This document shows positions 1-64,000 of a stretch of 64,000 nucleotides of DNA, piece by piece. Position 1 is the first letter of the stretch, and each line of letters opens with the position of its first letter. Where the stretch lies: positions 77,240-141,239 of the forward strand of contig NW_018405003.1 in NCBI RefSeq assembly GCF_002113885.1. The letters run 5' to 3'. The notes under the pieces are model-generated. The model was not told where the DNA came from. It worked only from the letters and a program-made list of their open reading frames with translations, and did no database searches. The stretch comes from Mizuhopecten yessoensis (Eukaryota). The translations under genes were made by a program, and so were the position numbers.

Positions 1-284
1 ACATGATTGATGCTCACATCTCATTAAATATAAATTAAACGTATACCTTACAACCGTGGAACATCCCATTAATTCTTTTTCTATATGGTGCTTTCGTTTT
101 CAATACAATAATAATATGTAAATATTTTTACAGATAAGATCGTTTCAGACCTATGCTTTTAGAGACGTAATTTCGGTTATGCTAAGTAGTAAATGTAGTC
201 AGACAGTTACCGTACATGTGTCAAAACACGAATCCGGAAATGACTAACGCAGATGGAATGTTCCTCTTGTGTTACCTGTGTCGG

Positions 285-520
285 CGAGAGAAGTAGGGAA
301 ACTAATGGAAAGGCGGGAAAGGGAGGAATAGGACGGGAGGGGGAAGAGGACCGGAGATGGTGGGAAGGGGAAAGAGAACATGAAGAAAAGAATGCGGACA
401 AGAGGGGGAGGAAAAAGGTCAGGGGTTGCAGGATATGAAAACAGAAGGAGGAAACAGACGGGAGAGAGGAGAGGGAGGGGAGAGAGCAAGGGGAGGGAGG
501 GAAGGGAGATGACTAAGGGG
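285..520. repeat. Purine-rich (GA) low-complexity tract
   Basis: Almost pure G/A on the + strand; explains the spurious S/P/L/F-rich and G/E/R-rich ORFs here. Confidence 0.8.
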
Positions 521-689
521 GTGATATTTATGACAATCAAATAATATCAGATACATACTGTATCTGGTAAAACATACAGGCAAATATTAAATAAAAACAT
601 ATGGTTATATTCCTTTTTTGATGTAGTCATCTAAGCATTATGAAACGTGCATAGATAAAGCTATGTATGTTATGTTATGATATTATAAA

Positions 690-870
690 AAGAACAAAAC
701 ATTGTAAACTATATATTAGGAAGCATTCATTTGGCTACAGATCCGTTAATATATGGAACAGTCTTCTCGAGGCGGTCATCCAGGCTAAAACAATTAAAGA
801 CTTTGAAATCAGTTTGGACAATCATTGGAAACATCTTGAACTGAAATGTAATCACCTAGCTAGCTACAAT
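690..870 (+). mobile_element. CR1/L2-group LINE ORF2 3'-terminal fragment
   Basis: HCKLYIRKHSFGYRSVNIWNSLLEAVIQAKTIKDFEISLDNHW fits the R..FF..RV...WN.LP..V..A.....FK..LD..W C-terminus typical of CR1-group ORF2. Confidence 0.75.
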
Positions 871-3800
871 GGTGTGTTTTTTTTATATTATATGATTTGG
901 ACATGTAGGCAAGTAATTACCTGCGTCCATCTCTTTTCTATTAAATCATATTAGAAAAACCTATATCTTGATAACATGGCGAACGGTATGACGTATCCCG
1001 TTCATTACTACATAGTGGTGAATTTTAAGGGGTATTTTAGTGAATTTGCTTTGAAAATCGAATGCGATTCTACATTTCCCCCAAACACAATTTGAAGTGC
1101 AATAGCGTTAACAAGAAAAAAGGACTGAACATACGGCATGTAGTTTTATGTATGTAGGAATGAACTTAGTTCCTACACGGGTTCATGTAATATGCGTTTA
1201 TTACGTGTGTTCGAAAAGATATGTATTCATGAAAGTCTTGTGTCAACTTTTTAAACTTTCTTATTTAACAAGGTACAAAAGAAACCAAAACAAAATCACG
1301 AAAATAAAACATAAAAATAAGATTGTCACATAAATATCAAATTAAAAAATTTGTGATATCAAGTTCCTTTTTTTATAAGTAAACAATCGATCTCTGTTTA
1401 GTGTACAGAGGTAAACATGTGATTCACGCAATAAATTGAATATAAACATGTCGTTGTGTATCAGAGTAAAGCATCAACCTAGTTTGTGTATAGATGAACC
1501 ATCATAATTGGCACTTATATGGTACAGACTAGAGATTCAGTGGATACTTTATATTGGTTATTCATCCGTAATTTAAAATGTTTGATTTAACCTAGATTTA
1601 TTTTTATAGTGAATCAGCGCCTATTGATAATGTTTTCGTCTTCACGGTTGATGCCGCCCGTGGATATATATGCCAGGTGACGTGATAGTAACTTCTCCCT
1701 TAAATCACTCGTTCCCCTATGTCTCCCTGACGTCAGACGTGAAATGGAACAACCTAGCCAACCACAACACAAATATGTTTCATATTTATTCTTGCTTTTA
1801 TCAATGTTTAAACAAACTCCATATAAGGACAAATTCTGTCAATTGAAAAAAATACCCAATGTAGCTAGTTTTTTTAAGAGGTATTGAAACTTTTGCATGA
1901 AAATACTTCGATCTTTTACGATCGTAGTAATATTGTTTTATTTGTGTATTTATAAAGTCAGAATAAACTGATCAGAGTGGGATAAAATTCATTTCACCCC
2001 CTACATCATATTTGTTACAAACTGAATATGTTGTGTTCGATCCGTGTGACTGCTAGAGAGCTGAATACACTTCTCTAATAGAAGTTTTTGTCATTCCCTT
2101 CGCCTAATGAGATAATTGATGCAGTCTTCATTTCCACACTACCATTAGAGCTTTGTATGAGTTACATCAGAGTATCTCAGGAGGACATGAGTGTTAAAAA
2201 AGCGTTCCCTCTGTCTGTTCGATAAATGCAGGGGATGTGTTTTAAAATGTTATGAAATCCATCGAGTGTCAATTACAGCTCGTTTCTAAAATACCTCAAA
2301 TAAGAACCGATGTTCGTGCTAGAGTCTCGTCAGGCTCAACATATCAAATTGTATTAGTAACACTGGGCCTTGACCCTAACCTTTAATATGGCTGTATCCT
2401 CGTGCTCCATTACCTGTGTTTACATACAGACGATTTGTTGTTTTTTCTTTACCTACAATGATGAATTTCATTATACATGATTACATGCATGGTAAACGCG
2501 GGAAGTGAATAAGTCGGTGTAACTTTCGCCTTTTATTTTTAAAGCGAACAAACTGCGCTACTGTCTATAAGTATAGGAAGGTCACATGATGTTGACTTCA
2601 AAATAAGTAAGTGTTCAGTCATTTATTTTGTACAGTATTTTACCTGTTCTTACCTGTCCGACATGCACTGGACAACACCGTTATTTTACTTAATCAACTT
2701 GTTCCAAATGACTCCAAACCAACATATTTCTCCATAATTTGAGAAAAATAAAAATTTATTGGAAACCAAATTTAATCTTCTTCGAAGTCTTAAAAATGTG
2801 TCCCACTTTCTAAACCTTTATGCTAAATTTACTTGAGAGAGTGTAGTATGTAGCGGGCGTGGTATAAGTATAACTAGCCAGATGGTACGTAGGTTTTTAA
2901 TGTTCGTTCTGGTTGATTAAACCAGGTAATAATGCATATAGCCAGTCATACTATAATAGACCAGATCGTATCCCGATATTTTATGAATATGCACTCACCA
3001 TTACACTATTCACTAGTATATAGAGTATATTGTGTTGTTTTTGTTTATTGCAACCACAAACCATACTACAGGTAGTTAGTAAACAAACTTTAACAGCAGT
3101 ACATAATCACGGAATACCAGTTCCAGACACATTACCGAGCCAAATGACTAGCTCAATGTATAATTTTGTTTCTCATGAGTACTGCTTATGACACTGTAAC
3201 ATAATCGTTCTTTTGATGTTTTTTCTCATTTATATTTCATTGTTGAGGAAAATCATTTTATTAAGATCCCATGAACATTCTCTCCGTTTACATTTCAGGC
3301 TGATCGAATGTCACATTTAATATTTCTCATGCGAAACTTTCATCGAGGACAAAAATGAACTTTATACAAAGCGTAAATTGCGATATGCAGATATGAAGTG
3401 TAATAGCATAAATTGCCATTCGAATGTGTCTTCCAAAAGAAATCTATTATGATGACATGATTCTCGTTTAATGCAAAATGCCTCAAAATGTGTAATTAGA
3501 CAGTAATAGGGTAACAATGCAATTTCGTGACATAATACATCATTCACTCGTTCCCACTCAACCTGTTGTTAAAGCCATTTTCATTAAGAAAACATTAATG
3601 GAAACTCATCAGCGATTGGCTGGTCATAGCATACATGCATATTTAACAAAATTTGATATGGGTATTACTTGACGTCGACATTATGACGCATGTTTAGCTA
3701 ATCGCGCGGAGGACATCGTTAAAAAATGCATGGGCTACCTTATTTTTTTTATCTCTTCTCAGACATTTTCACTTTTATATTTGAGCGTCACAACATGGAT

Positions 3801-4009
3801 TGTTTTCGGATAATACGGTTGTATACACAATCAGACCTTCTTTGCACTTCCATCCGGGTCAACAAGATTCATTAATATAAATCAGCAACACTTGTCTCGT
3901 AGATATTTCATTATTAATTACATTGATTTGTTTTCATGTTTCTTCACTGTTTCTATTCTTTTTCTGTAACATTAATTTACAGCTGTAGAACCTTCATAAA
4001 AACACGTTT

Positions 4010-6345
4010 TCTGTACCATTATGATAGCTGTTGTACCAACATAAGGTAGGCTGTAGTACCTACATACAAACGTATTGTCTGTACCATTATGTTAGCTGTT
4101 GTACCAACATAAGGTAAGTTGTAGTACCTACATAACAACGTATTGTCTGTACCATTATGTTAGCCGTTGTACCAACATAAGGTAAACTGCAGTGCCTATA
4201 TAACAACGTATTGTCTGTACCATTATGTTAGCTGTTGTACCAACATAAGGTAAGCTGTAGTACCTACATAACAACATATTGTCTGTACCATTATGTTAGC
4301 TGTTGTACCAACATAAGGGAGGCTGTAGTTACTACTGACAACGTATTGTCTGTACCATTATGTTAGCTGTTGTACCAACATAAGGCAGGCTGTAGTACCT
4401 ACATACAAACGTATTGTCTGTATCATTATGTTAGCTGTTGTACCAACATAAGGTAAGCTGTAGAACCTACATAACAACGTATTGTCTGTACCATTATATT
4501 AGCCGTTGTACCAACATAAGGTAGGCTGTAGTTACTACTGACAACGTATTGTCTGTACCATTATGTTAGCTGTTGTACCAACATAAAGTAAGCTGTAGTT
4601 ACTACATAACAACGTATTGTCCGTACCATTATGTTAGCTGTTGTACCAACATAAGGTAAGTTGTAGTTCCTACATAACAACGTATTGTCTGTACCATTAT
4701 ATTAGCCGTTGTACCAACATAAGGTAGGTATCATTATATTAGCTGTTGTACCAACATAAGGTAGGCTGTAGTACCTACATACAAACGTATTGTCTGTACC
4801 ATTATGTTAGCTGTTGTACCAACATAAGGCAGGCTGTAGTACCTACATACAAACGTATTGTCTGTACAATTATGTTAGCTGTTGTACCAACATAAGGTAA
4901 GCTGTAGAACCTACATAACAACGTATTGTCTGTACCATTATGCTAGCTGTTGTACCAACATAAGATAGGCTGTAGTTACTACATAACAACGTATTGTCTG
5001 TACCATTATGTCAGCCGTTGTACCAACATAAGGTAAACTGCAGTGCCTATATAACAACGTATTGTCTGTACCATTATGTTAGCCGTTGTACCAACATAAG
5101 GTAAGCTGTAGTACCTACATAACAACATATTGTCTGTACCATTATGTTAGCTGTTGTACCAACATAAGGCAGGCTGTAGTACCTACATACAAACGTATTG
5201 TCTGTACAATTATGTTAGCTGTTGTACCAACATAAGGTAAGTTGTAGTTCCTACATAACAACGTATTGTCTGTACCATTATATTAGCCGTTGTACCAACA
5301 TAAGGTAGGCTGTAGTTACTACATAACAACGAATTGTCTGTACCATTATGTTAGCTGTTGTACCAACATAAGGTAGGCTGTAGTTACTACTGACAACGTA
5401 TTGTCTGTACCATTATGTTAGCTGTTGTACCAACATAAGGCAGGCTGTAGTACCTACATACAAACGTATTGTCTGTATCATTATGTTAGCTGTTGTACCA
5501 ACATAAGGTAAGCTGTAGAACCTACATAACAACATATTGTCTGTACCATTATGTTAGCTGTTGTACCAACATAAGGTAAGTTCTAGTACCTACATAACAA
5601 CGTATTGTCTGTACCATTATATTAGCCGTTGTACCAACATAAGGTAGGCTGTAGTTACTACATAACAACGAATTGTCTGTACCATTATGTTAGCTGTTGT
5701 ACCACCATAAGGTAAGCTGTAGTTACTACATAACAACGTATTGTCCGTACCATTATGTTAGCTGTTGTACCAACATAAGGGAGGCTGTAGTTACTACTGA
5801 CAACGTATTGTCTGTACCATTATGTTAGCTGTTGTAACAACATAGAGTAAGCTGTAGTACCTACATAACAACGTATTGTCTGTACCATTATATTAGCCGT
5901 TGTACCAACATAAGGTAGGCTGTAGTTACTACATAACAACGTATTGTCTGTACCATTATATTAGCCGTTGTACCAGCATAAGGTAGGCTGTAGTTACTAC
6001 ATAACAACGCTATATAACAACGTATTGTCTGTACCATTATGTTAGCTGTTGTACCAAAATAAGGTAGGCTGTAGTTACTACATAACAACGCATTGTCTGT
6101 ACCATTATGTTAGCTGTTGTACCAAAATAAGGTAGGCTGTAGTTACTACATAACAACGCTATATAACAACGTATTGTCTGTACCATTATGTGAGCTGTTG
6201 TACCAACATAAGGTAAGCTGTAGTACCTACATAACAACATATTGTCTGTACCATTATGTTAGCTGTTGTACCAACATAAGGTAAGCTGTAGTACATACAT
6301 AAAAACGCCTTTTTCTATAACATTAATTTAGCTGTAGTACCAACA
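4010..6345. repeat. Minisatellite, 67-68 bp unit, about 34 copies
   Basis: Unit TATTGTCTGTACCATTATGTTAGCTGTTGTACCAACATAAGGTARGCTGTAGTWMCTACATAACAACG starts at 4141, 4209, 4277, 4344 and onward; no unique spacers. Confidence 0.97.
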
Positions 6346-7460
6346 TTAAAAAGTAGTTTTTTTCTGTAATCGAACAGTATATTATTTAAGTGCATTAATA
6401 AAGATGTTGACCAACGTTCAACCGGAATCTGTGTAATAAACAACTTAGTGTTTTATTTCATATGATATAACATAAATATACATTAATACATATGAAAATA
6501 GATACATCCATATCAATACTTCAATATAAGTAGTTTTACACTTCACACGTTTGATTGGTTTGAAAGCGTTCCAATCCCCACCTCGATAATTCACCAGAAG
6601 GATATAGCACTCGTATGAAGTGCTATAGAAAATTATACATATATTAAACAGCTAGGCGAAGTTTCCTGTCTTGGTAAGTACGAGGAAGGAATTAAGATAC
6701 AAATGTTAGTAAATATTGTCTATGATCGGGATGCTCTGACCTTGCTCAATGTCCTGCCCGGGGTCACCGATGTAATACACATGTCATCGTACAGTGCACT
6801 ATAAAGCAACAGTGATTTTAGGTTCATCAATATCATATCACACATTTGTATCTCTATCAAACTAGTATCATAGCTTCATTCAAAATGTTTTAAATTTTAA
6901 AGATTTGACAAACGATTTTTTTTTTATTTTTTTTTTTCAAGCATTTTCAAATATAGATTACATAGAATATATGAATGAACGAGTTATTAATAAAGTGTTT
7001 TTTTTAAATATATAATCATTTTAATTGTAAAACAAATGAACTACTGCTAGTTAAAGAAAGTTTTCATATTCAGAATCTGGTTGAAATAAATATGTAGGTT
7101 TCTTTTTCTTCTGCATATTATTATCATTGTTATAAGTCCACATTTTCAAGACAGAGCGATAAAACAAGACAGCAACAGGAAATCCGCCTGAATCATTAAG
7201 AAAACGATATCAAGAATCCCAATTGAAAAAAAAAAATACGGATCAAATTTTTCTGACTCATAAATTTCGTTACACCACAAATGACAACAGTTGGTATTAA
7301 TATTTCTCATGTTTAAACAATTAGAGGATGTACCTACATCGAACACAGTGAGTAGAGTTGGCTGGTAGGTAACTACTGAGAAAAGGAAAGTTAACGTCCA
7401 TGAAGTTTTCACGTTTTACATAGAAAATACCATTGAGGTGATCATTATTATCATGATTTA

Positions 7461-7552
7461 GTTATGGAGCTATAACACACAAAAAACGGAGTGTACTCTC
7501 ATCAAGGTTTATTTAGAGTACATTCCGGTTTTTTGTGTTATATCTCCATAAC
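7461..7552. repeat. About 39 bp imperfect inverted repeat (hairpin), probably part of a MITE
   Basis: GTTATGGAGCTATAACACACAAAAAACGGAGTGTACTCT ... AGAGTACATTCCGGTTTTTTGTGTTATATCTCCATAAC. Confidence 0.75.
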
Positions 7553-9503
7553 ATGAAAAATATATTCAAGTTAATCCTTATGATTTAATCCTCTATACAT
7601 AATCCCTGTGGAAATACACTTTCATTGATGGACTCTTTTCTCTTAGAAATTATTGCGCTGCTGTATCAGCCAATCAAAAGCGACGTTACAAACGTTACGT
7701 TATGGGCTGATAACATATATTTTTAAGCCAATGGAAATGCTTGTTACAAGCAAGATTAAATTATGTAAACGCAAACATGAATGTGTAGAAAATGTTTTCA
7801 AATTCTTCAGATACATTGATTATTATTACATTTTTTATTTATTTCTATTCATTTATGATATAATTTTGTGTGTAATTCAAAGACAACTCATAGATATATC
7901 TTACTGTTGAAATTAAATATCGGACAATCATCTGGTCTTCTTCTGCTAACACTGTTAAGTAAACTTCACCAGGAAACAATTAGAGCATTAGATAGTAAAC
8001 ATAGTCTCCATCGAAATAACGATAAAATTTCGTCGAACAAAAAACTATCACACGAACAAATATTTGCCCTTTTGTCTTGAAGCAATTTGAAAAATGTTAT
8101 TTCTTTTGATTGGCATTGACCATTTTAAACAAAAAAAATGAACTTAACTGATTTTATAACAATTTTGAAATAAGGTATTACAACATTCTTTTATTGTCTG
8201 TAGACATACATGATGTATTTTAACGATGCTTTTTACGAAAAGTGAGCTTTAGTGTTGAACGTTTAATGTAGGAAAAGGAGGTAAGGTTTCATTTTAAATC
8301 AGCATATTCAACTAGTTTCATTGTTTCAAATAATCATATTTTATTAAGTTTGAAGCGTCGTTTGAAACGGCAGTCACAGGGTAAGTAACTATGCAATACA
8401 CAAGCAAATATATTCAATGACGTCCTTCCGGTTAGTAAGGAGATGTCTCGCCGAGTAGTTTGTATTGCACTGCGGTGAATCTTAATGTATATTATCTGTT
8501 TGATAAGAATTCAAAGATAACTCTGCCAGAAGTAGAATACTTATAATCCTATATCGTTTACGAATGCCAACAGAGACATCATTAAAAAGTTCTTACGAAT
8601 GAGCTGGCCATTAAAATGTGTTTTTTTTAGAGGGTTAGGGGGGGGGGGGGGGGGAGTAGTTCAGTTCATGTGTCATATATCCGGTAAAGTACGCGTGTCC
8701 AGTCCACAATCATCTTCTCATACTCCTTCAATACCGCTGTTATTTTAAGTGTCTATTATATAAAAAGATCTTCACATGTAGGATTTAACACTTAAACAAT
8801 TATAAATACAAGTAATTTATACACAAGTGTCACGTATTAACAAGTATGCATTGCTATACAGAAACTTCTTGTATATACTCTATTCTACTTTGTAACATGT
8901 AACAAAAGTTTTTCTGTTCTTTGTCGCCTGTTTACATTTGTCAGGTAATGCGTACGTCTTCATTTCAAAACAGGCATGTTTGACCCAATGGGCAGTTGTC
9001 CTAAAATGTCTGTTTAACCTGGATATAATTTGGCAGATTCTTCTTCCTTTTCAGTCGCCAATTGGTCGACCGACTATAAACATCATGATTTATACCAGAT
9101 TTTTGTTTCAATTAATCAAAAGCGACGATATATCGATAGCGCTATTCAAACATTAAACAAGCATGTCATTGATTAGAAAACATTCTTTCAAATCACTGTC
9201 GCTAGTAAAACAGAAAATGAGCTCCGTTTGACTGAAATTTACAGATAAACGTGATTTCGTAACATATTATGTTAGGTTGCAAAAGTGATTGATATTTCAA
9301 AATGCTGAAGGACTATGAAGACAGCAAATGATGTCCCTTATACTCATGTTCCTGTCTTGCTGGATAACCGAACTATTCGGTAGTGATGCGGAAGTAAAAC
9401 CAATCAATCAATCAAATTTTGCTAGTTTAGAAATTATTGTTATAATCAATAATTTAAATATACCATGCTTTGGTGTAATATAATGTACCAGAGCAGAAAT
9501 AGC

Positions 9504-9531
9504 ATATATATATATATATATATATATATAT
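9504..9531. repeat. (TA)n microsatellite
   Basis: Direct inspection. Confidence 0.9.
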
Positions 9532-12500
9532 CGGCAGAAAAGTAACTGTGTTCAGTAAGTAACAGTGAAAATCGACCGGGCCGAGTGCGTTCGTACTTAG
9601 AGTCCTAGCGACTAGGCTTCATTGGCGGTTGTGTACATGAATATATACTATATATATATATATATAGCATACACTAATACAGAGAAGTTAGTGAATCATT
9701 TAAAGTATACCACGTGTTTCCTGATAAATATAATCACGGGGGTAACTTTCCCCGTTCTGCTTTGGAAATTCCTGCCTTAAACAATGTGTTTAAGTTTGTC
9801 AGAAAATGTTGGCATATACTCAGTATTCTTGTTAGCAAGCAGCTAAGACCACCACATGACATACTTGAACACACGATACAAATTGCTCTTCTGTTTTGAA
9901 GGCCTTATATTGGTAACGATACTGACAAGTCAATGTAAGGCATACCCTGGTTTTCCCGGAAATTTTGCTGAATATAAGAAGAAATAAAGATTCATAGAAG
10001 CAACGAATGACACAAAATGATGGTTTTACGTAAAGACGAGCTACAAAAAGATAAAAAATACATTGTTTCATAAAGACGAATTTATCAAATCATTAGTATA
10101 TAATATATACAATTTGACATCATTTAAGTTCAATTAAGTCTTATTAAAAATATATCAAGTATATGTAACATAATTTTGAATTGTAAACTAGACATATAAG
10201 TAAGAGGATTTCAAATGACACCTATAGGCAGAAAACAGAAATATATGTAAATATCCGAAAACTAGAAAAATTGCGTTAATAATTGGTTAAGGTGATCGTG
10301 CATAGCCATGCAATTTTATTTCCTGTAGGTGATTATTTTAAAAGCGCCATAAGATGTATTCCAAACTAAAAACTTAGTATATTGTTTGCTTTTTAAAAAA
10401 AACATTGCGCGTGCGAAGGATAATATTTCGCATTTAGACAAGAGTAATAAACTTTAAAGGAATAATTATATTTACACCAATTTCTGATATCATTGTAAGA
10501 TGCTGGCAATGTTATTTTCGTTGTTTGAAACTATGACATTACAAATATCATGCCTTGATCTGTTTTGGATAATGGCCTTTGCAAAGAACGGAAATGTTAA
10601 CTTATGGAGTAAGAACATTCTAAAACAGCTTGCGTGGACCACGGGTGCTAATTTTGTTTGTTACAACAACAACAACTATAAAAAATGATACAACCATTCG
10701 TGAACATCTTCCATGCTTGGCATTTTCGATGAATGAACAAAACGACTGTTATGTGATCGTTTTGCTAAATCCCACCTCATTTCTAATTAAATGAAGACCA
10801 TACAAAAAAAATTGATATTAAATATCGATCCGTTCTAGAGAAGTAAACGTTTGCTAAGTAATACAGCATGGGATGTATGCAGTTGTTATTAAATCATTTC
10901 GAGCAATGACGTCACCTCGAAAACCTGTTTAGTCGATTCACAGTTGCATTAATAGCACACATTGTTATAATAATAATGTGGTTGTAAAGCTGATTTTTAT
11001 GTTGTTATCTTACTATAAATCAGTTTAAGTCAGAATGATATTATTCGTTTCTTTGATAATTTGTCTGAACGTATTTTGTAGGATATGTATATTGTGTGCT
11101 CGAATATTTTCGCCGCAGTTTAACTTTTGCCTATTTCACCCTCCTCAACTTATCATGACATTGAATATGAGTACACAATATACAATATATATAGTAATTA
11201 CGTGTGAATGATGAAATAAACACTAGGCGAACATACATTTTGTCAAATATTTATCTGAGCGACAGTTTTCCGGTATACATTATTAATTATGATTTATATT
11301 TGTTGATATGATGTTTTATTGTTATATTATGTAAAATATTTAAAGATTGATATAATTCGATTCTGCAAATTATTTGTTTATGTCAGTATTTTAAAATAAC
11401 CTTGGAATTTATTGAGAATACCTGAAAATATGATACCTGTATTTAAGAAGCTAAATCGATAAAGGACCGTCCACAGTGTGAATGTAATGGAAAAGATCTG
11501 AAGATTATTTTTCGTTGCGTTACCAGTAATGTATGCGTGTATTCGAGCACAAAATCTTTGCTGTGGCCATCAGTACAGTCTCTAAGGATTCCTGTCCCAC
11601 TACAGGCCAAATACTACAAACTTGTACTTTTTCGAAAAGGTATTAACATCTCCATTTCGTTTTTGAAATAAATGTAATCTAACTGGGGCATCGGACCTCC
11701 GTTAACTAGATTGCTCAATGTGGTAGAGCGACGCGCTGATTTTTTACACTCGGGCTACTGCTGTTGTTATTTTATTTTTTTATTTCATTTGTGCATCTTT
11801 TCATAGAAAATATCAATGACAACTGGACAAAGACAAACAAATGAAGCGCACTAGAGATTCATTTTGAAATTGCTGATTATCCAGTTGTCCTACTGAACAG
11901 TTCAATTCGTATGTTTCCTATTTTTTAATGGAACTTAAAATGTATGTTGTTTTGTAGATGAAGACTAATAATCGTTTTCTTGAGCATGGATTATCTTAGA
12001 TGACGAGTATTGGTATGCTTATTATAACAACTGTATCTACTACATGTGTACTTGGGAATGACAACTTACCACGGTTGAGCATAGGTGTCAAAATGAAGCA
12101 AAGGATTAATATGTATCAATATACCTTAAATCAGCATCGCCTTATAGTTATGGTGAGTTCAAGCTATATAATTACAACATTAATTATACATTTTAAGATG
12201 TCACAATATTTACAAAGTATAACATTGGCATCAAAATATCTTGAATATATTAAATGTTATATCAAGTATGCTTTAATTAGCAATATAATTCAATAGTATA
12301 ATACATATGTAATATTATTAATAATTTCATATGTATTACATTAAATTGGTATATTCATATCAATATAATGTTTCAGTTCATGTATAGGTCTAGCGGTAAG
12401 GCCGGGCGAGAGACTCCACACCAAAATAGTTTGTCGACGCTCACTCATGAATATGTACATCAAGTAAGTATTTGTTTAAAAGATATCGAAATTGACAATT

Positions 12501-15500
12501 TTTATTGATTTATTAAAGCGAAAATAGACATGAAATAATATTATACCAACATTTATGAAAAACGGTCGCTGCCCTTCTCATACATATGCGTATACTTACA
12601 TGTAAGCGTATTCGTATACTACTAATTGCACACGTACATGTAAGTACTCCTATATTTACACAACATTGTGCCATTTACCACGTACACCACACATTCCACC
12701 AATACTAGCGAGTAGCTAAGTCACAACAAAGTGGGCGGTGTCGCTTCATTGTGTACATCAAACAATAGCAGGTGTATTTTGTCTATTTGTTAGAAATGTT
12801 GTGGTCAATGCGATGAGTTTGAGAACTTTGAACTTTTAAAAACCACTTGTATCAACAGAAATAAATTTGCTCTCAGAATAAAGAAACAAAACGGTTTTCG
12901 CTTTGTTCATAAAACATTTGTAAGTTTCAGATGTGTTGATTCGTGCACAGTGTTGTTTCAGTTGATAAAAAAAAATATCGTAATACATAATTGATAATTT
13001 ATAAGTATAAGCAAAAATTAAGTAAACTGAAGTCTATGAACGTTTATTTTCTCGTACGAGAAATTAATTATTCATTCACATTGTTGACATAAATAACCGA
13101 CACATAGACAAATGTCATGAACTTTCACACGTAGTCATGTGCAGGTACATGGGCACTGACAATATCTAGTGTACAATCTGGACATATGTATCGTGGCATT
13201 ATTGAGAACAAGATAGTACACACGAACTATGAAATATCTGCAGCTATAACAAATTATCCATTGTTTTCAATGTAAATGTGCTTTCAGTGCAAAATGATAT
13301 GCCGCCCCCTCGCTTACTGAGCAGACAGGACCTGACTACAGTCCGTGACGTCATCAGACGGAAACTGTCGATGGTCTCCGCGTGTACTTGTTTTACTACA
13401 GTTTCCGCAATGTGTTGTCATCAATCTCGCATCTTCGTCAAAACAAATATTTTTGTTGCACGATTTCAAACTCAAGTTACTATCGTTGGACGTTGCTTCC
13501 CAGCTTTTCAAACAGTGCATACCCTAAGTTTGTTTGAAAGATACATTTCTTTGAAGCGATTAATAGATTCTTATTTGAGAAATATGAAACGAATATGGTT
13601 ATTCTTTATAATGAAGTTCTGAATGTTTCAATTTTACCAGCAGTAAAAGAAATCAGCAGAAATGAGCCAAAAATAGCTATCCCCAGTACCATTCGTCCAA
13701 AACCAGACACACTCGGCTAACCTGTTTACACTACCGTTGCATGTGCATAGTTTGTAAGAAAATTACGCACGCACATGTATTATTGTACACATATAGGGTT
13801 AGGGTTATTTTGCCGCAAACGATAATATATTTATTCGAAAGTAAAATATTGAATTCCATTTTGGGCTCTATTTTATGCATCCACATCTATATACGGACAT
13901 CAACTTGATGACGAGAAACACCATTTCTTCAAAAAAACATTCACTTTTGTTTAACAAGCGGTGAAGATGACGGTGTACGCTGAATTATACGGCTTGTGGT
14001 TTTTCGGTATGACTGCTAATTTGATGTTATCTTCAACTATAAAAGCGACTGCACTGGGTAGCCCTGCCAACACACTATATAAAGCCAGCGTCCCATTGCA
14101 AACCATGTAACACTGTCTGCAACTATATCGCACCTAATTCACCTGACTTTGTTGACGCCTTAACCTTCTTCACATGACAAAACGTCAAAAAGGGTGCAAG
14201 GAATTATTACAACTGAATGGGTTTCAACATAAATCATAAAGAATATTTTCCTGTTTTGAGGCGGCAGTAACTGTTCATGTTTTGGCTTTTTTAATGAAGT
14301 AATGATGCAAAGTCCTACAATACATCTAGAAGATTAACCTTGTTATTTTAAAACAGCAATAATTTCGATGCTAGAAAATTTGAAAACGATGTTATAACCG
14401 TTCTAGGGATTCGTCTAATAAGCGATATATTTAATATTCAGCATGATTATATAATATGATATAATTCTAGCTAATTCATTTCATATTTGTATAATGTTAA
14501 TCCTTTTGCAACAAAATTGCGTTCGCAATTCACGTATTTAAATCCTGCTAAAAGTATGTCATAATTACGACTTATGTCCTATTTTACTATACGTTTGTTT
14601 TATCGCCCAATCATAAACATGTCCTGTAAAAGTACAGAGTCCACGCATTAAACGAGACTGATGCACACCAACCAGTTGCATACAAGTGCATGTATATTCG
14701 CCTAGTATGGTGATACACCATCTTAAGGGGAGGTCAGTCTGTTACTCACAATGTGGCGTGATCAAATATCTACAGGAACCCGTAATAAAAGTGACGCATC
14801 ATTTCACACGAATAAGGATAATTCTGACAAGGAATAAATCGGCGTTTTTTAGGTGCAGAAAGTTGAAATATTTATTCATGTGTATTGGCTGCTCCGAGTC
14901 GTTGACAAATTATTTTGTCCGCACTGTCACTTCTATAAATAGTTATTTAAGTAAAACGCATCCAACTAGCCATTGTGTTCTGAGCCGGTGCCCCTTGAAC
15001 CATTCTATCGTTATTACTCATTAGAGATTGAATTAAGACACACGCACGTACATGTGACAGCGCTTATGCAATCAAAATGTAAAGATGTACTATAGTAAAT
15101 AACTGAACCAACTATTTACAACACAAATCACATATAGCGTGCATTGTTTCCCGTGGTCATATATGTACTATTTCGTCAATAGAACAAATTAATTTGGTAC
15201 TAAATCTTTAACGATAAATAGTAATTTCAAACTTTTTACCACAAGTTCAACAACTTATATCGGAATTTCACACACAAACGTGCCTGCATCGAAAAAAGCG
15301 AAAATATAGAGAGAAAAAAAAATCGAGGAGGACGAGGGAAACGCTATAATAATTATTAATGGTCTGATGGTCATATGAGAGCCACTAAATGTCTATGAAC
15401 ATGTCACATGAACGGCCTGAAATAACGCCGACAATTGTGTTGCGTTTGGGGTTTTCCATGCCTCGCGCCACCGCGTGACTAACTCTTATCTTAGGTGATA

Positions 15501-17667
15501 TCTTCAAAACAAATGAACAGAACACACACACAAAGTGTACATGAAAAGATAACATCAAGTATGGCGGAAGGAAAAACGCTAGAAAAGACACGAACTCTCA
15601 ATAATAAGTATGATACCAATTAATACGATACAATACTATAGATCTTTTTAAAATGATATTTGCATTTTGAAATGATAAATTTTCAACTATGATTTAACCA
15701 AACGTAAGCGACCTACATATAGAAAATGTGTCATTAATTAATTATTCCTTACTTCATTGTACCGTAGTCATGCATGGATTATCAAATTGTTTTTCGTTTT
15801 CCAGATATCCCGTAGAATCAAGATATATTATATTCCTCACCGCGCCGTCTTGATGTGTAGGCTTTTCAACATCTTTTTCGGCCCCTGTCGTAACTCAAAC
15901 AGAACCGTTTCTACATTTTTATTGTATCCTGCTTCAACTCGAAAATAAGAATATCCAAACATCCTTATATGACCATACTTTATTGTTTGAACTTTTTTAC
16001 GATTCATACTTAAAAAACTTTCTCACTACAAGACACTTTGATAAGATTAGCACATTTTAATCTTGTCTTACCATTCAAGGTAACCTAATGCAAAGCAGAT
16101 AGTTTTTAATATACAGTACTTCATTCATGGAGATAAAAATATTTTAAAAAAATCAATTGAAATAAGCTTGGGGCGAATAATTTTCAGAAAGAAATACATG
16201 ACAGAATCAAAATAATTTGTATAGTTTGTTAACCTGTGGGGGTATATAAGAAATAACTGCATTTGCAAGAGCAATTCCTGAAACTCGTATGTATTTTGCA
16301 AAGAGCTGTTTAAACGTTTCGTAATGTACGGAACTCATATTAAATTCTGGAGAGAATTATTACTCCTAAGTCAAAAGTATTTACTTCTGAGCTATGCTAC
16401 AGGTTTTTTTTTAGGGGGGGGGGGGGTTGGAGGTTGCTATTTCTATTTACCTAACTTAAGATAAAAAAAAAACATACGCCCTAGTGACATGGAAATATAT
16501 TGAAACCAGGTTGTTTTTACTCTTTATGTAAATTAATTAGGAGATACATCCTCGACAGTGTATATCAGATGGTGCATAAGTAGAAAGACCTGGTTGAAAA
16601 TCTGATTGGAATTTAGCCAAAAGTGAATAATCAATTAAATAAATGTAAATTCATTTTATGATATTTTTGTTAACTTCACCGACAGTATTATGAGGAGATT
16701 TTGACATATTACATAAATGATGTCTTTCATCTTTTTTATTATAACAAACATTACAAGTGTACAAATACATGTACATTGAAGTGATGAAGTTCATATGGCT
16801 TGTGAAGTAATTATTTGGTTCAATTGTCTTTATATCATCACCTTTTTCATATTGGTTGGTAGAAGGGTTAATTAAGAGGTTTACCATCAAACAAATCTGA
16901 TTATTTTATTGACTAGCGTTCTTCATGTTGAATCTGTCAGTTCCAGTATGCATTCATATTGACTATGAATGACATCTGAAACCAGTCCAACGCTGAAATA
17001 TTTGCACTGTACAAAAGAAAACACGGTTTAAAGTAATCAAGACTGCGTCATCATTCATTCAATAATATTGTGTTCAAACGTTACGTTTTAGTCCATTTAA
17101 AACATTAAATATATTGTTAAGAGCCAAGCCGATATCTGCTTACCAACAAAAACCTGTAATGAATTCAATTATATTGATTATTAGTTTTAAGGTACAGAAT
17201 AAATACGTGTAAAATTCATAGTCTAGAAATTAAAACTCTCCGTCGTTGTCATATTTTTATAAAGGAAAATCATGAGATAAGCTAGTGGGATATCAGACAA
17301 TTGCATAAGATCTTAGATCAGAGTGAAATGAACTAGTATCAATACATTCAGCAATTTCATTACGGTGACTCTGATATATATCAATAATGCTTATATGTTT
17401 GCTTTCGCTTCAAAAGAATCTGTGTGTCCAAGATAACCAAGATGGTATATTTTTATTGGAGTCTGCCTTATCAATATTTTTGAGATAGATATGCTTACGG
17501 AAAATTTAACTGAGTTCTCTTAATAGCAAAGCATGAAGACCATCCAATTTTCTGCCGCACCAATGTTTAACGTTTCATGGTAACAGCTCCCTATATTTTC
17601 TATATCCGTCTGTCCCCATATCGAAGCATCATTTACAAACAGGTTCACAAGAGTAATACTGTTATAA

Positions 17668-17855
17668 ATTCCATCTTTGCGTATTGCAGAGTTATCTTCT
17701 CTTGTGAGCAGGTATTGATTGTTACGTCATTTGTTTGTGAGAGTAACGTCATCAATTTTTGAGAAAACGACGTAATTTTCTCACACAAACCAATGACGTA
17801 ACAATCAATACCTGTTCACAAGAGAAGATAACTGTGCAATACGCAAAGACGGAAT
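17668..17855. mobile_element. Palindromic (foldback) MITE, about 188 bp
   Basis: Arms of about 75 bp: ATTCCATCTTTGCGTATTGCAGAGTTATCTTCTCTTGTGAGCAGGTATTGATTGTTACGTCATT pairs with AATGACGTAACAATCAATACCTGTTCACAAGAGAAGATAACTGTGCAATACGCAAAGACGGAAT. Confidence 0.8.
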
Positions 17856-18689
17856 ACGCAACAGGACACCACTCCTCTCAATAATATTATTTTGTTTTTG
17901 TTAAAATAAAATCGAGGCCTAGTCTTGGTTACTTTGACAAATTTTTGCAAACAACTACATGAAAATACCGAGGTGTCATCAAAATCGAAAAAACTAGAGC
18001 AAATTATGAACAAATGACGCTTGAAAAGCAAGATGGAGAACAAGACCAGATGAACAACAGTGTAGAAAATAAAGTGATCGTTTTTCATAACTGTATCTGT
18101 CGGTAACGTATACAAAAATATAATAAATACTATCATAAGTAAATAAAAAAAATCCGTTAAAGATTGACTGACTAAACGGACATGTATGACATTTAGATTT
18201 CCTTGATTGACAGCGTGGTCCTGTTTCTGACACCAAGAGTCCTGACACAGTCGATAACAGTGCGAATAATAAGTGCCGTCCCCATATAATGTAACTCCAA
18301 TAAGCAAATGCATTTCTAAGGTCAATACATAAAAGATACGATTGTTCATTTACGAATTTAATTGGCTCCTGTCTCGTCATAACAATTCTAATCTACATCA
18401 TGATACATTTCTGTGCATATCGAAAGCGTAATCCTTCGATTCTGAGGATGATGATTGCTCGTTAACTTACCTATTATTTATGATTCAAGGGGTAGATATT
18501 GTCTCCACTCTCCCATTGGTAACATGCTCAAGCAACGAAGAGAGGCGTTAATATTAAACATCCTTATAAGGCGTTCATTATATATACGAAGTTCTTCGAT
18601 ATAAAACTGTGATTCGAACTCAAATGTATCGAAACTAGGGCAAAAGATGAACAAACGCACGGTTAACATGGAACTGACTAAAAAAGAGG

Positions 18690-20000
18690 GAAAATGAGAC
18701 CAGGTGTTCCAAAAGGGTAAACGTCTTCTGCTCCTCGACGACTTCCGCGATATAGATTTTGGTCACTGAATCAAAGCAATAACACGCCCTCTTAGCGATA
18801 ACAGGGACAATGGAACCGAAAGACACCAATGTGAACATAATTCAAAGCACTGACCTTCATAACGAGTCCGAATGTTGTGTATTCGGCCCTAAGCAGTTAC
18901 CATACATCTTCACCAAAGGGCAGAAAGGAGAAGGAGTTCAGTACATGGACAATGCTTCACACTGTCAACTTGATTCTCAGAAACAAACATTAACATCTGT
19001 TTAAAAAGGACCGAAAATTTCCTTTGTAATAGTTTCATTGATGAAAAGCTTGTTGTCCATGATCACACACTTAACTTTTGATAAGCCAGTATACAAGATG
19101 ATTGGGGTTTTTTTCAAATGTTTGGTGTGATTACACCTGCAATGGTTCATTTCATAACTGAACAGATTAACGGTGAACGTGATCGGTATCCACCTCGGAT
19201 TCCTCTACCAGTACCTCAGCTGATCGCTACCTACACGACGTTGGACCTCCTAGCGGTTTATTCTTTTTACACTATATATATGTGTTTATTTATTACTTAC
19301 GTCCTGATATGTATGGTAATAGCGTTTGGTATTGTCATGAGAAAATGCTGTATCGTACAATGGCGTCTTGCTCGTCCATCAGATTTGTTAGCAAACTGTA
19401 TTGACTTTGGCCCAATCAACGGCTCAAACATTTTGAACATGCTTGCTGGAAAAAGAGAATATTCAAACAGGTTACACCACCATCAATGTTTTTTTCTTAT
19501 TATCCATTTTGCACAGAACTGGTAAGTCACATAACTCAAAGCACTGACATTCATAACGAATCCTTGTGTTGTGTATTCGGCCCTAAGGAGTTACCATCAA
19601 TCACTGAAATCGTGATATAGGTTAGAGAAGCAGGAATGGTAACAGGCCGTTTATCGTAGAGCTCAGTAGATATCCTTCACTATTGGTCATACGATGGGCA
19701 TGGTCAATACATTTCTTGTCATCCAAAAACAGAACATCGTCGATTTATCTCGAAATGAAATTGAAAGTCTTGGCTAAGCTTGTGTTTACCAGTCCTGATA
19801 AGCTCTTCACTAGCATCAACCTCGTGTGAAAAGGAAATAAATACTTCCATGAACGCAGAATATTTTCCCCTATAAAAGTCCGAACAGTCTGCTGGAAATC
19901 ATTGCCACCGAACTCATTTAAGATATTGTCAACCAGAAACTTAACCGTTCTCAAGTGTCCATCATCAGTATACTTTATCTTGGCTTCCTTCAATGGTACT
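18690..20000 (-). mobile_element. Degraded Penelope-like retroelement reverse transcriptase remnant
   Basis: The minus-strand translation KFLVDNILNEFGGNDFQQTV...LAKTFNFISR*IDDVL...STELYDKR is a decayed version of the FLIDNIFV.FGG..FQQ..GIPMG...FNFT.RYIDDVL...LYDKRDDF RT motifs. A 3' segment GCAGAAGACGTTTACCCTTTTGGAACACCTGG (~18700-18732) resembles a common mollusc repeat tail. Confidence 0.65.
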
Positions 20001-23000
20001 CGTAAATCCGCTGAACTTGATTTTATAATAAATTCAATTACTATTTCTTGCTTCCATTGTCTGAGTATACAATTGAGCAGAATGTATCGGTTCCTCCTTA
20101 AAACATCACACAGAATTCGTTATATAACTTGGCATATGGTGGTAGGCGAATATAATCCGGTCAAGTTGTCCCGAGAAACTGTTATAAAAGGGCAGATATT
20201 TCCCCGGATTTTCGGACGAAACACTCTACCTTAACTTATTTCCCACTCTTTTCACTACGTTAATACTGACGTCATCTATTATGATTTCACACATTAACAA
20301 CAAACGGATACACGAAGTTATAGGCACGGTCTCATCTTTGTTATTAAATATTGCATATTTTCAAATATGTCAACCATGCATTAATGCGTGATGGGAAATA
20401 AAGAATACCTCAATACCTTAATACGTTCGAGTCTCTCTTTCTCGCGACAGAAACTTCGAGGATGGATTCACCCTTATTTGTTATTACCAATGTTGTATTC
20501 AGAAGTATTTTTACGGTGTATTTCTTCTGAGAATTATTTCTGCAGACATATCTGGAGAGGACTTTTCTATGTTTGTATGCACTTGTCCATGGATTTGTGC
20601 ATGTATCTCATACATATATCATCTTTTAAAGCTTTTTAAAATAAGGATTTTTCTGAATAAATATAACGATTTTGCTGCGTAACTATTCTTTTGTGTGAGT
20701 ATCAATTTTGAAATAAGATAATTAATGCAATTTTGATTTGAAAAAGCATGTCACCAAAAATGTCTAATCGCTTTGTCCTCGGATGAACGTTATTACTTGT
20801 AAAACACGCTGAGTGACAACAATTTCCAGGAATCTTGAATATGATTGGCCCTCAGCCTTCTATACCTCGTCCTATTAATACTGATATGTGTACTAGAGAG
20901 GAGGCGGAGACGGGGTTCCCCAACATCAGTTACATGCACTTGACCTTGTAATGTCCGTACACATGTATTACACATAAACTTTTTCCTCTTAAGTGAGAGA
21001 ACTTGTCGCGGGGTGAACACACTCCTCGACAACACTATACGATGGTACGGCATTTGATGTGTTAGAGTCGCTATGGATGTTTTGGACACAGAAACGTCCC
21101 GTACGATGTGCTCTAAAGAACAACCATCGACCACTTTCTACCTATGTGCCTATATGTGCTATATTTACGGATATCGAATCGAGGACATTTTGGTAAGTTA
21201 AAAAAAAAATAATGAAAGTTATTGTGAAATATTTTACTTTTTTTTCTGGAATGTACTTTATGGTGGAACATTTGATTACACATTATAAATGTGCATATTA
21301 CCTTTGTATTGTGATTTCACAATCACATTTCATATTTGTATTGTGACGTCATGACAATTTACAAATTGAACGGTAAACACTGCAGTAATTCAAAAATAAC
21401 AAATACCGGCACTACCGTCTTTAGTGCTGCTTATAATTCAATGTCCTCTTCCCGATTTATCGCGTATAAATGTATACCTCGCTAAACAACGTTATTTGAG
21501 TACTGTATCACGAGTGCTGGAGTCGCGTGTCCCCACCCCTGTACAAATAAACACGTTTTCGGACTTGAGCAAGGCTATTAACTGATTTTGGTTGCAGTAG
21601 TTTTGCTAGTTTTCAAGATTACTTTTGGGAGAGGACTTTAGTTATGATAGTGCTGTATAATTTACAATGACGTACTTCGTTGATATTAATGTTATGTGAC
21701 TTGATTAAGTAATATTAACCGAATATATTCGATGAATCACAGGTGTCGACATTACATCATCCGGTTCGGATATATATAAAATGAACTACAAGAACGTCAT
21801 TTTTAGCAGACGCCTAGGTTGTAGTACGCTACCGCGTAACAGAAGAATAATATAATTTTCTTTGCAACACACAATTTAGTAAAAAAAAAATGTTGAACAA
21901 TTGTCCAGTGGTTTTCGGTTTTATTTGTGATTATTTTCTTGTCTATGGAATTGCCTAGTAGTTGTTGATCACGCAGACGGGTTAAATTGGGAGAACCTGA
22001 ATAATTAAAGCTACTTTAGCCAGTGGCGGGGTAGCTGTAATAAATTATGCACCCACTCCTTTAATACCTCCCATCTGAGGGGGACAAACATATATCCTGC
22101 ATCAGTCTCCGACTGGTCAGTCGTAACCTAAATGTGTTAGGGTCGGTATATCATTTTTAAAGGTGTATTACCTGTACAATTGTCTTGGCACATTTAAGCA
22201 ACATCTGTGTATTGTGTGTGGTGACCGAGTTCTAAACCACAAAGGGTCGTGTGAAAAATGGAAGAAACCCCAACTTTCAATTACAGACACACCTCTACAA
22301 GTCGATTATACAGATGGAGGCTGGTCTACGCAGGGTTTGTTTATTAAACAAAATGCGCACGATTGCAGGGAAGAATTTTTCTACAGGATTTTTCATTTTT
22401 TCTTTTGTCAATTACCAAATAGTTTGGAGGAAAAAACACGCTTCGTAAACCTTTATATTAAAAGGGAAATAGGGTAAAGTTGTGCGGTAGTCATTCAATA
22501 AATCAAATATTCTTTCTCCCAAAGAGCAGGGTGGTGGGATATTAAATTGATTATATAATTGAAAAAAACACGGTTTAACGTCTAATTTATTGATGCAAAA
22601 AGCTTTTTTTTAACAAAACTCATACAATTAATAACAGTATAATAACCGATACATAAGATACTTTCAAAAGTAATACCACAGGATTTTTGTTATTTAGATA
22701 TCGTGGATTTTCCCAAGCATCTTTACTACGAGGCCAATGTGGTGGCATAATATATAGGTTTATATTTTGACACACTTATCAATATATACCCCAACCAAGA
22801 TTGCATTTCCATAGAAAAGTAAGGATACGATTATTAATTTTTGCTTGTGATATGTTTAAAATGCAAGTAACAAAAGTTAGGTCAATTTGAAAACAAAATG
22901 ATTTTGGTTAATCTTCTTCTGTCTAAAAAATATAAAAACAAATGAGTACTAAAATGTTAACAAAACAATAATCAGATACTATGATGAGTATGCTTGAGTA

Positions 23001-25943
23001 TTTCATCATTTTCCAGTTCACAGGAATATAATTTTGACTCTTTTTTTCTTTGATATAATTCATTGCTAATGCAAATATGGTGAAAAGTATTTTCGTTTGC
23101 ATACCTGCATGTTTGTTAGAAAGAGCAATTTAGTCGGCATTATATAAGTAATCATGTGATTTCACCTTTAACATTTAACATTAGGATATCATTTTTCTGT
23201 CACCTGCTGGGGAAAATGCTTTTCTACTTATCACTTTTGTATTTCAATCTTATCAAGCTTCTAATATATTACAGGTTTTCGGAATGAGATTCGTCAGATT
23301 GGTTTAGATAATAAATGTTAAGTTTGATATGAACACTGGGACACCAGTCATTTACACCTTTTTTGACAAAGGAAACAGACGTTTTCGAAAGCTTGAAAAA
23401 TAACTTTTCAATCAATGTATATGTTCGAAAAACAAACTTAACATTTATAATGCTATGGGTACTTGAAAAATAATTGAAGATCGTTCTCAAATCTCATTGT
23501 ATTTGGTCAAAGCCCTGTAATTATATGCCTTGTAATCGTGATATCAAAGTGAGTGGACGCCAATGTTTGTCCTGGATTATGTGTTCGAGGTGAAAAAAAT
23601 ATCGAGCTTTCAGGATAACACGTGTAAATCAAATACTCGAGATAACGTGTTGAGTAATATTTGTATTACAACAATTTCGTACCAATAAATAAGCGTATAG
23701 TATTCACTCCTGTTGGCCTGGATGGTAACGTGCAAGGGGCTTCATTTTGGAGGAAAATAGAGTATTCGGTGAAAAGAGTTGCGTTTGTCCTAAATGCACC
23801 ACGTACCGAAGTGAAGCAAAACTTCGCCGCCAATTTTCACTGTTTAATATTGAACATTTGCATAACATGTTTACAAACTGACAAGAAAATGATCATCTGA
23901 TAGAACACATCGTACGGGTTTAAACTATGAGTTCGGCGGTGGGGTTAGGAACAGACGAGCAAAACAAAGCAGATCAAGATAGATTGAATTTAAGTTTTGA
24001 ACGATATAAGCGAATAATGCCAGTTAATTGTTATTGTGTCGCAGAACAAATACATCCCTTAGGATGCTACAAATTATGAATATACTCCGCTCATTTATAT
24101 GACATTTTGCTGTCATTTCGAGATAGTCCGGAGGATTGGGATTCAGTAGAATTGCATTTCTTTGAACTACGTGTAACTTTAACCGGTAACCCGAAATGGA
24201 TATACATGTACCAGGAGACCGTTCTGACGAACTAGTTATAATTGGCATCCTTGATTTAGCTGGTTTGCATTGGTGTTTCCAATAGATTTTCTGAGCATAC
24301 TCTCTTAATTTTATATCAAATATGTATGCTTCCGTTACATGTACCTCTCACTGAAAAAAATACCCTTATAACCTTTGACTGAAATTATCTCATAAATATG
24401 TTAGGAATTCAAATCACAAATTTATTGATATTTAACAGTTGATTCGATGCTAAAAAAATATGAAGTCAAAATAGTTTGAAACCTATTGATCAAAACCTAA
24501 TATAAGTCATATAGAAATGTAAATTCAATATATATCAATATATTTAAGTAATAACTAGCTAGCAATATATCTTACCTACATGACATTAACTAATTGCATA
24601 ATACAATTACAGTATATGTAAGAGTAGTCAAATCTAGCAATATGTGTACATTTTCATTACATTTGAAATACAAAGCTGCCAAGACCTTTAGTACATTGTA
24701 AATGCGTGTACTGTCAAATCTAGCATTATATCTTTATCGCATTGTTTAACTTACATTCGAACAATGCAACACAAAATCTATCCCAAATGTCAAAGATCAC
24801 TGCCTGAGTGTCAAGGCGCTCATTCCGCTAGGTAAGTCGGCTGCTGCTGCTGATGTTGCTGTATCGCTTTGTATGTGTTATGATGGCTCCTCCTGCATCG
24901 CGTTGTATTTATTGAAAATTTATTAAATATCATATTTGTAATTGTCTGTCTATGAAATCAAAAGTTATTGAAATGTTGATAGTAGGTGCAATAACTTTTT
25001 CCAAATCCATTTTACCCATTTGGACAATAAATATGTTTAAGTCACTTAAATGTCATATCCGCATCACAATAAACAATAAAATATTTATATAAAAAAAATA
25101 TAAATTTATTTCGAAGTCTTATTTTCTTAATCTTATTAATCATTGTTGATATCTTATTACTAAATTATCATCTTTTAACCTGAGTAAATACAAAACCTTA
25201 GATAGATCAATTAACCACAGGTTAAAACACAAATTCAGTACAGGTAACCAACACAGAAACGGACTATAATCCTTCTATCCACGTTTTTTTTCTTCGTTTT
25301 TTCTTCTTCTAAAAAGTTGGGAAATATAGAACAGGTCTTGATAAAGCAGGATATACCAAAATCCCATTATTACATTTTCAGCACTTTTCTCGTATTTTGT
25401 GGTTAAAATGTATTGCAAGTGTGTAACAAGGATTAAACACATCTTTTGGAATCATTAGAAAAGAAATAGTTAAAGAAATGCAATTCTGCCAAATTGCTTT
25501 TGATCGCCAAGATTTTTTTTTAAATAATTTATTTTTGTCTTTTTCCCTAATGTTTGCCTTAAAGACGACAACACAAAAAGTGATGACGTCGTACACCGCA
25601 ATTTATAATGCTAACTTCTGATTGGTTGAAGTTGCTTGGCAATATTAATGAAATTAATGCCCAGTGATTATTTATTTTTTGTACAAAACAATTTTACTTT
25701 TAACAGAAATTGATAAGTGTTTATGTGTTATGAACTATAAAATATTGCCTGTCTTTTTTAAATTCAATTATAAGGGATAACCATTTGTGCATTTTTTCTC
25801 TGGTATATACCATATAGAACCCCCAGAATATACCTGGTAAAACATTGCATCCTTAATGATGACTTCGTTTCACAGAAACCGGATGTAAGTGACAGCAAAA
25901 AATGATATCAAGTCACCGAAATCTGCTTTTTTACACTTCGGAG

Positions 25944-26171
25944 AAGGGGTGGGCCACGGTGGCCAAGTGGTTAAGGCGTCGGGCATTTGCTACCACTAGC
26001 CCTTCACCACTGGGTCGCGGGTTGAGGCCTACGTAGGGACAGTCACCAGGTACTATCCGCACGTCACGTCGGTGGCTTTTCATCGGGTACTCCGGCTTTC
26101 CTCCACCATCAAAACCTGGCACGTCCTTAAGTGACCAAAATTGTTAATGGGACGCAAAATCCAGACAAATA
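25944..26171 (+). mobile_element. tRNA-derived SINE with V-domain-like core and target-site duplication
   Basis: A-box GGTGGCCAAGTGG, degenerate B-box GGGTTGAGGCC and core GGGTACTCCGGCTTTCCTCCACC. Flanked by TACACTTCGGAG (25932-25943) and TACGCTTCGGAG (26172-26183). Confidence 0.85.
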
Positions 26172-26894
26172 TACGCTTCGGAGCCTACACCCACCGCAGA
26201 ACGAGGCTTACAATTTACCTCATATTGGGTTCTATCCGCAGATGAAATTAACCTCCAATTACCATCGCTTTCTTTAATGTCTTTGAGCGAAGGCATGAAC
26301 AGTATTATTGATAGTTCGTTAACACCAGATTATTGGTCTTGGTGCCTAACAACAAGAACAAAATTAAAGCGTAGAACATGTTCCAGGAATAAAAACCTCA
26401 CAACATTTCCATAGCATGAGTAAACAAGAATAGGAGAATCGAATTAAATAATTACTATATCTGTCTATGATATAAGGAAGATAGAAACTCTATGATATTA
26501 GGAATATAAAATCTCTATGATCTTACGAATGTTAATACTCAATGTTAATAGTGATATGAATAGTCTATGGTTTCATCATGCAATAGTCGACCTTTACTAT
26601 AAATAAGGCATTCCCCAGACATGTCAAAAAAATCAGTCGTCATTTTGAAAATCTAGATGATACAAGGGTGTCTAGATAAACGATAATGTGAACGCTGAAG
26701 GTAGATCAACACTATATTTAACAAGCCTACTGCGCATGTGCATTACCTGTCCTGATACGGCACTCCTAAAGTCATTTCGTCATGCCACCACGGTGATGAA
26801 GTAGACCGGTCTGGGAATTATATCCGTAATTCTAGATAATGATCTAAGACCAAAATTGTTCAAATAATGCATATTTAAATAAAATACTTCCATT

Positions 26895-29300
26895 ACTCCG
26901 CCCTCCTTTGTATTTCGTCTTTTCTATAATCAGTTCCCTCTATACAGCGCCCCCGTTTAAATATCATCCCCTCAATAATCCGTTCTCTCCATACAATGTC
27001 TACTTTATACTTTGTTCCAGGCATGTTCCGACCCCTATTTCCGTTCACTCTATGTTCCGTTCTCTCTATGGCCCGTCCCTTCCTTAATACGCCCCCTCTT
27101 TTACTCTTCATATTTTTCCACTGTCTTCTCTGGCTTCTATACTCCTTCACCTCTGTATCCCCCCCCCCCCTCCCCGCCCCCCTCAAGACACCGTCACTTC
27201 TATACTCCTTCACCTCTGTATCTCCCCCCTAGACACCGTCACTTCTATACCCTTCACCTCTGTATCCCCCCCCCCCCCACCCAAGACACCGTCGCTTCTA
27301 TACTAATTCACCTCTGTATTCCGCCCCCTCGAGATACCGTCGCTTCTATACCCTTCACTTCTGTCTTCCACCCCCTCAAGACACCGTCGCTTCTATACTC
27401 CGATGTCTCTGTACTCCGTCCCTTTAAGACACAGTCGTTTCTATACTCCTTCTTCTGTATACAGCGCCCCCTCTAGACACCATCCCTTTTGTACTATGTT
27501 TTCTGTCTTCTCTGTACTCTGACCCTCTAGACACCGTCCCTTCCATACACTGTCTTCTCTGTACTCCGCTCCCTCTAGACACCGTCCAATCTATACTCCG
27601 CCTTCTCTGTTATCCGTTCCATCTTTTTTATACACTGTCTTCTCTGAACTCCGACCTCCTAAAGACACCGTCCCTTCTAAACACTGTCTTCTCTGTACTA
27701 CGCCCGCTTTATTCCGTCTTCTCTGTACTCCTTCCACGCTAGCCACCGTCTAAAGTCCGTTCCCTCTAGACAACGTTCTTTCTATAATCCGTCTTCTCTG
27801 TACTCCGCACCCTCTATACACCGTCCCTTCTATGCTCAGTCTTCTCTGTACTCCGCCCCTCTAGACACCGTCTCTTATACACATTGTCTTCTCTGTATTC
27901 CGTTCCCTCTAGCCACCGTCCAAAAGATACTTTGTCTTCTCTGCACTCAACTCCATCAAGACACTGTCTCTTATATACATATTTTGCCTTCTCTGTACTC
28001 CGCTCCGTCGAGAAACCGTCCCTTCTATACTCCGTCTTCTCTGTGTTCCGTCCCCTCTAGAAACCATCCTTTCTTTACTCCGTTTTCTCTGTAATCCGTC
28101 CCCTCTAGAAACCGTTCCTTCTATACTCTGTATTCTTTGTACTCCCTCCACTCTAGACACCTTCGCTTCTATACTCCGATGTCTCTGTACTCCGTCCCTT
28201 TAAGACACAGTCGTTTCTATACTCCTTCTTCTGTATACAGCGCCCCCTCTAGACACCATCCCTTCTGTAATATGTTTTCTGTCTTCTCTGTACTCTGACC
28301 CTCTAGACACCGTCCCTTCTATACACTGTCTTCTCTGTACTCCGCTCCCTCTAGACACCGTCCAATCTATACTCCGCCTACTCTGTACTCCGTCCCATCC
28401 TTTTTATAATTCGTCTTTGTACTCCGTCCCCTCTAGACACCGTCCCTTCTATACTACGTCGTCTCTGTACTACGCCCACTATACACATCGTCCCTTCTAT
28501 GGTCTATCATCGCTGTAATCCGTCCCCTCTAGACACCATCCCTTATATATATTCCGTCTTCTTTGTACTCCGTCCCCTCTTGAAACCGTCCCTTCTAAAC
28601 TCCGTCTTCTCTGTACTCCGCCCCCTCTACATACCGTCCCTTCTATACTCCGTCGTCTCTGTAATCCGCCCACTCTAAACACCGTCCCTTCTATACTCCG
28701 TCTCCTTCTATACTCCGTCTTCTTTGTACTCCACCCCCTCTAGACACCGTCCCTTATATACTCCGTCTTCTCTGTTCTCCGTGTTCTTTATACGGCACCA
28801 CCTCTTTACACCGACCCTTCTATACTATGTCTTTTCTGTACTCTGTCCCTTCTATATTCCGTCTTCGTTGTACTCCAACCACTCTAGACACCGTTCCTTG
28901 AATACTTTGTCTTTTCTGTTCTATCTCCCTTCTATTATCCGTCTTTTTTGTGCACCGCCCCCTCCACACACCGTCCCTTCTACATTCCGTTTTCTCTGTA
29001 CTCTGCCTCCATTAAAAACCGCCCTTTCTAGACACCTTCACCTCTGTATTCCACCCCCTCTAAACACCGTCCCTTCTATACTTCGTCATCTCTGCACTTC
29101 GCCCCCTCTAGACACCGTCCCTTCTATAATCCGACCCCTCAAGACACTTTCCCTTCTATACTCTGTCTTCTTTGTACTCCGTCCCCTCTAGGCACTGTCC
29201 TTTCTATATTCCGTTTATTCTGTACTTCATTTCTCTGGACACCGTCCCTTCTATACTCCGTCCCCTCTATATACTGCCCCCTTTATATCTATACATCGTC
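26895..29300. repeat. Degenerate CT-rich minisatellite (about 47-50 bp unit)
   Basis: Recurrent CTCTAGACACCGTCCCTTCTATACTCCGTCTTCTCTGTACTCCGYCCC; accounts for the ORFs called at 26893-29191. Confidence 0.92.
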
Positions 29301-31809
29301 TTCTCGTTACCCTGATACATGCATTCTGACATGGGTTACTTATAAATAGACTCTATCTTAAGTTATTTTCTGTTGTAACCCAAAGCTGTTAATTGAACGT
29401 AGTAAAGCGTTTTATAACCTTCCCTCTCTGTTTTCTGTATTATTTTTATGTTTCAAACTTTTTACCGAAATTTTCATTTGTTTGTCTTGATTCCACTGAA
29501 AGATCCGTTGGACATATAATGCAGTAAATCTTTACTTATTTAGCTTTTGCATTAACATGTATTTTTTTAATTAATGTGTACTTCTTTACGGCGTTTTATC
29601 TAGCCATTCTTATACGTAACAAGGCCGATAAACCTGCTGGTGGATATCAATCCCGACGTAGGCCAAAACTTTGTAGCTGGAATAACTAGCTTTGAATTAT
29701 TTTATCTCCTGCAATCAAAAGTTTTATATTTTCAACGCGATAAGTAAAGGTTCTCCTACGAGTGGTTGTCGGTTAATATATTGATCTAACTAGAGATGGT
29801 TAATGTTCAAATTCGATAAGATACGAGGTTAACCTACAGTATCTTTATCTAATTTGAAAACTAACTCACGAGACTTAGATAAACATGATAATGAACCATC
29901 ACGAGTTTGGGGACCTTTTATTCTCACAACGTTTAGATAGTATATCTAGAAACCCATGTGTTTCCCTTGAGAATACATTATTCATGTTTCCGATCGGAGA
30001 AACCGTTGCCATGAACCATGACGTCACAATGGAAGATGACGTCGCAAAGCACTGTTACTTGACGCCATAATTAGAAGATTTACCCATTGATATAACTTCC
30101 AGGGTGTTGCCCACTTGTACAGCTATCCAATGAGTCGGGAGTGAGGGAACTCCTAACGGTTGTGTGGGAGAACGTTTTATTGTACCTTTCCATTTTGCTG
30201 CATTTTTACATATATTTTTTTCGAATACATTTGACATGGATTTTCCTTCGTTTGCCCTTAGACTTAGTACCACTGGTGAGTCTTAAACTGACGAAATATG
30301 TTTCGTTGCTTGGCTCGATCTGTACATCAAACAATTAAATTCTTAATTTCTATTTTTACTTAACATCCCTTCTATCCTTTTGTATTCTGAAGTCGTATAT
30401 ATCTCAACCATCCCCCTTCTATACCCTCACTTGAATATTACCAGGTAAGACGTTGTGGTTCCCATGTATCTATATATCGTATTACCTGTTTGAGGGCCTT
30501 TTCTGCACATCTGTGCATACAATGGCAATTTGCCAATGATATAATGTACATGTACGGGGTATAGTGAGGGGTATATAATGTAGTTCGGAGCAGGTACGTA
30601 CACTATAAGTACTACATATAATGATTTGAGTGTCAAGCTAGTACAGAGCGCCATTGTCAATACTCGAGTTATATAGGTGGATGTAATTGATCACTCGTGC
30701 ACCCGAACGACAATGCACTGTGGTTCTATCGGAGCTGCGTGTGTTTAAAGTATACTTTACTGTGTATATTCATCAACTGAAGTCCCTTTAGATGGTATGT
30801 GTACCTGGAAAATATCGACTCTCTACTTTTTGACAAAAGAGAAAAATAGGGTATAAAGGAATTTCATAGGCTTTGGCTGTTACCTAATTCGTTTTGTAAT
30901 AACGATCGTGGAAAAAAATGGAATGGGGAAAAAGAAAGAGAAATAAATAAATAAATTGATAGTCCATCCTTACTTTCAATTGAGGCCCCAAGAACTCCCC
31001 TGCCCAAAACCATTCCTAAACGAATTCACTTCGCGCAAAGGCTAGCTATGTCCCTGACGTGCATTCAGTGGTATCCTCTGTCATTTTGTAGGTTATGCTG
31101 AATACACTGTACTCATTGTATTCAGAAGATAACGAAGCTGAGTTAATTGTGGTTAATGCTATTTTATTCCATAGTTTATTTTTGCAGAGCATATTAAACA
31201 TCTGATGAACGAAACAACTGATAGATATGTGCAAACATTAACGTATACACCAAAGAAAGTATAAACGAAAAATACAGTCACTTTTGAAAATTGGTTATTT
31301 CTCTTTTTATTTAAATGAACTGGCACTATATAAAAGAATAATAAAAAAAAACAGCCGCTAGCACGGACTTAGAGAGCATCTATCTTTTAGTAGTATTTAA
31401 TATACAATTTACGGATTAAAAAAAATCTGGCTTCCCAAAATGTCGTGGATTTAAAAAGTTGTTGACTCTTTTTCCTGCTGTATAATTTGTGTTTGTACTC
31501 AGTTATACTCCGTAGAAGTAACGTTTAGGCTACATATAGATGTATACATAGGTGAGCTGTACACCCCTGTATATGATATTGAAACACCTGTTTGTGCCTT
31601 CATGTATTTATCTATTTTCTACAAGACATATTTTATATTAATATCCATCGCTAGCAATTACATATGCGCTTTGGTATGCCACACATAATTTATCGGTTAA
31701 ATGAGCACCTGTAGAATGTATCGAATCATTTGCTTATTTCAAATAATGCAGGTACTGTAATATACAACTACTACCGCTAATGTCTCGTTCATGTGGGGGT
31801 TGTTCATCA

Positions 31810-31900
31810 GCGTACCACGTGACCGGCGATGAACCAATGAGCTCTCACTTCAGATCCCGTATACTTCAATCGAGGTGACACAGTTTAGCCAATGTACAGT
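31810..31900 (+). promoter_or_regulatory. Candidate promoter upstream of the short first exon
   Basis: CCACGTGAC E-box at 31815-31823 and CCAAT boxes at 31834 and 31889, in a locally CpG-richer stretch about 270-350 bp before ATG 32164. Confidence 0.5.
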
Positions 31901-32163
31901 TGTGTGAGGGGATCTGATGTATGCGAGTGGAGTGCGCTAGATGTGCACGGAATTGTCATCGCTGTGTTCGTTCGTATGTGGAATTTATGTGGCATATTTT
32001 CACTTTAATGTCCAGGAATTTACTGGGGTTGTGATTCGATGACATTACTTTAATGTAACAGACGGAATATAAACTTGCTATTGGTGTTGAAAGGCGCCGT
32101 GTCTGAGCTTTAAGCTCTGTAGGTCACAACGAGACTTGATCGTCAACACTGTAAAACGACAAC

Positions 32164-32217
32164 ATGATTAAATTAGAACCGGTGTGTGTTCCCGGCAATA
32201 ACAACGCTATAACGCAG
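32164..32217 (+). CDS. Alternative short first coding exon (MIKLEPVCVPGNNNAITQ) of a Nrf2-type soluble isoform; 642 aa when joined to 44236
   Basis: ATG at 32164 is followed by 54 nt ending in a perfect CAG|GTAAGT donor, phase 0, in frame with the [11 protein letters not shown] exon. It lies downstream of E-box and CCAAT elements. The layout mirrors vertebrate NRF2 exon 1 (MMDLELPPPGLPSQQ|DMDLIDILWRQ). Confidence 0.65.
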
Positions 32218-32499
32218 GTAAGTTATTGTCTTGTTCGTGAGATGTGTATTACGACATTTACTCGTGTTCGTTCGCCCTTGTGAAGAAACAACTATCAATG
32301 ACCTGATTTCATGAAACATAACATCATGCAATATTTCAGTGTTACAATTGATATTTTGTTATGTGTGTAATGTTTTGTTGTATTGCATATCGCCATGTCT
32401 ATATCCATTTGGAGGGTCAGTGGATTTGATTAAAAAAATAGCCTTATACTCAGGTAGGTATGTTTGTGCTCGGTTTGACAGGTGGGGGTTAATATTTTG

Positions 32500-32595
32500 C
32501 ACCGGAAGTAAATCAAATGAAGGAAAACTACACAATACGCATGCGCCATATGACGTCAATTTCTAATTCGCTGATTCACACACACGACTTCCGCT
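32500..32595 (+). promoter_or_regulatory. Candidate second promoter or enhancer upstream of the Nrf1-type exon
   Basis: ACCGGAAGT ETS site (32501-32509), CGCATGCGC NRF-1-like site (~32538-32546), perfect CRE TGACGTCA (32551-32558) and a second ETS core ACTTCCG (~32587), all within about 95 bp. Confidence 0.5.
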
Positions 32596-33072
32596 GCTAT
32601 TGGACATACTTTGAGGAATATTCTCGAATGTTTGTAAATACTGCTGGTGACATTTCGTCATATTTTGTTGAGTTATCATACACGGGGCGAAAGGTGCACA
32701 TTTAGATGAAGGACAATTCCATTTAACTGAAAAAGGCATGTGCGTGTCTCACGGCAGACGAACTGTCATGGCATCCAAGTACACAACTACAACAAACACC
32801 TTCTTAGTTCATCGGAATTAATTAGATATTGTGGTATATATTTTGATCATCTTGAAGGGGATTGAGATAACTATACATCTTAGTCATTTTCTCTACAACA
32901 GGAATTTTGAAACGGCATTCAGTGACTGGTTTCATACCATTTCCACAGTTAGGGGGCGACGCGAAACAGAACAAAGTGCTTTGTGTTTACTTATGAACAT
33001 GGACACGTGAGCCCCATTGCGGGTGTTTATGACATATAACTTGTTATCACGGAAACTCAGATAGCTGCTGGC

Positions 33073-33642
33073 ATGAGATTCAAGGAGTATTTCGCTGACG
33101 GATTGCTCAACATAGCTATTCTCCTTAGTTTACTGAGGACAGATTTGAACAATGTGGTAGACCGTAATTACAGGCATTACCCTGAAGTCCAGGACATCCT
33201 GCATGGACAGACTGCTGCGATTTCTTTAACCAATTTTAATAATTACATTGATTCTCTTCATGGACGAATTCATCCCAAATCACCTGACAATAATATTGAT
33301 ACCATTATTCAAGATTTGCGTTCCCTAAGTCGGCTTGGTAACTGGCAAAGAACGTCAGACAATGGAAACAATGGCGGTAGGGGTATCTCTGCTTTTCTTG
33401 CCAGCACGTCAACATTGATACAGCAACCTGTAGTTAGCATTAACAATCAACATAATGATAATAATAATAACAATGAAGATGTGGATGAAGGGGACATTCA
33501 GGACGATGAGCTGACAGCTGCATTAAACCAAGGAGATGAAATTGAAAACAATGCACATAATGAGTTTTCTCTGTATGAAAACAATGACTTTGGATCTGGG
33601 GCAGCATCTCCTGACCAGCAGACAGAAGAGCCGACGTCTGAG
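33073..33642 (+). CDS. NFE2L1: Nrf1-type N-terminal exon: NHB1 transmembrane signal-anchor, HPKS motif, NHB2 with putative DDI cleavage site, acidic linker
   Basis: [50 protein letters not shown] aligns by eye with human NFE2L1 MLSLKKYLTEGLLQFTILLSLIG..PPLREIILGPSSAYTQTQFHN..IHPKSID. The donor GAG|GTATTG falls after codon 190 (phase 0). Confidence 0.88.
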
Positions 33643-36600
33643 GTATTGCCAAAGCCCTTAATTGAAGTCACAACAAAAGTGCTTTTCAAAAGATAACATC
33701 TTCATGATATTGCTGCAATTGATTGCTATTTATTTTCTATCGTTTTAATAAGATTACCGTAATTGCCGGGAAACCCTTTTTGAAAAGGCTAGATATATAT
33801 CGCTGGTTAAATTGCTTCAAATGTATTCCAGTTCTGATGATAAATTAGCTTGCAATTGAGGCACATGCAGGGTTGACAGAAACTAGTCCTTTATGCTCTG
33901 TTGAGGAGGTAGAAAATGAAAAGCTGTGTATTATCAAACACAAGGAAACAATAAATTTAGTAGTTTCCATGCTTTTTAGTTTCAGCTACATGTTGATACA
34001 TATACGTGTCTTTCAAAAGGAGGAAGTTTGATTTGGGGAAAACCAGGGACTGATGTGAAAATTCACCAGTATCAAATATTAGTTTAACATCATAGATCTT
34101 CAAAGCTATTCATTCAAAACTATCTATTTTGTACAAATGTGCATCGTGATAACATTAAACCCAGTTGTTATCAATCAAAATTAGCAACAAAGAACACAAA
34201 CATCGTGATTTCAGAAAACACTTGATCATGAGGGTATTTTTGACCCCCAAAAATTTGACTCTTGATTTTGAAAGAACCTGTCTATTTGACTTGTGTTTTA
34301 ATAACCCTTTGAATTTTAAAGGTAATATCAACATGCTTTAAAATCAATATGAGAAGGAGTCCTTTTTTCTGTATAATAATGAGCTTGGGGTGTTGGGTGA
34401 CCTGTTGGATAACAATCTTGTCTTTCACCAAGGTGGTCAGGGTTTGAATCTCATAATGGACATACAAATGTGCGGTCACCTGCCCTTTCCGGGCTGCTTC
34501 AGTTTTATCCCACATGAACCTGAGCCCCTGGACACCACACCATCCACTTATGATCCAGGCCAAACTTTTTGCTCTTACCTATTTTTAGGATATATATATA
34601 GGAATGTAAAAGCTATTAATTCTCTGTAATCTTTTAATAGGGAGACTAATTTGCTATGATTCTATATCTAGTTTAACATCATATTTAATACTAAAGGTCC
34701 TTCAAGGATACATACATATGTACTGTAGGGGGCATTGTGATGTATTGCCTCCCTGTAATAGCGGAAGGCTGATGTCGTCTTACTGACGACGAGTTGTCAA
34801 CTTACTGACGACGAGTTACCTTGAGTTGTTTCAATTACCCAAAATGCCGAACATTTAGAAATGAATAACAACTGAAACCATAATTTTTAAAGTACTTTTG
34901 TCCAACCTTGGAAAACCCATTGCCTTCCTCACCAGCTCAAATATTCAATACCAAGGCCAATAGCTGTCTTTCCAACGGCAAACAAAAAGTTTGTAAGGAA
35001 GTAGAGAGAAAATATAAAGATCCCAAATGTTGCATTGGGTTCTTCAGATATAATTATATAAAACAGGCAAATTTACTTTGAGACCTATGTTTCGGGCTAC
35101 TAGGTTTTATATTTTGATGATGGGGTGTAAAAAATAGTATAAAAGACAACGAGAAACAAATACATGCATGCTTACCTTAATTAGTCTTATGATAAGTAAC
35201 AACTGGGGGGGGGGGGGGGGGGGCGGAGACCCAACGTCCCTGCAAGGAAGTCAGTTCCATATACATATATGCATATGGCGGTAGGGATCCTGGGGTGGAT
35301 ACCTTAATGGTATTCAACAGTGCTTATAGGGGAAAGCAGAGCAACGTAGGATGTAAATCAAACATTACATTTTGTACCGCCCAGATTCATAGGTGTTGTT
35401 GCTCATATCATCATTTCTATTTTCATTTAGTCTTATGATAGTATGATCCTGTGTTATTTGCCTGAAGATAAATTTAAACTTGAAACTTGATGGATGATTG
35501 TTGAAGGGTTAATAAGTTTTGTACGTAGATGTCAGTTTATCATAGACAGGATAATAAATCATGAAAGATGTACATGTATAAATTAACATCAGGGGAGACC
35601 ACCCATTGATCACAACTCAGCTTGGACAGGTAGATATGTTTCTACAATTTTTTTCAATAACAAAATATTGATACGAAGGGCCAAGAATCATTCATCACTG
35701 TCAAAACATACAGTAAATCAGTATTAGAAACTGTTATCTAAAACAGTTGTACAGATATCAGCCTATTTGTCCGTTTTCTACGGGTTCTATAAACTAGGGC
35801 TGGTCTGGGTAATATATATCAGTCCCGATACGATATTGACATATTCTTCCTCCAATTGACTTTTATGTCCTCCGTACTATGAAACACTTAATGAACGTGT
35901 GATACTAATTATTAGCCATTAGAAAATATAAATGAAAGAAAACGGAAGTCAGTTTATCGATAGAAAATATGCTACCTATTAAAAAAATCCTTATTTTTCT
36001 TTATTCGTCATTTAAGATATGTTTTTAAATTGAAGTTATAAAACAAGACACAATGATTTTTTCAGAAAATGTTGTGATTTTGTGAATCTAACTCCAGTGA
36101 AAATTTCCCTATAAACCGTGGTGGTACAACAATTATACAGCTGTAATATCACTTCTTGTGAACAGGTTTGAAGGCAGACATTTAACCATCATTGCCATAA
36201 AATGATCTAGAATTGTGATAAGTATGTCTCCCCTTCGAATGAAGGGAGACATTGTATTTCTACTTCTAGTTCTTCTAATCTCAACTTGTCCGGGCCATAA
36301 CTTTTAAACCGTTAAATATATCTTGATGAAACTTAAGGTATGCATGTATCGCCCACAGAGGTGTGCAGTGCACTGGAAATAGGTCACTGTGACCTTCACC
36401 TTAAGATCAAAGATCAATTAAGTGCAACATTTTCAGTAAAATCTTGTCCAGCCCATATTTTTTTTAACCTTTAAGATATCTTGATCAAACTTGAAGTATA
36501 CCTTCATCACCCACAGAAGGTATGCAGTGCAATGGAATGAGGTATCTTGCTTCACTATATAAAGAGTTATGGCCCTTTTGCTTACTTTTAATACTGATGT

Positions 36601-39600
36601 TTGTCATGGATCTTAGGAAGGCGGAATATCTCGCATTGAAATTGGGTCTCGTGCACCACTATATATAGAGTTATGTCCCTTTGTTTATTTTTTATATCAA
36701 AGTTTGTCCACAGCATAACTTCTAAACCGTTAAAAGATATCTCTATCAAACTTGAAATTTCCCTCCATCATCCAAAGAAGGTTTGCAATGCATTGGAATT
36801 AGGTCTTGTGCCCCACTATATACAGAGTTATAGCCCTTTGTTTATTTTTAATACCAAAGTTTGAACAGAGCATAAGTTCCATGTAATTTCACCTATGTTG
36901 ACCAAACTTGCTAAAGTTATTTATCTCGGGAAGCAGGAGTGTCGTATTCTATATTCGGGTCTCGTGCCCCACTGTATAAAGAGATATATATGGCCTTTTG
37001 TTATTTTTTTTTATACCAAAGTTTGTCTTTTGGCTAATAAGGGGAGACATATATAAGTTTCTAGTTATTAATGCATGTCGATTAATGTATGGAATCACAT
37101 CTCGGTGATCAATCCACATCATGATTGCTTTTACAGTTCAAAAATGTCTTTCCAGTATATTATTTAAATATTAAAATTATTTAAAAATTTAGAGTGAAAT
37201 TGGTGACCAATCATAATTAGTAGTAGATTTTAATCTAGGTCAGAGTATACAATACCGGTACCTAGTGATGTACAAATATATTGAATACAGGTAATCAAAT
37301 CGTTTGATTTTGGACCCTATAATAAATTATAAAACAATCTGACCAAAAAATCAGATGACAACAAGTTTAACATGGTAACAGTTTAAACAGCATGTTAATT
37401 CGAAAAATCTATCGGAGAAATTTTCAGATTTGAGACCATAAAAAAAAATCTGTTATTGCATAGAATTCATAAGATATTGAATTGTATGCATTAATTACAA
37501 TTTAAAAAAAAAATGTGACATAAAACTGCCAACAAACCTAAGCCCCTTAAGAACATGGATGTCAGGTCTACATTGTCAAGAGGTATATATTAGAACCTTT
37601 AAAGTTCATCTATTTTCTATCATCGAGGGACTATCAGAATTTAGATTGAAAAAACAACATTTTACCATTTCTTATAAAATAATTAATTTCAGAATCATTA
37701 TGTGTGACTCCTGGAAGCCATTGTTACAGACTTGGTGACCATGTACTCTGTGCGTGATCGCAGTGCACCTTGCACCTGACAGCCCAAAAGTAGGCCAAAC
37801 GATTGTGAAAGGCCATCTGGTACAAGATGTCATCCAAGATCATCAAAATCAATAACAAATGTGACATCTTGTAAGCTATAGCACACGTAGGCCTAAGGAA
37901 CAAGGCTATACCTGTGTAGTAAGATATAGCATACACATATACTGTAGGCCTCAAGAACAAGGCTGTACCTGTGTAGTAAGATATTGCTTACACGTAGGCC
38001 TAAAGAACAAGGCTATACCTGTGTAGTAAGATATAGCATACACTTAGGCCTGAAGATGAGGGCTGTACCTGTGTAGTAAGATATAGCATACACATAGGCC
38101 TAAAGAACAAGGCTATATACGTATACCTGTGTAGTAAGCTAAAGCAAACACATAGGCCTGAAGAACAAGGCTATACCTGTGGAGTAAGATATAGCATACA
38201 TGTAGGCCTGAAGAACAAGGCTATACCTGTGGAGTAAGATATAGCATACATGTAGGCCTGAAGAACAAGGCTATACCTGTGTAGTAAGATATAGCATACA
38301 TGTAGGCCTGAAGAACAAGGCTGTACCAGTAACCTGTGTCATTATGATCATATTCAGGGCTAAAACTGTCCAAGGTCAGATGGCGATGGAGCAGAATCCA
38401 GAAGATAATAGATTTGGTCATTTATTTTTCCTGAAAGTACTTTTTCAACACCACTTGCGCAAAAGACCAGTCTTTGAATGTGACAAGTGTTCTCTAGCAA
38501 AAGAGTTGACAATTCTATAATTCTCCCTGCCTGAAGTTGCATCTGATAGTTTTGTCACTTTTGCAAACAGCAACTGCCATTATTTATGTTTGACTTTAAA
38601 AGCACCCCTGCAGCCACTTTTTGAAGTGCTTTATAGGCACTAATTACTGCAAATATGGTTGTCTATTTTAGAAAGTTGAAAAAATGGAGCCATGAGCCAG
38701 CTGTGGAGCAAATCTACATGAACATAATTGTACACCATCTTGTTAAAAATCTGTTCTCATAAACGTCCTAGGCAGCTCTAAATGTTCTCATTTTTTCATC
38801 TCTGCATATCATTTAACAACGTTTACCCGAGGGCATTTAACAAAATTTACATCAACATTGAGCATTTCCATATAAACCTTGTCAATGTGATCCGTCACTG
38901 AATGGAATATTTTTCTCTCTCTCTCTCTGGGCGGTGAAACACGATACATTTGTACGTAATTAAGTAGAGTAAATGGGATCTTGGGTTACGCCTTGTACAG
39001 AAACTGGTTTGCCAAGGACGTCAGTCTCGGGGTAGATTGTTAGCCTTATATGTGTGAACGTCTTCCACTGAAAGATGATAGAGATTTCATACAGCTTTTG
39101 GGTTACTGTGGCACGACTCGTGTTTCAAGTAAAATGAGACACACCTCGATCTGAAATGCATTACAGGTGAAGTTCACCTTATCGCACAGGTAAAAAGAAC
39201 CAAAACACCTAGCACAGGTACACATAACGAGCGTTAGTTTTACCTGTGATATTGATCTGGCTGTGAGTCAGAACTGAAAAAAGTTCACCAAAATTTTATC
39301 TGTAATCTAGGAGAGATCTGTTACAGGTATCCTAGGCTAAGGAGCCAGTTCTGAGCTTTAAGTGACACAATATCCAACTCTGTCGTCGCAGGCAATAGAA
39401 ACGGATACAAGGACACCCTTATTTCTAAATTAAAATACACGTGTGACATTTCAGCTTCAATTCTGTAATTGGTCAATAAACTCTAATTAACATTGAAACT
39501 CCAACATACAGCATTGTATAATTCACATGCTGTGCCGGAATATTCAGTTTTGCTGGCATATTATTAATTTTATTGACCTAAAACTTATAAATGAATGTGG

Positions 39601-42600
39601 TTGAGTATAGAACAGTTGGAGTTCTAGACAGCTTTGTGCACAAGGCTTATACATATTCTGCAGTATGAAAAGTTGAAAACGGAAAATATCGAATTTTGAA
39701 AATTACCATACCGTACATATTACTGGTTTGACGGCACCTGATCGATGGCTCCCTCAGGTATTTTAGAAATATTAACTCAAATACAGCATTATGCTTATTA
39801 TAAAATTCCACATTCTTTATTCCTGATTACTTGGAAACTACCTAAATAATTGGTTTGCTAGTTTGCCACAGAAATGGTGATATATCCTTTCAGATGAGTA
39901 ATTGAACTGTACGAAAAACAAATTATATGCTGCGAAACATTAAGAGGACTTTAGGACTCCGGCAAGGTCAGAAAAATGTCCGATTACAAGATGTTGGTGG
40001 AGGAAAAATTTGTCTAAAAAAGGCACCCCAAGCTTTAAGCTACTCATTTACTTATAAATGCTCATCAGCACTGTTATTTGTTGAAATACGATATGAAAGA
40101 ATTGCAATGTGTTACATAAAATTTTGATAATAATTCTAAGTATGTACATACATATATATATATACTATGTAGTGTATCCATATATTTTAGTGTCTCATTT
40201 GTAAATTTCTTTTACTTTTGGTTTAGATTTTTTTTTTATGTATATAATATATATTTTGTTTTATTTTTTTCATGTATGTCTATTCTATGTATAGATTTTT
40301 GAAGAAAAGTTATTGTAGGGTCAACATAACTTGTCTGTAATTTCATAAAAACATGCTAAAAAATTTAGAGTCCTTTAAATTCATTAATTGGCATTGAATA
40401 TATATATATTTTAAGCACTAATGATATAAGAATCAGTCAGGCTAAACATTCACTTTTTTTTTAAATTCCAACACCAGCATAACATGTAAGTGTAAGGGAG
40501 TGGGAACATCTTTAGAAGTTATGTTGGAACAGTTGATGTCTAGGTCTTATTTAAGGTTTTAGATTTGGGGTAGCTATATAGTCGCATAGTCCCAACACCA
40601 TCGGTGACAAAGTACAGTACTATATCTGCTGTTTATAACCAGCATGGCCTCGTACCCTTGGGGCTGAAATACTCTCCATCCGTGTGTCGTGAATACACAA
40701 GAATAATGCTATTGTACGGCCAGGTAAAAGTTTGGAGGTAAATTGAATCCCTATTAGAAAGCTTTTATGAACAGGGGACTGAGCTTGCTTTGTAGGTTTT
40801 CAAATCTCTTGTTGTTCAGAGGATCGTAATGTTTTTAATTCTGGTTGGAGCGACATTGGTATGGAACAGCTGCTTTGTTGTCGGCTTAAAATCCCACACA
40901 ATTACATGGGTCTGATTGCGGTAATGATTCGAGCGCGGAGGATCTATAGCATTCTAGGTCACCAGGAAGCTTTATGTCGGGGTCAGTTGCTCTGATATAA
41001 TGGAAAACTATAGAAGCCCATTACGGAGGAAGTTTTCCACTTGATTGATGGAGCAGAAACAGTTTATTGGTCGTAGTGTGACAAACAAGGCCTGTTTTGT
41101 CCTCGTTCTGAGGTTCCAATCAACCAGCTTTGTGAATTTGTTTAAACTATTTGATCGCCAATCAAGATCTACTGATGTTCCTATCAGTTTGCTGATAGGA
41201 AAGAACACAAACCTAGGTATCTGTTCATGATATATATTTAAATATTGGATCGCGATTGTTTTTATGAATTTTTAGAGCATATTTAATTTTTGAAAATATT
41301 TCTAAAGCTAACTATACCGTGTGTTGAGGAGTCGTACTCATCTGACTCAATACACAGGAATACTACAGGTGTATGTATATACACACGATAATGGAAGTTG
41401 GGAAGGGCCAACTTGTGTCATTTAGACTGGGAAAACCAGTCTCTACCTGAAGCCTTCATTTGATGTGAATAATACGTACATACAATCAATCATCACAACT
41501 CAAGTACATGTATTCAAAGTAGGATGTTGAAACTCAAAGCAAATTTTACTGTTGTGTATCTTTTACAAAAAAAACATATATATACATGTTAACTTATACT
41601 CTTAAAATTACCATTTTTAAAAAGGCATTACGTTTTTCAGAGAATAACATTTTTAAAATTTAAGGGTTTTTTCGAGAGTGAAGGATTACTGAATATAACA
41701 CAACCAATACCCCCCCACTCCTTCAAACCAGGAGAAAACTCTGAAAATTAAAAAAGAAACATAAAAACGTCAGTGATGTAAATAGATAAGATTTGTTTAA
41801 ATTGAATCTGAAGTAACGGTCAATGTTGGTTATGGACTGCTTTGTGAACTTTTGACCTTATTGACTGGTGACATCAGCTGTGTACGTTTATGTACATTAT
41901 TTATAAGGTATTCAGTCGAGATGATTGCTGTTATTGAATTACCAATATTTAAAAATTGAGTGAACAGAGCAAATTATAATTAACAGTGTTCCCAGGGGCT
42001 ATCTACATGTATACCTGAGTAAACACGTGTATATCTAGGTTACCTAGAAGAATACATTTCTATCACATGAATTTAGTATTGAATGTGGTAAATTTACCGA
42101 AGTCATGTTTTCCATTTAAGGCCCATTGTGGTGTCAGTAGAACATGTACATGCATGTGAAACTCATTGAAAGGATTTATTTTGATTCCATTTCATATGAA
42201 AATGTTTTCAAAGTTTTATTTTAAAATATCTTAAAATGAAAACTTTGTTACTTCTTGCAGAAGTTCTATTTTTATGTATAAAAAAGAAATGCATGATCCC
42301 AAAAAACACATGTATTGCATTAGGCTTAATTGCATGTCGGGAAATAAAAAAGCGAAATTTCATCCTGCCTATAACTTCTCATAGTAAACAAAAGCTAGTT
42401 TTCTCATATTTCTGACTTTATAGACTTGAAAGCCAAGTGTACTATAACATTTGTACTACCCCAATCACTGCAGATGCTAGCAGATCATTATTGACATACT
42501 GCATATATATATTTGCTGACTTATATCCGAATGTCCAATTAAGTTCAAAACAAACAAAGTATACTGATCAAGCAATATTCTTGTAAAAATGATAAATTAC

Positions 42601-45600
42601 ACATGTACATAAATCTACATGATCAAGCTACATAAGAACCAGGATCTGAGGAAATCTATAGAAGCGTGCTTGAACTTCATGAACATACAATGTGAAGTGT
42701 AAGCTGCTTAGCAAGTAATGAAGACGATATCAACATTTGTGTAAACATGTGATCAATCTCATGTTTTACACAACCAGGATCTGTGGAAATTTTATTGAAT
42801 GATCCACTCCTCCATATACAGCTACTAGGAAAATGTGGATTTCATAGTCAATATTTTATGACCAGTCGGTACACACCTTGTGGTGTAAGTGGTCAATCTC
42901 ACACAGAGAGGTTCTCACCCAATACAGATACAGGATGTGATCACCACCACTCATGTTACAGGGTTTGTTGGTACATTAGTACCGAGAATCCCCTCTCAAC
43001 ATCCTGATTGCAATTGGTTGATCAATCCTTGTGGGTAACGAGGATATATTGATCCTATGAATATATTCCTGAACTCTGTACACGTACTGCACCTTGATTT
43101 GTACAAGTGTAGGTTACTGGCTTATATAAACAAGTCATACTAATGAACGGTCTAAACTGACTTACATGTAAATACAAAAATATTTCATCAAAATACAAGC
43201 TTTTAAATCTGGGACTTAAAATTCTTACTTTTAAAGGGAATTAAGAACATGCCAGAATTTGATAAGAAAATACCCCAAAAATGTTTCGAAAAGTAGTTCT
43301 CGGTTATCTTTAGAAAATTAAACAAATCAGTCACCAACTGTTAACTGGACGATATCCATTGATATTGAGTGGGTGGTAGTGAAGGAATTTTGTTTACTTT
43401 TAATCACAAGCCAGTCAGGGGGGGCCGAGTCAAAACAGAGCATGTATCACAATACATACAAGTACGTTGTATCGGGTATACTTTAAAATTCACTAGCTAG
43501 CTAGGAATTCATATACACGTCAGACATAATATTATTCAATGTATATGATTTATAAAGCATTAACAGATTCTTCAGATGTAAAAATGTCACTACCTTATGT
43601 CCTTTTCAGGGGTTTACAATTTCATATTTCGGCAACAGCCATCAAGAAGACCTTTTTTCATAGCCCTGTGATCTTATGGCTGGCATCAGACTTGTGGAAT
43701 TCATTCACCCATTGTTTTCGTGGAACTGCTTACTTATTAAAGCATGTGTACATATGATTTTAGAGATACACTCCCAATGAAGGAAACATAATTTGCAATC
43801 ATATATACAAGACCGCAGGTTTAAGTCCTGCTTGTACATCTGTCCACTCTTCACCTGTGTGCGGTCCCCAGGTACACGTCCTGTCCACGATGTCCTGTGG
43901 TCATAGTAGTCCATGTAAACAAGGATCTAGATAAAGCAATACTGAGAAACCTGGAATCGGCTCACAGTTCTTAATTATCAGAAGCATTGTTTAATGGTAT
44001 CCAATTGAGCTAGTGCTGAAGATTAAGCTGCCACAGTGCCATCTAGTGTTTGTACATGTGTGTATGCATCTCAAATGCAATGTGTGGTGCAATTTGTCTA
44101 CAGTGTGCTGACAGATTTGGTGTGGGTGTACGACATGTTATTTCCCCAGTTTCCGGGACTAATGTACATACTTAATTACGAGAAAGGTAACAAACTGTTG
44201 GCGTCTTACGTAACGTGTGGTTTGTTTTGTTCCAGGATCTTGATTTGATAGACGTGCTATGGAGACAAGACATAGACCTGGGAGTGGGGAAGGAGGTGTT
44301 CGACATCAACCTCCGCCAGGAGCTGGAACGAGAACGGGAGTTGGAACTCCAGAAGGATAGAGAGAAAGTGAGCACTTTAATAATTATAAGTCTACGAGAA
44401 TTATAAATGAAAGTATATTGCAGAACTTTTATAACTCTTAGACACTTTGTCGATATATAACAAGTGTTCTGGGATAGTATAAAGATAATAGTAGTTTAGA
44501 AAGTGTGACATTCTATATAATGTTTTGGATTAATGTAATTCCAGATTTATATATATATGTACACAGTCTTGATAATTTAAGATATTTGTTTTGCTTAGTT
44601 TTTCAACTGTCACTGAGTGAAACTTCTTTTTCATTGGAATTTTATGCAAATAATAAGTACTGATCATGAGTGCAATCACCATTGATACAGAAACAAGCAA
44701 CATTATTTTGCTAGCTATACTTACAGCATGATCATACAATGTATTGTCCATTGTTAATAATTCATTTTTCACTTTAAAGCAAAAAGAAAGAGAAGTCCTG
44801 CAGTGTAAACATGAAGAGCAGAGATTACAGCAGCAAAGAAGATGGTTGACAGAAAACTTTATGCAGGATACAGAAACAGGTATGGTTTGAAACAAGGATC
44901 CGAGCCAAGCTCGGAATTCTGTCTAAAAATGAAAGGGTGGATAATCATAATACCTTAACCTTACCTTTTGTATGCTACGTACCTCATTGGTTTCCTAAAA
45001 GACGGGATGTACAATCCCACTTACCTTTCTCTCTTTGAAGAATTCTCTTGTATACTTTACATTATGTATTTTACTAGGAATTCAGGCAATTCGGTTTAAA
45101 TTTGTTTCATCTGGTTTTGACCGAGAATACAATGTCTATTTTGCTTAATTAAATTTTCTCAAAACATAGATTTATTGAATTTGCATTGAAGAATAATTAT
45201 GCTAAAACAACCTTTAAAAATAAAAATAATACATGTTTTGGCAATGTGGTGATAATTGTTTTCTTTTCTTTTAGGTGAATGGGTACCCCTTAGAGGAAGA
45301 GCTTCAAGTGGTCAGCCTCCAATTCCGAACAGCCAGCTTCAGGTCAGTTGCTCAGGAAAAAATCATGTTACATTTAAATAGTGAAACTGAGTTCACCTGT
45401 GCAAATTATTAATGGTGTGTGCACTTACATAATCATAATGTAATTCACTCATTTGGAACGTATCGGGATTCAAACTGGAGCTGCTCTGTTGATGATTCTC
45501 GGGACTGCAATAAGTTAATATGTCACTTCAAAGCAGGTCAGCTCCATTGTGTAGAAAAGACAGTCTTTGTTGATTGCTGTAGTTTTTTGTTAAGTTTCCA

Positions 45601-48600
45601 TTGTGAACGGTTGACATGTGTTTACACAAACATTACATGAGGTGGTATCTGAGAGGTGAAATGTACATTAAGTCAATAAAATGTTAGTATATGTACTGCT
45701 GTTCATGTCGTGTTCTTTGCTGACCTGTACGTGTTTGTGTACTTACAGAACTTTATGCCATACGATAACAACATGACTGTGGTGAGCGAGCCCCCGCCCC
45801 TCGAGGGAGATTACGGAATGCCGGAACATCAGTATCAGCACACGTCTCAAACAATGGCACCTCCTCAAGCGCAGCCCTCTCAGATGATGACTGGATTTGG
45901 GCCAGACATGGCTAACTACACAGCAGCACAACAGGTACAAATGTAGTCTAGCTCATATAAAGTCAAGGTCACAGTCATTACTGTACAACATGTAGTCTGG
46001 CTTGTGAAGGTCATGGTGACACTAGCTCCTGTAAAGTTTGAAGTACATACTCACAACAACAAAAAGGAAAAGAAAGACAGACGCCTTGCCTAGGCCAATA
46101 TCCATGAATACATTCCCATGCTTATGCTTAGGTTCTGTGTTCATACTCAGTTTCTTGATCAAGTGATCAATTATTTAAAAAAACAATTTATCAATGACTT
46201 CTGAGAATTTTTCTAGAAACTTGAGAAAGCTGAATAATGTTTTCAGTATTTGAACTTAACTGTGTCACCAGATTTAAGTGAGTTATAAGAAAGTTGGCTT
46301 GCACACAGATTCCATGCATGAGCATAAGAAAGGTTTCATAAATACTGGCCCTGGTAATTTTTTTTTTTTTACAGAACTTGTTAAGGAAGGTTGTCTTGTC
46401 TTACCAGATAATACTGAAGAAGTTTAAGAAGCTGTGTTTGTTATATTCTAGATAGTACTGTTGTAACATGAAGTAATTTAAGCTTATTATTTTTGCAAAA
46501 AAATGGTAGCTTTGATTATGTGTATGCTATAATTAAAGTGAATGTCATCTTCCCAAATTTCAATTAAGTTTTTGAATATTCATCTGTTATGTATACATGT
46601 ATGTATTATATCTAAATTGTTCTCATTGAGTTTGTTTTGTTTTCTAAAGAATCCCGAGCAATATACTCCAATGGAAAGCCTTGAGGAGAGATGGCAAGAT
46701 CTTGTGAACCTGCTGGAACTGCCTGAAAATGATACAAGTATGAGGCCCCCCATGGGGATGGGCCCTGTGAATCAAACTGTGGTGTCCCCTACAGACCACA
46801 ACTCGGTGTTAATACAGAATGCCACTCTGCCTGTGGCCCCTCAGCTCAACAACACACTGCCGACACCGTACTCAAACACTTGTAAGTACACTTCGCTAGT
46901 GCTGTTCAGTAGACAGGTCCAGTGGTCAAACATCACCATAAGTCATAACATTTGTCGTAGTTGAGAAAGAAATGAAGTGAAACTAAATATAAAAATGCAG
47001 ATACATGGCATGTTGGTCTCCTTAATTAAAATGAAGAAATAAATTTTGTTTAAATAAAAAAAAAAGCCCACCTACAAAATATACTAATTTTGTTGTTTTT
47101 TTTCCAGCAATCCCACAGCAGCCGATGACTAACTTCACCTCAACAAGTTCGAGCGAGGGCTGTCCGACCCCTCTGGACTGGGAGCAAAGTGAATTGTTCT
47201 ATAATAATGGAAGTGGTGGGGAAAACCATGCTGATCCCATCGAAGACATGGAGAGTATTCTCCCCGACATAATCCCCGAGGACTACAACCTCACAGAGAT
47301 GGCTCTTAATGATGGTAGGGATTCCCATTATATTACTTTCCAGCTAAAAAATAGGGCTATTTAGTTTGATCAAAGAAATATAACCAAGCTAATAAAGAAA
47401 ATAGGAAGCCATTCTAGATACGCATAATGTCGGTGGGGCGCATAATGTCGGTGGGGTCTTAATGGATATTTTTTGGGGAAAAGAACCCAAATACCTCCCT
47501 GTTTTTATATCTGGAATAAGCCTTGCATCACTATACTTATATGTTAATGTCAATTTATTTCAAGTCCATAAGGAAGTATTGTTTCAACCTGTTTATTAGT
47601 GCTGTGGCCACTTTGATTTGTTTAAGAGATGATACATTTCTTTTCTCTGGTGTTTTCCAGGTTTAAGGTCGATGAGAATGCTTGATGACAATAGCAGTGA
47701 GTCGGGAGTGTCCCTAGGGAGCTCAGAACAGGTACGTTATCTAGTCACTGAAACAACATTGGTTACTGAAACTCATATTCTTCCTAAATATAAATGTCAA
47801 TTTTTTTTTCAAGATTATCAGAGTTTGAGTTAAATAACAATTCTCACTTTTAAACTTCATTTTTTCCCTTTTATTCAAATGTAGTTAAACTGCTGTATTG
47901 TGAATTTGATATCACCGATACATTTAATGCTACTGGATGAAAATACAAAGTTAAATCTTGGGAACAGCCTTATTTAAACCCAATTTTACTACAATTTGCT
48001 CTAAATTCTTAAGGATATCTTGGCCATGTTTTCATTCATTAGGTTGCCTTGATTCCAAACGATATTTCCTGAAGTGAATTCCTTAAGGTCATTGCAGATC
48101 TTCAATAAACCATTTTCTCCAATGTTTTCTACATGGTCACAGTATAGATTGAAGTCACAAACTTTGGTTGCAACTTAAGTAGATTAATCAAACGGGAAGT
48201 ATAACAACTGCAAATCATTTGATCATTGTTTTTCCAGGACCAGTTCAGCGAAGCAGCTATGTCGCCGTTTGATAGTCTGGAGGGTGCCACCGGTGGCCAC
48301 GACTACAGTGGTGGATCGCCAGGCTTCAACAAAGCCAGCAGTTTCGAGCACAACAATTACAGCAAATTTAACGGTGGTGGTAATGGCTACAACAGCGAGG
48401 GAGACAACTACAACAGTGTGGGTGATAGTTATAGCTCGGGAGGCAGCTCCAACGGGGACAGTGCCCACAGCTCCTCTAATGACACCGACTTCAATTTCCC
48501 ATCAACAAAAACGAGCCACAATCACATTCGTCACAATCATTCATACCCCCTGCAGCCAGGTCAGTCTCCGCGCGAGTACAAGAAATACTGCACGTCCATG

Positions 48601-49116
48601 GAGAAAGAACCTCGCCACAAAGGCCCTCATTGTAAAGATTCCAAACGGATACAGGAACTGAAAGTGCCGTTAACAGTGGACGAAATTGTTGATGTACCCG
48701 TTGAAGAGTTCAATGAACTGCTTACGCAATACAAACTTACAGAACCACAGTTACAGTTAATCCGAGACATTCGTAGACGAGGAAAAAACAAGGTGGCCGC
48801 TCAGAACTGTCGAAAACGAAAGTTAGATGTCCTAGTAAATCTTGAGGACGACATGTCAACTCTCCAATCAACTCGTGATCGTCTGCTGCAGGAGCGGCAT
48901 ACCATTGACAAGCAGACACGTGAAATGAAAGACAAATTTAGCTCCCTGTACAGGGAGATATTCCAGTCACTACGCGATGAGCACGGTCGTCCGTACGACC
49001 CGCATTTGTTCTCGCTGCAGCAATCAAGTGATGGAAATGTGTTCTTGGTCCCCCGTAACATCACAGCAGATGAACAGCAGGCTAAGAGCAAGAAGAAGAA
49101 AAATGAGAAAAAGTGA
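33073..49116 (+). CDS. NFE2L1: CNC-bZIP transcription factor, Nrf1/NFE2L1-type (ER-anchored) isoform. join(33073..33642,44236..44367,44780..44879,45275..45342,45749..45934,46650..46881,47108..47314,47661..47731,48238..49116); 2445 nt, 814 aa
   Basis: All introns are GT..AG with matching phases (0,0,1,0,0,1,1,0). Motifs occur in the family order: NHB1 anchor, [20 protein letters not shown], Neh5-like [14 protein letters not shown], sequon-rich region, ESGVS, EGATG, HNHSY, CNC + bZIP ([21 protein letters not shown]), Neh3 ([14 protein letters not shown]). Confidence 0.9.
36223..37066 (+). mobile_element. Non-autonomous Helentron/HINE-like element in the long intron
   Basis: 5' TATGTCTCCCCTTCGAATGAAGGGAGACAT hairpin, subterminal inverted copy AGGGGAGACATA at 37040-37051, CTAGTT end, and degenerate internal repeats (CTTGTCC..CATAACTT..AAACTT). 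Confidence 0.7.
37875..38325. repeat. Minisatellite, 50 bp unit, about 9 copies
   Basis: AAGAACAAGGCTATACCTGTGKAGTAAGATATAGCATACATGTAGGCCTG at 38161, 38211, 38261 and neighbouring positions. Confidence 0.95.
44236..44367 (+). CDS. NFE2L1: Shared exon: Neh2 DIDLID/DLG element
   Basis: tttgttccag| [44 protein letters not shown] |gtgagc; 132 nt, phase 0-0. Confidence 0.95.
44780..44879 (+). CDS. NFE2L1: Shared exon: Neh2 helix and first part of the ETGE motif
   Basis: actttaaag| [33 protein letters not shown](G) |gtatgg; 100 nt, phase 0-1. Confidence 0.88.
45275..45342 (+). CDS. NFE2L1: Shared exon: completes the ETGE motif (GEWVP...)
   Basis: ttcttttag| (G)[22 protein letters not shown] |gtcagt; 68 nt, phase 1-0; the spliced sequence reads DTETGEW. 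Confidence 0.9.
45749..45934 (+). CDS. NFE2L1: Shared exon: P/Q/M-rich linker
   Basis: acttacag| [10 protein letters not shown]...NYTAAQQ |gtacaa; 186 nt, phase 0-0, open and GC-richer than the flanking introns. Confidence 0.85.
46650..46881 (+). CDS. NFE2L1: Shared exon: Neh5-like activation motif and start of the NST glycodomain
   Basis: ttttctaaag| [25 protein letters not shown]...PYSNT |gtaagt; 232 nt, phase 0-1; resembles NFE2L1 DLEQQWQDLMSIMEM. Confidence 0.9.
47108..47314 (+). CDS. NFE2L1: Shared exon: NST/acidic region
   Basis: tttttccag| (S)[11 protein letters not shown]...[10 protein letters not shown](G) |gtaggg; 207 nt, phase 1-1. Confidence 0.88.
47421..47456. repeat. Perfect 18 bp tandem duplication in an intron
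   Basis: CGCATAATGTCGGTGGGG x2. Confidence 0.9.
47661..47731 (+). CDS. NFE2L1: Shared exon: Neh6-like beta-TrCP degron region
   Basis: gttttccag| (G)[23 protein letters not shown] |gtacgt; 71 nt, phase 1-0; resembles the DSDSGLSL/DSGIS degrons. Confidence 0.88.
48238..49116 (+). CDS. NFE2L1: Terminal exon: CNC domain, bZIP and Neh3
   Basis: tttttccag| DQFSE...HNHSY...[20 protein letters not shown]...[23 protein letters not shown]...leucine zipper...[21 protein letters not shown]...TGA. Confidence 0.97.
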   Translation, partial: DQFSEAAMSPFDSLEGATGGHDYSGGSPGFNKASSFEHNNYSKFNGGGNGYNSEGDNYNSVGDSYSSGGSSNGDSAHSSSNDTDFNFPSTKTSHNHIRHNHSYPLQPGQSPREYKKYCTSMEKEPRHKGPHCKDSKRIQELKVPLTVDEIVDVPVEEFNELLTQYKLTEPQLQLIRDIRRRGKNKVAAQNCRKRKLDVLVNLEDDMSTLQSTRDRLLQERHTIDKQTREMKDKFSSLYREIFQSLRDEHGRPYDPHLFSLQQSSDGNVFLVPRNITADEQQAKSKKKKNEKK

Positions 49117-50351
49117 ACGTGTTTTCAGAGCTCAAGCAGCAATTTGCCTCACAGGGTTCCTGACCTTTGACCTTAGTACTAGAGCCTCATCACTGAGGAT
49201 TCAGGGACAAAACACTCAAAACTTTTGGTCCCATGAACATTATTGTTTCATTTAAGTTCGTAAATCAACATTTGCAGGGAAAATTGGTAAAAGACATAAA
49301 GGTGTGAACATTTTCATAAACAGTAGTCACATTACTGGTTTTGAGTAGAGGACTACATGCATACAGGTTGTTAAAAGAGACAGACTAATATAGATCTGCA
49401 GGATCTCAACTGGTCTTTATCAGTGTTTGAAATATATATTGGGATCATTAAAACAAGAATTTCAGTCCTACAATTCATAATACGCCTGATGTACCAGGAA
49501 CAGTAGACTATACAAAACGTTTAAAGTCTACAGGGTAACATATGAATTCAATATCATGTTTCCTTCCCCCATGAATTTTGATGACTGAACCTGATAAAAA
49601 ATGAGATTTTATTTGGTACCTCAGGATTTCAAAAGATCTGCATAAGCATCTGTGGTTTGGTATGGAAAATTTTGGCCTGAAATTCCAGGTTTTTTGTGAT
49701 AAAGGTGCTTTAATTATCGATTTCAAATCGAAGTCATTAGTAGGGTGTACATTTTAAAACACAATTAACTTATATTGATATGCATGGTCAATAATCATTG
49801 AAGAAAATCTAAATATTACTTCCTTTTTGTGAAATTAACTGTATCTCATGATTCAGGGAGTAAATTTAATTGAAATTCCAAAACAGATGATTGTGACTCT
49901 AATATTGATGGATTTTTTCGTTCTATTGTTATATTATATCCAACCCCAGTACCATGTGCTAACATTGTGATGAGTATGTCACCGGTATATATTGAAGTAA
50001 AACCTTACTAGCCAGTGGTTAACCATGTAGAGATATCTGCACTGCAATGGTTTATGATAATAAACAGCAAGATCTCCACCGGCAATGTTGAACTTTATAG
50101 TGAGGTGATGAGCATCAGTGGTTAACAATAGCAAGAATAGGTTAATCCACATCAAAGGGGTTGGTTACACTTAGGTTGACATCATTCCATATCATTGTCT
50201 TTCATTGGTTACAAATATTGTAGTGCTGACTTCTTGTTCGTGTTTGGTAGATCTATATCATTCATATTACTTTCTTTAGCAATTTCTCTTTTGTTTCTTT
50301 ATGTGTGTTTGTGATTATGGGAAAAAAGTTTGACTGTTTTCTGTTGTTTTG

Positions 50352-50357
50352 AATAAA
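50352..50357 (+). other. Candidate polyadenylation signal of the CNC gene
   Basis: AATAAA followed by GT/T-rich sequence about 1.2 kb after the stop; another AATAAA is at 50059. Confidence 0.3.
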
Positions 50358-52068
50358 TGTTTTGTTAATTGTGTGGAGTAAAAATCAAATTAAAAATTGT
50401 GAGTCCAAGAAATGGGGTATGTACTTGTTACTGAATGTATTGAGAGAGACCGAGAGAGAGAATTTTACTTCTATTTGAGTAATTGTAACAAAGAGGCCTG
50501 TTGTTGTCTGGGTAGGTTGCTATGTGCTGTGGAACCTTGTTTGTCTGCACTCTTTTTGTGCATTTAGAAGCAGAATTACAAAGAAATGATTTACTACACA
50601 TTCAGAAAGCATATGATGTTTAATCAGTGGTTGCATAAGTCCTAACTAATTTTCAGAACAAATTTAATATAATTGAAAAGATATTGTTCTGTAAAATTAT
50701 TCCACTATTATGTTTGTTTGCATCAAGAAAGTGAGTTTTACAAAATATCTGAGTGCAGATTGACACGGTTCCTTTGTGACATATGTTACAGTGTTCATTG
50801 ATTGCAGTTTTGTTTTCACAGTTTTTTCTGTCTTACAAAACTCAAAAAATGGGACACCAGTAGGTTTATTCTTTGGTGTTAGTTTTTACGGCTGAACTGT
50901 TAATATGCCGATTTCATTGAAGTCTGCTAAGATGAACTGTCATATCTGCCCAAGCATTTCATTTTGATAGCATGTAAACATAGAAAATGTATTCAGTTGC
51001 CATGTCCTCCATATTGAGTAACCATGTAGCTAATATATAGATCATAAATAGTGACTGTAATCCATTTATCATTAGTGTGCATATATATGTTTGGTTTATA
51101 CGATTAATAGTACACTTTCTTCATCAGCTACGTCATAATAACATATGTATCATTCTTAATTTTTTTTACAGCTGACATCATATTGAGAGAAATGTTGAAC
51201 AATTTGTTAAAAGATTTTGTTATAAATTTTGTTGAGTTATGATATTTAAAATCTGTTAATGATTATATGTGTTTTGAGTCCTTTGCTAAGTATTTCACCT
51301 ATGTGCCTGCAACTGCTCCCCCCAAAAACAACCTTGAGACGCTCCTTTGACTGGATCAATGAAAATACCATTGCCAACATAATCACCTTGAGTTTCAGAG
51401 GTAGTTAAATCACTCAATCTTTAAATTTTGCTGTAATGAAATCCATCCAGAAAAAAGCCCAAATGGATGTTGAACAACATTGTTCCACTTTTTTGAGGTT
51501 GTTCTAACTGAAGAAGTAGTGTAACTGTAAAGGCTGAAATAACTCTAAAGTGAAAGTTAAGTTCTCAGCAGCTGACATATTGTCACCAATTAACAGTTTC
51601 ATGATAATGGTAAAAGTAGAGGATAAATTGTCTCTTTATTATTTATAGAATTTGTATTGAAGGTAAATATGATTTCTTCACTTTGAAATCCATGTTTTGA
51701 ACAGGAAAAAAGATCTTTTGATAGTTTAAGATCATGGATATTTCTACAAAATAAACCCCAGACAATTAGTAGGTATTGTGCATTGATGATCGCTTTATGG
51801 TAATTCTTGTTAAAGGAAACATCGCTGGATTTTGAATATGAGCAAAAATAATATGCATTTTTAAAAAAAATAATTGGTTTGTTAGATATTTGAAAATCGA
51901 CCATTGCAATTTGGTATTACATTTTGGTTAAATGAGTTTAATTAATTTAATACAAAGAAACTATAATTGATCGTAGTTTGGTTCTTTTGTTAACAACTTC
52001 CGTTACGTCAGAAATTAATACAAGACATGCGTTTGGTCATTGTCTGCCACAAGCCATAGTATGCCTTG

Positions 52069-52158
52069 TTAACTCATTCACCCCTGCAATTATATAATGA
52101 ACTATTCTTACTTTTGAATGGACGAGTTCAAATATGTCATCAGGGGTGAATGAGTTAA
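52069..52158. mobile_element. 82 bp MITE flanked by TTAA (piggyBac-like)
   Basis: TTAA-CTCATTCACCCCTG ... CAGGGGTGAATGAG-TTAA; perfect 14 bp TIRs. Confidence 0.8.
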
Positions 52159-53682
52159 GTCGGTCAGATCAGAAGAACAATATTAGATATCGGATAGTAC
52201 CGTTGGTCTACCTATTCTACCTTCTAACTCAATTCTGGTATACCAGTGTGCATAGACGCAGATAACGGTTGTACGTTCCTGATATTAATATCGTGTGCTT
52301 GACAGAATGTCGGCATGAAGTCTGACTGATGACCGAGTGGAGATAAGCTGGGGTACATACCCAAACAATAGTGATCTGTAGTGATATGTATTGTCAAAAT
52401 CTGGCGAACAGCCGTCCATTGTATAGCAAACGAATATACACGGTCGTCTGCATTTTAAAAAAGAGTTTCCAATTCAATGACAAAATGACATATTCACTAT
52501 TCACTATGTGTTCTGATAAAAAAAAAAACCAGTGATCCTCTTTAATATTCATAAAATAGGTTGCGTAAAATATTGTATAATATGTTCACATCTTGTTTCC
52601 GATGGACCTTTCTATCTAAAACAAACAAGATTTGCTTCAAAAATATATACGAGGGAGTGGCACAAATGTTTTTCTTGACAAGAATTTCAACGATTACAGT
52701 TGAAATAAAAGATATGAAGAAATGATCTGGCTGTCTGTGGATGGTAGAATTGGCTGTTAAAAGTGTTGTGCTAGCCGGATAAGGGACGTTGAAACATCAG
52801 GGTTTATCATGGAAATGCCATTTAGCAAAGGATGGCTTCATTTGTACCATATTTTTGTGATATATTATAAAGTGCTATTTTTCCACTGAAATATGGTGTT
52901 GCATGATGTATACATGTACAGTAATGATGTTCTATTTCATTGCCTAATGAATTCATTGTATATATACAAATTGTGAAAACGAAGGTTTTGAAAAAATATA
53001 GAAATACACAGGTTTATATGAAAATATCTCATTTGTTGTTTTGTTTTTAACACATAGACGAACTCACTGGGACCAGATACATTGAGACTACTAAAAATAT
53101 ACAATGTAAGATGGACGTTCGATTAAAGATTGGGATTCACAATCTTTTAAATGATGTCTTCCAATCATTGGAGGAAGATCTAAGACATGCATACAAATTC
53201 CAAAATATATACTCATATATAAACGAATGCTCTCTTAACTCTTAGAAGATTGCTAATATTATTCTGAACAGTAATTTTCTAATAGGGCGCTACAGATAAC
53301 TATATTATAACCATTCACTGTTCCTATAAACATCATTTACAATGCATCTGATCCCATGTAAAAAGTGAATAAATTTAATTTTTAAAAAATGGTGCCTATT
53401 GAAATAAAAAAAAGGAGTTTTAAACGTTTTATATCGTGCGTTTTTGAATGGAGGATCACCTCTCTGAAGTAATAACACTGTTCGATGAACGTTTAAAAAA
53501 TTACAAACCAACGAAGGGGTTTGGTTATGATGTATATCAGAACATCAAATATCATTAAACTGTTAAACAGATGTTCTAAAAAGTAAATTCGAGAACCATT
53601 ACAGTCTTTTAAACAGCGTTTTATAGTGAAGTTGTCTTCGAATTCGGTATCTAGTGAAATTAATTACGCCAAAATATCGACT

Positions 53683-55055
53683 ATAATAATAATAATAATA
53701 GACTTTATTTAAATTCTATAACACATTGAGTCAATGACTGATCTCACATGTGGTCGACATAAAATATACAATATTTACAACATGAGTAAAAAATAGATGC
53801 ATAGCATACATGTACACATAAAACACATTAGGTTAAAATAGTAGCATATCACAGGTAAGATTATAATATCACAGGTAAGATTATAATATCACGGGTAAGA
53901 TTATAATATCACAGGTAAGATTATAATATCACAGGTTTGGAAAGTCAAAGAGTATGTCACATGTGTAATTATAAAACTAATGAGTTGATTTGGTTTAAAC
54001 TTCGTTTTATTAAAATTTTGTTTGATAATACATCGAAATACATGTTTTATAAAACAGAAAAGGAAACAAAAACAAGTGTCGTGACACTTATGTAAATTTG
54101 TTACCTGCTTAATAATCAGCTTTTCAACACTAGCTACAAGAATGAAGTAATATGTACAATAGAATAATTACGGGAATAGGGGAGGGGGTAATGGATTGGT
54201 ATGCAGTGGAAACCAGGAATGAATAACATATCAATATACATATGATCATCAGATGGTAATATCATATTGCTCTATTGCGATGAGTATGTGGAACACGATT
54301 CTGTAAAATATAACAATGGAATAGTAGATGAAAATGTCAGCAGTCCTGTAAGTGGACACTCGAAAAAGGTTAAAATGTATATACAAGTTACATAGAATAA
54401 ATCACCACTAAATCAACTATTGACAAAATTAGTATGTCACAAAGCACCGCCATGATTATTAAAAACGTTGCAGTTCACATACTAGCCATCACTCTTATCA
54501 AATATAAGTCCATAAAACACTTTCCCGCTTCGTCCCTGGTACGTCCTGCTCTTTCAAGGTAACACATCACTTTTATCAAACAATCATAATCATGGCGAGT
54601 TAGTGACATAATATGGTATAAAGAAATGCAATGGCAAAATCACTGAATAAGCATATAAGTCCAAATACATTTTAAAACAGTAGTAAAACGAATGCAACAC
54701 AACATACATATATATATATATATGTCAACATGAAATTGTTAAGGACTATTCGTTTATTTGAAATCTTTTAGTTTTGAGTATATAATTTTGGACGGCTAGA
54801 AAAATCGTAGTGTTATCTTGATGGGTTAGAGAGTCATCACCAAAGATTAAAAGATTAGTTGATAGTTGATAGGGCAAACTCAGAATATGAAGCTGTCTTA
54901 GTGCTGTATATTTATTACATTTTAGCAAATAATGTGTTGAGTTCTCAATGGCACCGCAGGAACAATTCGGGGATGGTTTGATGTTTTTCGTAAACAAGTG
55001 TTCTTTTAGGGAGCTACATGACATACGCAGTCTTGCGTGGTAGATTTGACCCAGT
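53683..55055 (-). mobile_element. 5'-truncated LINE (CR1/L2 group): ORF2 C-terminus plus probable 3' UTR and tail
   Basis: ORF 54746-55078 reads HARLRMSCSSLKEHLF..NI..SPNCSCG..E...HYLLKC..Y...R...LLIFG..L....N..IF.AVQNYI..TKRF, the C-terminal Cys/His region of such elements. On the minus strand an AATAAA followed by (TAT)n at ~53683-53709 looks like a LINE tail; linkage of the two parts is inferred. Confidence 0.7.
53846..53936. repeat. 20 bp tandem repeat, about 4.5 copies
   Basis: ATATCACAGGTAAGATTATA units. Confidence 0.93.
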
Positions 55056-56244
55056 TGATTTAATGTCATGCACAGCATAAGTTCTCATGATGCAGTTTAG
55101 AAATCAAGAGGCACATGTGTCAAATATATATATATCTATACCAATATGGCAAATTTCAAAAATTGACCAAATATATGCTAATATGGCATGAGCTAAGACC
55201 AAAACCAGATATTGCAGAACATAAAAAAATATTTTCAAAAGGGTAATTAAACCTAAAATTATTACACATCTGACATAGGCATTGGAGAACAACAGAAACA
55301 TATACTTTTTTATGTCCATCACATCTGTTTGTATGTATTCTTTACATATTTTCTGCATTGTGATTTGAAAGTATTCAGTGTCCGGCTTTAGTGACAGATA
55401 CTGGCAGGCTGTTCCAATGCTGACCATTGCATCTAAAATAATTTTTAAAGGTAGGGTCAACGCCTATGGATATTTAACATTAGCGTCAGCCTACGCTTGG
55501 AATTTCTAGACAAGATAAATACAAAAAGGTATGGGTATAGGAAGCTTAAATCAGGAACAGTTAGTTTCAGAATTCATTTGATGATAAATGGGACCTCATT
55601 CACTTACACCTGTGTGGGTGTTAAAGGTTCGGTAATTCAATTCCTCCTAGAGCATTTAAATAACACAATTTCTATAAAAGTATATCATCATCGTGTGCAA
55701 CATATTCCAACTGTTATTTTGATACCAAATATTACACTATTTCAATAAAGAATTGTTCTTTTTATTGAAGATTTAAGCAGAAAAGTGTGTAAAATTGTAT
55801 TTCTAATGAGAACATTTCAATTTTTGACACGTTAATTTATATAGTTCTAAAACGGGTCTATTTTTCTTACTTGCTGAAAAGTTGGCTACCAATAATATCT
55901 TTCAACATCAGTAAATTTGTCATATTACATTTTTCGTTAAAAAAAGGGAAAAAATAGCTGCCTTTCCACATTTCCTTTAACTTGTGTTTCTACATGGCTA
56001 AAGGTTGTGGGGTCTTGATATTTTTTAAGTAGGTTGTCCATGAGAATATGTTTAAGTGTTGTAAACGTTGATGACCTTGACCTCATTCAAGGTCACAAAA
56101 TCACATTTGCTGAAATAAATATTTTGTATGGAGAGTCAGACAAGGATATCTTTCCTTGCTTTATTTGTTTAGAGTTAACGAAATAAAATAGTGTATTACT
56201 CCTTCATATTTTGTTAAATGAATGGGCAATAGGCAAAAAAATGG

Positions 56245-57185
56245 AACTATAAGCCAAAGAATAACTTATACCCCCGCTTCTATATAAACCAGAACTGTAA
56301 GCTAAAGGCTAACTAAGTCAAAGCATTACAAAACAATCCATAGTCCCACCAGTAATTATCTAAGTACATATGTAACTGACATACTTCTTGTACTCCCTCC
56401 CCATGCCAAAACACACTTTCATACCAAATCTTGTTAGCCCAGATGAACAAGTTTTGCTGAAATCGTCCTAGTAGTTAAGGAAGAGTTGTCAAGACAAATA
56501 CTTTTAACAAAAAGCCATAACTCCATAAAAAGGGTCGAAATAAAAAAATAAAATACTTCCCTGATGCACGACATCAGGGGGTAATTACCATATCTGTAAA
56601 CTTTCATGGAAATCGGCCCAGACTTTAATGAGGCAGACAAAGTTATTTTTCAACAAAGAGCCAAAAGAAAAACCTCCCTTTCAAAGGGTTAGAATGAAAA
56701 CAAAATACTTGGATGCACAATGTCAGGGGCAGTTACCATGTTTGTAAACTTCCGTTGAAATTGGCCCCATAGTTTTGGAGGATATGTCTGAACAAGGACT
56801 TTTCAACAAAGGGCCATTACTCCGTAAAAAAAGGGTTAGATTGAGAAAAAGAATACCTGGATGCACACCATCAGATAGTAGTTACCATAGCTGAAAACTT
56901 TCGTTGAAATTGCCCCCTTAGTTTTGGAGGACATGTCCGAATAAGGATTTTTCAACAAATGGCCATTACTTTGTTAAAAAAGGGGTCAGAATGAAAAAAT
57001 ATTACCTGGATGCACAACTTCAGGTGTTAGTTATCATATCTGAAAACCTTCGTTGAAATTGGTCCGTTACTTAAGAAGGAGTTGTCCGGACAAACTTTTT
57101 CTACAGACAGATAGACGGATAGACAAACTGATTCCAGTATACCCGCACACCCCTACCCCTAACTTCGTTGTGGGAGGTATAATAA
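56245..57185 (-). mobile_element. Non-autonomous Helentron/HINE (pearl/DINE-1-like) element with about 148 bp internal repeats
   Basis: ACAG/ACGG microsatellite (~57103-57125) next to a terminal stem TATACCC...GGAGGTATA; inverted copy TTATACCCCC near 56266; GATGCAC recurs at ~56563, 56712, 56860 and 57009. Confidence 0.75.
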
Positions 57186-58473
57186 AGTGTATAATATTTT
57201 TATTATTAAGATTATTTTATTATTCTTATATAATTGCATATCTTTGTGTATTACACCTATAACACCTATCACAACCTTAAGTAGCTCTCCAGAGGAAAGA
57301 TTACTTTGGCAGAATACGTATTCATGAGATATTACTGCTGCTCATAACTTTAAAACATGCGTAATATAATAAAGTGTTTTGGTATGATACAAAAACAGAA
57401 AATGTATCAGTATTTATCATAATAAACATTGATAATCAAATCTCCATGATTATCTGAAATTGGGCATCGATCATGTTTGGTATGCTAAAAAGGTGTTCTA
57501 CCAGTTTTGATATTACATAAAAATAATTCTGTAGACAGAATACATATATGGAAAGTTTTTAAAGAAGTTTAAAATATAGACTACCATTGTAACTATATAT
57601 AGGCAAGTTGACAATGTTGGTTATATTTGAAATTTTGCGAAAATTTTGCATGTTTTTCTAATTAAAAGTATCACTACGCTTACTTCATGTATACCATTAT
57701 TACTTATTTAGTATCAAAATAACAGACATTTTATACAGAATACACTATCATAATTCATTTTCACAATAGCATTCACCTATGATATTTACCGGTCATTTTG
57801 TTAGGATACCCCCGTCACTCAACTTGGTGTTATGCAAGGAGGTCCAATACGGTTATCAGTAGTAATTATGAATAATCATTTATGCAGTTATTGATAATTT
57901 TTATTGTTGCAATTCAGATAGTGTGGACACAATTTGTTTATCACTTTAAACATTAAAACACTTTCATTACATTCTACTCTTTTGGTAAAAGGCAAATATT
58001 TACGTTTGACAAATACTTGTGCACTGTACACATCTACTGATGTGCCGACAAACGATTTTGCTTGGAGGATCTAGAGGTGTAGTTGAGAGATATGGTTTAA
58101 TATTGTTTGATTTCCATTAACGTGCGGATATCCATTTGCAGAGGTTCCTACTAAGGTTAAAAACGTGAAACACGGTCTAAATGTGTCCTGTACACATGTC
58201 CCCATACATGTACATTGTAATAAGCTTATATCTGTGGACGGACGGGGACTTGTGTCGGGTCTTATCACTGGGACATCTATAAAGGTATATCTGACCAGAT
58301 GATCACCTAAACCACAGCCATTGTGTTGTCGAGATATAGAACGAACCACCTGGAGCGATCCCAGACAGAAATAATAGCATGACATTGCTTTTATTAACTG
58401 ACCGATCTGCCAACATCTATACGTATAAATGCATGATACCTGTGCAATATTTTCCTGGTGTTTTCTTTTTTAC

Positions 58474-59475
58474 TTTTTTTGCTCACCTGCCCGAGGTGTA
58501 CGGCGCGGTGCGGCGACTGTCGTCCGTCGGAAAGCTTCGTTGGTAGGAGCCCGACAAAGTTTGAGAACGAAAATGACCTTGACCTTCTTTCAAGGTGACA
58601 GGGGTCAAATATTTCAAACACTTCAAACGACTTCTTCTGATGAACTGAAAGGTATATACTCTTCATATTTGGCTGGTGGCTTCCTGGGATAGAACCAGAC
58701 ACAGTTTGAGAACGAAAATGACCTTGAACTAATTTTAAGGTGACAGGGGTCAAATATTTCAAACACTTCAAACGACTTCTTCTGAAGAACTAAAAGGTAT
58801 ATAATCTTCATATTTTGCTGGTGGCTTCCTGGAATAGAACCAGACAGAGTTAGAGAATGAAAATGACCTTGGCCTACTTTCAAGGTCTCAGGCGTCAAAT
58901 GCGTCAAACACTTCAAACTACTTCTTCTGAAGAACGGAAAGGTTTAGAATCTTCATATTTTGGCTGGTGGCTTCTTTAGATTGAGCATGACAAACATGCG
59001 AATGAAAGTGACCTTGACCTACTTTCAGAGTCACAGAGGTCAAATATGTTAAAAACATAAAACGGCTTCTGAAGAATAATCGAAAGGCATAGAATAATAT
59101 TTGGTTGGTGGCTTCTCGGGATAGAGCTCACCAAAGTTTGCAAATGAAAATGACCTCAACAACATTTCAAACGGTTCGTTCTGAAGAACCAAAAGGAATG
59201 TATTCATAAGATTTGGCTGGTAGCTTCTTGGGAAAAAGCCAACAAAGTTGGAGAAGGGAAATTACCTTAACCTACTTACAAGGTCACAGGAAAAAATATG
59301 TCAAACCAAAAAGCATAGAATCATATAATAATATTTGGTTGGTAGTTTTAACAGGTGGATCCGACAAAGTTTGCGAGTGAAACATTTGTAGTACAGTATG
59401 ATATTTAATGAGAATATTTTGCTATGACTGCTTAAATATTCCTGTGAGCGATCCAGGCCCTCTGGGCCTCTTGTT
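58474..59475 (+). mobile_element. Non-autonomous Helentron/HINE element with about 146 bp internal repeats
   Basis: T-run + GCTCACCTG start, CGTCCGTC microsatellite, about 6 repeats (AAATGACCTTGA...GGTCAAAT...CTTCTTCTGA...GGTGGCTTC), 3' GTGAGC subterminal IR, AGGCCC-TCT-GGGCCT hairpin and CTTGTT end. Confidence 0.82.
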
Positions 59476-62400
59476 TTGTTATTTCCACAAAGCTAATATA
59501 ATTCAATAATATATATACATTATTTATTGTAAGCTTGACACCTGATACTCAATAACAAATACATAATTTAGTATCGACAGGCTCCACGGCGTGATTGTGA
59601 TCGGCAGATTATTGTGTCCTTAGTCCCGGTCACGTGTCCGATTAAAACGCCAATATCAGGAATAAAAGAGGATTCCGGACTCGATAATTCGAGAATGCTG
59701 AACATGGGCTTATCTGTGGCCATATCTACCGCGTAACCCATCTGACGAAGGATTTTTTTTATACATTTTAGCAGTCCAAATATGATCGACCTTTGATTGA
59801 AATTACATGCATTCTAAATATCAACTTGTTAAGCAGAGTGAATTGTAATTGAGACTAGAAAATAAAAATATCATAATTACATCGGGAAAATACATATGAT
59901 AATGAGTAACATCACGATTGAATATCTATATCTATATAGATAGACGTCTATCTGTCAAATCGTCTAAGTCTGTTGTCAGAGCCAGAAGAAACTCTGGCTA
60001 GTGTGAATATTTTTGTCGAGTGAAACATTTATAGGAGTCGATACATCGATCGGTGGATCAGAAAAATTACTTGTAGGGCCCCTGCAAAATGTAGTTATAA
60101 GATCGTGAAATAATACTGACGGTTTTGTTATAGAACTTTTTGAAGCACCAGCATGTGGTGCATAAAGATGTATATCTCCAGCTTACCCTGTATGATGTAT
60201 TCGCGAATAATTAAATTCACGAGTAAGAGGATGTCGCATAACGTATTGTCACACTAACTGTCCTTCTTTCTGGAATTCATATTTGCAGAAAAGTTAAATA
60301 CGTGAAAATACAGGGATATACGGATCCCATAATGTACAATCAATCAACTGAATAATGAATAATAATTAATGAGAAATTGTCCGATTATTATAAATCTATA
60401 GCAAACACTTAAATGCTATCCCTGTGGACTTACTTCCCCACTACAAATACATGTTATCAGAATTTCCTGGATAGACTAATTATGTTGATAAACTCATTAG
60501 TTCCATTTACGATGAAGAAATTTTAATGTAACCAGTATGGTGTCAAAATGAGATTTAAGCGTTGACCTGTTCAGAATGTCGGTGACCTAAATACCTTGCT
60601 CTTTGGGGAGAGAATCGAGGATTAGGAGCACCTGATTTCGCTTTGTCTTTGCTTTTGTTTTGATCACTGTTCGGTTACTGTTAGGAATACTTTTCTATTT
60701 AATTTAGTTCTGGTTGATTTTGTTGATTTGTCCTGGTATGTTGACGTTGTACTTATTTGATCACTTAGAGGAAAGCTGTTTTATTTCGACCACCCACTTA
60801 GATGTCTTTTAAACACTCAACACTGGCCTATATCTTATATAAATCACTGCACGCTCCATCTATAAAAAACATTAAAAAAAACAACAACGAAGGGGGACGT
60901 ACCTGTCCTCTTACATAAACAAAATCTACATTTAGAGTCTACTGTATACATCGTATGACCTAGAAAATTTATATTAAATAGATTGGAAAAATTAAGTGCA
61001 ATAGCGTTAACCATATTGGAATTCAAAATTGAAACAATTAGACGTAGGAGACACAAATACCCCTATTAATGTAACCGTCTTCGTGCTCTAACTCAGATTC
61101 TGTGCTCAAGCCGAATATCTTGTACCAGTGATAAAATAATAAATAATCATATTTTGTCTGTGATTTGGAAGAATTTTAGAGAAAAATATATCAGCCTAAC
61201 ACAGTTTTTATGCATACACTTGATTTTCTGACCATGTTACATGGTTTCAGCAAGTAACAAGAGGTTGATTTGAGCAAAGATTCATGCTTGAGCCGTGAAC
61301 GGTTTCATGAATTCGGTCACAGGAAAGGAAGGATTTATGAACCCACACGAAACTTAGAGGCTAACTAGTTGCTCTGGAGGGGGAAGCAGCCTTCATGAAA
61401 CTGTCAAAGGAAAACTTTATATCTGGTTCACGCTCCGAATAAGAACGTTAATTACAATCAGGCTTTCTGTTCTGTTGTTGTTGTTTTGTTGTGGATTTCA
61501 TTTCGTTTGTGGCTTCAAGATGTCTATTTTGATGCTCCCCCCGTCTTTGTTGGTGATTTCGAGATCTGCTTTAGTCCTCATGCACTTCTTTTGTCATTGA
61601 TGTAGGACCTTTTCCTTTCTCTGTTTCCTTACGCTGTCGCTGTCCTTTTCATATTTCATCTCGCTTGACATTCGTCGTCATATAACATATTGTGTGTTGG
61701 CAGACAGACAGACAGACAAACAAAAAGTACATAATTCAGTTTACACAGCATGTAACAATTTGGAACTCAAGTGATGAGCTTATATAATACTAGTATTTAG
61801 TGCATACCCAGAATGGCGTTTACAAGCTCGAGTAAGTTTATGGAGTTTTAGGCTGTTGCTTTGACGCCTTCTTCTATAACTATAGAATTAAAGTTTGATA
61901 ATTTCCATACGGGTTGACGCTTTACTTTTTTTAATTTTGCTTAGCAGTTGGATACATCCTGTGTTGCAGTGAAGTAATCTACTGATGAAACGCAACACTC
62001 CCACAATATTGTCATTACATACTTAACTTCCGTGTCTACGCCCAAACAGGAAAGCTGCAACACACCTGGTGGTCGGCTAGGGGCTGGTATCACAATGACC
62101 CTCTGTTGCACACATATTTGTATGCACAGGTACGCTCCACTCACAAAATATCTGTATACATTAGGGATCGCTTACCTCGTCGCCAAGCCCAGCAGCAACA
62201 CATATGTACCTACTATGATGAAATTCAGATCAGGTATTTTGTAAGCCATGTAATTTATCACCATGCAAATTAAATGTATCGTTGAAGTTACTGTGTAACA
62301 TGATTTCTATATGCACATGTAGCGCTCTTCCATGTCCTGATTTGCTAACTCTCCCATATTGAAATCAAGTTATTGATATTATAGTATCGTTGTTACTCAA

Positions 62401-64000
62401 ATCAGATTTTTTATTTGGTTTCTCGTTATATCGAGTTCTTGTAAAGGATTATTTTATTAAAAGCTAACCGAATGGACAATACCTCCCTGATCTATAAATT
62501 CACAATGATATATACTATAAGTCTGTTTTGCTTGTTTGCAAAGCGAGCCTTTCGAGAAACTATTCTCGATTATTTAACCCCAGAATTTAACATTTAAAAC
62601 AATAACTTGATATTTCGACATTGCCTTTGGTATGCATACTGTTTTCATAACATACAAACTGTATGACAAACGTAAATGTTTTCGTTTCAGGTGAAGGTAC
62701 TTAACTTTCTTTTCCTTGTAGTAACATACCAGTTCCCCTCCTACAAGAAGTATTTTCAAATCACAATTCTATGGATGTCTGGATTTTATTGACAAATATA
62801 ACAATTAGTAAGGGTTTTCTACAAGACGGTTTTTCAACCTAGTTTTTCAACCTACACTGAGGACGTTTTATATACATCATCATGTCTTAATTTCCAGAAC
62901 CAAAAGTTTAACATATACTATGATAATAGTCTTCATTCTATCTTTAATATTTATCTACCGCCATACCTTCTAAGATTTGACGAGGGAAATAATGACGAGT
63001 GCAGCATATTATACGGAAACACCTGTGGTGCAAATTTTATTATTAGTATTATATAATTAATTTACAATGTGTTTATCTATTTGATTTTTGTGTGTTTGTT
63101 CACTTTATTTTTTTTAAAATATCATTTTTTTTCATTTTTTTTATTTATTATTTTTAATATTTTGGTGCTCTTTTGTTGCCAGTATTTCTGTATTGAAGTT
63201 TTGTTCCGATTTTGTCATTGTATGTTGATGCTGTTGTGTTTTTCTGTGTTACCTTATTACACTAATTTTAAGTTTCGAAAAAAAAATACAGACATTCATT
63301 TAGAGTGCTTAGTTCTGACAAACGGAGCAACTACACAAATTGAAATGCCAAAACAGAATTTTGGCCACTGTGGTACAGAGTGTGTGGTACACATTGTCTG
63401 CTCGAGTATAACACAATGTATTAAGTGTAATGATCAAATGTATTTGATTCATTATTAAGCAGCTGTCTACTGTATCTTTTTTAAAATTTTAAATATAATA
63501 TCACACTGTACAAGTTCCATGATTCACAAATAGTTACTGTTGAAACATTTTATTGAAGGTATACCTTAACTAGAACTTTAACAAGATGCATAAGTTGATA
63601 ATTAATTAATTGATAACGATACATTTTGAAGTTACTTTATCATGAGTTGTCATCTTCGTGAGGTTTCAGAAACACTTGGTATATTAGGATCCAATTATAT
63701 CAATTTTATTTAGCCTAATTATGTGTTAAGTTTTTTTGTTTTTATTTTTGTTTTCTTCACAAAGTTTTATGACGTTTCAGAAACATTTGGCAAGACTGGA
63801 GTTTATTTCTATTGAGGAACAACTGAATTATAAGTAATTTTATGTTCACTGTGTCAATATGATCATTTTAAATTCAAATTCCTGCATACCAGGTATAATG
63901 TTTTCGCTTGTAATATCGATGAAATATTGCTCTATTCAACAGATACCTTAAAAGACAGGGTCCTGAAATGTTAAAAGTCAAACCATCAAATGAATTATCG

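Follow-up and report, generated by a model that had tools for sequence, protein, structure and literature searches.

The scallop Mizuhopecten yessoensis has a single NFE2L1/NFE2L2-like CNC-bZIP ('Nrf') gene, and RNA reads join two separate coding first exons of this gene to one common acceptor, at position 44236 of the window (the whole 64,000-nucleotide stretch of DNA that was analysed; all exons lie on its forward strand). We consider it probable (about 0.85) that the gene has at least two promoters, three according to RefSeq, each with its own phase-0 coding first exon, and that it would produce a long form anchored in the ER as well as a short, soluble form. A switch between predicted Nrf1-type and Nrf2-type isoforms at one locus, as put forward in a preliminary description of this sequence, is supported.

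Gene structure, copy number and annotated isoforms

In order to obtain coordinates, the exon chain was walked against the RefSeq protein; searches of the window were run exon by exon, and full-length comparisons were made with database proteins. A nine-exon GT-AG chain begun at 32164–32217 reproduces XP_021348786.1 (642 aa) residue for residue, and the RefSeq isoforms match the window with 100% identity. The coding exons span 17 kb. In assembled contigs, among which records of this genome may be missing, an exact look-up gave no entry for either of the two shorter RefSeq isoforms. Exon 2 (44236–44367; 44 codons, phase 0, AG acceptor) is the common acceptor exon and encodes a 16-residue peptide carrying DLG, part of the Neh2 region; the genome holds one copy of this exon. 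Exon 3 (44780–44879) ends within the ETGE motif (..DTETG), which exon 4 (45275–45342) completes (G-EWVPL..). Exon 5 (45749–45934) is followed by exon 6 (46650–46881) and the acidic exon 7 (47108–47314), both of which have many Asn-x-Ser/Thr sequons. Exon 8 (47661–47731) encodes SESGVSLGS, resembling the DSGIS degron of Neh6; the pattern DS[GA][VILM]S of this beta-TrCP degron is absent from the protein, the aligned place reading ESGVS. The last coding exon (48238–49116) carries the CNC and bZIP domains up to the stop codon. It matches bZIP_Maf (E 8.3e-19) and bZIP_1 (E 1.1e-7) in Pfam, and its 10-residue CNC motif sits at residue 698 of the long form. A Pfam search of the 190-aa and 44-aa first and second exons matched no family; to our knowledge, no Pfam model exists for NHB1 or Neh2.

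Each of the three diagnostic exons (CNC-bZIP, DLG and NHB1) has one locus in the 988-Mb genome, the last coding exon being the only strong copy of its kind. By these exons the gene is single-copy.

Both scallop isoforms are already annotated in RefSeq and are not new. The long form, isoform X1 (XP_021348784.1, 814 aa), uses exon 1b, whose peptide is 99.5–100% identical to that entry, and the short form, isoform X3 (XP_021348786.1), uses the 18-codon exon 1a. Isoform X2 (XP_021348785.1, 664 aa) takes its N-terminus from a third alternative coding first exon, exon 1c, at 21073–21192 (40 codons, phase 0, donor TTG/gtaagt), to which residues 1–40 of the protein are 100% identical by tblastn; isoform X1 of Pecten maximus has a similar N-terminus. 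The two alternative N-termini reported previously are both real, and exon 1c had been missed, so that the annotated coding first exons number at least three. The RefSeq sequences are the same as those described here, with downstream exons common to all isoforms. Those entries come without interpretation, whereas here both junctions were seen directly in RNA reads.

Both first exons are spliced directly to exon 2

RNA-seq runs X24 (polyA), X19, X9 and X22 were aligned to positions 31500–34500 of the window. This region contains exon 1a (31879–32217), comprising a leader and an 18-aa coding part (32164–32217, donor CAG/gtaagt), and exon 1b (32600–33642), comprising a leader and a 190-aa coding part (33073–33642, donor GAG/gtattg). 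Unaligned read ends past 32218 and 33643 gave the same 30-letter consensus (agreement 1), identical to 44237–44266, indicating that junctions 32217^44236 and 33642^44236 both exist in RNA; the offset of one base arises because the first intron base, a G, equals the first base of exon 2. The exon 1a junction was represented by 47 reads in X24, 3 reads in X19 and 1 contig in X9, and the exon 1b junction by 14 reads in X24 and 1 contig in X9. The preliminary description had noted that both ATG-initiated exons end in phase 0 and join exon 2 in frame, and had set transcripts running from 32217 directly to 44236 as a test beforehand; such transcripts are thus found, in 47 + 3 reads and a contig.

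No joint from exon 1a to exon 1b reached the 3 reads or one contig needed for listing in this region. Raw-read depth falls to zero at 32308–32509, between the two exons, which argues that each has its own promoter. RNA depth over exon 1a extends from 31904 to 32217, and a contig covering 31879–32218 has adapter letters ahead of it; the leader begins at ∼31879, with several starts possible up to ∼32005. Exon 1b reads begin at ∼32600, placing the start of its leader at ∼32600–32650. Junction reads from exons 1a and 1b stand at 47:14 in X24, whereas depth in X22 favours exon 1b, and this variation across samples suggests that the choice of promoter sets the mix of the two forms.

Some further features of the region were recorded. 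In run X9, one contig is unspliced across 32189–33643; intron contigs occur in this run as well, and pre-mRNA or DNA may be present in it. Nine upstream ATGs are present in the longest exon 1a leader and seven in the exon 1b leader. Antioxidant-response-element cores (TGAYNNNGC) gave 38 matches against 36.9 expected, none of them at either promoter. These cores thus give no sign of autoregulation.

The long isoform resembles vertebrate NFE2L1

The peptide encoded by exon 1b contains an NHB1 anchor, an NHB2-like YPEVQ box, an A-F-L site and an acidic tail ending in PTSE. BLASTP aligned it with a fish NFE2L1-like N-terminus at E 2e-11 (33% identity over 95 residues). The best Kyte-Doolittle window of 15 residues scores 2.0 at residues 7–21 of the long form, compared with a maximum of 0.99 in the short form, and the NHB1 region is the sole strongly hydrophobic segment of the protein. 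These data bear out the earlier assignment of the exon to the NFE2L1/NHB1 type. Alignment of exon 1b homologues revealed a conserved NHB1 core, K.YF.DGL..IAI.LSLL, and in ten molluscan and fish N-termini this core is kept together with the YPEVQ box, the A-[FWY]-L motif and the ..T.E exon end. The A/T-[FWY]-L motif, in which Leu is invariant, aligns with the fish A-W-L and is, judged by sequence, a candidate DDI2-type cleavage site. The long form has 15 N-x-S/T sequons, potential sites for luminal glycosylation and NGLY1 editing, 11 of which lie between residues 298 and 509.

Vertebrate NFE2L1 (Nrf1/TCF11) is like the scallop long form in several respects: in both, NHB1 and an NHB2-like box are accompanied by an A-W/F-L site, the middle is rich in sequons, and a CNC-bZIP domain is present. 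Its corresponding exon ends in ..LTKE, that of the scallop in ..PTSE, and both are spliced to D-I/L-D-L-I-D. What the vertebrate protein does not share is the canonical ETGE at residue 266 of the scallop long form, where DLG lies at residue 204. Since DLG and ETGE are present in both isoforms, the switch concerns the ER anchor and not the Neh2 domain, and the long form, once processed, could likewise be a target of Keap1.

The short isoform resembles vertebrate NFE2L2

In the short form, 18 hydrophilic residues take the place of the first 190 residues of the long form. As had been anticipated, the 18-codon frame is conserved in relatives, namely bivalves, gastropods and a chiton. Ylistrum and Pecten have it almost unchanged, and a recognisable MM-E/K-L/I-E/Q...Q is found in oysters, clams, Dreissena, abalone, Pomacea and the chiton. 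The short exon is present on Logan contigs of 2.4–4.9 kb, which are too short for a genomic gene with a 17-kb coding span and must therefore derive from spliced mRNA. A word search limited by region, run with the first 62 residues of the short isoform, yielded only 43 candidates, which apart from the annelid Owenia were molluscan or unnamed and added no new phyla; the wider range of taxa came from a representative search and from cluster look-ups.

The first coding exon of vertebrate NFE2L2 (Nrf2) is like that of the scallop short form: 12–18 codons long, it starts MM-E/D-hydrophobic-E, ends in Q and is spliced in phase 0 to D-M/L-D-L-I-D-I/V-L-W, and both proteins have DLG and ETGE and are without an anchor. 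The splice position claimed for the short exon is confirmed, being the same as in vertebrates in both place and phase, directly before D-L/M-D-L-I. The likeness of the exon peptides themselves is statistically modest. Using a profile built from mollusc short exons only and 100,000 M-initiated decoys, 8 of 9 vertebrate NFE2L2 first-exon peptides reached p 1e-4 to 1.3e-2, values to be read with the shortness of the peptides and the non-independence of orthologues in mind. This profile does not recognise the short exons of Lingula, Saccoglossus, Argonauta and Physella (p 0.02–0.26), and that of Owenia gave no score at all.

A model for two forms from one gene, and its alternatives

Transcription from promoter 1b (start ∼32600) yields the 814-aa isoform, with an NHB1-type hydrophobic signal anchor in its first 190 residues, and transcription from promoter 1a (start ∼31880–32000) the 642-aa isoform, in which 18 residues replace this region; everything from the DLG/ETGE Neh2 region through the CNC-bZIP domain is common to both. 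By analogy with what is established for C. elegans SKN-1A and vertebrate NFE2L1, we propose that the long form would enter the ER membrane, receive N-glycans at its many sequons and then be retrotranslocated; after cleavage close to the conserved A-F-L site it would be either degraded or, if proteasome capacity falls, released. The short form would stay out of the ER and be cytosolic like NFE2L2 and SKN-1C, its motifs pointing to control via DLG/ETGE, presumably by Keap1.

Exon 1a could instead be a non-coding leader of the long isoform, spliced just upstream of the ATG at 33073, where an in-frame AG acceptor occurs (cag/ at ∼33051); moreover, a Pinctada imbricata gene model opens with the peptide of the short exon and continues with that of NHB1. 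However, that entry is labelled 'hypothetical protein' and seems to be a gene model that nobody has reviewed, reads of exon 1b set in independently near 32600 after a stretch of zero raw-read depth, and 50 reads and a contig run from exon 1a directly to exon 2. As no joint between the two first exons was listed, this reading was rejected, and we regard it as very improbable. Slightly less probable still is that the isoforms differ mainly in the place or time of expression, through tissue or stage promoters, and not in post-translational regulation. The ratio of 1a to 1b does differ among runs of different studies, but a protein that loses its 190-residue signal-anchor region should differ in topology in any tissue, and the long/short pairing is kept across phyla.

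A third alternative, unlikely but less so than these two, is that the exon 1a transcript is real and its 18 residues have no function of their own, the product being an anchor-less, constitutively nuclear variant like Nrf1b or NFE2L1-616 and its likeness to NFE2L2 exon 1 a coincidence or convergence. In mammals, intronic promoters of NFE2L1 give rise to such variants, whose short N-termini are unrelated (PMC3483171, PMC10646089); the exon 1a peptide is very short, and the short exons of Lingula, Saccoglossus, Argonauta, Physella and Owenia failed to score, as described above. Set against this are the conservation of the frame and of the MM-E-L/I-E start between chiton and bivalves, the scores of the vertebrate NFE2L2 peptides against the mollusc-only profile, and the identical position and phase of the short exon in vertebrates.

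Comparison with other CNC factors

RefSeq long/short isoform pairs are annotated in many molluscs, Lingula, Saccoglossus and Apostichopus. Fuse and Kobayashi 2017 (PMC6155405) summarise C. elegans skn-1, which makes ER-anchored SKN-1A and soluble SKN-1C, Drosophila cnc, where CncC has NHB1 and CncI lacks it, and the Nrf loci of octopus and Ciona. At these loci, as in the scallop, ER-anchored and anchor-free CNC factors come from a single locus via alternative 5' ends. SKN-1 is without DLG/ETGE and a leucine zipper, whereas in both scallop isoforms Neh2 is vertebrate-like and the bZIP complete; the scallop first exons also meet one phase-0 acceptor, as in vertebrate NFE2L1 and NFE2L2.

Soluble isoforms with alternative first exons are known for mammalian NFE2L1 itself, namely Nrf1b, in which the 174 aa of the first two Nrf1a exons are replaced (PMC3483171), and NFE2L1-616 (PMC10646089). 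The two begin with unrelated peptides, 12 and 44 aa long. Nrf1b also loses the DIDLID exon and hence has another splice position than the scallop short form. Since mammalian NFE2L1 still makes soluble isoforms, the vertebrate partition is not clean.

Evolutionary and practical meaning

Fuse and Kobayashi 2017 (PMC6155405) propose that ER-bound and ER-free variants were both products of a single ancestral Nrf locus and were later assigned to the vertebrate paralogues, and they infer that the vertebrate gene quadruplication put these variants at separate loci; the evolutionary idea itself is thus already published. Exon-level sequence homology is unmentioned in section 4.2 of that article, and this detail alone may be new. 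The scallop first exons may be more than functional analogues of the first coding exons peculiar to each vertebrate paralogue, and may stand in their direct ancestry: MM-E-L-E...Q would correspond to NFE2L2 exon 1 and NHB1...T-K/S-E to the NFE2L1/NFE2L3 anchor exon, with one and the same phase-0 acceptor for all; the promoter pair would then predate the protostome-deuterostome split and have been resolved by reciprocal first-exon loss after the genome duplications. We regard this as about as likely as not. If true, such exon-level ancestry would be textbook subfunctionalisation. The present comparison gives a hint that NFE2L2 exon 1 predates the vertebrates.

The scallop gene adds a well-resolved lophotrochozoan case to the published hypothesis and opens no new question. 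It provides direct RNA evidence that both arms come from one bivalve gene, arms that by analogy would serve proteasome/ER stress (Nrf1-like) and electrophile/oxidant responses (Nrf2-like). For molluscan ecotoxicology, the Azumapecten farreri 'Nrf2' deposit AWV55266.1 (820 aa) is the NHB1-bearing long form, and primers placed in shared exons would measure all isoforms together.

Structure and copy number of the locus

The preliminary description had joined two alternative first coding exons to one common exon, and the window sequence bears out all three as drawn: exon 1a (ATG at 32164, 18 codons, consensus donor CAG/gtaagt at 32217), exon 1b (ATG at 33073, 190 codons, donor GAG/gtattg at 33642) and exon 2 (44 codons, preceded by an AG acceptor at 44235). 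Since all three are in phase 0, the frame of either first exon continues into exon 2. Exons were searched one by one, and database proteins served as full-length queries. With exon 2 as the sole query against 1.84 billion representatives, the matches were CNC-bZIP proteins, which were named through a second search and by looking up their clusters. Two Mizuhopecten yessoensis RefSeq proteins match the window at 100% identity: XP_021348784.1 (isoform X1, 814 aa), which has the 190-aa exon at its start, and XP_021348786.1 (isoform X3, 642 aa), which has the 18-aa exon there. Walking the window against the X3 protein gave nine forward-strand exons, with GT-AG introns throughout: the exon 1a coding sequence (32164–32217), exon 2 (44236–44367), which contains the DLG motif, exons 3 (44780–44879) and 4 (45275–45342), which hold the first part and the rest of the divided ETGE motif, exons 5 (45749–45934), 6 (46650–46881), 7 (47108–47314) and 8 (47661–47731), and the last, exon 9 (48238–49116), which encodes the bZIP_Maf domain.

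Both proposed first exons are real, but RefSeq annotates a further one. Isoform X2 (664 aa) opens with a third coding first exon, exon 1c (21073–21192, + strand, 40 codons, phase 0, donor TTG/gtaagt), which had been overlooked and is 11 kb 5' of exon 1a. Its 40-aa peptide is rich in Cys and Tyr and is partially conserved in Pecten maximus isoform X1, which has a similar N-terminus. Between exons 1c and 1a, two long ORF-like frames (27012–29191, + strand), Pro/Ser/Leu-rich and internally repetitive, probably represent repeats, tandem or dispersed, rather than genes. Downstream of the gene lies a probable transposon fragment, an ORF at 54746–55078 (− strand) whose Cys/His-rich motif is characteristic of the C-terminus of reverse transcriptases from non-LTR retrotransposons.

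When the 988-Mb assembly was searched in all six frames, the DLG exon and the exon encoding NHB1, the NFE2L1-type N-terminal hydrophobic ER anchor, each occurred once; the CNC-bZIP exon gave one strong match and one weak match (30% identity, E 7e-4). These results indicate one Nrf-type locus in the scallop.

RNA evidence for two transcript starts

RNA was mapped on positions 31500–34500 using three raw RNA-seq runs from three studies (X24, X22 and X19) plus contigs of one run (X9). Reads ending at 32217 continue as a 30-letter consensus (agreement 1) equal to window positions 44237–44266, the one-base offset being due to a G at both the first intron position and the first position of exon 2. 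This run-on is supported by 47 reads in X24, 3 reads in X19 and one X9 contig. Reads ending at 33642 continue with identical letters (14 reads in X24, one X9 contig). Thus, the predicted junctions of 32217 and of 33642 with exon 2 at 44236 are both found in RNA.

The joints table for 31500–34500 was empty and listed no 1a-to-1b joints, indicating that exon 1a feeds exon 1b at no detectable level. Coverage of exon 1a begins at about 31900, and one contig starts at 31879 with adapter letters ahead of it; the transcript start is placed at about 31880–32000. Raw-read depth is zero over 32308–32509 in all three raw runs and reads appear again from near 32600, so exon 1b has its own transcript start. 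X9 also has an unspliced contig spanning 32189–33643, as well as intron contigs; as this run may contain pre-mRNA or DNA, its unspliced pieces were given no weight. We conclude that the two first exons have separate transcript starts and are both spliced in frame to the common exon. The short form dominates in X24 (depth about 60–68 versus 15–20), whereas in X22 depth is greater on the exon of the long form, and the short/long ratio is therefore regulated or tissue-dependent. Inside the long intron, at 34126–34500 (+ strand), X24 shows low one-directional depth (1–3.4) with several base differences, which may reflect a repeat-derived or unannotated transcript.

Just upstream of the exon 1b RNA onset (about 32600–32650) lie a perfect CRE/ATF palindrome, TGACGTCA, at 32551–32558 and an inverted CCAAT box (ATTGG) at 32598–32602, both of them candidate core elements of the promoter of the long isoform. 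The longest 1a leader (31879–32163) has nine upstream ATGs with short uORFs and the 1b leader (32600–33072) has seven, hinting at translational control of both isoforms.

N-terminal sequences of the two isoforms

In BLASTP, the 190-aa exon matched the N-terminal part of an NFE2L1-like protein from a fish (E 2e-11), at 33% identity across 95 residues. When it was aligned with nine molluscan long forms and the fish protein, the NHB1 core (K.YF.DGL..IAI.LSLL.R.D), the YPEVQ.I..GQ box, HPK, DLRSL and the exon end ..T.E were kept, as was an A/T-[FWY]-L motif aligned with the position of the vertebrate cleavage site. Residues 7–21 form the sole strongly hydrophobic stretch of the long protein (Kyte-Doolittle 2.0), and no stretch of the short form exceeds 0.99 on this scale. 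One form carries an NFE2L1-type anchor sequence and the other lacks it. The body common to both isoforms contains 15 N-x-S/T sequons. AWV55266.1 of Azumapecten farreri (820 aa), deposited as 'Nrf2', opens with the NHB1 anchor exon and is hence an NFE2L1-type long isoform; such naming may hide the isoform issue in the mollusc literature.

The 18-aa exon is near-identical in Ylistrum and Pecten, and a related scallop protein (660 aa) that begins in this way is encoded on a Logan contig of 4.9 kb, necessarily a spliced mRNA. At this junction, first exons of 16–18 codons of the form MM-E/K-L/I/T-E/Q...Q are also found in oysters, venerid clams, Dreissena, abalone, Gigantopelta, Pomacea and a chiton, those of clams on transcript contigs of 2.4–3.4 kb. 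Vertebrate NFE2L2 (gar, salmonids, caecilian and frog) starts with MM-E-I/V-E-L/I...QQ, followed directly by DMDLIDILW. Using a profile built from molluscan peptides alone and 100,000 M-initiated random peptides as decoys, eight of nine vertebrate NFE2L2 first-exon peptides scored at empirical p 1e-4 to 1.3e-2, a likeness that is suggestive, not conclusive, given that it rests on short peptides and on vertebrate sequences orthologous to one another, and that the pattern was noticed before the test. With the short exons from Lingula, Saccoglossus, Argonauta and Physella p was 0.02–0.26, and the one from Owenia gave no score. These five and Apostichopus, which was outside the profile scoring, have a 12–20-codon first exon or an NHB1 exon at the same acceptor. 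In many database fragments ..FQ precedes DIDLID or DMDLID, resembling intron ends translated across the acceptor, as would be expected if vertebrate genes have an exon boundary in this position too.

Relation to known Nrf isoforms

The dual-isoform finding is not new, as the exact isoforms are in RefSeq for M. yessoensis. RefSeq also pairs a long with a short isoform of one gene in Ylistrum, Crassostrea virginica, Haliotis asinina, Lingula, Saccoglossus and Apostichopus, and in Pecten, Mercenaria, Dreissena, Liolophura, Gigantopelta, Pomacea and Physella it names a short second isoform. Of the two types, the long one is listed for Octopus and the short one for Argonauta. According to section 4.2 of Fuse and Kobayashi (Molecules 2017, PMC6155405), a single Nrf locus in each of fly (CncI), octopus, Ciona and worm yields variants that have the ER-binding domain and variants that lack it. 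The authors argue that this mechanism is older than the triploblast radiation and that, through the quadruplication in vertebrates, the variants came to be assigned to different loci. A study of amphioxus (PMC11989980) also describes an ancestral NRF in which NHB1 and Neh2 are combined.

The partition between vertebrate paralogues envisaged in the preliminary description is not clean, since alternative first exons of mammalian NFE2L1 still give rise to isoforms that lack the anchor (Nrf1b, NFE2L1-616). Nrf1b has a different start in place of the first two Nrf1a exons (174 aa), which include the DIDLID exon, so its splice position differs from that of the scallop short form. What is added here is read-level proof of both scallop junctions, the third first exon, the single-copy status and the possible homology, at the level of exons, between the short exon and exon 1 of NFE2L2.

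By analogy with established findings on NFE2L1 and on SKN-1A/SKN-1C, the long form would be anchored co-translationally in the ER and glycosylated, then extracted, cleaved and either destroyed or released, and would thereby report proteasome capacity. The short form would stay cytosolic, under control through DLG/ETGE. Since Neh2, the domain with DLG and ETGE, is in both isoforms, the switch would act on ER routing and not on Keap1 recognition.

Follow-up and report, generated by a model that had tools for sequence, protein, structure and literature searches.

The Caenorhabditis elegans gene skn-1 uses alternative first exons to produce ER and soluble forms of one transcription factor, and sequons (N-x-S/T) shared by both are edited in the ER form only (PMC12251208, PMC4987142). 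The sequons of SKN-1A number four and its HCFC1 motif is intrinsic, in an animal without Keap1. According to PMC12773725, editing of N574 in human Nrf1 creates an HCFC1-binding (D/E)HxY motif that is essential for proteasome-gene induction, and the other eight sites aid CREBBP/EP300 binding; its authors suggest that editing-dependent HCFC1 binding is an adaptation of 'higher organisms', since the SKN-1A motif is intrinsic. Vertebrates, unlike scallop, encode Nrf1 (NFE2L1, TCF11) and Nrf2 (NFE2L2) in separate genes. ER and non-ER variants of a single locus have been described for Drosophila CncC, octopus and other invertebrate single-copy Nrf (PMC6155405), and such dual variants have been noted several times (PMC6155405, PMC12285602, PMC6213907, PMC11989980). 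Among these, PMC11989980 cites a scallop Nrf2-Keap1 study and includes in its alignments the scallop considered here. The literature we searched, accessible in part, yielded no description of CncC editing.

We analysed a 64,000-nucleotide stretch of the Mizuhopecten yessoensis genome (contig NW_018405003.1, positions 77,240 to 141,239; the window). An initial annotation had pointed to dense sequons in four exons (45749-45934, 46650-46881, 47108-47314 and 47661-47731) and proposed that NGLY1 converts their Asn to Asp in an ER isoform, giving an acidic activation domain that a soluble isoform would lack. That idea is already in print as the SKN-1A/SKN-1C model (PMC12251208). The exons belong to a CNC-bZIP gene on the plus strand, in which nine exons (33073-49116) splice into an 814-aa frame identical to the database protein P0001, labelled NFE2L1-like isoform X1 of M. 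yessoensis (Table 1). The Pfam bZIP_Maf match in the last exon scored 68 bits against a cut-off of 22, the protein is 45% identical to bat NFE2L1 over 203 aa, and its CNC-bZIP domain clusters with mollusc Nrf in a tree. Like skn-1, the gene has first exons that give ER and soluble forms. Unlike SKN-1A, its product carries 15 sequons, a latent N-H-S-Y, DLG and ETGE motifs and a full zipper.

Judged by the best-scoring candidates of our genome searches, this locus is the only CNC/Nrf gene in the scallop genome. A Pfam search for a second one returned two Maf genes, one Jun-like gene and this locus, and the best candidates scored with a CNC-bZIP query were this locus and one Maf only. Elsewhere in the window, the stretches 26000-30000 and 37900-38330 contain strongly skewed pyrimidine-rich repeats and, in the first intron, a short-period tandem array. 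The 3' UTR is long: contigs continue at least 2.2 kb beyond the stop (49117-51400).

Table 1 Features of the scallop CNC-bZIP locus, in window coordinates.
Feature	Position	Strand	Basis or remark
Third first exon, known from database annotation (isoform X2, P0008)	21073..21192	+	tblastn 100%
Soluble (Nrf2-like) isoform first exon	31869..32217	+	18 codons from 32164; matches P0007
ER (Nrf1-like) isoform first exon	32548..33642	+	CDS 33073-33642, 190 aa
NHB1-like ER anchor, residues 7-21	33091..33135	+	hydropathy and alignment with vertebrate NHB1
Predicted DDI-type cleavage motif, F108/L109	33385..33402	+	opposite bat W103/L104 in the multiple alignment of 22 rows
First shared exon, Neh2 DLG motif	44236..44367	+	spliced model, contig joints
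Shared exons 44780-44879 and 45275-45342	44780..45342	+	ETGE motif spans their junction
NST-like domain encoded by four shared exons, 11 sequons (the feature under study)	45749..47731	+	
N409 sequon (NAT)	46818..46826	+	sequon in 44/44 molluscs
N463 sequon (NGS)	47206..47214	+	sequon in 38/44 molluscs
Last coding exon, CNC-bZIP domain	48238..49116	+	Pfam bZIP_Maf at about 48673-48948, E=8e-19
N603 sequon (NDT)	48478..48486	+	sequon in 44/44 molluscs
N622, N-H-S-Y, latent (D/E)HxY HCFC1-binding motif	48535..48546	+	aligns with bat NFE2L1 N542

The exons with the sequons are shared by both isoforms, as had been supposed: the joints 32217->44236, from the soluble first exon, and 33642->44236, from the ER first exon, were seen in contigs of four out of four sequencing runs. 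The shared junctions, including 46881^47108, were all present as GT..AG joints in the same four runs. None of these runs is recorded as RNA; we presume that they are, and the joints are GT..AG. Contig depths cannot rank the isoforms, and we therefore make no claim about their levels. The third first exon, 23 kb upstream, encodes no strong hydrophobic segment and has a similar N-terminus in Pecten; contigs of the four runs give it no cover and thus no evidence either way. Annotations for Mytilus, Haliotis and Babylonia likewise list a long and a short form.

By its sequence, the spliced ER isoform has an NHB1-like anchor of the Nrf1/SKN-1A type. Hydropathy averages 2.00 over 15 residues, compared with 1.95 in bat NFE2L1. 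The segment is short, which counts against it, with a value of 1.36 over 19 residues (likewise 1.50 in bat). The soluble first exon has no hydrophobic stretch, its hydropathy maximum being 0.57. The predicted cleavage motif reads A-F-L; the multiple alignment places it opposite the A-W-L of vertebrate Nrf1, but pairwise BLAST aligns this stretch differently. Processed Nrf1 begins at Leu104 (PMC7279161). Both isoforms carry DLG and ETGE. With these motifs and no anchor, the soluble form has the features of a Keap1-controlled Nrf2 type, like vertebrate NFE2L2/Nrf2 with its anchorless Neh2. It nonetheless differs from Nrf2 in carrying all the sequons, presumably unused. The ER form shares with vertebrate NFE2L1 an NHB1-type anchor, a sequon-rich NST-like region and, some 80 residues ahead of the basic region, an N-H-[S/T]-Y, and it may share the cleavage motif. 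The NST-like regions of the two have diverged, leaving single sites mostly unmatchable, and the N574-type site alone aligns clearly.

Recounting from the spliced model recovered the same eleven sequons among 20 Asn residues over the 232 aa of the four exons, including the NTS created across the 46881^47108 junction. A composition shuffle gave a mean of 3.1 (P=3e-5), in agreement with the enrichment that the initial annotation had expected; N-x-T sequons numbered 8 against 1.4 expected. The excess held in a best-window scan over the whole protein (corrected P=8.5e-4) and under local shuffling in 12-residue blocks (P=5e-5). The cluster is real, but its first-drawn bounds were too narrow, with four further sequons in the last exon (N562, N603, N622 and N796). 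The ER-only exon (190 aa) has 27 Asn and no sequon against 3.4 expected (P=0.02).

We then scored sequons between ETGE and the CNC domain in orthologues, which are related and whose counts are therefore not independent. In molluscs 317 sequons were expected and 769 found (median 18), with 43 of 44 orthologues individually enriched at p<0.05, so the cluster passes the enrichment test on which the original idea had been staked. Other invertebrates had 350 against 146 expected (27/30 at p<0.05; 36 records, six dropped for missing anchor motifs), and vertebrate NFE2L1 94 against 46.5 (9/11 at p<0.05; 17 records, six dropped). The vertebrate Nrf2 control was not flat, which counts against a simple reading: 603 sequons against 389.5 (ratio 1.55; 31/128 at p<0.05) in a set far from independent because it is mostly teleost nrf2a, 119 of the 128 coming from one search. 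In 14 diverse representatives the ratio was 1.26.

An offset test separated the two families more clearly. In molluscs, Ser or Thr stands at Asn +2 in 45% of cases versus 18-21% at seven other offsets, and Thr in 22% versus 6-9%; Pro at +1 is reduced to 2% from a background of 8%, and nine residues other than Asn have 13-22% Ser or Thr at +2. In Nrf2, Ser or Thr is about as frequent at +2 (26%) as at +1 (25%), and the +2 Thr peak is lost (7% and 6% versus 6%). The mollusc ER-only spacer shows no enrichment and a mild deficit (32 sequons versus 45 expected), in counts that cover 15 or 19 ER forms, our first anchor test having missed 'VLSLL' isoforms. A sequon cluster between Neh2 and CNC is thus above chance and conserved. 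Its density is kept across molluscs, and so are the positions of N409, N603 and N622 (44/44 each) and N463 (38/44). The expected conservation of single sites held only in part, since two of the 11 (N409, 43/43, and N463, 37/43) are position-conserved in most molluscs and the others drift. Where a mollusc sequon column has lost its Asn, Asp is weakly favoured as the replacement (16% versus 11%).

One sequon stands apart by its context. N622-H-S-Y (48535) aligns with N542-H-T-Y of bat NFE2L1, 198 residues from the end, just as far as N574 should lie in a human protein of 772 aa; the equivalence to N574 runs through bat. A latent HCFC1 motif is present at this N574-equivalent position, and the most important site of human Nrf1 would thus correspond to a residue outside the four exons first singled out. 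N-H-[S/T]-Y is found in 44/44 molluscs (with Ser in 15 and Thr in 29), in 36/36 other invertebrate records, some of them isoforms or close kin, and in 17/17 vertebrate NFE2L1, and it is lost in vertebrate Nrf2 (0/128); one of the orthologue searches used a query containing the motif. Its third position swaps between Ser and Thr only, as a sequon demands. The signature spans molluscs, a brachiopod, an annelid, nemerteans, arthropods, echinoderms, hemichordates, amphioxus and a tunicate. It recurs in a spider, an adelgid, a tunicate, a lamprey and Drosophila grimshawi, whose Cnc has N-H-T-Y where scallop has N-H-S-Y. It is absent from its usual place in the nematomorph Gordionus (P0246) and in one further row.

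A set of 132 further representatives contained 68 N-H-[S/T]-Y, 13 D-H-[S/T]-Y, 44 without xHxY, five with another word and two without a basic region. Eleven of the 13 DNA-encoded D-H-[S/T]-Y rows (P0183, P0213, P0232, P0238, P0252, P0253, P0260, P0274, P0275, P0284 and P0285) form one fast-evolving clade inside vertebrate NFE2L1, with support of 100/99 in a 64-row CNC-bZIP tree. A long-branched lamprey row with NHTY also falls inside this clade, which has no DLG match and probably belongs to ray-finned fish. The D-bearing NFE2L1 have 19 sequons against 19.1 expected, four of the eleven being short records, compared with 71 against 30.6 in nine N-bearing NFE2L1. Such decay with an encoded Asp is the pattern expected if Asp were the working form and the glycan its route, and the fast clade is likely an NGLY1-independent Nrf1 paralogue. 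The other two rows, P0193 and P0218 (D-H-T-Y), sit in NFE2L3 on the tree and appear to represent a second, separate hard-wiring; one of them retains 11 sequons. Frog NFE2L3 rows carry NHTY, and our last-match motif rule took other xHxY words in three of four NFE2L3. Earlier work had already described N-to-D changes in the genome at further sequons of Nrf1 (bioRxiv 2021.09.11.459891).

Could the cluster be a by-product of an Asn/Ser/Thr-rich disordered region, or of another motif (kinase, O-GlcNAc), and never be glycosylated? The region looks disordered and is rich in Ser and Thr (41/232), and cytosolic Nrf2 is also 1.3-1.5-fold in excess. Against this, the excess survives local shuffling, is found with Asn alone and is confined to +2, with Thr preferred there and Pro avoided at +1, and three sequons are invariant in 44 molluscs despite Ser/Thr interchange. 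Local shuffles and offset controls rule out a compositional artefact, and we give this reading almost no credence. Another account accepts editing but has HCF-1 recruited in both isoforms through an intrinsic E-H-Q-Y (residue 316), with editing tuning its strength as proposed for worm SKN-1. This unedited word lies in a shared exon (45824-45835) and fits the (D/E)HxY consensus. It is present in one of 44 molluscs, whereas N622 is invariant, and in human Nrf1 a Glu placed at the edited position failed to bind HCFC1 (PMC12773725); we regard the account as very improbable.

The glycans might instead act solely as tags for ER quality control and ERAD, by which the long isoform is kept unstable, with Asp a by-product that has no signalling role in molluscs. 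A role set by glycan number would fit the observation that density is conserved more than position at most of the 11 sites, and so would the very slight preference for Asp in the sequon columns of molluscs. What it leaves unexplained is the retention of His and Tyr around N622 in the exact latent HCF motif, the finding that Asp is the sole other first residue with H-[S/T]-Y in NFE2L1/NFE2L3-type rows, and the decay of sequons after Asp becomes encoded; the ER-only spacer shows no excess, although it too should lie in the lumen. We consider the tag explanation unlikely.

The enzymes that sequon editing would need are encoded in the scallop genome. We found an NGLY1 gene with a PAW domain and an open-frame core bearing Cys, His and Asp motifs, a DDI protease gene of three exons with a DSG motif, and the Kelch exons of an HCF-1 gene. 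In a search for AREs in the 4 kb upstream of 13 proteasome genes, intervals not tied to start sites, TGAC-n3-GCA occurred 11 times versus 4.1 in simulation, with other spacers similar and several patterns tried, and the canonical RTGACnnnGC 7 times versus 5.6. One such region (L020, G000:C2762:1171001-1181000), roughly 3 kb ahead of an exon encoding a proteasome alpha subunit, contains a tandem repeat with six ARE-like words at 64-base intervals.

The scallop system very probably operates in the same way as worm SKN-1A/SKN-1C and human Nrf1, because a single gene with two first exons is combined with conserved, +2-specific sequon enrichment and with genes for NGLY1, DDI and HCF-1. Specifically, we consider it highly probable that one CNC/Nrf gene yields an ER and a soluble isoform, and that shared sequons, in the ER isoform alone, are glycosylated and then have their Asn changed to Asp by NGLY1, giving an HCF-1 motif at N622 and added acidity upstream. 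By analogy with human Nrf1 and worm SKN-1A, the long form would enter the ER with the bulk of the protein on the luminal side, become glycosylated, and be extracted by ERAD and destroyed while proteasomes work. Upon proteasome failure it would survive; NGLY1 would leave Asp at each occupied site and DDI would remove the anchor near F108/L109. D622-H-S-Y would then recruit HCF-1/OGT, the upstream cluster, its acidic residues increased from 33 to no more than 44, would help coactivators such as CBP/p300 to bind, and the edited isoform would induce proteasome genes. The short form would never meet the glycosylation machinery, would keep its Asn and would stay Nrf2-like, a predicted antioxidant regulator under Keap1 control through DLG and ETGE. 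The model first put forward is thus supported overall, but the bulk acidification at its centre is probably secondary, because the sequon region already has 33 D/E versus 4 K/R, with 44 acidic residues at most after full editing, and two of 11 sites are position-conserved.

Taken together, the motif distribution and a D-encoding clade that has lost its sequon enrichment point to a broader reading, which we think is probably correct. The change from N-H-[S/T]-Y to D-H-[S/T]-Y may be an ancestral bilaterian switch through which a single Nrf gene could serve as both proteasome sensor and antioxidant regulator. It would have been lost in vertebrate Nrf2, and Asp would have become DNA-encoded in nematodes and in at least two vertebrate lineages, the fast NFE2L1 clade and part of NFE2L3; the NFE2L1 clade would then have lost its sequons and should not need NGLY1. 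This reading is built on motif distribution rather than rooted reconstruction, and we limit it to bilaterians because no cnidarian, placozoan or sponge sequence was named among the hits. In a search covering mostly non-subscription papers, we found no earlier report of an ancestral latent HCF-1 motif or of a vertebrate clade encoding D-H-[S/T]-Y, and no paper on a DHTY paralogue or, for the Nrf of molluscs, on its sequons or HCF motif.

The editing mechanism is known from worm and mammal only, and our comparison extends its signature across invertebrates. That distribution argues against the 2025 suggestion, made in PMC12773725, of an adaptation of 'higher organisms', and it singles out one residue for testing in fly or mollusc. 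The predicted pre-edited, NGLY1-independent vertebrate Nrf1 paralogue would bear on models of NGLY1 deficiency. For bivalve biology, the two-isoform arrangement means that 'Nrf2' assays placed on shared exons would measure two different regulators together.
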